Assembly (NCBI RefSeq): GCF_006345805.1
Contig: NC_043005.1
Coordinates: 94,116,001 to 94,180,000, forward strand
DNA: 64,000 nucleotides
Direction: 5' to 3'
Source: Octopus sinensis
Taxonomy: Eukaryota
Under the pieces are notes generated by a model that saw only the letters and a list, made by a program, of their open reading frames with translations, did no database searches and was not told where the DNA came from. Position numbers and translations under genes: made by a program. Of the stretch, positions 1 through 64,000 are shown piece by piece. The stretch's first letter is position 1. Every line of letters begins with the position of its first letter.

Positions 1-59
1 TGTCACATAACTAACCCATTTCAAAGCACATTCCAGTCGTCATGCTGTGCTTATGAACA

Positions 60-410
60 ATGACATGGCTGTGTGGTTATGCAGCTAACTTTGCAACCAT
101 GTGTTCAAGCCTGCTGCACACCACCTTGGGCAAGTGCTTTCTGCTACAGCCCCAAGCTGACCAATGTCTTGTGACCGAATTTCATAGAAAGAAACTCTGT
201 GAAAGCCTGCTGCATATGTGTGTCTTTCTGCCTGTGTTTGTCCCCCACCATTACACTGTTTGTTCATTGACATCTCCAGAACAGGTTCAGGAAACGTGAC
301 CAACCAAACAGATACCACACTTAAAACAAGCATCAATCTGTTAGACTGAAGCTCTCTTTAAGGTGGGAGCCCAGCATGGCCACTGTCCAACGACTGAAAA
401 AGAAAATTGA
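60..410 (+). mobile_element. Degraded tRNA-derived SINE (head, central block and 3' tail)
   Basis: Shares blocks (caccttgggcaagtg..., cccagcatggccactgtccaacgactgaaa) with copies at 14640-14850, 14866-15030, 5880-6015 and 50255-50390; family assignment by pattern recognition. Confidence 0.6.
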
Positions 411-879
411 AAAAGCAAAAAACAATCTGATAAATTCTTAAAATTTATTTTCTGATAAACTTTTTTTTGTTTCTTTGTTTTATATTAACATATGCAGTGC
501 ATTATTCAGTTTCAATCCTCTGACAAGTCCATTCACAGAATTTAATTTATTAAATAATAGGCATGCGTGATATACAGTTCATTATTGGCACTTAGGTAAC
601 AGAAAAATCCATTCCGTAGAACAGAAAACTCAAAATATCAGATCAACTTTTTTACACTTTTACTTGTTTTAATATTATTATTATCAATATTATTATTATA
701 TTACACAATTTTTTTTGTGTATTTTTTTTTCAAGTTTTAATTTTTACATTTGTATAAAAATATCTAGTCTTCAGTACATAATAATAAATAAGATGAAGAG
801 AGTCAGGAAAATTTATCTCAAAGATAATTAACACTTATATCTGTGTTACTTCAAGAAATTTTCTTGAATACTGTTCACA

Positions 880-915
880 CACACACACACACACACAAAG
901 GTGTGTATATATATG

Positions 916-962
<47 letters not shown>

Positions 963-1241
963 TATATTATATATTTATATATACATACATATATATACAT
1001 ATATATATATTTATATTTATATATATATACATATATATATACATATATATATATATTTATATATATATACATACTATATATATATATAATATATATATAT
1101 ATACATACATATATATATACATATATATATATTATATATATATACATACATATATAATACATATATATATATATATATATATACATATATACATATATAT
1201 ATATTTAATATATATACATACATATATATATATATATACAT

Positions 1242-1291
<50 letters not shown>

Positions 1292-1657
1292 CATATATAT
1301 ATAGATATATATACATACATATATATATTTATATATACATACATATATATATTTATATATACATAATATATATATATATATATACATAATATATTATATT
1401 TATATATATATACATATATTATATATTACATACATATTATATATTTATATATATATACATACAATATATATATATATATACATACATATATATATATATA
1501 TACATACATATATATATTATATATATATACATACATATATATATATATATATATACATACATATATATATATATATATACATACATATATATATATATAT
1601 ACTACATATATATATATATATATAATATACATACAATATAATATATTATATACATAC

Positions 1658-1714
<57 letters not shown>

Positions 1715-1725
1715 CATATATATAC

Positions 1726-1759
<34 letters not shown>

Positions 1760-2198
1760 TATATATACATATATATATATTACATATATATAATAATATA
1801 TACATATAATACATATATATATATAATATACATAATATATATAATATATATATACATATATATATACATAGATATATATATACATATATATATATACATA
1901 CATATATATATCACATATATATATACATATATATATACATATATATATACCTATATATATATATACATATATATATTACATAATATATATACATATATAT
2001 ATACATATATATATACAATATATATACATATATCTACATACATATATTACATACATATATATATATATACTACATATATACATATATATACATACATTAT
2101 ACATACATTATATATATATACATACATTATATATATATATATTTATATATATACATATATATACATATATATATATTATACATTATATATATATACAT

Positions 2199-2250
<52 letters not shown>

Positions 2251-2262
2251 CAATATATATAC

Positions 2263-2344
<82 letters not shown>

Positions 2345-2437
2345 CATATATATATACATCTATATATACTATATATATACATATATATATACATATATAT
2401 ATAATATATATACATATAATATACATATATATTACAT

Positions 2438-2480
<43 letters not shown>

Positions 2481-2485
2481 CTATA
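880..2485. repeat. ~1.6 kb compound (TA)n/(TACA)n microsatellite
   Basis: Directly visible; source of the spurious YI-repeat ORFs. Confidence 0.97.
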
Positions 2486-2610
2486 TATAGCAATTAAGGA
2501 CAACTACTTAATAAGGAAAACTTAACAAGAAATTGTCAGGTAGATAGCGTGAAAACCTCATAAGAGAAAAAATTTCGAAAATAATTATTTCTTATTGAAC
2601 ATATTAATTT

Positions 2611-2856
2611 ATATATAGAGGGCATTATACATACATGCCAGAGGGCATTATACATACCATGCCACACGCTAAGAGGGACAATTAGTCATTTCTACAAAAA
2701 TATTACTAATCCCACCGAATGCAATTTTTCTACTTTGAAAAATTGCATCGGTGGGATTAGTAATATTTTTGGTAGAAATGACTAATTGTCCCTCTTAGCG
2801 TGTGGCATGTATGTATAATGCCCTCTGGCATGTATGTATAATGCCCTCTATATATA
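2611..2856. repeat. Near-perfect fold-back palindrome (~120-bp arms, ~6-nt loop), MITE-like
   Basis: gagggcattatacatacatgcc...gcaatttttc-tacttt-gaaaaattgc...ggcatgtatgtataatgccctc; each arm has a ~22-bp internal tandem duplication. Confidence 0.92.
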
Positions 2857-3001
2857 ATATTATATATATATATACTATAGCATATATATATACACACATA
2901 TATATATATAACCCATATATATATATATATATACACATATATATATATATATACACATATATATATATATATACCATATATATATATATATATACACTAT
3001 A

Positions 3002-3051
<50 letters not shown>

Positions 3052-3068
3052 TATATATATTATACACA

Positions 3069-3153
<85 letters not shown>

Positions 3154-3320
3154 TTGTATGTGTGTGTGTGTGTATATATGTGTGTGTATATATTTTGTGT
3201 GTATATATATATATATAATATATATCATCATCATCATTTAGCGTCCGCTTTCCATGCTAGCATGGTTGGACATATATATATATATATGTGTATATAAATA
3301 TATATATGTGTGTATATATA
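2857..3320. repeat. (TA)n/(CA)n/(TG)n microsatellite
   Basis: Directly visible. Confidence 0.95.
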
Positions 3321-3764
3321 TACATATATATGTGTGTGTGTCTAATTCAAATCTTTGTTTTATTATAAAATGTTTCTTCTTGTTTCATTGTGACAATTAA
3401 AGAAGAATATTAGAAACCAATTTTGTATGTTTTTTCTTTGTTTTGTGTCTTAAATAAACATCAAATAGATTTATTTACAATGCAAAATAATAATACTAGA
3501 TTAAAATCTTACAAAAATATGTAGAAAGAAATTATGGTGACTATATATGTGTGTATTGCAAAGTTGCTGGTGTGTCTGCTAATAAAACACATTTAAACAT
3601 TATGTAATTTATGTTATAATTTTAAAAAATTAGGAACTGATTCTTCAGTTTTATTCTGATCCTGTGTATGTTTGTGCTTGTGTGTTGCATGCTGACATGG
3701 ATTGGACGTACATATAAATGCATGTATAATTAAATATACACACATACACACACACACGCATATA

Positions 3765-3797
<33 letters not shown>

Positions 3798-5141
3798 CAT
3801 ACACACATACAAACATATAAATATGCACACACCTACACAAAAAGTTTGTGTGCAGCAGTGTATATGCACACTACAGAAGCTAACAGTGCATAAATAAATA
3901 ATAAATAAATAAATCTTTTTTTCAAACATAGGGAAAAAAATCTAAAATCACAATCTTGGGTATTAAACAGAAATTAGTAAATTATCCCCCAAGAACAAGA
4001 AAATATTAGTGCAAGAGTCAGACCCAGATTACTGTCCAGAATATAGAGACTGGTAGTAATCAGAAAGATGTGGACCAGAAATGTAATGGAATGGCTTCTG
4101 ATAGAATTTTAGTTTTAGGTTAGATAACTGTATTCAGCAAAACCCACCACTAACTTTTCCACCTCAAATCTGTCAGTCTTCATATGTGTTGGGGTAACTA
4201 ATCATAATCTAGCTTTAGTTGGCCCCTGACCTCCACTCAGCATTAAACATCAGCATCAGATTTCTCTGTCTCTTTCAGGTAAAAAAAAAAAGATATCATT
4301 TTGAAACATCTGCAAACATTACAATTATATATATATATATGTGTGTGTGTGTGTACGCGCGCGCACACATATACAGCATATCCTGCATGTAGAGTTATAT
4401 GTACAACTGCTACTGGTGAGTTTAGAGCTCTGTATAGAGTATTACTAGTTTTATGATATAAAGAGTAAATGTAGGAGAAATTATGATAGACACAAGTTTA
4501 TAACATTTGTTCCCTATGAGTAATTCACTGATTGTGTTTATTTGCAGTCTCTGCATTGGATGTTCCAAGTGCAATTGGTTGCTGAACCACAACAGATGAT
4601 GCACCAGAAAAATACGATTCATATGTTGCAAATAATCACAATAGTAAAATGTAGGGAGAGAATAATTAACATAAACTTGTGTTTATCATAATTTCTGGCA
4701 TGTGTATGTGTGTTCATTTTTTTTTTCAGTGGTATGTGTTGTGAAGTGAGAAAATGAGAGAAGGGACAGGAACAGGTTTCATAGAAACATGGCTACTTCA
4801 GTTTGCATTATAGGAGGGTAAAAGCAATTGGGGTGGAGTGGGAAAGAGAGATAGAGGAGGGTGGTGAGAAAGCATCAGAGTACACACACACACACACACA
4901 TGTACATTGCAAGAAAAATAAAGCATATAAGTATGTGTGTGTGTTTTAGGTTGAGTTATAATAAAAGCAATTTAACATTAAACTGAACAATTACTCAGTA
5001 CTTTTTTTATACAGTACATATTTATTTCATGAAGTGGGATGACACTGACTACAAAGTTTTGGCTTGCTACCCTTTGTCAGGCAATCTGATGAAAGCTTGC
5101 AGGCCGAAACTCCAAAATCACTGAAAGCCCTCTTGGGAAAG

Positions 5142-5177
<36 letters not shown>

Positions 5178-5670
5178 TATATATATATAATATATATATA
5201 TAATATAGGATATATGTAGACTCCTTGAAAGCCATTTTTGTTCATCTAATCCATTAATTAGTTAATACACATGCACAGATAGATATAAATAAATGGTATA
5301 ATAGAATCCTAAGTAAATGATGGATGTATTATGCAGGACAAGATACTTATTCTCTACTTTTACATGATTTTGTTCAATTTCAGAATAGATTTGCTGGTTC
5401 TTGGTTTCTGGCGAGCTAATCACTGGTTTGTTACATTTTTGATGGTGAGGGATGCTGACAAAGGGTTTCATTTAAAAGTATTGGACAGTAACATTTTTTT
5501 CAACCCTCAACACATCTTCCTCCCCTCAGAGCTACAACCACACCAGATGATGCAAACAGAAATCATCATCTATGTTTAATAGTTACCAATAATTTGAGCA
5601 GTTGATTGGGACAACCATTAGAGCAGCATTGGACAAAATGCCTTGTAATACTTATTCTCACACTTCACAT

Positions 5671-5830
5671 TCATCATCATCATCACCATTTAATGTCCAC
5701 TTTCCCATGCTTCAATGGGATGGATGGAGTTTAATGAAGCAGGTTTTTTGCAGCCAGATGTCCTTCCTGTTGCCAACCCTCACATGTTTCCAAGCAAGGT
5801 AATATTTCCTCATGGTCAGACATGTTTTCA
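5671..5830 (-). mobile_element. RTE LINE 3'-end remnant with (ATG)n tail
   Basis: catcatcat tail then tttcccatgc...cagatgtccttcctgttgccaacc, same family as 8531-8965 and 12280-12460. Confidence 0.55.
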
Positions 5831-5879
5831 CAGGATATGAGAAATGAATTTCATTCATTTACAACACACACACACATAG

Positions 5880-6015
5880 AGGCTTCTTTCAGTTTTGCCT
5901 TATGAGATCTACTAGCTGGTCTAGGGTTATAGTAGAAGATACTAGCCCAACATGCCACATAGTAGGACTCAACCTGAAACCATATGGTTGGGAAGCCAGG
6001 CTCTCAACCATGCAA
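5880..6015 (-). mobile_element. tRNA-derived SINE 5' head, degraded
   Basis: Homologous to 14866-15030 (ggcttctttcagttt...ggttgggaagc). Confidence 0.5.
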
Positions 6016-7458
6016 GCCCACAACCACAATCCTGCTGAAGACAACTTTTTGGGATGGTCAATAAAATAAAGTACCAGTCAAAAATACTGAGGGCAATGCT
6101 CCTGATCAATCTCCTCCTCCCACCAAAATTGCTGGCCTTGTGCCTAAATTAAAAACAAAGAGTTTATACAGACACACAATGTAATTAGTTTTTCAACAGT
6201 TCTCTCAATATCTTCATGTTCATGTAGTTTCAATAGCAGCATAAATGAAGTTGCTTATGTAAGAACTCAATGAAGTACTGCATCAAAATATGTGCAGGAT
6301 GGTTTGATTAAACTGAAAGCAAGCAAAAATTAGTCTAATGTCAGCAGGGCAGCACAGGTTGCCCTGTTAACATTAGCTGTGAATTTCTAGATATTGTTAT
6401 TTCCCATTTTTTTTTAACTACCCAGATAACTGAAGAGAAATTGCTATAAGACAGGCCTATTTTATGCAAGTAATGAAAATATATTCATTAATAGAAAAAT
6501 GTGAGTGACAGTGATGACAATGGTGATTATGTGGTCATTAAATAAACTAAACAAATGAATGGGAAAATCTTTCAGAGAATAAAAGAAATATTATTTTTTC
6601 AGTTAGATATTTTATAACAACCATCAGGTACCTATTAATATGGCCTGAATAAACAACAAAAGTATTAACCAACTAAGTAAGATTCTTAAACTATCTATCA
6701 ACCCAAGCAATCCAAGTTTCACTTTTAAGAAGAAATATATAATGAAAGTAATATATATATATATACACATACCCAAAACAAATAAAACTTTTCCAAAAGA
6801 GAAAAAAAGGCAAATTCTCACCAACCATTCTGATTTTTAGGTGTTGCCAACTAATTCTCTTAAAATATAGCTTTAAAAAATATTAACTCATCAGATCAGC
6901 AATATATATGTATAATTTACATATGTATGCGTTTGTGTGTGTGTATACACATACATACACATTTGTATGCATATATATGTGTGTATGAACAAACAAGTTA
7001 AATATGCAATCTATTCCTGTCTGGTTTCGAGAGAATCTTCCATGAAAATAGAGACAGACAGACAGACATAGACAGGCTGTAATTTTACTGATATAATTCC
7101 ATAAAGATAGCCTTAACCTTTAGTTAGTGGTTCAACAACTCACACTCTACAATCAGACTTCACACTATCTGATGGTTAAAAGTAAATGTTGAGTTTAGTT
7201 AGGATGTGAACACACACACATTAAAAATAAAACTGAAAATGTCTAAAGTTTACCAAACTGAAATTTCCAAGAAGTTATTACAAAACATAAAAGCATACAT
7301 GTATGTTTATACATACATGCCTTTTAATGTGCATATGTGTGTGTGAGTTGAGCGTATATGTATAATTAAGATAAGTATTAGTTAGACAAAAGATAATATT
7401 CTTTACACACACAGAAGATATATATATATATATAATATATATATATATAATATATATA

Positions 7459-7509
<51 letters not shown>

Positions 7510-8530
7510 CACAAAGAAGCCAACGATTTGTTAGCTTTATGGGCTGGCTGTGATATTTTCATCTTTAGCAAACAGGTAACTGCTATTTCTTTCAATAAAG
7601 TGCAGATATAGCTGGCTAACTATTTATTTCAGATTATGACTAAGCAAAAAACAAAAGAACAAAGCTTACCAACAACAGCAATCCAAAACACCCCCTTCTT
7701 AGCCAAAATAAACCATAATTCTATTATAGTGAAAGAATAGAGTAGAGCAACCATAGATGTTATCAGATGAGCTTTCACTCAATGCCTAACAATGCAACTG
7801 TTGCTGGTGCAGGCCATCACCAATTTCATCTGATCCAAATTTTAACCTAATGATGATATAATAATACTGATGTAGCACAAATTTGTTAACTATTCTTATA
7901 CTAGTACAACCAGGTGCTTTATATCATTTCTTAAAGTCTATCTTCTAATTTTAATCAGCCTCAAATTGTACTTGATAAATTTCATTGAAGTCATCAATTA
8001 ATTTAGTTTGAAAATTATTAACACATCTAGGGATTAAGATTTTGTTATTTTCTGGATAGAATTAAATTTCAGCATACCTTTACTATTCTAAGTGAATTAG
8101 GTTATTCAACTTTCATGTCTTCAGGAATAAGAGTCATTCTTGAAATACAACTCTAAACACAGATAAAGGACTATTTTTCATGTGATAAGCATGTCTTGAA
8201 GTACATAAGGGCTTGTGTCTTTTAAAATTTAAAATTTTTATTTATTAAAAGGTTTCTTTTAGATATTTTCACATAGAACCAATGATATAATATTCATGAC
8301 AAAGGTTTTAGATCATTTGTTCTAAGCAATATGGGACAGTAAGACTAATCAATCAGTGCTCAAAAAAGATTATAAATACTTAATTATGCCAATCTAAAGG
8401 TTCTCTATGACCAAGTGACAGCATTACTGCTTAACACTTTATTTTGAACTGATTCTCATATTTTCATTGTCACCATCCACTAAAAGGGGTTTTATGTACA
8501 ATTTTCTCTGTCAAAATAAGATGGGTTCAA

Positions 8531-8965
8531 TCATCATCATCATTTAACATCTGTTTTCCATGCTGGCATAGGTTGGACGGTTTGACTGGGGACTGGGAAA
8601 GCCAGGAGGCTGCACCAGGCTCCAATCTGATCTGGCAATGTTTTTACAGCTGGATGCCCTTCCTAATGCCAACCACTCTGAGTGTAGTAGATGCTTTTTA
8701 TGTGCCACCGGCATGAGAGCCAGTCAAGTAGCACTGGCATTGGACACATTCAGATGGTGCTTTTTACATGCTACTGGCACAGGAGTTAGTCAAGGGTGCC
8801 ATGTGGGAGGGGGGCTGGCATCGACCATGTTCGGATGGTGCTTTTTATGTGTCACTGGCACGGGGAGCTAGTCAGGCAGCACTGGCAATGACCCATGGCA
8901 TGAATGGTGCTTATTGCATGTCACCAGCACGGGAGCCAGTCAGGCAGCACTGGCGTCGGCCAGCA
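8531..8965 (-). mobile_element. RTE LINE 3' UTR fragment with ~60-bp subrepeats and (ATG)n tail
   Basis: Reverse complement matches the subrepeats (tgccggtggcacgtaaaaagcacc...) that follow the RTE ORF at 60770-60960. Confidence 0.75.
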
Positions 8966-9699
8966 ATTTAGAACTAAATATTCTTCCAGATTCACTTGAG
9001 ACAACCATGAAGGAGAAGCAATAATTATTTTTCACCTAAATTGATTGAAGCAAATAGAGAAGGTAATAAGGTAATATACTCCTGCTTTTGATTAACTCAT
9101 AACCTTAGGGACCATGAAATCACCAAAGTTTATGTAGTTTTCTAGATGAGGCTGGTGACTGTCCAGAAAGCCCTTTTTATTACTTGTAAGATAATGAGTA
9201 ATTATAGTAGTATTTTATCTAAAAGTTGACCATGTTTCACAAAGGAGGTTATGTCTGAAAGAATAGATAACAGAATTTTCAGTCTTGGAATTAGAGTCAA
9301 AAATGCTCAAAGAATGAGCCCCATTTTCTATATTTCAGTATTCAACCCAGTTAAAGAGCTAAATATTACAAAGCTATTTATAAAATTTTCAAATTAGGTA
9401 TTTCCTTTGAATTATGATTTGTAACTGTTCAAAAAGAAACAAGGAGAGAGATAGGGGCTAGATATGATTGAGTTAAATTAATTTGATTATTTCATTTAGC
9501 AAAAACAAAGAGAGCTGACTTTACAAAGAGATAATTGAAAAAAAAAAAAATTCTTCATGGTACAATTGATCAACTCAAACTTTTCTTAATTTTGTAAAAT
9601 CACCCCAGCCATTTTAGAAAATTTGGATATTTGCACCTGAATTGTTTAAAGAAATTTAACTATTTCATCATATTTCTATTGAAATACATTTCCTCTGTT

Positions 9700-9884
9700 T
9701 CAATGAATTTTGTAAATGATGAAGAATTTAGATCAAAATTTTTTTTCATTTTTAAGCTGGAGCTTGGAACATAAATTAACATGACATTTTGATGTAAGGT
9801 TTTCATTCAGATCACTTTGAAACAGGAAGTTTTTATCATAGAACTATGGATGGTTTTCAGGTGAGTTGGTATCAAAAGGGTTAA
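9700..9884. mobile_element. piggyBac-like non-autonomous fragment (GGG|TTAA end); diverged relatives at ~11400-11550 and, inverted, ~13990-14220
   Basis: Ends ...ggtatcaaaaggg|ttaa; shared internal blocks (taagctgg, aattaacatga, tcagatcacttt) among the three copies; no transposase. Confidence 0.45.
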
Positions 9885-12279
9885 TAAGACAGCTGGTTTG
9901 TTGTTCCCCACATCAACAATCAAATATGGAGTTTTAATATAATTGCTGCATGCTTTATCTCCCCATACCCTTAGTGGTCAATAATCTACACCTTGAAATT
10001 AATATATTACTTCTCTAAAGCTGATATATACTAACCCATGAAAACTAGTTACATCAAACCAAACTAATGAACCTTCACGAGTTTCAAAAAGATTAGCTCT
10101 GCATTCATTTATGACTGAGTGAATGAGAAGTAGTCTTATGGATAACTGGTGTAAGAATACACCATGCTTTAAAATATTTATGGCCAGACTGATGCTATCT
10201 TGGAGAAGTAGAACTACATCTTAATCCTTTATGTTTGTTAACTTAACAAAAATATCAATAGTTTGAGGTGTGTTAAAATGATAACCTACATTATAGATGT
10301 TTGCTTACTGGATGGTTTTTTTAGTCTGGAGAATGTTATAAATGTACTTAAGGAATCTAACAGTATGCTGCTTGGTAAAGATCCTACACTCAGACTGACC
10401 AAGTTATTAATCCAAACTGGTTCCATTTGGTAGCTTGATCTGTCACAAGCAGAGCAGGTCACTGTACAAAACAATTATGTTCAGCGATATGCTCACGCTC
10501 CAATGCCTATTTCTCACCAAATTTTGTTAGTTATGATAGAAAGGACAGGATTGAGAGAGAAATCAAGAAAAGATGGATGACTTGAGAGATAAACCATGAG
10601 GCAGGAAATGCAGCTTGAATTAGAAAGTATCCTGCACTCACAAGAGGAGTATCTTTCATTCACACTCCAGATCTCACTTGGTCTTTGAACTTGGATTTCT
10701 TGTTTGATAAATTAGGAGATGATAGGGATATAAAAATCAGTTCTGTTATGGAATATAGAAAATATTGATATTTAAATAAATCTGGATGCAGACACCATAA
10801 ATGAATGTGGAGTTCAACATTGTAAGGTCTAAGGATAAGAAGGAGGGGAGGTTTTTGGCTAGTGGAGGCACCTATTGATAATCTAAACATCTGTGTTTTT
10901 GAATAAGGTAGGTTTCCTAAAGCAGTTGCTCTGGACACACAGTGCTTGTCAAGATGTAACATGACAGACGTGCTTAACTTCAGCCATGTTAAAATGATAG
11001 ACTGCACAATTGATAATCTACTCACTAGAAGTTGTTTCTTGTTGAAGAATATTGTAACATAGCCTGAGAAAGCAAACATTTCGATGGACTTGCAGCTGAC
11101 ACCAGAATAGCTGGGTCACTGGTTCATTGTCTCAAGGACAACTCTGATCCAGAATGATTGATAAAATGGTTGCTTTTTTTCAATACACACTGTCTCTTTT
11201 TGATTGCATGAGATTACTCAAAGAGCTTCTTGGACTAAGCAATTTTCAGACCTTATTGCTCTCAGGGTATGTAGGTTTAACATGTTGAGTTATTATCTTT
11301 AATGCTGAAGGAAAATGAATCTTTTAGTTCAAATGTCAAGGAAACACATGGTCTTCACCTATTCATTACCATATTTCTGCTGAACAACACTGCTTTTACT
11401 TGAATTAATTTTGAAAATAATGAAGAATTTAATAAAATAACTTTGTCATTAAGCTGGTGTTGCAAGGTTGTAATTCAGATCCCTTTAAAACAGAAACCTT
11501 ATTACAGAACCAGGAGCAGTCACTGGCAAGTTGATATCAAAAGAGTTAATGAATACTCTTAAGTATTCAGGAACTGACCTTGAGAGTTAGGGTGGATGAA
11601 ACTGTCGTGGCATTGGCATTTTTATCATTGCTTTTAGATGTATTCCTATACAGAAAGGATGTAAATGAGTCAAAGTGATGCTGTCTTGGAGAGACAGGCT
11701 TATATCTGATTCAACTCCCAACTTAGTCAATTTAACAGAAATGTCAAAGATCAAGTCTGTTAAAATAATTAACAGTCTTCTTATCAAATGTTCCTTTTCA
11801 GATTAGAACTAATTTGAAAGTGAACCACAGCAAATTATTTTTAAAAAATATATAAATCAACATCGTTCTAATCAAATGTTTTCACTATTCCAATCTATTG
11901 TTGTTATTGTGGAAGTTCAATACCGAATTCCAGCTGAAGTGGTAAAACAACATAAATTTGAGATTTGAAACATCTGGGGAGAGCTTGGCCATGTGCATAA
12001 GGCACATCTAGCAAAACAACTAGCATTCCAATTACAAAACAGGTTCACCTTATAACTATAATCCATGAATTTTAGAGTCGTCTTGAAGTCATTAGTTTAT
12101 CTTTCTTCTCATTTAGTAACTTTCTAAATCTTTTGATTTTCAAATGTATCTCAAACATTGAAGTCAATTGAGCAAGGTATTAAATGAATCATCTTCCTCA
12201 TGGAGGCAGCAACAAGTGACTGAGACAGTTGGTGATATGCCATGCTTGAGAAGACCTTTCAAGCCATGTGAGATCGTAG

Positions 12280-12460
12280 TTGTAGCTGATGCTGGTGCAC
12301 CCACCACACTGTTGGAGTGGTTGGCATTAGGATGGGCATCCAGCAGTAGAAACATTGCCAGATCAGACTGGAACCTGGTGCAGTTCCCCAGCTTAGCAGT
12401 TTTCAGTCAAACCATCCAACCCATGCCAGCATGGAAAACAGACAATAAATGATGATGATG
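12280..12460 (+). mobile_element. RTE LINE 3'-end remnant with (ATG)n tail
   Basis: gagtggttggcattagg...ccatgccagcatggaaaacag...atgatgatgatg. Confidence 0.7.
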
Positions 12461-12634
12461 GTGGTGGTAATGATAATCTTTTAGTAAGTAAGGGAAGGCA
12501 GTGCTCATGACCCATTACAGGGTCTTTGAGACAGGTGAGAGGAAGGTATCCTCAAATCAGAGATTTAGCTTGAATGCTCACAACAAAGTGGACTCTGTTA
12601 AAGATACCTAGGGTGCCAGGTAACCAGGTGAAAT

Positions 12635-13580
12635 CGTCATAATCATCGTTTATGCTGGAAGGGGTTGGATGGTTTGACATAGAGCTGGCCAGGCTCCAAT
12701 TGTCTGTTGTGGCATGGTTTCTATAGCTGGATGCCCTTCCTGATGCCAGCCACTTAACAGTGAGCTATGTGCACTTTATGTGCCACCAGCATGGGTGCTT
12801 TTTATATGGCACCGGCACCCAAAATGACAAGCCTGTATGTGTGGAAGACAGCAATTTTCTTTAGCTCGATGTGTCTTATCAAGTACTGTAAATCACCACA
12901 ACTCCCAGTCCCTTGTTATTTCCTCAATGAGGCCCAGTGTCTAAAAATCCTTTTTCACCACTTCATCCCATATCTTTCTGGGTCTACCCTTCCACAGGAA
13001 CCCTTCACAATTAGAACTCGACACTTCTTTATGCAGCAGTTCTCATCCATACGCATCACATGATCAAACCCATTGCAGTCTTCTCTCTTGCACACAACAT
13101 CTGATACCTCTTACACCCAGCTTTCTCCTTAAATCAATTACACCCAGCTATGTGTGCACACTGATATTACCCATCCAGTAGAGCATGTTAGCTTCATTTC
13201 TTTCAAGCCTCCACAAGTCCTCTGCAGTCACAGCCCATATTTCACTGCTGTGTGACATAGCTTTGTGTACACAGGCATCATACAATCTGCCTTTCACTCT
13301 GAGGGAGAGGCCCTTATTTACCAACAAAAGTAGAAGCTCTCTGAACTTTGCCCAACCCATTCTTATTCTAGCAATTATACTTTCAGAACTTCCTCCACCA
13401 ATACTAATTTGGTCTCCTAGGTAACAGAAGCTATCTAATGATCCCCCCACCCCCAAGCATTTGAGGGAGTCTATTGTCTGCACATTTTTAGTGCTTATTG
13501 TACTTATTTTATCAATCTCTATTTGTATAAGCAATAAGTTAAAGGGCATAAAAGAACACAACATAAACACAGACATGGCT
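12635..13580 (-). mobile_element. 5'-truncated RTE LINE (C-terminal ORF part plus 3' UTR), decayed
   Basis: ORF 13148-13576 (DSFCYLGDQIS...ARIRMGWAKFRELL...RVKGRLY) matches the C-terminus of the RTE at 58-60.6 kb; 3' UTR follows toward lower coordinates. Confidence 0.85.
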
Positions 13581-13582
13581 AT

Positions 13583-13620
<38 letters not shown>

Positions 13621-14520
13621 TGTGTGTGTGTATGGCCTAGAGTCCTAAAGTTAATATAGGAAAGACCAAAATGTTCAACATATGGGAAATGAGTAGAAAG
13701 GAACTCAATACCAATTTGGACATAAAAGATGTAGTGGGATTACTGGCAGAATGACAGAACAGTTAGCAGCATGGTCGCCCATGAAATGATTACATTTGTT
13801 GACAAAAAGCAGATTATGAAGCATGTTTGAAGAGTGTGATGTTGAATGCCAGTAAGACATGGACATTGCATGAGAAAAATGTATGGAAATAAGAGAATTG
13901 AGTACAGTCCATTAGGTGGGTAGTAATATCTTGCATGAGAGGTGATGCATAAATTAACCAAGAGACTAGTTAGGCATTAAGTACATCAGTTAACCATGTT
14001 GTATACCAACCCACTTGAGACTGCTTCTAATTGAATGATACAATCATTTTGTTTTAAAGTGATCTAAATTAAAACCTTCCACCAAAATATCATGTTAATT
14101 TATGATCCAAACACCAAATTAATAGAAACAAAGTTATTTTACTAAAGTCTTCATTATATTCAAAATTAATTGAAACAAAGGCCCTTGCATTTCAAAAGAA
14201 AAGTAGTAAAAAAATGCTAATGCATGTGGTATGGCTATGAATGTCATGGGGAAAATGTGCAATATATTTACAATGTAAGGTTTAATGACATAAGAAGACT
14301 CAGGGTATCATGAGGAACAGTGGTCATATCTTCTTAAGCTGCTGAGCCTCAGAAAAAGCATGACACAGGATTGTGAAGAAGGATGATATGCTTTGTGGCA
14401 GACCTGTCCAATCCATGCCAGCATGGTCAAATGGACATTAAAATGATGATACTTTTGAAAATATACAGTATTATATTATAATACAATATCGCAATAATTA
14501 TAGTAAGATGCACAATGGGC

Positions 14521-14850
14521 TTTTTATTCTTTTACTTGTTTCAGTCATTTGACTGTGGCCATGCTGGAGCACTATCTTCAGTCAAAGAAATCAACCCCAG
14601 GACTTATTCTTTGTAAGCCTAGTACTTATTCTATTGGTCTCTGTGTCTGTGTTTGTCCCCGCCATCATCATTTGACAACCGATGCTGGTGTGTTTATGTC
14701 CCCATAACTTAGCAGTTTAGCAAAAGAGACTCAGTACTAGGCTTACAAAGAATTAGTCCTGGAGTCGAGTTCTTTGGCTAAAACCCTTTTAAGGCAGTGC
14801 TCCAGCATGGCCACAGTCAAATGACTGAAACAAGTAAAAGAACAAAAGAA
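14521..14850. mobile_element. Two SINE 3' halves in inverted, tails-out arrangement
   Basis: ttcttttacttgtttcagtcatttgactgtggccatgctggagcact ... agtgctccagcatggccacagtcaaatgactgaaacaagtaaaagaa. Confidence 0.8.
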
Positions 14851-14865
14851 TATATAAATATACAC

Positions 14866-15030
14866 GTCGGGCTTCTTTCAGTTTCTGTCAACCAAATCCA
14901 CTCACAAAGTTTTGGTCAGCCCGAGGCTATAGCAAAAGACATTTGCCCAAGGTGTCACGCAGTAGGACTGAACCCGGAACTATGTGGTTGGGAAGCAAGC
15001 TTCTTACCACACAGCCACTCCTGCGCCTGT
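14866..15030 (-). mobile_element. tRNA-derived SINE 5' head
   Basis: Minus strand gagtggctgtgtggtaag...ccgggttcagtcc with A/B-box-like motifs, followed by non-tRNA sequence. Confidence 0.7.
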
Positions 15031-15229
15031 TTATATTATAAAAATGATGGAATGATAAAGAAGAAAATTTGCTTACTCAATACAGCCAAAGCCGTGAAAG
15101 ACATTTTCAGTTTTCTTATAAGTATTAGATTTTGTAATCAGATAATTGCTAACAGGACATATTGTTTTTGAGAAAAGAAGTAAGTAGTTGCAATTACTTA
15201 TAAAATACAGAAGAAAAAGAATTCACCCA

Positions 15230-15360
15230 GCACACACCGCAAAGTGGTTGGCATTAGGAAGGGCATCAAGTCATAGAAATTATACCAAAGTTGACACTGG
15301 AACTGGACTCTGTCAAACAGGCCAACCCTGTATGGAAAACATGTAAAATGATGATGATGA
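15230..15360 (+). mobile_element. RTE LINE 3'-end remnant
   Basis: agtggttggcattaggaagggcatc...atgatgatgatg. Confidence 0.55.
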
Positions 15361-17179
15361 TTTATATAAAGAAACTATAATATACACACACATATATATA
15401 TACACACAAACTATAGGCAATCCCTGTTTATTTTGAACTCAAACCACACTCCCATTAAAGATTAGTTATGTACTTAGCTGCTGGTGTAGTGAATTTGCGG
15501 ATATTAAAATTAAAAATTTGAAAAACAAATGATAAGAGTGCCTAGTTTAGTTTAATGTCTCACACCATCTAAGTATTGACTGATCATTCTTGAAATTGAG
15601 CAAATTAAGGAATTCATAACTTAGGTATAAAACCTCATTTAAATAGAGTTAATTGTATAATAGTGCAGAAGTAAAGGGGATGCAACATCTGGTAGATAAG
15701 AGGCCTGATGCAACTCCTTTCTACACTGGTATATTTCAAGGGAGGAATTGTCAGCTAACTAAACAAATGTAAGAGAGCGAGAGAAGTGATAAGGTGTGTG
15801 TGTGTGTGTGTATAAAACAACTGATGATCAGTTACTCTTTTCAGTTTCACTTAACTACTATATATATGTGTGTGTGTATTATATTACACACACACACACA
15901 GACACACATAATGTATATGTAGCAGAGAGTAATTCTATTAAGACATCGCAAAATATGCAAGAAATTATTTTTTTTAAATATAAAAAATACCTGTAAACTC
16001 TGCAGTAAAAAAAAATTATTAAATTGCCGACCTTCTGAATTGCACCATTCACTAGAGCAATGCTTCCCTGTAGAAGATTCGGGAGGGGGGTTTACATCTC
16101 TCCTCTTGCATACAATGAGAAACAGGTAAGTTTTGAAATTGGAGAAACTGAACTGAAGTGAAGAGCACTGCAAAGCAATAAACTATGAATTTTGCAATGC
16201 AGCGACTGATTCCAACAACCAACTATAAATGAGACACTCTAATGCAGTCACACAGTATGGTAGAAATAGCGACCAAATATCCTTGAAATCACATTCTACT
16301 GATAAAAGGAACAAAAAAGGAGGATGGACACATTGGACAATGTAGTTTTAGACATACAATAGAAGAGGGATGGTCATGGCTGGAACTCGTTTAGGCATAA
16401 ATCAGCTTGACAGGTTGATTTGGGGCTAAACAACAATAACGAGTGGCTGTAGCACCTTGGGGTACCTGCTGTTTTCAGCTGTTGGAGCCCTCTGTCATTC
16501 TCTTAATATAGTTGAGGGTGGAGGGGGAAAACCCCCAAAACAATAAAATCACAGCCCTGTTTGTGTGAACTTTCGTTTTTTTCACACACAGTTAATGTTT
16601 CCTTTTACTTGCAATGTGAAAAACAATTTATGATATTATTATTATTATGCTAGAGTATAAGAATGTTATAGGGAAACTCTTACCCTGGATGATCTATTCA
16701 AGTAAGTTGTTTTTGAAGACAACATACATATATGTATATATGAGTGTGTGTGTATATGTATGTATGGATAGATAAGAGTTCTTAATTTAGCATCAAGATG
16801 TATGGTACCATCTGTTACAGAATTACAACCAGAACCACATCCTCCCTTCGTTTATTGATGTAATATTAACACATCTCCTCCTCCCTCTTATCTTAAATAG
16901 AGACCTGACAAGCTGTAATTATGAATTAACGGGTGCAGCTAATTTTCAAATGAAATTTCTTGATTAGCCGTGAAGGCATAGCTCAAAGAGCTTGGAAGGA
17001 CATGCTCAAGGAAGGTATAAAAATAATAGTGAAGTACCTATCAAGATATGAAATGGGGAGTGGGAGTTTGTAATAGAAGAGCACACACACATACATACAC
17101 ACACATATATATATACACACACCCAAATAAAGATGTGCATGTGTGTGTATGCCTGTATGTGTGTGTATAAACACACACA

Positions 17180-17338
17180 CCATATTTACTCGTGTATACT
17201 TCCTGATTTAGTGTTAAACAAAAAAAAAAAAATTTCCCTTCATAGTTTCTGCATTGTACCGTGTATAAGTCGCACCCCACTTTTTTAACAGTTAAAATAA
17301 AGTATAAAATAGAGCGACTTATACACGAGTAGATACGT
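17180..17338. mobile_element. Small pogo/Tigger-like MITE
   Basis: Imperfect TIRs ccatatttactcgtgtata / ttatacacgagtagatacg. Confidence 0.55.
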
Positions 17339-18287
17339 TGTGTAATGTGTGTGTAGATAGAGAGATAGACTGATAGACAGAGAAAAAATGTGTTGAGACT
17401 GATATTTTTGCTAGTCTGTCTCACCCATTCATCCATTCCTGAAAACAAATTTTGTAATAGAATATTTGGTGTGGTTAGGAGAGAAGGTTTGATTAAATGA
17501 ACAGAAGCAAAAAATATATAAATGAAAAAAGAAAGGTGATTTAGAAAGATCGACACACAAACGTGCACAACAAATAACTAGCTTGATATGTCTTGTTTTG
17601 ATTGGAAATAACAGAGGTGTGGAGGCAAAAAAACAAGATTTTTTGTTAGAGGTGGGTGAAAAATATAATTGTTAAATGAAGAGAGAAGCCAGTCTTCGAG
17701 GGTTTTCATTTCTTTCTTTTTTTTCCAAAGCTAGTTTTGGGATCAATGTAGAGTGAATAGGGTGTTAATGTTAATATTTCTTTTTTAAATACGAATTAAT
17801 TAAATGGCTAGTTATTATTTTTGTTTACGTTGACAGGAAGTAGTAGTTTTTAATGATGGATTTGTAGGAAGTGTTGACATTAATGATTATCTATGGGACA
17901 CAGCGAATGCATACTTGCTTATATATATATATATGCACCCACACAAATAGACACATGTGCGTGTAATTCTAAAGAAATTCCCAATGTACATGTATGTAAT
18001 GTGTTGGATAAATATACGCACATGCAAGATATAAAAAGATACAGGGAGCTAGTTATAGAAGTACTTAATAGCATAAACACCCACTCAAGAATACGGATCT
18101 GGGTGCGTGCAAGTATGTATATATGCACATTATATATGCATGCACATATATATGAATACAGACATGTATGTATGTATATGTAAGTGTTCCCCAGGAAAAA
18201 GAATGGGTCTATAAAATCTAAAGAAAATACTGAAACCAGCTTGGATACTAAGATTTTTTGTGTAGGTTGGGCACAGGGTCATCTAAG

Positions 18288-18325
<38 letters not shown>

Positions 18326-18485
18326 CAGAATGCGCGTTTATGTCTTGCTTATAATACTTAGAGAGTGAGGAGGGGGAAGAAACTTAACAAGAACCTGCTA
18401 GTAGTAGTAGTAAACTCTTAATCAAAACAGAAAACAGACCCTACTTGTTTCCCAACAATTTTAAGATCGTCTTGTGTGTATATGT

Positions 18486-18523
<38 letters not shown>

Positions 18524-18832
18524 CATAACACCAATGTGCTTATTATGAAAACAAATGCATACACTACAAGTACTTTTTTTTTTGTTAATTATAGAAGTAA
18601 ACTGTTGGTAACAACAAAAACAACAGGAAATCATCTTACTATTGTTGATTCTGGCTGTTAGACTACATTACTCTTTCATCTATCATATTATACAACTCTT
18701 TAGTTATTAAACAATCAAGGAGAAAATTAAAAAGAGAAATGAGTCTGGAATCTGGCTTCTTTCTTCATCTAAACAGTAATCTCATCAAACTGCACACATA
18801 TACGTATATACATATGTATGGTTGTGTGAGTC

Positions 18833-18884
<52 letters not shown>

Positions 18885-19312
18885 ATATGTACATATATAT
18901 ATGCATATAAATGCATATGTGTGTGTGTGTATATATACACACACACATATACAATGGAAGTAAAAAAGGCACGCATAAAATTAAATCGTTAAATTATAAA
19001 ACTTTTCAAAAGAATAAAAACAAAAATAACAAACATGAGACTAATTAATGATGGTCGGCAAAAACAAGTGCAGCAGGGTATCAATTACTCCAAAATGTGA
19101 CGACGACTGCATCCTCTCAATCAGTTCATCAGGTTCAACAGTGTTGGATCGATATCTTCAATTCACCAAACACTTCAACACTCAACTCAGAGTGAAATCT
19201 TATATATAAATTTATATATTTATATTTATCTGTATATACAGCATGTAATTGCGAGTGTATATATTTAAATATATCATATGTATGTGTGTGTGTGTGATGT
19301 GATGTTTAAATT

Positions 19313-20914
19313 TCATTTTCTTGCTTTCTTTGGTTGGGATAGTTCTGCGATTGCATTCGTAGTGTCTGTCGTAGCAAACTGCAGGACTGGGGAGCTTAGG
19401 GGCATGGGAAGGGTAATTATTTGTTGGGTTCCATTGTTTTGATCAGTGGATTGGAGGGCAGCTGATGGCTGAAAGTTTAGAAGAGAACCGTCTGGCAGTG
19501 TAGGGGCGGCATACACTACTCCTTGAGGGGTCTGATACATGACAAATCCAGGGGTCATAGTCGTGGCCGATGTCGTACCATGCTGAGCCGTGGCAGGTAC
19601 AGACATAAGGTTTACAGTCTGGTTTTGGGTGTTGTTTGTACTTGTCGAAACCGACGTGGGTGATGTCGTGGATGCTGAAGCTGTTAGTTGTAAGGTTTCC
19701 CCGCTTACTGAAGTGACCGTCGTTGGGCTACTCATGTTTGTATTATTACTGGTGTTGCCAGATATATTGGCTATAGACACTACTTGTGTGTTAGGTAATC
19801 GGTACACAGGCGCGGCTGCCGTCTGGGCGATTTGTTGGGTCCCCTGTTGAAAGGGGATTGTAAATTGCGTCCCTGGCTGCAAAATAGCCGTTAGACTAGG
19901 CGATACCTGCATGGAGATATTAGTGTTTGTGTTGCCATTGCTGGTGGTAGAATGCGTCGAGGCGGTGGTAGCATGAGCAGCAGTGACAGAAACCGGCTTA
20001 GTCGTGGTAGCAGAGCTTGATGGTATCGTTGATAGAGTGGAAGGCACCAGCGAGGCCAGGGGTAACTGATTCTGACCGACACCAGTCGAAGTAACGTACA
20101 GGGACGTTGATTGTGGCGGTGGAGGCGACGATGTAATGGCGTTACCTATAAGTTGAGATCTGTTTAGCACCTGGTCCCCTGGCATCTGGGCCAAAAGGGG
20201 TTTCAAATCAGCTTTATTTTCATCCTCCACTGAATACGTTAGTTCAGTTTCTTCGAATCCGGTAGGGTTCATACGTTGTTGATGGGAAGGACCATCAGCA
20301 GAAGTGTCCGGGGAATTTAAACAGGTTTGGATAAGGGCTTTTCCGCTGTCACTCGTTATCATGGGTTGAAGCTTGCGAGTAGCGAATGTATATACATGTC
20401 CCGTTTCACTCGCCACAAGCAGCATTACCTGAGTACCAGTTAATGTAGATAATTCATAAGCTTTTTTCATGATCCCAGTTTTTCTTTTACTGAACGTTGT
20501 ATACCTGCGAAGTTTATTTTGAATAAATTCCATTTTGATTTTGACACGACCTTTTGTCTTTTTGCCAGGTTTTAGTCCATCGGGCGGTCGTCTAACCTGA
20601 TGTTGGCTTTGGTTTTGTTGATGTGACTGTGATTGTAAATGTAAATCGTTTCCAATGCAATCACTTTCTGAATCTGAATCCGAATTATCGTCACCAAGTT
20701 CGTTATTGGAATGTGTTGAAACCATGGTTGTCTGCATCCTGCTGCCTGGAGCCAAACTCAAGTGTTTAGAGTCAGCCCCACTCGGAGCGGTCGATGCAAT
20801 TCCCGAAGTTTTGAATACGCTTTGATCCACTAGTAGTCTACTACCATTTGTTATGTTATCTGAATGGACGTACTGCGATACTGTTAACGTTTCACAGTGA
20901 TTAGAATTCTGCAT
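19313..20914 (-). CDS. SRF: Serum response factor (MADS-box transcription factor), 533 aa from the first ATG, uninterrupted ORF
   Basis: GKKTKGRVKIKMEFIQNKLRRYTTFSKRKTGIMKKAYELSTLTGTQVMLLVASETGHVYTFATRKLQPMITSDSGKALIQTCLNSPD is the SRF MADS+SAM core (~20305-20551), followed by the SRF-typical TGFEETELTY motif and an S/T/Q-rich C-terminus. The ORF track starts at TTG 20920; first ATG is at 20914. Confidence 0.97.
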   Translation of the reverse strand: MQNSNHCETLTVSQYVHSDNITNGSRLLVDQSVFKTSGIASTAPSGADSKHLSLAPGSRMQTTMVSTHSNNELGDDNSDSDSESDCIGNDLHLQSQSHQQNQSQHQVRRPPDGLKPGKKTKGRVKIKMEFIQNKLRRYTTFSKRKTGIMKKAYELSTLTGTQVMLLVASETGHVYTFATRKLQPMITSDSGKALIQTCLNSPDTSADGPSHQQRMNPTGFEETELTYSVEDENKADLKPLLAQMPGDQVLNRSQLIGNAITSSPPPPQSTSLYVTSTGVGQNQLPLASLVPSTLSTIPSSSATTTKPVSVTAAHATTASTHSTTSNGNTNTNISMQVSPSLTAILQPGTQFTIPFQQGTQQIAQTAAAPVYRLPNTQVVSIANISGNTSNNTNMSSPTTVTSVSGETLQLTASASTTSPTSVSTSTNNTQNQTVNLMSVPATAQHGTTSATTMTPGFVMYQTPQGVVYAAPTLPDGSLLNFQPSAALQSTDQNNGTQQIITLPMPLSSPVLQFATTDTTNAIAELSQPKKARK

Positions 20915-21254
20915 TGTCAACGAGAAAGGAATAATTTACCAAATTAAACGAACGACCGTCAACAGGAAAGCCATAACGGGAAAGTGAGGAACGAATTACA
21001 TCCAAGTATTCAATAACTACACAAATATATACTTCCGCCAAAAAAGTTCATTACGATTCGCTATTGTCAAATATAAAGAAAACTAATAAATAACTACGAC
21101 ACAAACACTAATGATTATTTAAGGGAAACTACTATATTGTCAGGCATTCGCAATATAACTGTCAGCAAAATAACTGTGTATTTGCGTGTATGCAATGAAA
21201 CTAGCGCGGAAGAATATGTGAGGTTGGTCGTGTTGTGTTACCCGTATCAAGTTT

Positions 21255-21332
21255 GGAAGTACGGGGTTCCCATATATGGATGGCACGGCCAAATATGGCG
21301 CACGTGGAATGTGTGTGTGATTGACCCGCCCC
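21255..21332. promoter_or_regulatory. Putative SRF proximal promoter: Ets-like GGAAGT (21255-21260), E-box CACGTG (21301-21306) and GC box CCCGCCCC (21325-21332) around the CArG pair
   Basis: Motifs read directly; short motifs occur by chance, so support comes from clustering in a CpG-rich patch. Confidence 0.55.
21270..21298. promoter_or_regulatory. Two perfect CArG boxes (SRF binding sites): CCATATATGG 21270-21279 and CCAAATATGG 21289-21298
   Basis: Both match CC(A/T)6GG exactly, 9-bp spacer, ~360 bp upstream of the SRF ATG. Confidence 0.85.
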
Positions 21333-22029
21333 TCGCTTCACTCACTCTCTCTCTCTCTTCGTTTAATATTCTTCTTATCACTAACTCTTTCCCCCTCCTT
21401 CTCTCCACTCCTCTATCTTTTAGTCTTTCTCTAAAAAAAAAAGAACCTTCTCCTCTTACCCTCTCTCATTCTCTGTGCAACAGTAACATACCGCTCCCAC
21501 TTCGACTATTTGTCTTGTTGGTACTGACGATAAGCTTTCAATAAACTATGGTAGCCACTGAATGTCACTTTTCTTAATTAAAGTTTGCCCATTCATATTT
21601 TTTCTTAATATTAAAATAATTCATGAAAACAGAGATAAAGATCAATTTATTGATAAAAAAAATACCTGTAATATGCAGAACTCCCCAACTTTACTCAATA
21701 TTTTGTTCACTATCAAAATAATTCATTGTGCGTCTAATTATAATTTTTCTTTGATCAAAGTAAATTTCATATTAAAGAATAGTAATTGTAGATTATTCCT
21801 TATAAAAAAACACAAGAAATAAATCTTTAATTATTAAATATTCATTTTATTTTAAACTTATCAACATAAAAGCAGAATCGAAATTCTATTGCAGGCGAGT
21901 AAGTGCTTCTGTAATAAAGAAAGGGCAACTGTCGCATGTTGCGTGCTTTTTTTACTACTAACTTTCACAAAAGCGTGTTTGTTCGTGTGAGAGGCTCTGA
22001 CAACTCGAGGTTTTATTTAGAACCACTTC

Positions 22030-22622
22030 TCTCTCTCATTGCATCTGTCTATCTTTCTACCTTATGTTCTCTTACTGTTTTCTCTCACTTTTTAACACTC
22101 ATTTTTCTCTGTCTATCTATCTGTCTGCCCGTCCATCTGTTTGTCTATGCCTTTCTCTCTCTAAATTAATTTTTCCTTCCTCATCTAATCTTCTATCCTT
22201 TCCTCTCTTTTCTTCCATTATGCTTCACTTTTTCTCGTTCTCTTTATAACTTTTAATCTCTCATACTTTCATTTATGTTGTTATCTCTCATATTCTTTTA
22301 ATCTCTTCTTATACTTTCCTTCTATTTTACTAATTTCTCTCCTTCTACATACCTCCTCCGTATTTCTTGTAGGCACCCTATCTTGTCTATCTTCCCTCCT
22401 CCTTTTCTCACATTCCTATTTTCGTTTTCATTTCTGTTTCTCTTGATCTTTCTGTCTCGCCTTTTTCTTTTCTCCATTATATCTCCATCTCTTTACTTCT
22501 CTTTTTACTACTCCCCTTTCTCCATCTTTAAACCACCACCACCTCCTTTTCTTCTTCTTCTTCTTCTTCTTCTTCTCTTCTTCTTCTTCTTCTTCTTCTT
22601 CTTCTTCTTCTTCTTCTTCTTC
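22030..22622. repeat. Polypyrimidine tract ending in a (TTC)n microsatellite (~22548-22622)
   Basis: Directly visible. Confidence 0.9.
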
Positions 22623-22654
22623 TTTACTGACCTTTCACTCATATTCTTACCATT

Positions 22655-22860
22655 ATCTTTTTTCTGCGTTTCAGTCATTAGACTGCGGCCATACTGGAGC
22701 ACTGCCTTGAAGAATTTTAGTCGAAGGAATTGAGGCCAGTACTTATTTTTTAAATCTGGTACTGTTGGTCTTTTATGTCCAACAGGTAAATTACAAGGAT
22801 GTTAACAAACCAACTCTGGTTGTCAAACGGTGATGGTTGACAAACACACCCACAAACCCC
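22655..22860 (-). mobile_element. SINE 3' half
   Basis: gtttcagtcattagactgcggccatactggagcactgcc is the reverse complement of the SINE tail. Confidence 0.65.
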
Positions 22861-22914
22861 CACGCACATACATATATACACTCATACAAATATACATACA
22901 TGGACCAGATTACT

Positions 22915-23110
22915 ACCTCCCACTTTGAAGGGTATGCGTTTGTAATCCAGGAACAGGAAATATCAATCCAATACCCAATGCACAAAAGGGACAGATATGC
23001 AGAAAAAGCAGTAAAATGTGACGACCGATGCAGATTTTGTGGAGTTTACACTGAAGATATCGCCCACATCAGAAGCAGTTGTCCAAAAATGTCATCACAG
23101 TATTATCTGC
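22915..23110 (+). mobile_element. R4/Dong-like (REL-endonuclease type) LINE fragment, zinc-knuckle region
   Basis: GYAFVIQEQEI...CRFCGVYTEDIAHIRSSC is a CCHC knuckle typical of R2-group elements; clade call from memory of family motifs. Confidence 0.6.
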
Positions 23111-23679
23111 AGTTACTCTATCCAGATTATAAGTTCAAGTTTATACCTGTAAATATTGCGACCCTGGGATATGTAACACACTGCCTAAATGCCAATCTTC
23201 AGAAATTAGGTTTCCGCAAAACCAGAAAGGAGAAAGCTAATTCTAAGACTACAGATCCAATCAATCACTGGAACTGTAAAAATCTGTAAAACTTTCCGGA
23301 AGTTTATCATTTAAGTATATATGAGCATGTCTTGATATGCAAGCATATGCATGAGAATACATACATAAAACGAAACATACAAATCTGCACATATACATAC
23401 ATGCATGCATATCCTGTTGTTGCTGTTGAAATTCCAATGAAAGAGCCTTGGATCTAGGTTAGAAACCGATTCTTTTTCTATTGGCAAGAAATCTTGAAAA
23501 AAAACTGAATATTGATATACATGAAATGAAACTGAATAATGATATGTATGTACATACATACAGAGACGTATGCATACATGTATACATCCATACATGCATG
23601 CATACATACATACATACAATATTAAGCTTAGAAGCTATGCACAGTAACAGAATTTCTGACGAAAGTAGAATAAATTAAA

Positions 23680-23720
<41 letters not shown>

Positions 23721-23721
<1 letters not shown>

Positions 23722-24485
23722 GAGGGGTGTATGAAAAGTCTTGAGCCTCAAAAAAACAAAACATGGTACAAGACTTCTGATGATTTATTTTTCAACATAG
23801 TCCCCCCCGATGGCTCAACAGTTTCTCCAGCGGTGCTGAAGCGCCATTATCCTGGCGTAGAACTCGTTTGTTCGAGACTCCAATAAACTTCCTACAGCGT
23901 CTATGATGTCATTGTCACTGGCAAAATGGCGACCAGCCAGGGCTTTTTTCCTTTTTGGAAATAGATGAAAGTCAGAGGGGGCTAAGTCTGGCGAATAAGG
24001 TGGATAGGGAACAAGTTCGTATCCGCAATCACGAATTGTTGACATGGCAATCACTGAGGTGTGTGCTGGAGCTTTGTTGTGATGAAAAAGGATTCCTCTG
24101 GTGAGCATGCTTGGCCTTTTTCCTTTGACTGCTTCTCATGCTGAGAATAATACAGCCCTGTCATGGTGTGACCTTTTTCAAGATCAGCAAAACACCTTGA
24201 GAATCCCCTAAAATGGACGCCATGACCTTGCCAACTGAAGGAATGACTCTGGCCTTCTTTTAGGTAGGAGTAGATGTGTGCTTCCACTGCTTTGATTGTT
24301 CTTTGGTTTTAGGCTGGTAGAGACGGACCCAACTTTCATCTATAGTAATGAAACAAGCTAGAAAATTCTCTTCATCGGCTTCAAACAGTTCCAGATTTCT
24401 CGTAGACAAAGTGCATCTGGTGCGTTTCTGTTCAGGAGTCAAAAGGCGAGGGACCCACCTTGCAGAAACCTGAAGTGTCTCCATT
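23721..24485 (-). mobile_element. Mariner transposon, 3' half with one TIR, decayed
   Basis: SARWVPRLLT, TIDESW, HNKAPAH and PPYSPDLAPSDFHLF motifs; TIR cgaggggtgtatgaaaagt next to TA at 23719-23720. Confidence 0.9.
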
Positions 24486-24489
24486 TGGC

Positions 24490-25510
24490 AAAAGAGCCTG
24501 CTATATTAATTACTGCCATTGAGAGGCTAACAAAGACCTGGAAAACAATTCTCACTCTTAGAAAGGAGAGTGGAACAATTATCTCCAATGCCATAAACAC
24601 TTCAAAGGGAATATTTCAAAGAGATAGTCTCTGTAAGTTTGTCTATGTTGGCGTTAGATTCATTGTCATTCCTGCTACAAAAATCAAATGGCTACATGCA
24701 ACTGCTAGAAATATTAATGTAACCCATCATTTTGTGGATGACCTCAAAAAATGTTAAAAATGTTAACTATGCAAAAAAAAAAAAACAGCTGGAATTAATA
24801 ATATTTTCAGCCGACATAGGAATGGAATTTGGCCAAAAGAAATGTTTATAATTGATTGTTGAATGGGGAAAATCTGCACCCCAGACCCAAAACTTGTGCA
24901 GCAATTCTCTCACTATCTCTCCTGTCCCACACAAACAATGCTATGAGTACCTAAGCATTGATGAAAATATATCATACGAAGGTACTTTGAATAAAGATAG
25001 AGTGACCCACGAATATTATAGCAGACTTAGAAAAATAAGGCAGCTGGAACTCCCATAATGCATTTGCAGTACCAGTGCTGATTCCAACATTTGAGACATT
25101 TTTGTGGTCTATAGAAGAAATCCATTTCATAGACATTAAAACCCGCAAGATTCTGACTTCAACTGAAATCTCCACAGAAAAAGTGATATCGACAGGCCCT
25201 ACCTTGGGAGGTAGAGGCTTGAAATTAGTAGACAGCCTTTGAACATCACATAGTCTCTCTCAGATAGCACTTGCTAATCAACAACAGCAAAAATAAATTC
25301 ATTAACTTAGTGCTGAAAAGTGATGAAAACAATATTCTAGGCATCGGAAGTGAACTCCCCAAGAAGTATTCTCTTCCTGATGACCTCCCATACAATCCCA
25401 ATACAGTCGCATTAACATACTTCAAAAAAGACCTGGAAGTGAAACGCTCAGTGTACCAAAGAAATTTTAAAAAAGACCATGTATGGGTATGTTTCCTGAA
25501 GACTTGAAGA
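24490..25510 (+). mobile_element. R4/Dong-like LINE reverse-transcriptase fragment, decayed
   Basis: KGIFQRDSL (QGDSLS-like), FVDDLK catalytic motif, YEYLSIDEN (YKYLG-like), downstream LGGRGL motif at ~25245. Confidence 0.65.
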
Positions 25511-25569
25511 AGACAATAACATTGAAATGAAGTGAAGCCTCTCTTGGACTCGTGACTAATCGAAAACAA

Positions 25570-27290
25570 TCTAAAAACAGGAGATTGCTACTAAATACCT
25601 AATAAACAAAAGAGACAATAAAGCCCCTTGAAATCCAAAATGCAACCGAAAATGTAGATTATGTCATATTTCTGTGGAAGACATCCCACATTGTGATTGG
25701 CTGCCAAAAAGTATATACATACACCAAACCCGGGGGACCTAAAACTATGACCCATTGTAGCTGGCCCAGCCTGTGAAACACACAGACTAAGTCTATTTAT
25801 GGACATCCTCCTGAAACCCTACCTTAAACACATCAATAGCCATATTAGAGATGACTTGGACATGTTAAATCACCTTCCAAAAAAAAATCAAGGAAGAAAC
25901 AATCATGGTTTCATTTGATGTAGTTAATTTATATACCAGTATACCTCATAATTATGGGCTAGAGGCAATTCAGTTCTGGCTGGACCAATTTCTGAAAGAA
26001 ATACCAAAAAGGATCAGTAAAGAATTCATTACTAATTCAGTTGAATTCATTCTACAAAATAACCACTTCATGTTTGACAATATGTTTTACTGTCAAAAAT
26101 TCAGAATTGCTATGGGTACTAGGGCAGCACCAGTCATTGCGAACCTAACAATGGGCTACCTGGAGATAATAATATACCAGGAATCTTTATCTACCTTTGG
26201 AAACCCCCTTTCCCAATACATAAAATAAAATTGGAAAAGATTCCTAGATGATTGTTTCATACTCTGGAATGAAAACACAGATAAGCTCCTGAAATTCAAA
26301 AGCCTATTGAACAGCATCAACCCAAACATACAGTTCACAATGGAGTATAACCAAAAGGAGCTTCCATTCTTAGATATACTAATTAAAAAAATAAACCTAA
26401 AAATAGAAATGGACATATTTTACAAAACCACAGACGCCAAACAATATCTCATTTTTGATTCATGCCACCCAAGACACACTAAAACAAACATCCCCTTCAA
26501 CCTTGCAAGAAGGATATGAACAATAGTGTCAGAACAAAATACCAGAAACTGCAAGAACTCAAAGACACCCTAACTGACATACACTACCTAGTTCAACTCA
26601 TAGAGGATGGAATCAGACGTGCAACACAAATCAACATAGAAACCTTAAGAAAAGTTCAACACAGCAACACACCTTCCCAGAAAATACTGCCGTACATACC
26701 CACATACAGCCACACAAACAAAGAAGCCTTCACCATCATCACCCAGAATTTACCAATGCTACATAAGGACCCCAAATTAAAGGAAATTTTAAACATACAT
26801 AAAATCATTAAAAGCTACAAACAACCGAAATCACTAAAAAAGATCCTCAGAAAGGCAAAATTATTTTCTGAAATAACGGATGCAAAAGTAAAAAAATGTG
26901 GTAGACCAAATTGCGCAACATGCCCAAACCTTCTAGAAGGATCAGAATTCCTTTTCAAAGAGGGACAAAAATTCAAAATCAAATCTAATTTTACTTGTGC
27001 TTCGGAAAACCTGATTTATGTCATAAGATGCTCGGGCTGCCACAAAAACTACATAGGGTCCATGGGATTATCGCTCAGATGCAGATGCACTCTGCATTGA
27101 CAGCAGATTGCATTTCCAGAATACAGAATGATACCCCTTAGTGAACATATTGAGAAATGTGCAAAGCAACTGCTACCACAATTTATAATCTTTCCATTCT
27201 ATCAATGTGCCATTGGAACACCAATACAAGTTAGATTAAATAAGGAAATCTTCTTCATTGAAAAATATAAGCCAAAACTTAACCATTTCT
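25570..27290 (+). mobile_element. Penelope-like element (RT plus GIY-YIG endonuclease), 5'-truncated and frameshifted
   Basis: SFDVVNLYTSIP, AMGTRAAPVIANL, RFLDDCF, INPNIQFTME, LPFLDI, FYKTTD..YL.FDSCHP; CGRPNCATC zinc linker; NLIYVIRCSGCHKNYIG GIY-YIG motif. Confidence 0.92.
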
Positions 27291-27718
27291 AACATTTTTA
27301 AAAAAGGAAACTCAACCTCATTGAAAAAAATATATAGCAAAACCTAACCGCTTGTAACATTGTATTCCTTCCAAACCAAATCATCTTTAATTAGTCATTC
27401 CCAACATGTTTGATTATCTCCTTTATACCGGAAAAAATCCCTGATTACCTTCCCCTACCTGGAACTTCATATTTCACAACATAGCGAAGACATGACACGA
27501 TATAGGTAAAGAAATTTGAGAAATTTGAAAAGAAAATAGGAAATCGGTTATTTCTCCAAAAACTATGTTACTATACGCAAAATTTTATAAAATTTTTCTA
27601 ACATAATGACTTAAATATATTCTTTAACCATATAACACAAGCCTTCTGTAGTTTTTTCACTCTTTTTTGTTGTATATATATATATATGCATATATACATA
27701 CGTATATGTACATACTTA

Positions 27719-27754
<36 letters not shown>

Positions 27755-27819
27755 TATATATATATTATATATATATAACTTACTTGGAGAAATAAGAAAG
27801 TGACGCGAAGCGTTCAATC

Positions 27820-28246
27820 ATATAACAATTTAACAAATAAAACATATGCATACATACATACATCTATATGTATATATACATGCATATATATATATATGTA
27901 TGAGTACAGGACACCACAAATAAACGTAGAACACAACGAGAAACGAAAACATAAAAACAAACAAGGAAACAGACTTTTTTTAACAACGAAAAAACAGAGT
28001 ACAAGACAAACAATACAAGGAATATTCCCCTTCATCAGCTGCCCCTGGTTCGACTCAATGCATTTCGAATGCCCTTACCTTCGAAACACGCATTGAGTCG
28101 AACCAGAGGCAGCTGATGAAGGGGAATATTCCTTGTATTGTTTGTCTTGTACTCTGTTTTTTCGTTGTTAAAAAAAGTCTGTTTCCTTGTTTGTTTTTAT
28201 GTTTTCGTTTCTTGTTGTGTTCTACGTTTATTTGTGGTGTCCTGTA

Positions 28247-28280
<34 letters not shown>

Positions 28281-28360
28281 TGTATATATACATATAGATG
28301 TAGGTATGTACATATATGTCTGTATGTATGCATATGTTTTATTTGTTAAATTGTTATATA
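27820..28360. repeat. Long fold-back inverted repeat (~250-280-bp arms, ~10-nt spacer) downstream of the PLE
   Basis: gtacaggacaccacaaataaacg...gactcaatgcatttcgaa / ttcgaaacacgcattgagtc...cgtttatttgtggtgtcctgtac. Confidence 0.92.
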
Positions 28361-29974
28361 TATATATATATATATATATGCATATATGGGTTCAGGACCT
28401 CACAAAACATAATCAACATGAAATACAAAGACAAAGTTTTGTATGCGAACAACGAGAGAAACAAACAGAAAACAAGACAAGTAACATAAAGAACGATCCT
28501 TCATCAGTTGTCGGCTGTTTATCTTCGAGAAGCAGTTGCTCTCATGAACTAAAATAAATTTGGGATTTGCGGAGTGTCAAAGTTGGTAAGAAAAACAAGA
28601 GAGTGGAGACAGACAACAAACCAAGCGAAAACAAACAGTGAGGGCCGCTTGGCCAGACGAGGTAAGATAGTGAATGCTGGAAGAACATTCTTTGACAAGA
28701 GAAAAGATAGGAGAGGAGACAGACAAGAATGTGTATGGACTGTGCGACAGACCGAAGGAAAAGAAAGATGATCACGTGAGGAAAAGAAAGATGGATGATG
28801 GTCACGTGTGAGCAACAAGAGAGAGTAAAGGAGGAAGAGGGAGAGATAGAAAATGGTGAAGGGGAGAAAAAAGAATTAGAGAAAGGACGAGAGAGAAAAA
28901 AACTAAAGGGAGAGAGAGAGAGAACAGTACAGAGTAGAGTCGCATCAAAATTTTTAAGATAAACTTACTTGGAAATGGAAGCGTGGCGCACGGTAAGTTA
29001 CAACTTTCGTCTGTCATCTTTGCTTCAGATCATACAGGTGAGACTATACAGTTAGCTAGGAAGCGATCTCATCTGTTCTGTTTATTAGGTTTGTGTGTTT
29101 TAAATTAGATTAAACCATTTTGTGTAAGATATTTGTGATGTTCTTCCGGCTTTGGCACTGTAGATGATCACCTAATTTGCATAGTGCATAACGCCGGTCC
29201 TGAATATATTACACATTAAATAAAACTCAGACCTAAGCCATGAGTCCAAGGTCTCATAAAGTCGGAGCTTAGGTCAGTTTCCATGGCGTATAAATGATTG
29301 AGATTACAACACTCTCCTGTGCGGAACATCGGTCCGTCAGCTTGTAACTTTAAACCAATCAGAGAACAGGTTAGTTGTCACGTGACTAACTTGTTATTAA
29401 CAAAACATACCCACCATGAGATTTAGCATAATGTCTTCACTCTTTGGGTTGACTTTGGGCTAAACGACAGCAGTGAAGCTTTTCTACTTGTAGTCTTAAG
29501 ACATACAACTGTTATATCTCTTAAGACTACAACTTTTCAGATATTGCTGGACCTCATTTACAACTTAATGGACTGTAGTAAAGTGAAATAAGTGGTTTTG
29601 CTCAATAACACACCGCACCGTCCATCCGGGAACCGAAATTACAATCTTGCAATCGTGAGCAATACTCCAACTACAAAGCGATACACCTTCACACATAAAA
29701 TAAAATCACTATTTCATAGTACACATTATTAACTATAGCATCGTTGCTTATTGATTTCTACGGGTCAATCGCTTGATCACTGTACTTACAATGACGACAT
29801 TAACAAAAAAGCATCAGTACAACTCAGAAAGAATAATACAAGTTATTTTTTTGATGCACCGATTTATCAGTTGTCTTGTCGATCTTCATTTCTTTTGTAG
29901 CGTAGCTCGGTGATATCCTCACTGTTTGACCAAGCTACGCTACACTTTCATTGGCATACACATACAAATACATA

Positions 29975-30176
29975 TACGGTGGACTTCCGCACAGTTTACG
30001 AGGGAGGGAAGAAGGGGGAGAAGCAACACAGGTGCAGGTGTGAGCATGGACGCCAACTCCGCCGCCATCGACACACGAAAAAGTTGGAAGAAATGGAAAA
30101 AAATGATGTGGGAGTAGTTAGGAATCTAAATCGAAGGGGACAGACACTCACACAACTACAGTTTTATATATATAGA
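29975..30176 (-). mobile_element. Non-autonomous Helitron, 5' part only
   Basis: Minus-strand 5' end TCTATATATATAAAACTGTAGTTG identical to the adjacent copy; internal block shared with 30390-30480. Confidence 0.7.
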
Positions 30177-30691
30177 CTAGCAGTATCGCCCGGCGTTGCT
30201 CGGGTTTGTAAGGGAAATAACTATATAAGCATTTTTAGAGAGTTACTTCCTTTATAGATGCCAATTCGGGCTTTCTTACCCATTTCTGTTTTGGTGTTTT
30301 CAAGCCATGAAGTCGTTGTTCTAAAAGAACGCTGGTCTCCTTGACAACGCATTACGACGTTGATTCCTTAAACTCCCTTCCCCACAGCTTCACGAGGGAG
30401 GGAAGAAGGGGGAGAAGCAACACAGGTGCAGGTGTTTGAGCGTGGACGCCAACTCCGCCGCCATCGACACACGAAAAATTGTGCATTAAAATGGAATAAA
30501 AAATGATGTTAAATTATTTTTAAAATCGTAGACTCATCGTAGACGCGCGCTAATAGCCAGACGGGCTTGATATTAATCACGACTATAAGATACCCGAATT
30601 TGGTTAAACTGCACCGCAAAATGTGGGAGGAGTTAGGAATCTAAATCGTAGGAGACAGACACTCACACAACTACAGTTTTATATATATAGA
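30177..30691 (-). mobile_element. Non-autonomous Helitron with both termini
   Basis: A|TC start; subterminal hairpin cccgagcaacgccgggc followed by gatactgCTAG; homologous to 57579-57964. Confidence 0.85.
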
Positions 30692-30867
30692 TATATATAA
30701 ATACAAAATGGGACAAGAACACAAAACATCCAGATAGATGATACAAAAAACACGGATGGGTCATTCGAAGCCTTTAATCTTCAGTCAAGAACCGGATCAT
30801 CCTCACAATTTCGGCTGATTAATCTTGAGATTGCTCCAATCTGGCCAGCCCCAAAGAAAAGCAAATA

Positions 30868-30909
<42 letters not shown>

Positions 30910-30910
30910 T

Positions 30911-31229
30911 AAATTAGAAAAAAAACACCTTTTATCAATTCAAAATGAACAATTAAATTTCACCATCTAGAAAATTACATATAATAGAAATATTAAATAG
31001 AAAATAACAATAATAAACCAATGATTAAGTAAAGTGCAAAATAATAAATAAAACATATATATTTGTTATTCTATCAAATATATACGTTTTATTTATTATT
31101 TTGCACATTACTTAATCATCGGTATAGTATTGTTATTTTATATTTAATATTTCTATTATATATAATTTTCTAGATGGTGTAATTTAATTGTTCATTTTGA
31201 ATTGATAAAAGGTGGTTTTTTTCTAATTT
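30911..31229. repeat. AT-rich fold-back palindrome (~155-bp arms, 9-nt loop)
   Basis: aattagaaaaaaaacaccttttatcaattc...atttg-ttattctat-caaat...gaattgataaaaggtggttttttctaatt. Confidence 0.9.
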
Positions 31230-31329
31230 TTATATATATATTATATTTTGTGAAATTTGATTTAGTATTTCTATATAGAATTTGTCCCTGTACATTAGGA
31301 ATAATATTCCCTCAAATTATTATCATTAT

Positions 31330-31376
<47 letters not shown>

Positions 31377-31479
31377 CACACACATATATATTAGATATTA
31401 GATATTAGTAATGAAGTCAGTATTATCACCGGAAGCAGTATTATTATATATTTATGAATCTCTACCAAAACTAGAGAAG

Positions 31480-31785
31480 TTTCAGGTATGGAAGCAAGGT
31501 CTAGAATCGAAGGACCTTAGATTCAACCTACCAAAAACCATAGTCTTAGTAAGTAGGCAGGCAGATAAATCACAAATCCTTTCAAGTAGATGGCCCTGCT
31601 CAATCTGTAAAAAAGGCGTAGGTAGAAACTCCATAAGATGTATATGAGTTAAGCTATGGATATATAAAAGGTGCAGGAATACTAGAAGGTTAACAGGGAA
31701 AATAGCTTTGTGTGTGGAAGGTGCACAGGTACAATAAATACCAGAAATGTACAGAAAATAGACTCTATAAACTGCCAGGCAGGTA
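31480..31785 (+). mobile_element. RTE LINE internal fragment
   Basis: LEKFQVWKQGLESKDLRFNLPKT...RWPCSICKKGVGRNSI matches 59760-59930. Confidence 0.85.
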
Positions 31786-31929
31786 AGCTCCACTCGAAAT
31801 GTAAAACCCTCCTTCTTCCCTTCCTTCCTGAGCATCCAATAATACTATATTTGTTCCACGTCCTCGCGTTGTTATGTTTTCTCTTTGTGTTTTCATGTTT
31901 GGATTAACTTTATAAATATTGTGATATAT

Positions 31930-31980
<51 letters not shown>

Positions 31981-32176
31981 ATATATATTATATAAAAGGG
32001 CTTAGTAAAATAAATTACTTTGCCGCATACTGAACTCATTAGAAATAGCAGCTAAAAAACTTTTTTAAAGCTATTTCTAATACTTAAAGAAAATCTCTCT
32101 CATATATAGTGTTTGCTAATTCAACTCACAAAAGTTTGGGGGTAAGGACATCGAAAAATCAAATGCTAAGGTTATT

Positions 32177-32228
32177 TGAGAACGTACGTTTCAAGATTAG
32201 TCAAAACAACACTTCTATCATCAGCTCA
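32177..32228 (-). ncRNA. Candidate minimal type I hammerhead ribozyme (copy 1)
   Basis: UGAG-CUGAUGA-[bulged helix II]-GAA-ACGUACGU-U-CUCA. Confidence 0.5.
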
Positions 32229-32719
32229 GAAATTCCTTGGTTTGGATTGGAAACACTGAAAATAAGAACATACCCTTTCGAAGATCTGCTCGTAACTAAC
32301 AGTGCCAACAAATTCAAATAAGCAAGCGAAGAATCTCTGTTCTCCCCTTTCCACCAGCGTGGGTTAAAATCATCAAACACTATGCTTATTTCGGTAAAAT
32401 CCGAAGCATTAATCAGAGGGAGATTAATTATAATTTCAACAATTGAGGGCAAAATTAATTAATTATTAATCAATTTCACCAAGTGTTCAGTATGCAAAGG
32501 GACCATTCAAGGCGAATTCAAATTATTACATTTATAAAAGGGCTTAGTAAAATAAATTACTTTGCCGCATACTGAACTCATTAGAAATAGCAGCTAAAAA
32601 ACTTTTTTAAAGCTATTTCTAATACTTAAAGAAAATCTCTCTCATATATAGTGTTTGCTTAATTCAACTCACAAAAGTTTGGGGGTAAGGACATCGAAAA
32701 ATCAAATGCTAAGGTTATT

Positions 32720-32771
32720 TGAGAACGTACGTTTCAAGATTAGTCAAAACAACACTTCTATCATCAGCTCA
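32720..32771 (-). ncRNA. Candidate minimal type I hammerhead ribozyme (copy 2)
   Basis: Same motif as copy 1. Confidence 0.5.
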
Positions 32772-33491
32772 GAAATTCCTTGGTTTGGATTTGGAAACAC
32801 TGAAAATAAGACATACCCTTTCGAAGATCTGCTCGTAATAACAGTGCCAACAAATTCAAATAAGCAAGCGAAGAATCTCTGTTCTCCCCTTTCCACCAGC
32901 GTGGGTTAAAATCATCAAACACTATGCTTATTTCGGTAAAATCCGAAGCATTAATCAGAGGGAGATTAATTATAATTTCAACAATTGAGGGCAAAATTAA
33001 TTAATTATTAATCAATTTCACCAAGTGTTCAGTATGCAAAGGGACCATTCAAGGCGAATTCAAATTATTACATTATATAAAAGGGCTTAGTAAAATAAAT
33101 TACTTTGCCGCATACTGAACTCATTAGAAATAGCAGCTAAAAAACTTTTTTAAAGCTATTTCTAATACTTAAAGAAAATCTCTCTCATATATAGTGTTTG
33201 CTTAATTCAACTCACAAAAGTTTGGGGGTAAGGACATCGAAAAATCAAATGCTGAGGTTATTAATTTTGCCCTCAATTGTTGAAATTATAATTAATCTCC
33301 CTCTGATTAATGCTTCGGATTTTACCGAAATAAGCATAGTGTTTGATGATTTTAACCCACGCTGGTGGAAAGGGGAGAACAGAGATTCTTCGCTTGCTTA
33401 TTTGAATTTGTTGGCACTGTTAGTTACGAGCAGATCTTCGAAAGGGTATGTTCTTATTTTCAGTGTTTCCAAATCCAAACCAAGGAATTTC

Positions 33492-33543
33492 TGAGCTGAT
33501 GATAGAAGTGTTGTTTTGACTAATCTTGAAACGTACGTTCTCA
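33492..33543 (+). ncRNA. Candidate minimal type I hammerhead ribozyme (copy 3)
   Basis: tgagCTGATGAtagaagtgttgttttgactaatcttGAAacgtacgtTctca. Confidence 0.5.
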
Positions 33544-34037
33544 AATAACCTTAGCATTTGATTTTTCGAGTCCTTACCCCCAAACTTTTGTGAGTTGAAT
33601 TAAGCAAACACTATATATGAGAGAGATTTTCTTTAAGTATTAGAAATAGCTTTAAAAAAGTTTTTTAGCTGCTATTTCTAATGAGTTCAGTATGCGGCAA
33701 AGTAATTTATTTTACTAAGCCCTTTTATATAATGTAATAATTTGAATTCGCCTTGAATGGTCCCTTTGCATACTGAACACTTGGTGAAATTGATTAATAA
33801 TTAATTAATTTTGCCCTCAATTGTTGAAATTATAATTAATCTCCCTCTGATTAATGCTTCGGATTTTACCGAAATAAGCATAGTGTTGATGATTTTAACC
33901 CACGCTGGTGGAAAGGGGAGGAGAACAGAGATTCTTCGCTTGCTTATTTGAATTTGTTGGCACTGTTAGTTACGAGCAGATCTTCGAAAGGGTATGTTCT
34001 TATTTTCAGTGTTTCCAAATCCAAACCAAGGAATTTC

Positions 34038-34088
34038 TGAGCTGATGATAGAAGGTTGTTTTGACTAATCTTGAAACGTACGTTCTCA
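34038..34088 (+). ncRNA. Candidate minimal type I hammerhead ribozyme (copy 4)
   Basis: Same motif with a 1-nt deletion in helix II. Confidence 0.45.
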
Positions 34089-34998
34089 AATAACCTTAGC
34101 ATTTGATTTTTCGATGTCCTTACCCCCAAACTTTTGTGAGTTGAATTAAGCAAACACTATATATGAGAGAGATTTTCTTTAAGTATTAGAAATAGCTTTA
34201 AAAAAGTTTTTTAGCTGCTATTTCTAATGAGTTCAGTATGCGGCAAAGTAATTTATTTTACTAAGCCCTTTTATATAATGTAATAATTTGAATTCGCCTT
34301 GAATGGTCCCTTTGCATACTGAACACTTGGTGAAATGATTAATAATTATTATTTTGCCCTCAATTGTTGAAATTATATATATATATATATATATATGTAT
34401 ATAAAGCAAATAAGTTACAAGGATGTCCAGGTATGGCCGTTTTAGGTGGCTTACATCAAGTTGAAATATACTACCTTCTTCGGATGCAAAAGGCCATATA
34501 GGTTTTCAACATACAGGATGCTCCATTATAAATTTTTAGCAAATTTTTCATCAGAACTAGAGAATAAAAGAACTACATGCTTGTTGCTATTATTGTAGCA
34601 AAATGAACTTAGAGAGCAAATACCCCAACTATAATTTGGGGTGGCAGAAGAGAATAAGAATGGGTGTCATGAGATGGTAATATAGCTACATTTATCCATC
34701 TCCTTAGCACCATCAAAAGATCTAATGCAGCTATTATACTATGTCCACTAAGGATTAAAATCACTTGGAATTGACAGTTAAGTTTTAGTTGGTGATGATA
34801 AATTGATTAATGCCAGATACTCTCCCATGATGTAATGCTTGCATTGTTTGATTAAATGGAGCCGCCTGAAACTGCCATAATGCACTTGACTTCCTTGTTA
34901 CTTATTTGTTTTTATTCACCTTACTTCAAGCTGTGTGGATAATACCAGGCTGACTTCTGACTTGGTGCCTCAACTTGAGTATCTAATTCAACTGAATC

Positions 34999-35039
<41 letters not shown>

Positions 35040-35040
<1 letters not shown>

Positions 35041-36140
35041 GAAGTGCATTATGATTAGAAAATTTTCAAGAGAAACAATAATTAATTTGAAAGAAGTACA
35101 AAACTTTAATCTCCTTCAAAGCAGGATCTGACTTCAATGAACTCCAGCCACTTTGTGAAGGCCTCACGGAAATTCTCCAACGCAAAGGTGTCAACAACCC
35201 TAGTTACAATCTCCATCTTCTAATGATTTTAAAACAATTAATTCTGAGGTTCTCCTTCAATTTGAGGAACAACCAAAAGTCACAGGGAGCTAGACACTAC
35301 AGAGGGTGAGGGACAATTTTGATGTCCATCTCTATCAAGTAGTTTGTTACCAGGGGATGGAATTGTGCACTGATGCAGTGTCCAGGTGCTGGTGCCAATG
35401 ATTCAAGTGGAAGTGATCTGGCCTTATGTGATGAGATCTCTTTCTAAACCCCCACAAAACACTCTTTGTTGACCATCTGGCCAGAGGGAGCCCAGTGGAT
35501 ATAGATGGTGCCCTTGCAGTCAAAAAAGAGGATCATCATTAGCTTCACAGTGGACTTGCTTTGCCAGGCCTTCTTGGGTCTATGGGAGCCAGGATGCTTC
35601 CATTAGACACTCTATCTCTTGGTGTCTAGATCATAACACTATTTTGTCACAAGTCACCAGAGAGTACTCTTGGATCGGAGCCAATGAGTTCAACCATCTC
35701 CTTGCTGTCACCAATGTGTCTTTCCTTCTATTCATCACTAAGCACCCAAAGAACAAACTTCCCACAAATTTTGTAGATGTTCAGATCTTGATGAATAATT
35801 CTGTGTACAGTTACCACACCAACTCCAAATTGTATGTTTATTCTCTTTATAGACACATGGCAGTCTTCATCCAGAAAATTCTGAATTTTCTCAACTAGCA
35901 CTGATGTTGTGACATCCATCTCCCTCCCACACCTCTTATTGCCTCCTACCTCCTTTCTCCTGTCCTTGAACCTCTTGTCTGTGAAAAATATGCTTAGATC
36001 ATGCACGTTAATCCATAAGCCTTCTGGAGCATTTCATAAGTTCCTGAAGTGTTATTGCCCAGTTTAATACAGAACTTCCAAATCTAGGACAGTTATATCT
36101 GCCTCTTCTTGAAAAAGTTTCAAAACTTCTGGAAAGCATA
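35040..36140 (-). mobile_element. Old mariner transposon remnant
   Basis: VTVHRIIHQDLNIYKICGKFVLWVLS (HTH/WVPR-like region) and SPCDFWLF-like sequence near 35260-35290; TIRs eroded. Confidence 0.65.
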
Positions 36141-36209
36141 CATATGCACACATACACACAAGTGCACGCACATACATGTGCATACACACACACATTGAAA
36201 CACATGCAC

Positions 36210-36240
<31 letters not shown>

Positions 36241-37537
36241 AATCTATATACTCATACACACATATATATACGCACACATATTTATATATACCAACACCTA
36301 CATAAAAAAAAAAAAAACGCTCACACACAATGACTACCTTAGCTTTAACTGTCTAAACCCTACTCTTAATCTGAAAACAAGTAGAATTCCTCTCCACTCA
36401 CAACTGAAAGAGACAGCAGCAAGGTGAAGAAGGGTTTATTTATTAGCTTCTGCTGTAATCCAGGCTGCACCTGTGTGTCTGTTAGTATTATTTCTCCCTT
36501 AAGTATTTCATCATTTCTTAACATACTACCATAGTAGCAGCAGCGCAATCTCGTTCGAAACATACCCCAACCTCATCCCAATAAAACATTGCCTCACACT
36601 ATTACTCATACTTCTGTAACAGCAACACTTTCTCTTTCTCTTACCCGCTTTCTCTCCTATTCTGTCTGTCTTCCTATCTGTCTCTCCTTCTTATTTACTT
36701 TTTTTTTCTCAAATGGTTTTCATCTCCCTTTCGTGTTTTAACTATTTCAGTTTTTTTCTGTTTTCTTTTTGTGTACACACAAACGCACACACGCACATGA
36801 ATACAGATTCATTCTTACATGCACGCACGTAAATTCACACACACATAAATACATACATACATTCAGACTCCACTTATCTGTCTGTCTGTCTCACTCCTCT
36901 CTCTCTCTCTCTCTCTCAAACATACACTCATTTCAATTCCATCTCTCTCTCTCTGTTTCTTCATCCCCCTCTTCACTATGTCTCCCACATAAATATTTCC
37001 TCTTATTCTCACTTCTAATTTTTCTTTCTACCTCCATTCCTCCTCCTCCTCCTTTCTCTCCATCCTCCTCTCTTTCTCCATCCCGCTTCTCTTCCTACTC
37101 CTCTGTATCTCCTCCTCCCTTACAAGCTCGCGCTTTACTTATTCTATCTTTTTCACGCGGTCACAGACACACGGACATATACAAACATTGACACATGAAC
37201 TAGCACACACACATATACATACGTACACATACACTTACACACACATGCACAATTACAAACATTATCTTGTCTGTTTTTCTCTTCCATGCATTTTCACAGA
37301 CAGAAGCACACACAAACACACATGTACGCATATAGAAATACGCACATATACACGTACACGCAAGCACAAATGCACTCATACAAACACACACGCACGAACT
37401 AATTTGCCCCCCCCCGCCCCCATAGTTCTGTCTCTCTTCTGTCTTCCTGTCACCTGCTTTTAATGAGTGAGATGGCTGTGGAAATGTGCGTGTGAGTGTT
37501 TGTGTGGGCCTGTATCTCTGTACACACACACGCACAC

Positions 37538-37571
<34 letters not shown>

Positions 37572-37572
<1 letters not shown>

Positions 37573-38539
37573 GGTAATCCCTCGACTATCGCGGGTGTTA
37601 CGTTCCAAAAAGCCCCGCAACAGTTGAAAATCCGCGAAGTAGAAACAGAACTGTATAGTTTTATTATTTTTATAATTGGTATATATATTTAATTTACGGA
37701 TCTTTTCCTTTTGAACGGCAGACAATTTCTAGTTAACTAAACACTTTAAAACTTCGTATACTGGTTGAATGTGTCAAAATAAAACATTTTTTTTCTCTTG
37801 GCTTTCTTGAGAAAATTGTAATTTGTTTGTTTAACGTAGTGTAATTTTTCGAATTTTAACCAATCCTATGCTCTCTTTTGAGCTAAAATCATTTGCTGCG
37901 TCTAAAACTGAGACAACATCCTGTCACTAACCCTAACCCTAATTTTTTTTCTTAATTGTTAAATTAAGTTAATTGTTACGCGTGTAAAAAAAAAAACGAA
38001 AGCGATGGAAAATGATTTAAACAGTTAACACACAAAATAATTCTATAATTTTATACCCATTTTCCGTGTGTTACGGAAAGCGTGTGTATAAAATTATAGA
38101 ATTATTTTGTTTGTTAATTGTTTAAATTATTTTCCATTGCTTTCGTTTTTTTTTACACGCGTAACAATTAAGGAAAAAAAATTAGGGTTAGGGTTAGTGG
38201 CAGGATGTTGTCTCAGTTTTAGACACAGCAAATGGTTTTAGTTCAATGGAGGTAATCGATTGGTTAAAATTGCCGAAATGCTCGGATTTTCAGACGAAAT
38301 ATCTTACAAACTATAGAATTTTCTCAATAAAACCAAGAGAAAATGATGTTTTATAAACACATACTACCAGTATACGAAGTTTAAAACTTTTTAGTTACCT
38401 AGAAATTATGTTACAAACTGCCGTTCAAAAAGAAAAGATCCTAATTTACTATAAATGCGAAACAACACCACAGAGGAATCAACGTAAGCTTAAATAATAA
38501 ACCACATTAGGTGAACCGCGATATGGCGAGGGATTACTG
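37572..38539. mobile_element. Tigger/pogo-like MITE hosting a nested element
   Basis: TIRs cggtaatccctcg...atcgcgg / ccgcgat...cgagggattactg followed by TA. Confidence 0.75.
37697..38441. mobile_element. Nested fold-back MITE, palindromic over nearly its whole length
   Basis: ggatcttttccttttgaacggcag...ctgccgttcaaaaagaaaagatcc; centre tttccg-tgtgtta-cggaaa at ~38070. Confidence 0.85.
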
Positions 38540-38572
38540 TATATATGGATATACACACATACACTCATTTAT

Positions 38573-38603
<31 letters not shown>

Positions 38604-39140
38604 AAAGAAGACAACAACTGCCAAGGTATAACAAGCATATCAAGTCATACATTATCATTCTTAAATTAGTTGAGGCCTTACAGCTGCTTCTGGGTTATCC
38701 CAAGTGATAGGCGAGTATGCCTGCATATGGGGTATTCTGTCATCAGAGACAAATAGAGAAAATATGAAGGATCTAGACATGGGAATATTAAGATAATAAG
38801 TAATGAAACAGAAGAGTAAAGAGTAAGGAAATATAGTTCACAGTTCATTTTTCCAAGGGTATGGATGCTAGTCCGGATGTTTATAGGTAAAATCCAGGTA
38901 GTATTATAGCAAAGTACCATTAGTGTTTTCGCAGCATAAATATCCAGGCAACATTTTGGCAGAATGGGAATGGTGTGTTCATATAGAGGTGGCTGGTTTG
39001 TGAGAAAGAGAAAGAGAGGCTAATGAGGAGATGGAGAGAAGTAGTTGTGGGGTAGTCTGTCGGTGGTGGGTGGGGGGTAGACACCAATCTTTGTTAATGT
39101 CCTGTCACCCTCCTCCACCTCCTCTCTCTGACATATAAAT

Positions 39141-39179
<39 letters not shown>

Positions 39180-39228
39180 CATTATATACATACATATATT
39201 CATACATACATATATATACATACATACA

Positions 39229-39270
<42 letters not shown>

Positions 39271-39275
<5 letters not shown>

Positions 39276-39537
39276 TTTCGGAATGGTCATTTTGCTAGTT
39301 TAGCCAATAAAAACACACGCACTATATATTTGGTGTTATTTGCTTCAGTGTTTTTTATTTTTTACATTAATCTTAATCTTATTTCGGCCAGAGTTCTTTC
39401 GTCACACTCCTGTGACCGCATCAGTGGTCCTTTGTTTTCTTCTCACTTATTTCTCACTGAAGCAAAATAACACCAAATATATAGTGCGTGTGTTTTTATT
39501 GGCTAAACTGGCAAAATGATCATTCCGAAATATAACA
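39271..39537. repeat. ~80-bp inverted repeats flanking a ~105-bp spacer
   Basis: atttcggaatggtcattttgctagtttagcc...cttcagtg / cactgaagc...ggctaaactggcaaaatgatcattccgaaat. Confidence 0.9.
39386..39430 (-). ncRNA. Hammerhead-like motif with a variant core
   Basis: ggacca-CUGAUGCG-gucaca(ggag)ugugac-GAA-agaacu-c-uggcc. Confidence 0.4.
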
Positions 39538-39594
39538 ATATCTGTTTCAACACACGACTTCACATAAAAAATCTTGCACAACAAATATTTAAAC

Positions 39595-39660
<66 letters not shown>

Positions 39661-39667
<7 letters not shown>

Positions 39668-42600
39668 CCTTAAAATCCTTAAAAATGTTTTAGCCCGAAG
39701 GCCGCGGCCATGCTGGGGCACCACCGCTGAATGAGCTACACTAACTTGTGAATCCACCTCTGTTATGTGGCACTTGATCAACGAAGGAGTTCGATGCTGC
39801 TGCCCGCATCCGCGTCTCCTGTCGTGAGGTAGGCTCATCTGGGACTCCCGACAAGAAGAGACCCAGTTTAGTTTTAAAGAAACCCACATCCACACCATGT
39901 AAGTCTCTCAGGCATTTAGGGAGGATGTTAAAGAGCTGTGGTCCTCTGAAACCCAAGCTGTTGCAGTATCTGGACCTGTATTTTGATGGTGATGTTGGAA
40001 TCCTTGGCACCATGCAGTGGCGCCCCGTTCTGCGGTTGGAGTAACTTTGAATGCCAAAGTTTGGGACAAGACCCTCCAGGATTTTCCAGATGTATATCAC
40101 TGCATATCTCTCCCGCCTCCGCTCTAGGGAGAAGAGGTTTAATACCTTCAGTCTTTCCCAGTAGCTGATATTTTGCATTGAGACGATTTTCTTTGTGTAG
40201 CTTCTCTGAATTGCTTCGAGTTCTGTTGTTAGTTTTATATTGTGTGGTGACCAAAGTTGGGAGCAGTAGTTCAAGCGGCTGAGGACGAATGTTTTCCATA
40301 GGACCATCAGTGTCTCCTTCTCTCTTGTTCTGAAAGTTCGGAGAATCCATCCAGCTAGCCGTCTGCATTTTATCACCAGATTAGCAATATGCATTTGGAA
40401 AGATGCATCATTGCTCATGTCAATGCCCAGGTCACGCACTGATTTTGACTCAGGGATTGCAATTCTTCCTGGGCCAGTGTATCCAGTCTTCACGTCATTT
40501 ACCTTTGTGTGCCAGTAGCGCAGGGCCTGGAACTTACCTGCATTAAACTGCATGTTGTTGTCCTCAGCCCACCTGTATATTGTGTCCAGCTCATGTTGCA
40601 GATGCGCAATATTTTCAGGGTTTTGTATTGCCTGGGAGACTTTTGTGTCATCTGCATAGCTAGCAAGGGTGGTCATCGTAGCAACTGAAGGCATGTCTGA
40701 AAGGGCCACTATGAACATCAGTGGCCCCAAGACAGTGCCCTGAGGGACACCGCTTGTTATTTGCGTTTCCTTGGAGGTGGCTCCATTGCTCACAACTGCC
40801 TGTTTTCTGTCTTTTAGGAAGTTGTGCAGCCACTCTCCAAGTTTCCCGCTTATGCCGAGACCACGCAGTTTGTGACAGATCACACATGGTCGACTTTATC
40901 AAAGGCTTTTGCAAAGTCGAGACCATTCCGAAATATAACACATCCACATTTGAGCCATTTAGTAGCTGTTTCAACACCCAGTCATAGTGTTGCAGGAGCT
41001 GTGTTAGGCAGCCTCTACCTGGTCGAAATCCATGCTGGGTGTCAGACAGCAAGTCATTTTCTTCAAGGAACATGATTAGTTTCTTACGGACTATTCGTTC
41101 CATGACTTTGCTGATGTGTGAGGTCAGAGAGATAGGCCTATAATTTTTAGCATCTGCTCTGCTACCTCCCTTATGGATAGGGCATATCACCCCCTCTTTC
41201 AATTTGACTGGGAGCTTACCACATGCAAGAAAGCTCTGAAAAAGAAGCTGTAGCAGTTTTGCAAGGGCTCGATTGCACGATTTGAGAAGGATCGCTGGGA
41301 ATCCATCAGGTCCAGCAGCTGAGTTTGTGTCAATCTCATCAATGGCTAGTGTGATATCATCATCTTCGATGTTGATGTACTCAATTTTTGTCTCTTTGGC
41401 CGCAAGTAAAGTGGCAAAGAATTCTTCTGGGTTGTTTACTTGCCTGTGTCCTAGAGGTGTAGTGAACACACTTTGGAACTGTTCGTTCAGTATTTCACTT
41501 ATCCTCGTGGGATTTCCTGTGAGAGAGCCATCTTTTTGGAAGAGAGGTCCTATTCTCTGGTGCACTGTGGCTGTCTCTTTGGCAAACTTAAAGAAAGCTT
41601 TAGGGTTTGATTTTATATTTTCTATTACCCAAGCTTCTTTATCTGCTCTCTCCTTTTCATGGGACTGATGTAGACTTTTCTCAGTTTCCATTAGCATTCT
41701 TTCGAGCCGAGACTTCTCACCACTTTTGGTGTGCTTGCTCAGGCGGTTTGCAATCCTTGTCCGTCGTCTCATAAGAATCCTCCTTTCTCTAGGGATCCTG
41801 TTTTTGTTCTTGTGTGTGTGCTGGCCCTGCACACTGGGACATATTTGTCACATATGGCTTGTATTATGGACATGAAGTGTTTGTGTTTCATGTTTATGTC
41901 CGGTGTGGAGAGACATCCAGGCCAATCCTGTTTGAGGATCTCTTTCTCAATCAACTTCCAGTTGGCTTTATGAAAGTTTAAGTTGGAGAGATGGTGGGTG
42001 CTTCGTATAGGCTGTGTGTCTACGGGGGCTTTTGTTCCATACATAGACAGCTCTACTATGTTGTGATCCGAGATCATTGTCGGCATCACATTAACATTAT
42101 GGATAATATCCATATTGTTTGTGAAGCAGAGATCCAGTATATTATCTGCCTTGTTGGTTGCAGAACTATTTGCTCCATGAAAGAGGCATTTGTGAGATGG
42201 AGCAGGGACTCCACCTGTGCCTGCTGATGGTGTGTCATCCCTGGGAGCATCTGCCCCCCAGGCCATTCCACATTGGGGAGGTTAAAGTCACCCATGAAGA
42301 ATACACTGTTGTGCTGTTCAAGGTTGGTGAGGACTTCTCCTATTTTTGTTAGGCAGTCTTCAAACATGCCTGAGTGTTTTGGGGCATCTGGTGGGCGATA
42401 TGTAGTGCATATGACGATATTCAGTTGTCTTATGTGTACAATTTGAGTTTCACATACTGAGTTTGAATATGACAGCAGGACCTGGGGCGTGAGGTCATCT
42501 CGGATGTACATTGCAACTCCACCATGGCTCCTCCCTTTTCTATCTGTGCGTATGACTGCATATTGCGGCATGTGTATTTCTGCATCACCTATATCGGGTT

Positions 42601-43620
42601 CAAGATGCGTTTCTGTGAGTGCCATGCATATAGCTTGATTGCATGTCACAAGGTCTCTCAGGAATGAAATGTTCTTTTTACAGTTTCCGCGCAGCAGCCC
42701 TCCTACATTCAGTAGAAATATTTTTGTGGTGTGTGTGTTGGTGTCTGTGGTGGCCATCCTGCATCTGTTGGAGGTGGCCTTATGTGGTGGTAGTTCCAGC
42801 TTTGTGCTTGTAGCCAGGTCAGCTGCTGAACAATTTTTTGTGCCATGCACAAAAAAAGATTGCTGTTCAGCTGCCGCCCTTCTCACATCTGGGTGAAGCT
42901 GGCCACCTGTTGGGTTTCCGCGCACCACATCTGCATACCGTCTTTCAGTAGTGGTCAGTCAGTGCACTTTTTTCCCTTCTTTTAACTTTTTCTTTTTGTT
43001 CTCCCTGAGGGAGGGACCTCTGTCTCGCGTCCGTGCGGTTTTGGTAGGGCCTCCGATGTGCAAAGCGACAGTGTGCACCTTCGACGCCGTACCAGCAGTC
43101 CCCCCTCAGGTAGAATTTGCAGATGTTTCTTTCTTTGCCCTTATAGTTCTTGCTGGGGTCCTTTTGTTTTCTCTGGACAGGGTTTCTTTTAGCTTTGATT
43201 TTGTCGCCTTTTACCTCCTGTTTCCCATCAATTTTAGGGTGCTTTTCTTTTCTTGCGGCCATCGCACCTCTTTGGTCTTCAGTTGTGGTGTTGGGAGCTG
43301 GACATGTGTCATTGTTTCCCTGTGTTCTAGGTTTCTCCGTTTGGTTCTGGATGTTTTCTTCATCCTTTTGGCCTTCCCTGGTGCCGTCACCTCCTAGGAT
43401 GATGTCCAGGGTGTCTACATGTTGCCTGATTAGAGCGTACGAACGGATAAATTCTCGCTTCTTTCGCTCTATCTGGGCGGTGGTTCTCGAAAAATTGTTG
43501 CTTTTCAGCGCCGCTGCAATAATATTGTTCGGCGAGTCGTCCTCAGCAATCTTCCAAGCGCGGACGAACAATTGCACCTCTCTCGCAGACCAGTTTCTTG
43601 CCATTTTCGTCTAGTGAAAT
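39661..43620 (-). mobile_element. Near full-length CR1-type LINE (ORF1 plus APE-RT ORF2, 3' tail with TTTTAAGGA repeats), frameshifted
   Basis: APE motifs LLNVGGL, LTETHL, GDFNLP, LDLCFTN; RT motifs NYRPISLTS, GVPQGTVLGP, YADDTK, VRDLGI; C-terminal LFSLERRRER; ORF1 at 42945-43604. Confidence 0.93.
42945..43604 (-). CDS. LINE ORF1 with a Myb/SANT(trihelix)-like N-terminus and a CCCH zinc finger
   Basis: NWSAREVQLFVRAWK...IIAAALKSNNFSRTTAQIERK and CKFYLRGDCWYGVEGAHCRFAH; domain calls by eye. Confidence 0.6.
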   Translation of the reverse strand: MARNWSAREVQLFVRAWKIAEDDSPNNIIAAALKSNNFSRTTAQIERKKREFIRSYALIRQHVDTLDIILGGDGTREGQKDEENIQNQTEKPRTQGNNDTCPAPNTTTEDQRGAMAARKEKHPKIDGKQEVKGDKIKAKRNPVQRKQKDPSKNYKGKERNICKFYLRGDCWYGVEGAHCRFAHRRPYQNRTDARQRSLPQGEQKEKVKRREKSALTDHY

Positions 43621-44050
43621 ATAGGAACAGAGAGAGAGATAGAGAAGGAAAGATAAGATGGAGAGGGAGAAGAGAAAGGAGAAAAGCCAGGGGGGATAGA
43701 GAGAGAGACGAGGGGATTGTCCTGAGAGAATAGAGAAAGAGAGAAAATAAAGAGGGGGCGCAACAGAGGTGCAAGAGAGTGTAGTAAAGGGACAGGGAGG
43801 GTGGTGTAGAGAAAGAAATAAGGGGACAGAAGGGGAAGAGGAAAAGGGGTTTGACCTGTGAAGGAGCGGAGAGGAAAGAGGCAGAGAGAGGGAGGGGGAG
43901 TAACAGAGAGAGAGAGAAAGAGGGCGGTATATAGATACAAGAGAGAATGAGTGAAGTTGAGGAACTGAGAGGGGGGTGAGATGTGAGAAAGTTGATCTGA
44001 GAGAGATAGAAATAGAAATGTAAGAAAGAGAAGGAGAGAGTGTGTGGTAA
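43620..44050. repeat. Polypurine (GA-rich) low-complexity tract directly upstream of the CR1 ORF1
   Basis: Directly visible; may be part of the element's 5' UTR. Confidence 0.8.
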
Positions 44051-44790
44051 ATACGGAGGACAAATTATAAAGATAGAATAGCGCGTATTTTTATATCTTT
44101 TTTTTAAATTATTATCTTCTGGTTGAAAGAACACTAATGATAATAAATAAATAATATCTTCCCTACCTTACCGGCTGAGAGAATACTTACGTGATTCCTT
44201 TTTATAAGAAAGGAAGATAGATAGATAAGATAGACCTTTTATATTCCTTAATCGTATTTTGTAAACAAAAGGAATTAGAGTTCCGATTTCGTACATGCAA
44301 ACAATTTAACGATACTTTCTATATTTTCCTAAGCGATTTGGTATTAAGCAGCAAATTTTTCAGAGGCTTTCAGAACACGCAGATATACGACATCAAAAAC
44401 GAAAATATCCTTCTCAAAAATACTGTGTCTTGTTGATTCACAGACAAAGAATAAAATTCACTTCGATTTCGGGAAGTAACACACGTGCTTTTTAACACGA
44501 GGTATGTTCTAGTTGCAAATACTATATCAAAAGCGAAAATATTCTTCTCAAATACAGTGACTTGTTGTACTCTCACTTATATTCGCTTTGCAGACAATTT
44601 CGCTTCTGATAACATCGATCTCTGGAAGGACTTCTTTAATCTTTAGGAGAGACACGTTAACACACACTTGTTAGTTCAGCGCCATCTTGTATACATACAT
44701 ATATATATATATATATATAAAACTTAGATAAAACTTAGATATGTTTCGACCAGAGATTGGTCCAGGCGATGTCTAACTTAATAGCACCAC

Positions 44791-44858
<68 letters not shown>

Positions 44859-44951
44859 TACATACATTCATATATATATATACATACATATATACATACA
44901 TTCATATATATATACATACATATATACAAACATACATATATACATACATAC

Positions 44952-44997
<46 letters not shown>

Positions 44998-44999
<2 letters not shown>

Positions 45000-45772
45000 G
45001 GAGGCTCAATGGCCCAGTGGTTAGGGCAGCGGACTCGCGGTCGGAGGATCACAGTTTCGATTCCCAGACCGGGTGTTGTGTGCGTTTATTGAGCGAAAAC
45101 ACCTAAAAGCTCCACGAGGCTCTGGCAGGGGGTGGTGGCAACCCCTGTTGTACTCTTTCGCCACAACTTTCTCTCACTCTCTCTTCCTGTTTCTTGAGTA
45201 ATGCTGCGATGGACTGGTGTCCCGTCCAGCTGGGGGGAAAATGGGCCCATGAACCTAGCTAGGCTTGTAAAGGCCGGCGTTTATCATTTTATATATAAAC
45301 ATACATTAGAAACATACATAGATATATACATACATATATATATATACATACACGCACACATATCTACACACACACACACACACAACACACACACACACAC
45401 ACACACACATGTGGAGGCTCAATGGCCCAGTGGTTAGGGCAGCGGACTCGCGGTCGGAGGATCACAGTTTCGATTCCCAGACCGGGTGTTGTGTGCGTTT
45501 ATTGAGCGAAAACACCTAAAAGCTCCACGAGGCTCTGGCAGGGGGTGGTGGCAACCCCTGTTGTACTCTTTCGCCACAACTTTCTCTCACTCTCTCTTCC
45601 TGTTTCTTGAGTAATGCTGCGATGGACTGGTGTCCCGTCCAGCTGGGGGGAAAATGGGCCCATGAACCTAGCTAGGCTTGTAAAGGCCGGCGTTTATCAT
45701 TTTATATATAAACATACATTAGAAACATACATAGATATATACATACATATATATATATACATACACGCACAC

Positions 45773-45808
<36 letters not shown>
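44998..45808 (+). mobile_element. Two tandem, essentially identical 413-bp units, each a tRNA-derived SINE (44998-45290, 45411-45703) plus flank
   Basis: A box tggcccagtgg, B box gtttcgattcc; central ctgcgatggactggtgtcccgtccag block resembling the Meta-SINE domain (from memory). Confidence 0.85.
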
Positions 45809-45811
<3 letters not shown>

Positions 45812-46200
45812 TATATGTATATACATGGTGGCTGGCCCCTCGTTATCGAGTATGGCCATTGCACGAAGCTTAATCAATGTTTTTATGGTGCAATGCCTGT
45901 GCAAGAAAATTTTTTTAAAGTGAGAAAAGGCTGTGCATTGAGTCAATCCCACTCACTAAGCACCAGCAGCCATAATCCGAAAAGAAGAACAAGTCAACAT
46001 CATCGGTAACCACTGAGCCGCAGATTTATGTCGAAGTTATCCCAGTTACCTGAGTTACTTTCTCCTAGAAGGATGTCTTAACAAATGCTAGGAGTCCTTC
46101 ACTCCCAATGGTTTAATCACGCGATCGGGTATTCAGTTGCGGCCAAAATGTTCAGAATGGCATTGTTTTCGTCAGAAAAGTAGATTTTTTATATTCTATA

Positions 46201-47654
46201 ATTTTCACAGACAATAAATACGATGTTATTTGTTATTGTCTGAGATTTTGGTCTAATTTGAGAGGATAATACAAAAGTCATGGATGATTTAGTGATTTAC
46301 TGCAAAACCCATGGTGGCCAAAATGATCTGAACGGTTGCTTTTACTCCGTGTTGTAGTATATTTAACCGGTAAACTCTAATATTTTGAATTTGTTTACGT
46401 GACGGTTCGTTTACTAAACATTAGTAAGAATATCTGCAGTGTACTTTGTTAATATAATGCCACTTACTCCTTTACCAATTCGTCAGCAGATTATTAAGCT
46501 TCGAAAGAAGGATAATTTAAGTATTAGGTCTATTGCAAAGATTGTTAACAAGTCAAAAAGTGTTGTTCACGGTATTCTTAAGGTCTACGATGATTGTGGT
46601 TCGTGTGAAGCAAGAAAGTTTACAGGTAGGCCAAGAAAAACGACCAAGAGAGAAGCAAGAAAGTTTACAGGTAGGCCAAGAAAAACGACCAAGAGAGAAG
46701 ATCGTGCTATGATAAAGTTGGTTAAAAAGGACAGATTTAAAACTGCTGCTGCTGTTTCTCGGAAAATGAGCATTGTATTGAAGAAAACTTTATCTCGAAA
46801 AACTGTGTCTCGTCGTTTAGTTGAACATGACCTACAAGCAAAAGCACCTGCAGTGAAGCCACTGATCAGCTCCAAGAATAAAAAGTGTCGTCTTACCTTT
46901 GCAACCGAACACATGTTGTGGTCTCAAGAAAAATGGCAAACGGTGCATTTCAGTGATGAATCTAAGTTTATGTTATTTGACTCACAGATGGGAAAAGGTA
47001 TATTTGTCGAAAAGTAGGCGAAAAATTGTCGCCTAAATGCCTTAAGACTAGTGTTAAATTCGGTGGAGGAAGTGTCATGGTTTGGGGGATGATATCTGGA
47101 GATGTTGTGGGCCCTTTGGTGTGATTACATGGAAAGGTAAATGCAGGAGTTTATATACAAATTGTAAAAGATCATGTCTTGCCTGTGCTGAGAAATTCAA
47201 CTAAGCGACCACCCATATTCATCCAGGACAATGCCCCATGTGACAAGGCTAAGGTGGTCATGAACTTCCTCAAGGCTGAAAAGGTTATAGTTATGGATTG
47301 GCCTGCTCAAAGCCCAGATCTCAATCCTATTGAAAATGTGTGGAATATTCTAGGAGAACATTCAAAAGTCAGAAATCCTAAAACAACAGAGCAATTATGG
47401 AATGCCTTCCTCATGCAGTCGAAGATGTCAAAGGGTGATTGAAGCTAAAGGGCTTCACACTAAATATTAAATAATTCCAGTATTCTCTGTTATTTTTTAT
47501 TATTTTGTTATTTTTTCAAACGTTCTGATCATTTTGGCCACCATGGGTTTTGCAGTAAATCACTAAATCATACATACCTTTTGTATTATCCTCTCAAATT
47601 AGACCAAAATCTCAGACAATAACAATTAATATTGTATTTATTGTCTGTGAAAAT
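46201..47654 (+). mobile_element. Tc1-family transposon (DD34E) with ~134-bp TIRs, disrupted transposase
   Basis: TIRs 46201-46334 and 47521-47654; HTH-GRPR, HFSDESKF, QDNAP-34 aa-E (WPAQSPDLNPIE). Confidence 0.93.
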
Positions 47655-50600
47655 CTATATATATAAAACTCAACTTGTGTGTCTGTGTGTGTATCTGTGT
47701 GTGTGTCTGTGTGTTTAACTTCCCGGCACATCTCCTCCTAGCCAACAAACCGTAGAACCACCAAAAATGGGTCACTTAAAGTTTAGGCGAATGAAAATTG
47801 AACTGCGCTATTTCTGTTCCGAAATTCATCTCGCAAGTGCAAAAATCGATAATGTGTTTGTTTAGGCCTTATCCCATGCATTAAATAGTGAACTTTACTC
47901 AGTCAGCTGTTTGACGTGAACTGTGTTCACCATGCGTAAATTGCATGAAAAATAAAACATCAAGATATAAAAACGAATTGCCGTAAACATTGTAGAAATT
48001 CGGCAAAGAAATGAATTTTCCGGATGTAGCCTGGAGGGTTTTTTCGTATTAATCGTTTGGACTTTGTGAACACATAGCAATTGTTTTCATAACATTGTTA
48101 ATGCTTTGAATTAAATGTGACCATTTTGCATTGAGTCTGCAGTTTGATTCACTTTAACCAAATTTTAGCAGGCCGGATTTTTTATCATCACGATACATCG
48201 CCAGCGACTCCCTGAAACTCTTCCCTGAAATCCCCGTTGAGAAATACTGATCTAAAAGAATAATTCAACAATGCAATTATTTGATGAACAAAAATTTATG
48301 AAACGCTTCTACGTACTTCGTATTGAGGAAATGGAACACATAAGCGCAAAATTAGAGGGCATTAAATGCTTGATTTTTAAACCAAAATAATTGAATTTTG
48401 ATTGAACTTCATCCAAGTTTAGCTTAATTCGCAATTGCATAGAATGCACGAGCGCACGTACGTACATTGTGTAAGAAAGTATTGATTTTGCACACGCAGA
48501 TTAATCGATTTTCCTCATTTGCACTGCTTTGCTTTCGAATGACGCAGCGTGTTACAAGTTCAGCGAGATCAGTTACTTACGAGTTGTAACAATTTTTGCT
48601 TCCATTTTATTTTACAAAAATGTAATTTTAAATGACTAAACAATCGACTATTTTTTGTAAGTAAACTAAAACCCTTTTTCGGTCTTTTTTATGGAATAGT
48701 TCCATTCATATTCGTCGTTCTGCTTATCATACTAATGCCAAAAAAACGTCGACCGACGTTACATCTGACTCGTCATCAGCTCCAGAAAAGAAGAAAATTA
48801 AAACAGTCAATTTCTGGGAGCAAAGGGCAGTCTCGGACTGCAGAATGTTCGACGAACGCGGGAGCAGATTTTACAGATAGGGGTTGTTTAGACCAGTGGG
48901 GTAGTTTCTGTTCTGCCGATTCACGTCCTCATCAAGTTGAAAAGCTGGGCAATACTGCTAGTTATAGAATATAAAACAACTTTAATAAAAACTAATACCT
49001 ACTTTTCTGACGAAAACAATGCCGTTCTGAACATTTTGGCCACAACTGTATATACACACATATATATAGACATACACACATATATTCATACACACATATA
49101 TATACACACACATATATACATACACACATATATTCATACACATACACACATATATATATATACCCACATACATATATACACACACACATATATATATATA
49201 CACATATATATATATCTCTTATGATAAAAGGCAGATTTTCTCTGCCTGTTCCCATGTTTCTTTTTAATACAATTCTACAATATAGAATTTCTTCAATTGG
49301 AATTTACCTATGATTTTTCCAAGTAGATTCGATTGGGTCATGGCATATAAAGTTTTTTCAATTTGACCCCCAATTAAGCAAAAATTCGAGAATACTCAAT
49401 ATTTTACGATTTGCCTCTCTCATTTCAAGTGGTTTACTCCTGCTATTACCACCACACTTTCTCCTACTTTCTCTTTGCAAGTGTGAAACTATTAAAGTGA
49501 AAGTATTATATAATAGGGATGAACCATTAATACTGGTCATCCTTTTTGCTAGAGGAAGATCCGCTATGGTCTTATATGCTACACCACTGGTTTTCAATTC
49601 ATATTAATCAAATTAATATTCAATTTTTCACCCTTATTATCTGTGTGTGTGTGTGTGTGTATTAGCAATTTGTATAAAATTGCATCAATGACTTGAACTT
49701 GAATAAGTGGTTTCACATAAATGGGGATAAATTAAAAAGGTTTGTTGTTATTATTATTACTGTTTGACTATTGTAATCACGTTTGTTGGTTCCTCGCCAG
49801 GGAAACGTTGTTGTGTTGCATTTGTTAAATAATTGTAAACCGTAACCCTCCCCCTTTCGGAGAAGGGGCTTTCGTTATTGTTTAAAAATTGAATTGTGTC
49901 CTTGTTTGGGGAAATTGACAATATTTTCACCGTCTTTACGGAAGCATTTTTGTTAAAATGCCTTCGATAGAAGAAAGTCCAAAAATGAATTTCGCTGCAG
50001 CCGTACACTTCTATACAAGAGGGAGGACAAGATCCAATTGATCGAAATTGCAAGAGACGGGCCTACAATTCCAGTCTGTTATATATTTTGAGTATTGTTA
50101 TCACTAGCGATATCAAGATATAACTTTGTATTTTGTATTTTATGTGTAGATGTCTATATATAGATGTACATGTAATATGTACGCATATATATATACACAT
50201 ATATACATGCATAATATATCTACCCATACACACATACGCACACACACATACATAGGGGCAGTGAGTGCCAAACTACGTTCCAAACACATGGTCCTGGGTT
50301 CAGTCCCACTGTGTGGTGACTTGGCATGTGTCTTCTGCTGTAGCTTCAGACCAACAAAAGCCTTCTCAGTGGATTTTGTACATATATACAGGCATACATA
50401 CATATATATACATGCATACGTACATATTCGGCATAAACGCTCTACCACTACAACTAATAACTGTTGGGAACACTTTCAAACCTGCCTTACATTCGAACCG
50501 GAATCTCAAAAACATTGTCCCCTTCAGCACCAAGCTCAACTGCTCTATCCTGACATGGAGGGTATCAGCAATGAAATCTATAACAAAATACTCATTGACG

Positions 50601-50764
50601 TTGAAGACAGAATTGCTAAACTGGGTGGAAATGAATTGTCGACGCAGGAAACACAACAAAAAACACTCAAACACACACACACGTGTGTGTTTGTTACTGT
50701 TGTCAATTGTTGAAAGAAACAAATTGTAAGCTAAGAAGGTGTTTGTGTGTGTGTGTGTGTGTGC

Positions 50765-50806
<42 letters not shown>

Positions 50807-53800
50807 GTCTGTGTGTCTGTGTGTGTGTGTCAGTGTGTGTGTGTGTGTGTAGGAAGTGAAGGATAAAAATGTGGACCTTTTATTTCCGTACAGACAACAT
50901 AACACTATCAACCTCATATCACCACAACAACATTTTATCCCGTCAAAAACTGATTGATTCTATCCCTTTCACCTACGACCTCAGCTACGTCAGCCGAAAG
51001 TTAAATCAACAGAGGATCACGTTTATACCTACAAACGTATGTCCATTTTTATAACTGCAACCACATTATATATACCATACTTAACACACACCATGACACA
51101 CCACAAATGTACCCTGAACGAGATGGACTATTCATTATTATACATCAGTTCCACACATTTACCCTGGTTCCATTTCGGACAACTGCACAAAAATTTGCCA
51201 TTTGACACATGTATGTAAACAAATTCCTTTCTTAAAAATTTCAATTCATTTTCTTTTTCAATTTACCTTTCTATACACTTTACACAAATATTTGATTAAA
51301 CAACTAAAACACTTCACATTTCGAACATGAACGTAAGCTACTTCCATTCTTACAAATCTAACTTTATTTTCTTGCTTTTAACACAACTTTCAATACACTT
51401 TACACACTCTGTCGCTATACTTGCATAAACAATTTCTTTCAGCTGCAAATATTTCTTTCTTTTCCTTCCACGGTCATTCACATTACAATTTCTATCTTTA
51501 AGTAACTTTCACCCTTTCTTTTTCACATAAAATGCTACCGAAAAAGAGAAGTCGCCTCGGCCGCCATACTGCAGCAGCAGCGGCGCAAAAGGCGATTATC
51601 GCAAACGAGTCCTCCGACAAAAAGGCTTTCAGACTTTCACAGAGCGCCTTACGTTCAGTGCAATCACGAGCTGCTGAAAATTTACAACAGCGCAACGCAC
51701 GCCTAGCAAAAATGGCTTCATACGATGCTGCTTCCAGGGCTTCAGAGGGTCTGGAAACAAGGTCGAAGCGCATGGCCATAAAGGCTGCTGCTGTTGCTGC
51801 ACAAAGGGCTTCACAGAAACAACAAAGGGCCACTCGACTGGCTACAAACGCTGCGGCTACTGCTGCTTCAACATTTTCCACACATTCCCACGACTCAGAC
51901 CAGCACAGCAACGTTCTACATTCCAGCGGAACAGTCGACGCCGCGATGCTACCCGCGGTCTGACGAGTCCAAACAGCCCTTACTGGCATCTACGGGCTTT
52001 CAAGTATGAGCCCAACTTCAATTACTCGATGCACGCTGACATAAATATTGGGGAAATGTGAATCAATTGCCAATTCTGTAATGCTAAAAAGTGGGCTGAG
52101 GAACCACCTGCAATGTGCTGCTTAAACGGTAAGGTCAGCTTGCCCCCTCTCGGGAACTGCCAGACCCTTTGAAGGAATTACTTACTGGTTCCACCTCAAG
52201 GTCATCAAAATTCCTTCAACTCATCAGGAAGTACAATTGTGCATTTCAGATGACTTCTTTCGGGGCTAACGTTGTCAGAGAAACTGGTTGGATGCCTACT
52301 TTCAAGGTCCAGGGCCAGGTGTACCACCTTACTGGGTCACTCCAGCCACTACAAAATTGCAAACCTTCGTTCCTTCAAATTACAATAGGCAACTTGATGT
52401 GCGTTTCGGCGTAATTCCACAACCTGCAAACACTGACGCTGACAATTTCGACAGGGACGTGCTGCTCAGTCTGCAAAACATGCCTCATGAGCACAACAGC
52501 TACATTCGCAGTTTCAAATACGCCTTGGAAACAGCCCCTTCACCAACATTCACCATTGTCATCGATGCTGACAAAAGACCTTCTGGGGAGCACGCACGCC
52601 GATATAACGCTCCTTCGTGCAATGAAGTGGCCATAGTTCTCCATGGTGAACAGCACAATAAGCGAGACATAGTTCTTCAAACCCGCGACAGGGACGTGCT
52701 GCTCAGTCTGCGTATTAATGAAACGCATCGGTCATATGACGCCCTGCAGTATCCCCTTCTTTTTACCGTATGGAGAAGACGGGTACCATTTCGGCATTCC
52801 TCACCACAAACCAAACGAGCCCACTGCTGCGACATCTAAAACTGTTTCATGCATGGCTTTTTACTCATACCGCTTCATGACAAGGCATAATGATTTGAAC
52901 CCCTTGCACAGATCACGGGAACTGTTTCACCAGTTTGCAGTTGACATGGCTGCAAAGATGGAGTCCGAGAGACTGTGCTTCATCAAATTGAATCAGAAGC
53001 AGCTGCGCTCAGACTCCTACATCCATTTGCGTGATGGCATCAGGAATGACACTGACGCTCGCAATATCGGCAAAATGTGCATTCTCCCCTCAACCTATAC
53101 AGGGGGCCCACGGTACATGCACGAGCGAACACAAGACGCTATGACTTACGTTCGGCATTATGGGCAACCCGATTTATTCATTACCTTTACATGTAACACA
53201 AAGTGGGTTGAGGTAACGCGAGAACTTCTCCCAGGGCAGCAGTACTGTCATCGCCATGATATTATTGCAAGGGTTTTCAGGCAGAAACTGGCTAAGCTCA
53301 TTCATTTAATAAAAAAAGGGGCAGGTTTTTGGGCCTGTTAACTGCCACATGTATACTGTTGAGTGGCAGAAAAGAGGGTTGTCACACGCGCACATTTTGC
53401 TTTGGTTGGTCAACAAAATAGACCCAACAGTTCTTGATGATCTCATTGCAGCAGAAATTCCGGACCCAACTGTTGACCGGCAGCTGTACAACATTGTGAA
53501 GGCACACATGGTACACGGTCCGTGCGGTCCTGGTTTTCAAAAGTTCTCCTCATGCCACAAAGACCACGTGTGCACTAAACGGTACCCAAAAAGGTTCGTG
53601 AACGAGACCCAGACCGGCCGCGACGGATACCCACTGTACAGAAGAAGGCACCCTGACAATGGTGGATTCAAGTGGATAATAGGTGGGTAGTACCGTACTG
53701 TCCATTTCTGATGAAAACTTTTAACGCTCACATAAATGTGGAGTTCTGTCATTCAGTCAAGTCTATAAAGTATATATGTAAATATGTTAACAAGGGTTCT

Positions 53801-56800
53801 GACGCTGCCATGTTTGGCCTTCAAAAGGATAATAGCATGGACGAGGTGTCACAGTACTTGGCAGGTCGGTACATAAGCAGTGGTGAAGCTTTTTGGCGGA
53901 TATTCGGGTTTCCACTTCACCAAAGGCACCCCGCCATCATACAACTAGTGGTTCATTTGGAAAATGGCCAGCGAACTTACTTTACTGAACAGACTGCAGC
54001 TGAATTGGCGGCAAATCCAAAACAAACAACTTTGACCGGTTTCTTTAGGCTTTGCCAACTTGACACATTTGCTAAAACACTTTTATACCCTCAGGTCCCG
54101 TCCTACTACGTGTGGTCAAACAACAATTGGGTGCGTAGGAAGTCGGGTCAGGATGTTGAAGGACATCCTGGTGTCAAGTTTAACAGTTGTCTAGGAAGAG
54201 TCTACACTGTACCTCCAAACCAAAATGAGTGTTTTCACCTGCGCCTTCTCCTACATGAGGTTTTAGGCCCACAAAGTTTTCAAGACATCAGAACTGTTGA
54301 TGGTGTATTATGTGATACTTTCCACGAAACCTGTTTTCGGCGTGGACTTTTGGAAGATGATTCACAATGGGGCGCCACTATGGCGGAGGGTGTTTCATTA
54401 AAATCTCCTAAAAAAAATCAGATCGCTTTTCGCTATTCTACTACTATGGTGTGACTTGGCTGATTCCGCCTCTTTATGGCTTACCTACAAAAATTATATG
54501 TCTGAAGATTTCCTGCGTCACGCTCAATCGCTACATCCATCAATGGAGGTCGGGTACACTGACCTCATTTACAACAGGGCGCTGCTTGAAATCGAAGATA
54601 CTGTACTTGATATAAACGGTAGTGCCTTGCCGGTCTATGGCCTACCTTCAACAAACCGGGAAGGCACAAACACTCTTCACATTTGCTGCGTGAGACATGT
54701 TTTAATGTTGACGAGCTTGCCGAGTACATAGCCGACAATGAGCCAAAGCTCCTTCCAGAACGGAAGTTCGCTTACAACTCCGTTGTTAATTCAGTCCGGG
54801 CCAAAGCTGGGGGGATTTTTTTCCTGGACACTCCTGGGGGCACTGGGAAAACTTTTGTCAACAAATTAATATTGGCTGAGATTAGGCGAACACAAGGCAT
54901 TACCCTAGCTATGGAATCATCTGGAATTTGCGGCTACTTTGTTGCCAGGCGGCAGGACAGCTCACTCCACTTTCAAGCTCCCGCTTGACTTAGCGAAGAC
55001 TGAGACACCAACTTGCAACGTCAGTAACAGCTCCGATCAGGCAGAAGTCTTCAGACGATGCAAGCTTATCGTTTGGGATGAATGCACGATGGCCCACAGA
55101 GGTGCTCTTGAGGCACTAGATAGATCTCTCAGAGACATCAAACACTCTTCAGCTCCCATGGGAGGCATAACACTTCTTTCAGGGGACTTCCGACAAACAC
55201 TTTCCGTTATTCCCAAAGGGACTAGAGCTGATGCAGTAAGTGCGTGTCTTAAGTCATCCACATTGTGGCCACTGGTGAAGACTCTCAAACTTCACACCAA
55301 TATGCGTGCTCATATGCGACGTGATATCACATCAGCAGCATTTTCTCACACCCTCCTTGCACTTGGCGAAGGCAAAATACCAGGGGATGAAAATGGTAAT
55401 ATTGCCATCGATTCCATTTGTACCATTGTTAAAACGCCTTCTGATCTCAGAGATGCAGTGTTCCCAGATCTACAAGCTAATATGGATTGGATTGGCCAAA
55501 GGGCTATTCTGGCCCCGAGGAATAAAACTGTTCACCATATTAATGATGAAATGCTAAAACTCATTCCTGGGGATGTCTATGTATATAAGTCTATCGATAC
55601 AACTCCTGACCCAGATGACGTCATCAACTATCCAATAGAGGTACTCAATTCCTTTGAGCCCCCCGGACTACCACCACACATTCTCAAACTTAAAGTTTGT
55701 GCCCCTATAATGCTCATTAGAAATTTGGTTCTCCCAAAACAATGCAATGGAACACGTTTGATTGTTAAGTCCTTATCTCCCAATCTGATTGAGACCACCA
55801 TTATCACAGGGTGCGGTCGAGGCAACGTTGTGCTCATACCTAGGATGCATCTTTTCCCATCAGGAGCAGACCTACCTTTCATATTTCGGAGGTCCCAGTT
55901 CCCAGTAAGGCCATGCTTCGCAATGTCAATTAACAAAGCGCAGGGTCAAACGCTGTCTGTGGCGGGAATACATTTGGGAGAGCCATGTTTCTCTCATGGT
56001 CAGCTTTATGTTGCCTGCTCGCGTGTCGGCAGCAACAGTGATGCTTTCGCATTCGTTCCACAACGAAAAACAAAAAACATTGTGTACAAGGAGGTTTTAT
56101 AGGATTACTACGTTTCATCATTTTCGAACACGTTAGTATTTCACTTACATACGACTCTCTTTTATGATGGCAGTTACATTTTTAGGCGTTTCCTGACATT
56201 AATTCACACTTAACCAACACCAGTCCTTCGTTCACCTCTATTTCTATCCATTCATCATCAAACCACCAGCCTCATCTTCTATATCCAACGTACATGACAC
56301 ATCTACCCCCTATATCTACACTCTCACTGTTAAAGTTTACATAAGCGACAACACGATCGCAACATACACTTTGGAAACTAAGCAACAGATCATTTTATAC
56401 AACTTCAAATTTAATCATAATGCCCATCAATGAAAACATCTCCACCACTGTGTTGTGATTCATCTATTCAGCACCACTACAGTCTTACCGGTCTGACATA
56501 TGGTGAGTAGATGCTATTGTTCTATAATTTCTAAATTACCCATATTTACTTACCCATGCTTCATTCCCCTCTTGCCTACATAGGGCATCCATTCTCTTTT
56601 AACACAGCATGAAGTTTTGTAACAGTACATCCGCTGCCGTTCGTGGAAAACGACAAGACCCAATTCACCTGCGAACGTTTTACACCACCTTCCACGACTA
56701 TCAAATTCTTACAATTATGAGAACAATAACATGGCTCTTTTCAAGGCAACATCGCATTCAATTCTTACATCATTCTACGAAGGGTTAGGAACCCCTTTAC

Positions 56801-56943
56801 ACGGCTTTCTGTACACTTACAAATACATTCATTCGCCGTAAACTTATATCAATATTTGCCTGAATAATCATCATAATTCAGTGCAATCATTAAAAGTACT
56901 TTCAAGCAATTCAGCCCCGAGCATCGCCAGGCAATTCTGCTAG
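47654..56943 (+). mobile_element. Helitron, ~9.3 kb, with 5' A|TC and 3' CTAG|T termini; probably composite
   Basis: TCTATATATATAAAAC at 47654; eroded hairpin gccccgagcatcgccaggc then CTAG at 56940-56943; RepHel coding region inside. Confidence 0.8.
51532..56102 (+). pseudogene. Helitron RepHel (HUH Rep plus Pif1 helicase), multiply frameshifted
   Basis: PDLFITFTCN, VEWQKRGLSHAHILLW, YPLYRRR, KYICKYVNKG; GPGGTGKT-like Walker A (TPGGTGKTF), GRTAHSTF, LIVWDEC, GDFRQ, AMSINKAQGQT, HGQLYVACSRV. Confidence 0.92.
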
Positions 56944-56944
56944 T

Positions 56945-57000
56945 ATATATATACATACAGATATATATATGCATATACATATATATATATATATACATAC

Positions 57001-57081
<81 letters not shown>

Positions 57082-57098
57082 ATATACATATACATACT

Positions 57099-57152
<54 letters not shown>

Positions 57153-57270
57153 CTATATATATATACATATTCATATATACATACATATACATACAAACAT
57201 ACATATATATATATATATATTCATATATACATACATATACATACAAACATACATATACATACAAACATAC

Positions 57271-57327
<57 letters not shown>

Positions 57328-57335
57328 CATACATG

Positions 57336-57368
<33 letters not shown>

Positions 57369-57388
57369 ATACATATATACATACATAA

Positions 57389-57424
<36 letters not shown>

Positions 57425-57425
57425 T
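56945..57425. repeat. (TA)n/(TACA)n microsatellite
   Basis: Directly visible. Confidence 0.95.
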
Positions 57426-57578
57426 AATAAATAATTATATTATTTTTAAATAAATAATATAGTAATATAAATTACTTTCAACATAATATATATGTATTTT
57501 ATTTGATTACTTATTATTTAGACTTTAAATTTATAGTAAATAGTCTTTTAAATTAAATATTTTAATTTTATGTACTTA

Positions 57579-57964
57579 CTAGCAGTATCGCCCGGCGTTG
57601 CTCGGGTTTGTAAGGGAAATAACTATAAAGCATTTTTAGAGAGTTATAGCCAAAATATAGCAAAAAAAATGGAAGAAAATGATGGTAAATTTTTTTTTAA
57701 ATCGTTGACTCATCGTAGACATTTTTAGAGAGTTACTTCCCTTATATAATAGCGAAAAAATGCATTAAAATGGAAAAAAATGATGGTAATTTTTTTTTTA
57801 AATCGTAGACTCATCGTAGACGCGCGCTAATACCCAGAAGGGCTCGATATGAATCACGACTATAAGATACCCGCTTTTGGTTACACTGTACCGCAAAATG
57901 TGGGAGTAGTTAGGAATCTAAATTGTAGGAGACAGACACACAACTTGACTTTTATATATAAAGA
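57579..57964 (-). mobile_element. Non-autonomous Helitron with both termini
   Basis: Same 3' end as 30177 (cccgagcaacgccgggcgatactgCTAG|T) and an A|TC 5' end. Confidence 0.85.
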
Positions 57965-58069
57965 TATATTACATTTAACTTATCTTTAATATTATTAAAC
58001 CTTATTTTGTCTTATGCGGCTTATTTATTTTATTGTAGATATTATTTAATAGTATTAGAGTATTTTTTT

Positions 58070-60960
58070 ACTTCTCTTTGTGGCTGGTGACTTCAATGGG
58101 CATGTTGGACAACATGCTGGGGGCTTCCATGGTGTACATGAAGGCTATGGTTATAGTTCCTGCAATGAGGAGGGAACCAGGCTGCTGGAGATCTGCGATG
58201 AAAATGATCTTATGGTTTGCAACACTAACTTCAGGAAACCTACCAGCCACCTAGTCACCTACCAATCGGGCTGACATACTAGCCAAATTGACTACATCCT
58301 TGCCAGGAAAAGGGAAAGATGGCTGCTTCCCAGGCGAAGAATGTACCCCACAACATAGACTGGTAGTTAGTGACTTTAAGATCAGGACTAAGAGGACGAC
58401 CAGAAGACGACCAACATGGAGAAGAGAGATCTGGAAGCTTAAAGATCCTGCGAATGGACAGAGACTTAGGAACATATTACTTGAAGCCTTTAAAGAAGTA
58501 GAAGGGGATATAGCTTCACATGGGGTAGATGACAACTGGAGGTTTCTAAGAGACAACCTGCTGAGAGTCGCTGACCAGATCTGTGGTTGGTGCAAAGTCC
58601 CCTCTCGACCCAAAATAACATGGTGGTGGAACAATGTTGTAGATAGGATTATTAGAGAAAAGAGACAGGCTTGGAAGGACTGGAAGGGTGGTGGTAGCAG
58701 GGAATCGTATCAGACTGCCAAAAAAGAAGCTAGGAAACAGGTTTATTTAGCCAGAGGGCAAGCAGATAAGAAAAAATTTGCCAATGTTCTGCGCCGTGAG
58801 GACAAAAGACTTGAGGTATTCTGTGTTGCAAGACAGTGTGTGAGAGAGAATCGTGATGTTGTCCGCATGAATGATGGTTCTCTTGCACTGAATGAGGCTG
58901 CAAAGAGAGAGGGCTGGAGAAGCCACTATGAAAGTTTGCTGAACAAAGAAAATGAAGAAAGAGAGTCTGCAGATTGTCGACCCGACAGAGGGACCAGCTA
59001 TCCGAGTTGACAGTACCTTGGTAGTTAAAGCAATTAAGAGTATGAAGGCAGAGAAAGCCCCCGCCTATCAGGAATTACTGCAGAGATGCTTAAAATATCT
59101 GGCAGTGTCGGCTATAGCCTAGTCACCCATATAGTTAACCAGGTGATACACAAAGGAGTCATACCCAATGACTGGTGTAGCAGCATAATAGTCAACTGCT
59201 ACAAAAGTAAAGCTGACGCTCTAGATACAAATAATTACAGAGGTATCAAGTTGCTGGATCAAGTAATGAAGGTTACGGAGAGGGTCATAGCCCAACTAAT
59301 TAGAGAGAGAGTTAGTTTAGATGAGATGCAGTTTGGGTTAGTGCCAGGGAAAAGTACCACTGATGCTATATTCTTGGTAAGACAGCTGCAGGAGAAATAC
59401 CTAGCCAAAGATAAGCCCCTGTACCTGGCTTTTGTTGACATGGAGAAAGCCTTCGACAGGGTTCTCCGATCCCTTATATGGTGGTCAATGAGGAAACTAG
59501 CGATAGATGATTGGTTAGTGAGAGATGTGCGAGCCATGTACAGGAACGCTGCAAGTAAAGTGAGGGTTGGCAATAAGTACAGTGAAGAATTCCGGGTAGA
59601 GGTAGGGGTCGACCAAGGTTCAGTCCTCAGCCCCCTCCTATTTATCATAGTTCTCTAGGCAATAACGAAGGAATTCAAGACAGGATGCCCCTGGGAGCTC
59701 CTATATGCTGATGACCTTGCTTTAATTGCTGAGTCACTATCAGAACTGGAGGAGAAGTTTCAGGTGTGGAAGCAAGGATTAGAATCGAAGGGCCTTAGAG
59801 TCAACCTAGCTAAAACCATAGTCCTAATATGTAGGAAGATTGACAAATCACAAACGCCTTCAGGTAGATGGCCCTGCTCGATCTGTAGAAAAGGCATAGG
59901 TAGAAACTCTATAAGATGCACCAAGTGTAAGCTATGGACACATAAGAGATGCAGCAATGTCAAAGGGAGGCTAACTAGGAAGATAGTTTTTGTATGTGGC
60001 AGATGCTCAGGAGCAATAAACACTGAAAATGCTCAGAGAACAACTTCCGCCACATTCCAGGGAGAAAAAACTAGAAATAGTTGATAGCTTCCATTACCTA
60101 GGTGACCAAGTCAGTAGTGGGGGAGGGTGTGCTGAAAGTGTAACTGCTAGAGTAAGAATAGCCTGGGCAAAGTTCTCTGCTGGTGACAAAAGGCCTCTCG
60201 CTCAGAGTAAAAGGCAGACTGTATGAACAGCCATGCTACATGGAAGTGAAACATGGGCTGTGACTGCTGAGCATATGCATAAGCTCGCAAGAAATGAAGC
60301 CAGTATGCTCTGATGGATGTTTAATGTCAGTGTGCATACTCGACAGAGTGTAAGTACCTTGAGAGAAAAGTTGGACCTAAGAAGCATTAGTTGTGGTGTG
60401 CAAGAGAGACGTTTGCGCTGGTATGGTCATGTTGCGAGAATGGATGAAGATAGTTGTGTGAAAATGTGCCGCACCCTAGCTGTTGAGGGAACCTGTGGAA
60501 GAGGTAGACCCAGGAAGACCTGGGATGAGGTGGTGAAGCATGACCATCGAACTTTAGGTCTCACCGAGGAAATGACTAGAGACCGAGACCAATGGAAGTA
60601 TGCTGTGCGTAAGAAGACCCGGCAGGACAAGTGAGGCCATAACCCGTGGCCTCTACCTGGGATGTAGCCAGTCCACTTATGCATACCTTTCCTTCTTGGG
60701 ACACAAAACTCTATTTGTGACGACCTGTTGAGGCAAGTGAAAATCAAAATCGAAATTGATCGACATCAATGGTAATTGTAGCTGTGATACCAGTGCCGGT
60801 GGCACGTAAGAGAACCAGCCGAACGTGGCCGTTGCCAGCGCTGCCCCGACTGGCCTCCGTGCCAGTGGGACGTAAAAAGCATCATCCGATCGTGGCTGTT
60901 GCCAGCCTCGCCTGGCCTCCATGCCGGTGGCACGTAAAAAGCACCGTCCGATCGTGGCCG
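58070..60960 (+). mobile_element. RTE LINE, 5'-truncated, with ~60-bp subrepeats in the 3' UTR; disrupted
   Basis: AGDFNGHVG (APE), NYRGIKLL, AFVDMEKAFD, QGSVLSP, LYADDL, GRGRPRKTW. Confidence 0.93.
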
Positions 60961-60999
60961 TTTTTTCCTTGTAAGTTTGGATTTTATTCCCTCAAATAA

Positions 61000-61032
<33 letters not shown>

Positions 61033-61034
<2 letters not shown>

Positions 61035-64000
61035 TCCCGTCTGTCTTGATAGACAATGGGTCGCGCCAAGGGTGGGGCCTACTTTGATGATGAGCAGCGT
61101 CTGCTGTGACTGAACAGTCCAATTCTAGAGTGGCAGTCCCTGGTACAGTTGCTGCACACGAACATCGATGGGTACGTGTGGGGTGTTGCTGCAGTTGTCC
61201 TCCTCCTGTCCCGCCTGTCCGACCACAGCTGTACTCTCCTTTCCTCAGCCATGGAAACGCCTTTCCTCACTGTCCGACGCCAGGCAGAGCGGTCAGCAGC
61301 TGTTACCTCCCACGTGTCCACACAGATGTTAGCAGTCCTCAGGTCGCGCTTGCACACATCCCTATCGTAGCTGTGGACGTCCCTTGGGTCGGGATCCCGT
61401 GGTGAGTTCGCTGTACAGGATGTCTTTAGGCATGCGACCGTCCTGCATGCGGCAGACGTGTCCGAGCCAGCGCAGTCGTCTCCGCACGAGGAGGGCATGC
61501 ATGCTTGGCATATTAGTCTGTTCTAGGATGACTCCGTTTGGTACTCGGTCCTTCCAGGAGATGCCAAGGATCCGTCGAAGACACCGCATGTGGAAGCCGC
61601 TGAGGCGGCATTCTTGCCGGTGTATGTTGTCCAGCTCTCGCTGCCGTAGAGTAGGTGCTCAGCACGCAGGCTCGGTACACTGCGACCTTGGTGGTTATTG
61701 TGAGCATGTTGTTTTCCCACACTCTCCTGGAGAGCTTAGCCATGGCAGCAGCAGCCTTCCCAATACGTCTGTTCAGCTCCGGCTCGAGGGACAGGCTGCT
61801 GGAGACCGTCGATCCCAGGTAAGTGAACTCGTTCACCACCTGCAAGCTGTGGTCGCCGACACTGATGCTGGGGACCCCTCCGACGTCCTGGCCCATGATC
61901 TCTGTCTTTTTCAGGCCGATGGTAAGGCCGAACTCTTGGCAGGCATCCGCCAGGGAGCTGACCAGCCTCTGGAGACCCGGCTGGTTGTGTGATGTTAGGG
62001 CGGCATCGTCAGCAAAGAGGATCTCTCTGATCAGCACCTGACGGACTTTGGTCTTAGCTCTGAGGCGCGCAAGATTGAACAATCCACCATCAGCCCTGGT
62101 GTGGAGGAACACTCCGTCGTCGGACGTTCTGAAGGCATAGGACAGGACAAGGAGAAGAAAATTCCGAAGAGCGTCGGCGCCAGAACGCAACCCTGTTTCA
62201 CTCCACTCTGGATGGGGAACGACTCCGAGGGCGATCCGTCAAACTGCACTGTTCCCTGCATACCGTCGTGAAAGGAGGTGATGAGTTTCAGCAGTCTGGG
62301 AGGGCAACCTATCCTACCCAGGAGCGCAAACAGCCCCTCCCTGCTGACTGAGTCGAACGCCTTAGCCAGGTCGATGAAGGCCACGTATAGGGGCTGTCTC
62401 TGTTCTCGACTCTTTTCTTGAAGCTGCCTGAGTGAGAAGATCATGTCGATTGTAGACCTCTCTGCCCTAAAGCCAGACTGAGACTCGGGGTACACACGCT
62501 CTGCAAGCATTTGCAACCTCTTCAGGACCACCCTGGCAAATGCCTTACCGACAGTGCTGAGCAGTGATATGCCCCTGTAATTATTACAGTCGCTTCTGTC
62601 CCCTTTGTTTTTATACAGTGTGATGATGTTTGCGTCACGCATATCCTTAGGGACAGAGCCCTCCTCCAGCACTGACAGAGCAGCTCGTGAAGATGGCCCA
62701 GAAGGGCTGGCTTCCCGCACTGGATGACTTCTGCGGGGATGCCGTCTTGCCCTGGTGCCTTGCCCCGAGCGAGTGAGTCAATTGCTTTGCTCAGTTCTTC
62801 CTTTGTTGGAGGCAGGTCAAGCTCCTCCATGACAGGCAGAGCAGGAATGCCGGCGAGGGCAGACCTGGTGACCACATTCTCAGTGGAGTAGAGGTTCTGG
62901 TAATGCTCGACCCACCTCTCCACCTGCTTCGCTTGGTCCTTGATGACCTCGCCATCCCTGGACTTCAGTGGAGCAACCTTGCTGACAGTGGGCCCGAATG
63001 CTTTCTTCATCCCCTCGTACATCCCTTTCACGTTACCACTGTCAGCACAGCACTGGATGTTCTGGCATAAGTTCTGCCAGTAGATGTTGGCGCAACGTCT
63101 GGCCGTCCTCTGGGCGTCGCTTCTGGCTGTTCTCAGAGTAGCCAGGTTCTTTTCTGATGGGTCGCGCTTATAGTTGACCAGTGCTTCCCTCTTGGCAGCA
63201 ATGACAGGCTCCATCTCAGGCAGGTGAGCTTCAAACCAGTCTTGATTCGTCCGCTCCCTCTTTCCTAGGGACGACATGGCTATTCTGCAAGTGGTGTCGC
63301 GAATAAGCTGCCATCTCTCCTCGATGGACGTGGCTGCGTGATCTTTAAGGGCCTCCTCCATGCGGTTGGTGAATTCCGAGCGGAGGTCGGGGTTGGTTGT
63401 CCTGGTGGTGTTGATGCGTGGGCGGCTTTTCCCTACGGGACGGCGGATTTTCTTTGGGGCCAATCGGACCCTGCTGCACACCAGAGAGTGGTCTGTATCA
63501 CAGTCAGCACCATGGTAGCTGCGTGTGAGAAGCACACTTCCGAGGTGGGCTCGCCAGGTGATGACCATGTCCAGTTGGTGCCAGTGTCCGGACCTTGGGT
63601 GCCTCCATGAGACCTGGTGTTGTGGCTTAGTCATGAAGAATGTGTTGGTAACGCAGAGTTTCAGGTAAGAGCAAAGCTCCAACAGTCTCTGGCCATTCTC
63701 ATTCATCTTCCCCACGCCAAAGCGTCCAAGGCAATCTGGCTATGCCCCATGATCGGATCCCACCCTTGCGTTGAAGTCGCCCAGAAGGAAGATGGGCTCC
63801 GACCCTGGTATCTGGCTGATGGTGGCGTCGAGCTCCTCATAGAACCGGTCTTTTATTTCCTGAGGAGAGTGGAGTGTTGGGGCATAAGCACTAATTATGT
63901 TTACCTTCCCCGTTGATGTTGCAAGGCCAAGAGTGAGGATGCGCTCTGAGCCATTTGAAGGAGGGATCGCCATGGGGAGCAAGCTGTTCCTCACGGCAAA
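61033..64000 (-). mobile_element. GC-rich RTE-BovB-like LINE (APE plus RT, runs off the window end), frameshifted
   Basis: ISAYAPTL, LLGDFNARVG, NYRGISLLS, GVKQGCVLAP, ADGGLFNLARLRAKTKV, LFADD, RLRWLGHV, CHSRIGLFSH; 3' end abuts (TA)n. Confidence 0.92.

What the first reader, a model, noticed from the sequence alone, without database searches (positions are those of the whole stretch)
21255..21332. Tandem CArG boxes upstream of SRF: candidate deeply conserved autoregulatory promoter
Seen: two perfect CArG boxes 19 bp apart start to start, with an Ets-like GGAAGT 9 bp away, an E-box and a GC box, ~360 bp upstream of the ATG. Established: the mammalian SRF promoter has two closely spaced CArG boxes plus Sp1 and Ets sites and is autoregulated; Ets next to CArG is the TCF ternary-complex arrangement. 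Inference: the SRF feedback loop is ancestral to bilaterians or has evolved convergently in this lineage.
Basis: partly seen in the sequence, partly recalled or inferred. Interest (0 to 1): 0.72.

Follow-up and report, generated by a model that had tools for sequence, protein, structure and literature searches.

The report
Ancient self-binding switch before octopus SRF
Just upstream of an octopus gene for the transcription factor SRF lie two perfect SRF binding sites, part of a three-site module found with nearly the same spacing before the SRF gene in other molluscs, a worm, a scorpion and a turtle (with a 9-bp insertion in a sea urchin), so the self-regulating loop known from mammals is probably as old as bilaterian animals.

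Summary
Two perfect CArG boxes lie at window 21270-21279 and 21289-21298, 19 bp apart and 365/384 bp upstream of the ATG of an intronless SRF gene on the minus strand.

The pair is not chance. About 1e-4 such pairs are expected per 500 bp. It sits in a 104-bp block with 90 columns invariant across four cephalopods, while the flanks are at background.

Every other SRF locus I could fetch carries the same layout upstream of its ATG: box A, 19-20 bp, box B, 22-23 bp, box C. These are abalone, scallop, annelid, scorpion and turtle; a sea urchin has it with a 9-bp insertion. In 560 kb of held sequence this three-box layout occurs only at SRF loci.

The E-box centre varies. The GC box and a TEAD-like CATTCC are conserved in cephalopods only.

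An anthozoan metagenome contig has the same triple inside an SRF intron.

Best reading: an ancestral SRF autoregulatory module. SRF binding and the transcription start site are untested. Vertebrate conservation was already published; I found no report for invertebrates.

The parts
19313..20914 (-). SRF coding sequence, a single exon of 533 aa from ATG 20914 to the stop at 19313-19315
   Evidence: ORF list. Pfam SRF-TF 7.8e-21. Orthologues named SRF in Argonauta, Acanthosepion and other molluscs. Core about 95% identical to human SRF in PDB 1SRS/1HBX/1K6O.
20936..20974 (-). Conserved upstream ORF in the 5' leader (MAFLLTVVRLIW-stop), within a conserved block just 5' of the ATG
   Evidence: All five cephalopod sequences have a uATG at -54 to -62 and 9-12 codons ending IW-stop 22-25 nt before the main ATG. 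It is present in the poly(A)-tailed mRNA contig L006. The last 50 aligned columns (window 20901-20950, including the first 14 coding bases) are 40/50 invariant.
21205..21217 (-). ATATTCTTCCGCG motif downstream of the boxes, at -303. Possible core-promoter or Ets/E2F-like element; function unknown
   Evidence: Similar motifs lie 3' of the box cluster: roughly 17-40 bp past the last box by my count. Pecten GTATTCTTCCGCA, Diadema ATATCTCTCCGCG, scorpion GTATCTATCCGCC, Haliotis ATATTCATACGCC. Coordinates.
21229..21332 (-). Cephalopod-invariant promoter-proximal module
   Evidence: 90 of 104 columns are invariant in Octopus, Argonauta, Sepia and L005. 70 of 75 are invariant in 21226-21300. Flanks score about 3 of 25.
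21247..21256 (-). Decayed third CArG box (box C), CCAAACTTGA, 23 bp after box B
   Evidence: The same offset holds CCAAACATGG in Pecten, CCATACATGG in Haliotis, CCATAAATGG in Capitella, CTTTATATGG in the turtle and CCATATATGG (+22) in the scorpion.
21255..21260 (+). Ets-like GGAAGT, overlapping the start of box C
   Evidence: Present in 3 of 4 cephalopods; Argonauta has GGAAAT. TTCC sits at a similar offset in Diadema and contig L028. It is absent in Pecten, Haliotis, Capitella, the scorpion and the turtle.
21270..21279 (.). CArG box B (proximal to the gene), CCATATATGG, at -365
   Evidence: Invariant in all cephalopods.
21289..21298 (.). CArG box A (distal), CCATATTTGG on the gene strand, at -384
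   Evidence: The identical sequence occupies the box A position in Pecten and Capitella.
21301..21306 (.). E-box CACGTG
   Evidence: Only CANNTG is kept: CATGTG in Argonauta and CAGCTG in the decapodiforms.
21306..21311 (+). GGAATG (CATTCC on the gene strand), TEAD/MCAT-like
   Evidence: Invariant in the four cephalopods. The TEAD assignment is from general knowledge and is untested.
21325..21332 (-). GC box, GGGGCGGG on the gene strand
   Evidence: Invariant in the four cephalopods. GC boxes also lie near the module in the turtle and Capitella, but at other positions.

Best explanation
The element is the octopus copy of an ancient autoregulatory module placed just 5' of the SRF gene.

Proposed mechanism:
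- SRF dimers bind the two perfect CArG boxes. Ancestrally there were three boxes spaced 19-20 and 22-23 bp, about two helical turns, so all sit on one face of the DNA.
- SRF thereby couples its own transcription to the activity of its cofactors, giving a feedback loop as in the mouse Srf promoter.
- In cephalopods the third box has decayed. The module has acquired or kept lineage-specific neighbours: a GC box, a CATTCC, a CANNTG and a GGAA core.

Shown here: the motifs, their improbability, strong purifying selection across cephalopods, and the same three-box layout before SRF in molluscs, an annelid, an arthropod, an echinoderm and a vertebrate.

Inferred, not shown: SRF occupancy, the direction of the feedback, the position of the TSS (probably between about -300 and -150), and homology rather than convergence between phyla.
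For: - Motifs at the stated coordinates, 365/384 bp upstream of the SRF ATG.
- Chance expectation of 1.25e-4 per 500 bp for such a pair.
- 90/104 invariant columns in four cephalopods against background flanks, although the proteins are only 58-82% identical.
- The same A-19/20-B-22/23-C layout upstream of SRF in Haliotis, Pecten, Capitella, Centruroides and Malaclemys, and in Diadema with a 9-bp insertion.
- In 560 kb of held sequence the triple layout occurs six times, always at an SRF locus; I estimate about 0.005 expected by chance from the box rates in that call.
- Close pairs of perfect boxes occur nowhere else in 379 kb or in 193 kb of metagenome loci.
- Mollusc flanks are alignable: spacer CCGTG, and GAACCCC...CCAAACATGG in Pecten. 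A mollusc-only profile finds the Capitella module at E=2e-4.
- The octopus SRF DNA-binding core is about 95% identical to the human core crystallised on a CArG box.
- Literature: two CArG boxes lie within 60 nt upstream of the mammalian SRF start and mediate SRF-dependent regulation (PMC7203814). The loop is conserved in human, rodents, zebrafish and fugu (PMC555765).
- mRNA contigs of a cephalopod begin downstream of the module, at -150 at most.
Against: - There are no binding, expression or TSS data for any invertebrate here.
- The cephalopod mRNA contigs reach only to -150, so the TSS could lie anywhere upstream of that.
- In some mRNA-like metagenome contigs (L015, L016, L020) CArG-like boxes lie inside the 5' leader close to the ATG. 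The position of the module relative to the TSS may therefore differ between lineages.
- Outside molluscs and the annelid the sequence between the boxes is not alignable: nhmmer gives E = 0.12 to 2.7, and the turtle is not found.
- Only one species per non-mollusc phylum was sampled. A beetle locus could not be read.
Confidence: 0.78

Rival explanations
1. Convergence. Tandem CArG boxes at two-turn spacing arose independently upstream of SRF in several phyla, because any SRF gene gains from self-binding and cooperative SRF binding favours about 20 bp spacing. On this view the loop is not inherited from the bilaterian ancestor.
For: Between phyla only the boxes and their spacing are shared. The spacers are unrelated, and a mollusc profile does not significantly detect the scorpion, urchin or turtle modules. 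Box sequences differ (for example CCTTATAAGG in the scorpion against CCATATTTGG in molluscs), and the distance to the ATG varies from -204 to -442.
Against: Two successive spacings (19/20 then 22/23), in the same order relative to the gene, recur in six independent lineages and nowhere else in 560 kb. The layout is present in all three bilaterian superclades with no sampled exception. Homology is demonstrable within Mollusca and extends to the annelid.
Confidence: 0.15
2. The conserved block is bound mainly by factors other than SRF, for example YY1 on GCCATATTT, TEAD on CATTCC, Sp/KLF on the GC box or an Ets factor. On this view it is an ordinary housekeeping promoter without SRF feedback.
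For: Box A is preceded by G in cephalopods, Pecten and Capitella. This gives GCCATATTT, which resembles the YY1 core as I recall it. The GC box, CATTCC and GGAA are invariant or nearly so in cephalopods.
Against: What is shared across phyla is specifically CC(A/T)6GG, with the outer CC and GG kept while the A/T core varies. That is the SRF recognition pattern. The accessory motifs are not shared outside cephalopods. The SRF DNA-binding domain is nearly unchanged from human.
Confidence: 0.05
3. The motif pair is a chance occurrence in AT-rich sequence and has no function.
For: The window as a whole has no excess of CArG boxes: 6 found against 6.6 expected.
Against: About 1e-4 pairs are expected per 500 bp. 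The block is invariant across cephalopods and the layout recurs in six other phylum-level lineages.
Confidence: 0.01

Closest known systems
Mammalian/vertebrate Srf promoter with two CArG boxes (Spencer and Misra 1996, 1999; conservation in fish shown by Dieterich et al. 2005, PMC555765)
   Same: - Two consensus CArG boxes about 20 bp apart, directly 5' of the SRF gene, with a GC box nearby.
- The turtle locus read here has CCATATAAGG-20-CCATAAAAGG-23-CTTTATATGG, the same layout as the invertebrates.
- The factor's DNA-binding core is about 95% identical to the human one.
   Different: - In octopus the third box is decayed and the neighbouring sites differ (CATTCC, CANNTG).
- The distance to the TSS is unknown, whereas in mouse the boxes lie within 60 nt of the start (PMC7203814).
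- No binding or induction data exist for the octopus element.
- The octopus gene is intronless.
c-fos / Egr1-type serum response elements (CArG plus adjacent Ets site bound by a ternary complex factor)
   Same: A GGAA-core motif lies 9 bp from a perfect CArG box and is kept in four cephalopods.
   Different: - The Ets-like motif is missing at this position in five other lineages, where a third CArG box occupies it.
- GGAAGT becomes GGAAAT in Argonauta.
- No TCF was examined.
Bilaterian-conserved regulatory DNA segments (Frith 2023, PMC10735318)
   Same: A promoter-proximal element kept next to the same gene, in the same orientation, across protostomes and deuterostomes.
   Different: - That study reports 25 alignable segments. 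In the passages retrieved, its only CArG box is in the Nr2f promoter, and SRF is mentioned only as the factor that binds CArG boxes. I did not read the full list of 25.
- Here conservation lies in motif type and spacing and is mostly not alignable between phyla, so alignment-based screens would miss it.

Membership tests
SRF autoregulatory CArG promoter (vertebrate Srf type) | Lies directly 5' of an SRF orthologue | tested here: met
   The boxes are at -365/-384 from the ATG of a 533-aa SRF ORF.
SRF autoregulatory CArG promoter (vertebrate Srf type) | Two or more consensus CC(A/T)6GG boxes about 20 bp apart | tested here: met
   Two perfect boxes 19 bp apart. The turtle has 20 bp.
SRF autoregulatory CArG promoter (vertebrate Srf type) | Conserved at the orthologous position in related species | tested here: met
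   Four cephalopods are invariant here. Six further lineages share the layout.
SRF autoregulatory CArG promoter (vertebrate Srf type) | Boxes within about 100 bp upstream of the transcription start | tested here: inconclusive
   There are no TSS data. Cephalopod mRNA contigs reach -150 and do not include the module. Some other invertebrate mRNA-like contigs carry CArG-like boxes in the leader.
SRF autoregulatory CArG promoter (vertebrate Srf type) | SRF protein binds the boxes | not testable with these tools
   Indirect only: the DNA-binding core is about 95% identical to human SRF crystallised on DNA.
SRF autoregulatory CArG promoter (vertebrate Srf type) | Box-dependent induction or feedback on SRF transcription | not testable with these tools
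   Requires reporter or perturbation experiments.
SRF autoregulatory CArG promoter (vertebrate Srf type) | Sp1-type GC box close to the boxes | tested here: met
   GGGGCGGG lies 24 bp 5' of box A and is invariant in cephalopods. Its position is not conserved in other phyla.
TCF-type serum response element (c-fos/Egr1 type) | Ets core GGA(A/T) adjacent to a CArG box | tested here: met
   GGAAGT at 21255-21260, 9 bp from box B.
TCF-type serum response element (c-fos/Egr1 type) | Ets site conserved together with the CArG box | tested here: inconclusive
   The GGAA core is kept in four cephalopods, Diadema and L028. It is absent in Pecten, Haliotis, Capitella, the scorpion and the turtle, where box C sits instead.
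TCF-type serum response element (c-fos/Egr1 type) | A TCF (Elk-type Ets protein with B-box) forms a ternary complex with SRF | not tested
   No cephalopod Elk orthologue was searched for.
Alignable bilaterian conserved non-coding element | Statistically significant sequence alignment between phyla | tested here: inconclusive
   A mollusc profile against 217 kb gave Capitella E=2e-4, Diadema 0.12, the coral intron 0.34 and the scorpion 2.7. The turtle was not found.

The most novel reading that the evidence does not exclude
The three-box SRF self-module (A, 19-20 bp, B, 22-23 bp, C) is a single cis-regulatory architecture inherited from before the cnidarian-bilaterian split and kept at the SRF locus for more than 600 million years.

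It is visible in all three bilaterian superclades. An anthozoan contig (L043) has CCATATATGG-19-CCTTCTTTGG-22-CCATTTTTGG in the intron after exon 2.

That would make it one of the very few promoter-level architectures conserved across Eumetazoa. It would also be one that alignment-based screens cannot see.
Probability: 0.35. Interest if true: 0.8.

Novelty: new member of a known kind. Interest (0 to 1): 0.62.

Why it matters
Regulatory DNA is almost never traceable between phyla. A recent genome-wide search found only 25 bilaterian-conserved segments (PMC10735318).

Here a positive-feedback wiring is recognisable by motif type, number, order and spacing in molluscs, an annelid, an arthropod, an echinoderm and a vertebrate: a transcription factor binding a fixed array of sites before its own gene. 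This suggests that SRF autoregulation belongs to the ancestral bilaterian gene-regulatory kit.

It also gives a compact, experimentally tractable case of about 60 bp for two questions. Why is binding-site spacing preserved when the intervening sequence is free to change? How does a site get remodelled, as when cephalopod box C decays next to a GGAA core?

For cephalopod biology it marks the likely SRF promoter and an activity-responsive element usable in reporters.

Tried and rejected
- **Window-wide CArG enrichment.** None was found (6 against 6.6 expected). Only the pairing and position are unusual.
- **Failed locus look-ups.** The chiton isoform was not on record. The beetle gene range was too long, so no DNA was returned. 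Insects and chitons were therefore not sampled.
- **FAM177-SRF microsynteny.** It is seen in Haliotis and Capitella, but tblastx found no FAM177 in the octopus window.
- **TSS from Logan contigs L003/L004 of Sepia pharaonis.** They are colinear with the genome over 6 kb and end in AT-rich sequence without poly(A), so they are probably genomic and uninformative.
- **Metagenome scan for more SRF loci.** Most hits are mRNA-like contigs lacking promoters, with no close perfect pairs. It did yield the anthozoan contigs L043, L044 and L070 and the leader-box caveat.
- **Two long contigs, L037 and L038.** Their MADS boxes are 87% identical to the query and they have no CArG boxes at all. Their origin is unknown and I did not pursue them.
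- **Cross-phylum sequence homology by nhmmer.** It is significant only for the annelid.
- **Primary papers.** Spencer and Misra 1996, Belaguli 1997 and the CArGome paper are not held. Statements about them rest on papers that cite them or on my memory, and are marked as such.
- **Literature on invertebrate SRF self-CArG boxes.** Searches found nothing.
- **Rejected: retrogene at a new site.** I rejected the idea that the intronless cephalopod SRF is a retrogene inserted at a new site, because the ancestral promoter module is retained.

Full report
**What is in the window**

On the plus strand CCATATATGG is at 21270-21279 and CCAAATATGG at 21289-21298, 19 bp start to start. GGAAGT is at 21255-21260, CACGTG at 21301-21306 and CCCGCCCC at 21325-21332.

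The gene they precede is on the minus strand. It is a single open reading frame with its stop at 19313 and its ATG at 20914, encoding 533 aa. It matches Pfam SRF-TF at 7.8e-21. Its closest relatives are proteins named serum response factor in Argonauta (82%), Acanthosepion (59%), other molluscs and other animals. A partial Octopus vulgaris model is 100% identical over the part it covers. The DNA-binding core is about 95% identical to the human SRF fragment crystallised on DNA (1SRS, 1HBX, 1K6O). On the gene strand the boxes lie at -384 (box A, CCATATTTGG) and -365 (box B, CCATATATGG).

**Is it more than chance?**

The window overall has no excess of CArG boxes: 6 found against 6.6 +/- 2.7 in shuffles. 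The pairing is what is unusual. In 20 Mb of first-order Markov sequence with the window's composition, pairs 10-35 bp apart occur 0.016 times per 64 kb and 1.25e-4 times per given 500 bp.

**Conservation within cephalopods**

I fetched the SRF loci of Argonauta hians (L001), Sepia (Acanthosepion) pharaonis (L002, plus two further contigs) and an unnamed decapodiform (L005). All have an intronless coding sequence. All carry the same two boxes with the same 9-bp spacer (CCGTGCCAT), at -354 to -387.

In the four-way alignment, window 21229-21332 has 90 of 104 columns invariant and 21226-21300 has 70 of 75. The flanks on both sides score about 3 of 25, which is background. The proteins are only 58-59% identical between octopus and the decapodiforms, so this block is more constrained than most of the coding sequence.

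The variable columns are informative.
- The two central bases of the E-box change (CACGTG, CATGTG, CAGCTG), so only CANNTG is kept.
- The Ets-like GGAAGT is GGAAAT in Argonauta.

**Beyond cephalopods**

Every other SRF locus for which DNA was returned has tandem CArG boxes a few hundred bp upstream of the ATG, and they share a three-box layout.

| Species | Locus | Box A | Gap (bp) | Box B | Gap (bp) | Box C | Box A position |
|---|---|---|---|---|---|---|---|
| Haliotis rubra | L009 | CCGTATTTGG | 19 | CCATATTTGG | 23 | CCATACATGG | -333 |
| Pecten maximus | L010 | CCATATTTGG | 19 | CCATATTTGG | 23 | CCAAACATGG | -259 |
| Capitella teleta | L011 | CCATATTTGG | 19 | CCTTATTTGG | 23 | CCATAAATGG | -368 |
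| Centruroides sculpturatus | L014 | CCTTATAAGG | 19 | CCAAAATTGG | 22 | CCATATATGG | -442 |
| Malaclemys terrapin | L012 | CCATATAAGG | 20 | CCATAAAAGG | 23 | CTTTATATGG | -224 |

The urchin Diadema (L013) has CCAAAGAAGG-20-CCTTATTTGG. At +23 it then has CCATATCCG followed by CCATATTTGG, which I read as box C displaced by a 9-bp partial duplication (-440, -420, -388).

In octopus the position 23 bp after box B reads CCAAACTTGA (CCAAACATGA in L005). This is evidently a decayed copy of the Pecten box CCAAACATGG. The sequence between B and C is also shared: GAACCCCGTACTT in octopus against GAACCCCACATTA in Pecten.

**Specificity controls**

- In the 379 kb held at that point, the only pairs of perfect boxes no more than 40 bp apart were the SRF-upstream ones.
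- There were none in 193 kb of metagenome loci.
- I scanned all 560 kb for three boxes (at most one mismatch each) spaced 19/20 then 22/23. This gave exactly six hits, all at SRF loci. From the box rates measured in that call I estimate about 0.005 expected by chance.
- A profile built only from the mollusc modules, searched against 217 kb of non-mollusc loci, ranks the Capitella module first (E=2e-4). Next come the Diadema module (0.12), the coral triple (0.34) and L028 (0.56). The scorpion (2.7) and the turtle (not found) are not detected.

Homology is therefore demonstrable by sequence within molluscs and to the annelid. Between more distant phyla the evidence is architecture, not alignment.

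**A possible pre-bilaterian instance**

A scan of JGI metagenome contigs with the SRF core returned three intron-containing contigs (L043, L044, L070). The encoded protein's best named relative is a Nematostella protein (88% identity), so they are anthozoan.
- They share a perfect CArG 30-37 bp before the ATG.
- L043 also carries CCATATATGG-19-CCTTCTTTGG-22-CCATTTTTGG about 1.16 kb downstream of the ATG, in the intron after exon 2.

This is one contig of inferred origin, and I treat it as a lead.

**Transcription start**

There are no direct data. Three poly(A)-tailed mRNA contigs of another cephalopod (L006-L008) start 150, 50 and 43 nt before the ATG and do not reach the module. They include a conserved 9-12-codon uORF. 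Cephalopod conservation falls to background about 100 bp downstream of box B. A motif ATATTCTTCCGCG at -303 recurs in Pecten, Diadema, the scorpion and Haliotis.

By analogy with the mammalian promoter, where the boxes lie within 60 nt of the start (PMC7203814), I infer a start between about -300 and -150.

One caveat applies. Some mRNA-like metagenome contigs of unknown invertebrates (L015, L016, L020) carry CArG-like boxes inside their 5' leaders. The module's position relative to the start may therefore differ among lineages, or those contigs may be genomic.

**Comparison with what is known**

The vertebrate Srf promoter has two CArG boxes that mediate SRF-dependent regulation (Spencer and Misra, as cited). 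The self-loop was already noted as conserved in human, rodents, zebrafish and fugu (PMC555765).

I found no paper in the searchable library reporting it for any invertebrate. In the passages retrieved from the 2023 catalogue of 25 bilaterian-conserved regulatory segments, the only CArG box is in the Nr2f promoter, and SRF appears only as the factor that binds such boxes. I did not read the full list of 25 segments.

The octopus element is thus a new member of a known kind. The pan-bilaterian three-box spacing appears to be unreported in the library I could search.

**Verdict**

The Ets/TCF, E-box and GC-box parts are lineage-specific decoration at best. SRF binding, the feedback itself and the TSS remain to be shown experimentally.

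Noticed in passing
window 19313-20914 (minus); L001, L002, L005 versus L009-L014: The SRF coding sequence is a single exon in all four cephalopods. In abalone, scallop, annelid, scorpion, urchin and turtle the gene spans 3.7-35 kb with introns. Because the ancestral promoter module is retained, the introns were probably lost in place rather than by retroposition to a new site.
   Followed up: partly
window 20936-20974 (minus): There is a conserved uORF in the SRF 5' leader (octopus MAFLLTVVRLIW-stop). All five cephalopod sequences have a uATG at -54 to -62 and 9-12 codons ending IW-stop 22-25 nt before the main ATG. It is present in the poly(A)-tailed mRNA contig L006. This may be a translational control element.
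   Followed up: partly
L043 1788-1838 (anthozoan metagenome contig Ga0126339_10015675): A triple CArG array with the bilaterian spacing (19, 22) sits in the intron after SRF exon 2. A perfect CArG lies 30 bp before the ATG and is shared with related contigs L044 and L070.
   Followed up: partly
L009 1-1498 and L011 6519-8566: A FAM177-family gene lies immediately upstream of SRF on the same strand in both Haliotis and Capitella, which looks like conserved microsynteny. tblastx found no FAM177 in the octopus window.
   Followed up: partly
window 21205-21217 (minus): A motif ATATTCTTCCGCG lies downstream of the box cluster. It recurs as GTATTCTTCCGCA (Pecten), ATATCTCTCCGCG (Diadema), GTATCTATCCGCC (scorpion) and ATATTCATACGCC (Haliotis). 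It may be a core-promoter, Ets-like or E2F-like element.
   Followed up: no
L015 167-240, L016 22-31, L020 1-28: mRNA-like metagenome contigs of unidentified invertebrate SRFs carry CArG or CArG-like boxes inside the 5' leader, 20-100 nt before the ATG and spaced 18-22 bp. In some lineages the boxes may therefore lie downstream of a start site.
   Followed up: partly
window 39741-42928 (minus), 46439-47017, 52718-56102, 59086-59658, 62031-62720: The rest of the window is rich in transposon remnants. There is a LINE with endonuclease and reverse-transcriptase domains broken into overlapping frames, a Tc1/mariner transposase fragment, a Helitron (Helitron_like_N plus PIF1 helicase), and two more reverse-transcriptase fragments.
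   Followed up: partly
window 917-1366, 2802-3218, 56969-57388; 21340-21480 and 22000-22750: There are extreme AT-rich microsatellite tracts (GC 7-19% per kb). Long CT-rich low-complexity tracts lie just beyond the promoter module on the side away from the gene.
   Followed up: no
L013 17670-17829: The Diadema SRF locus has three perfect CArG boxes within 160 bp in an intron, about 7.7 kb downstream of the ATG. This could be an intronic SRF-responsive element or a repeat.
   Followed up: no
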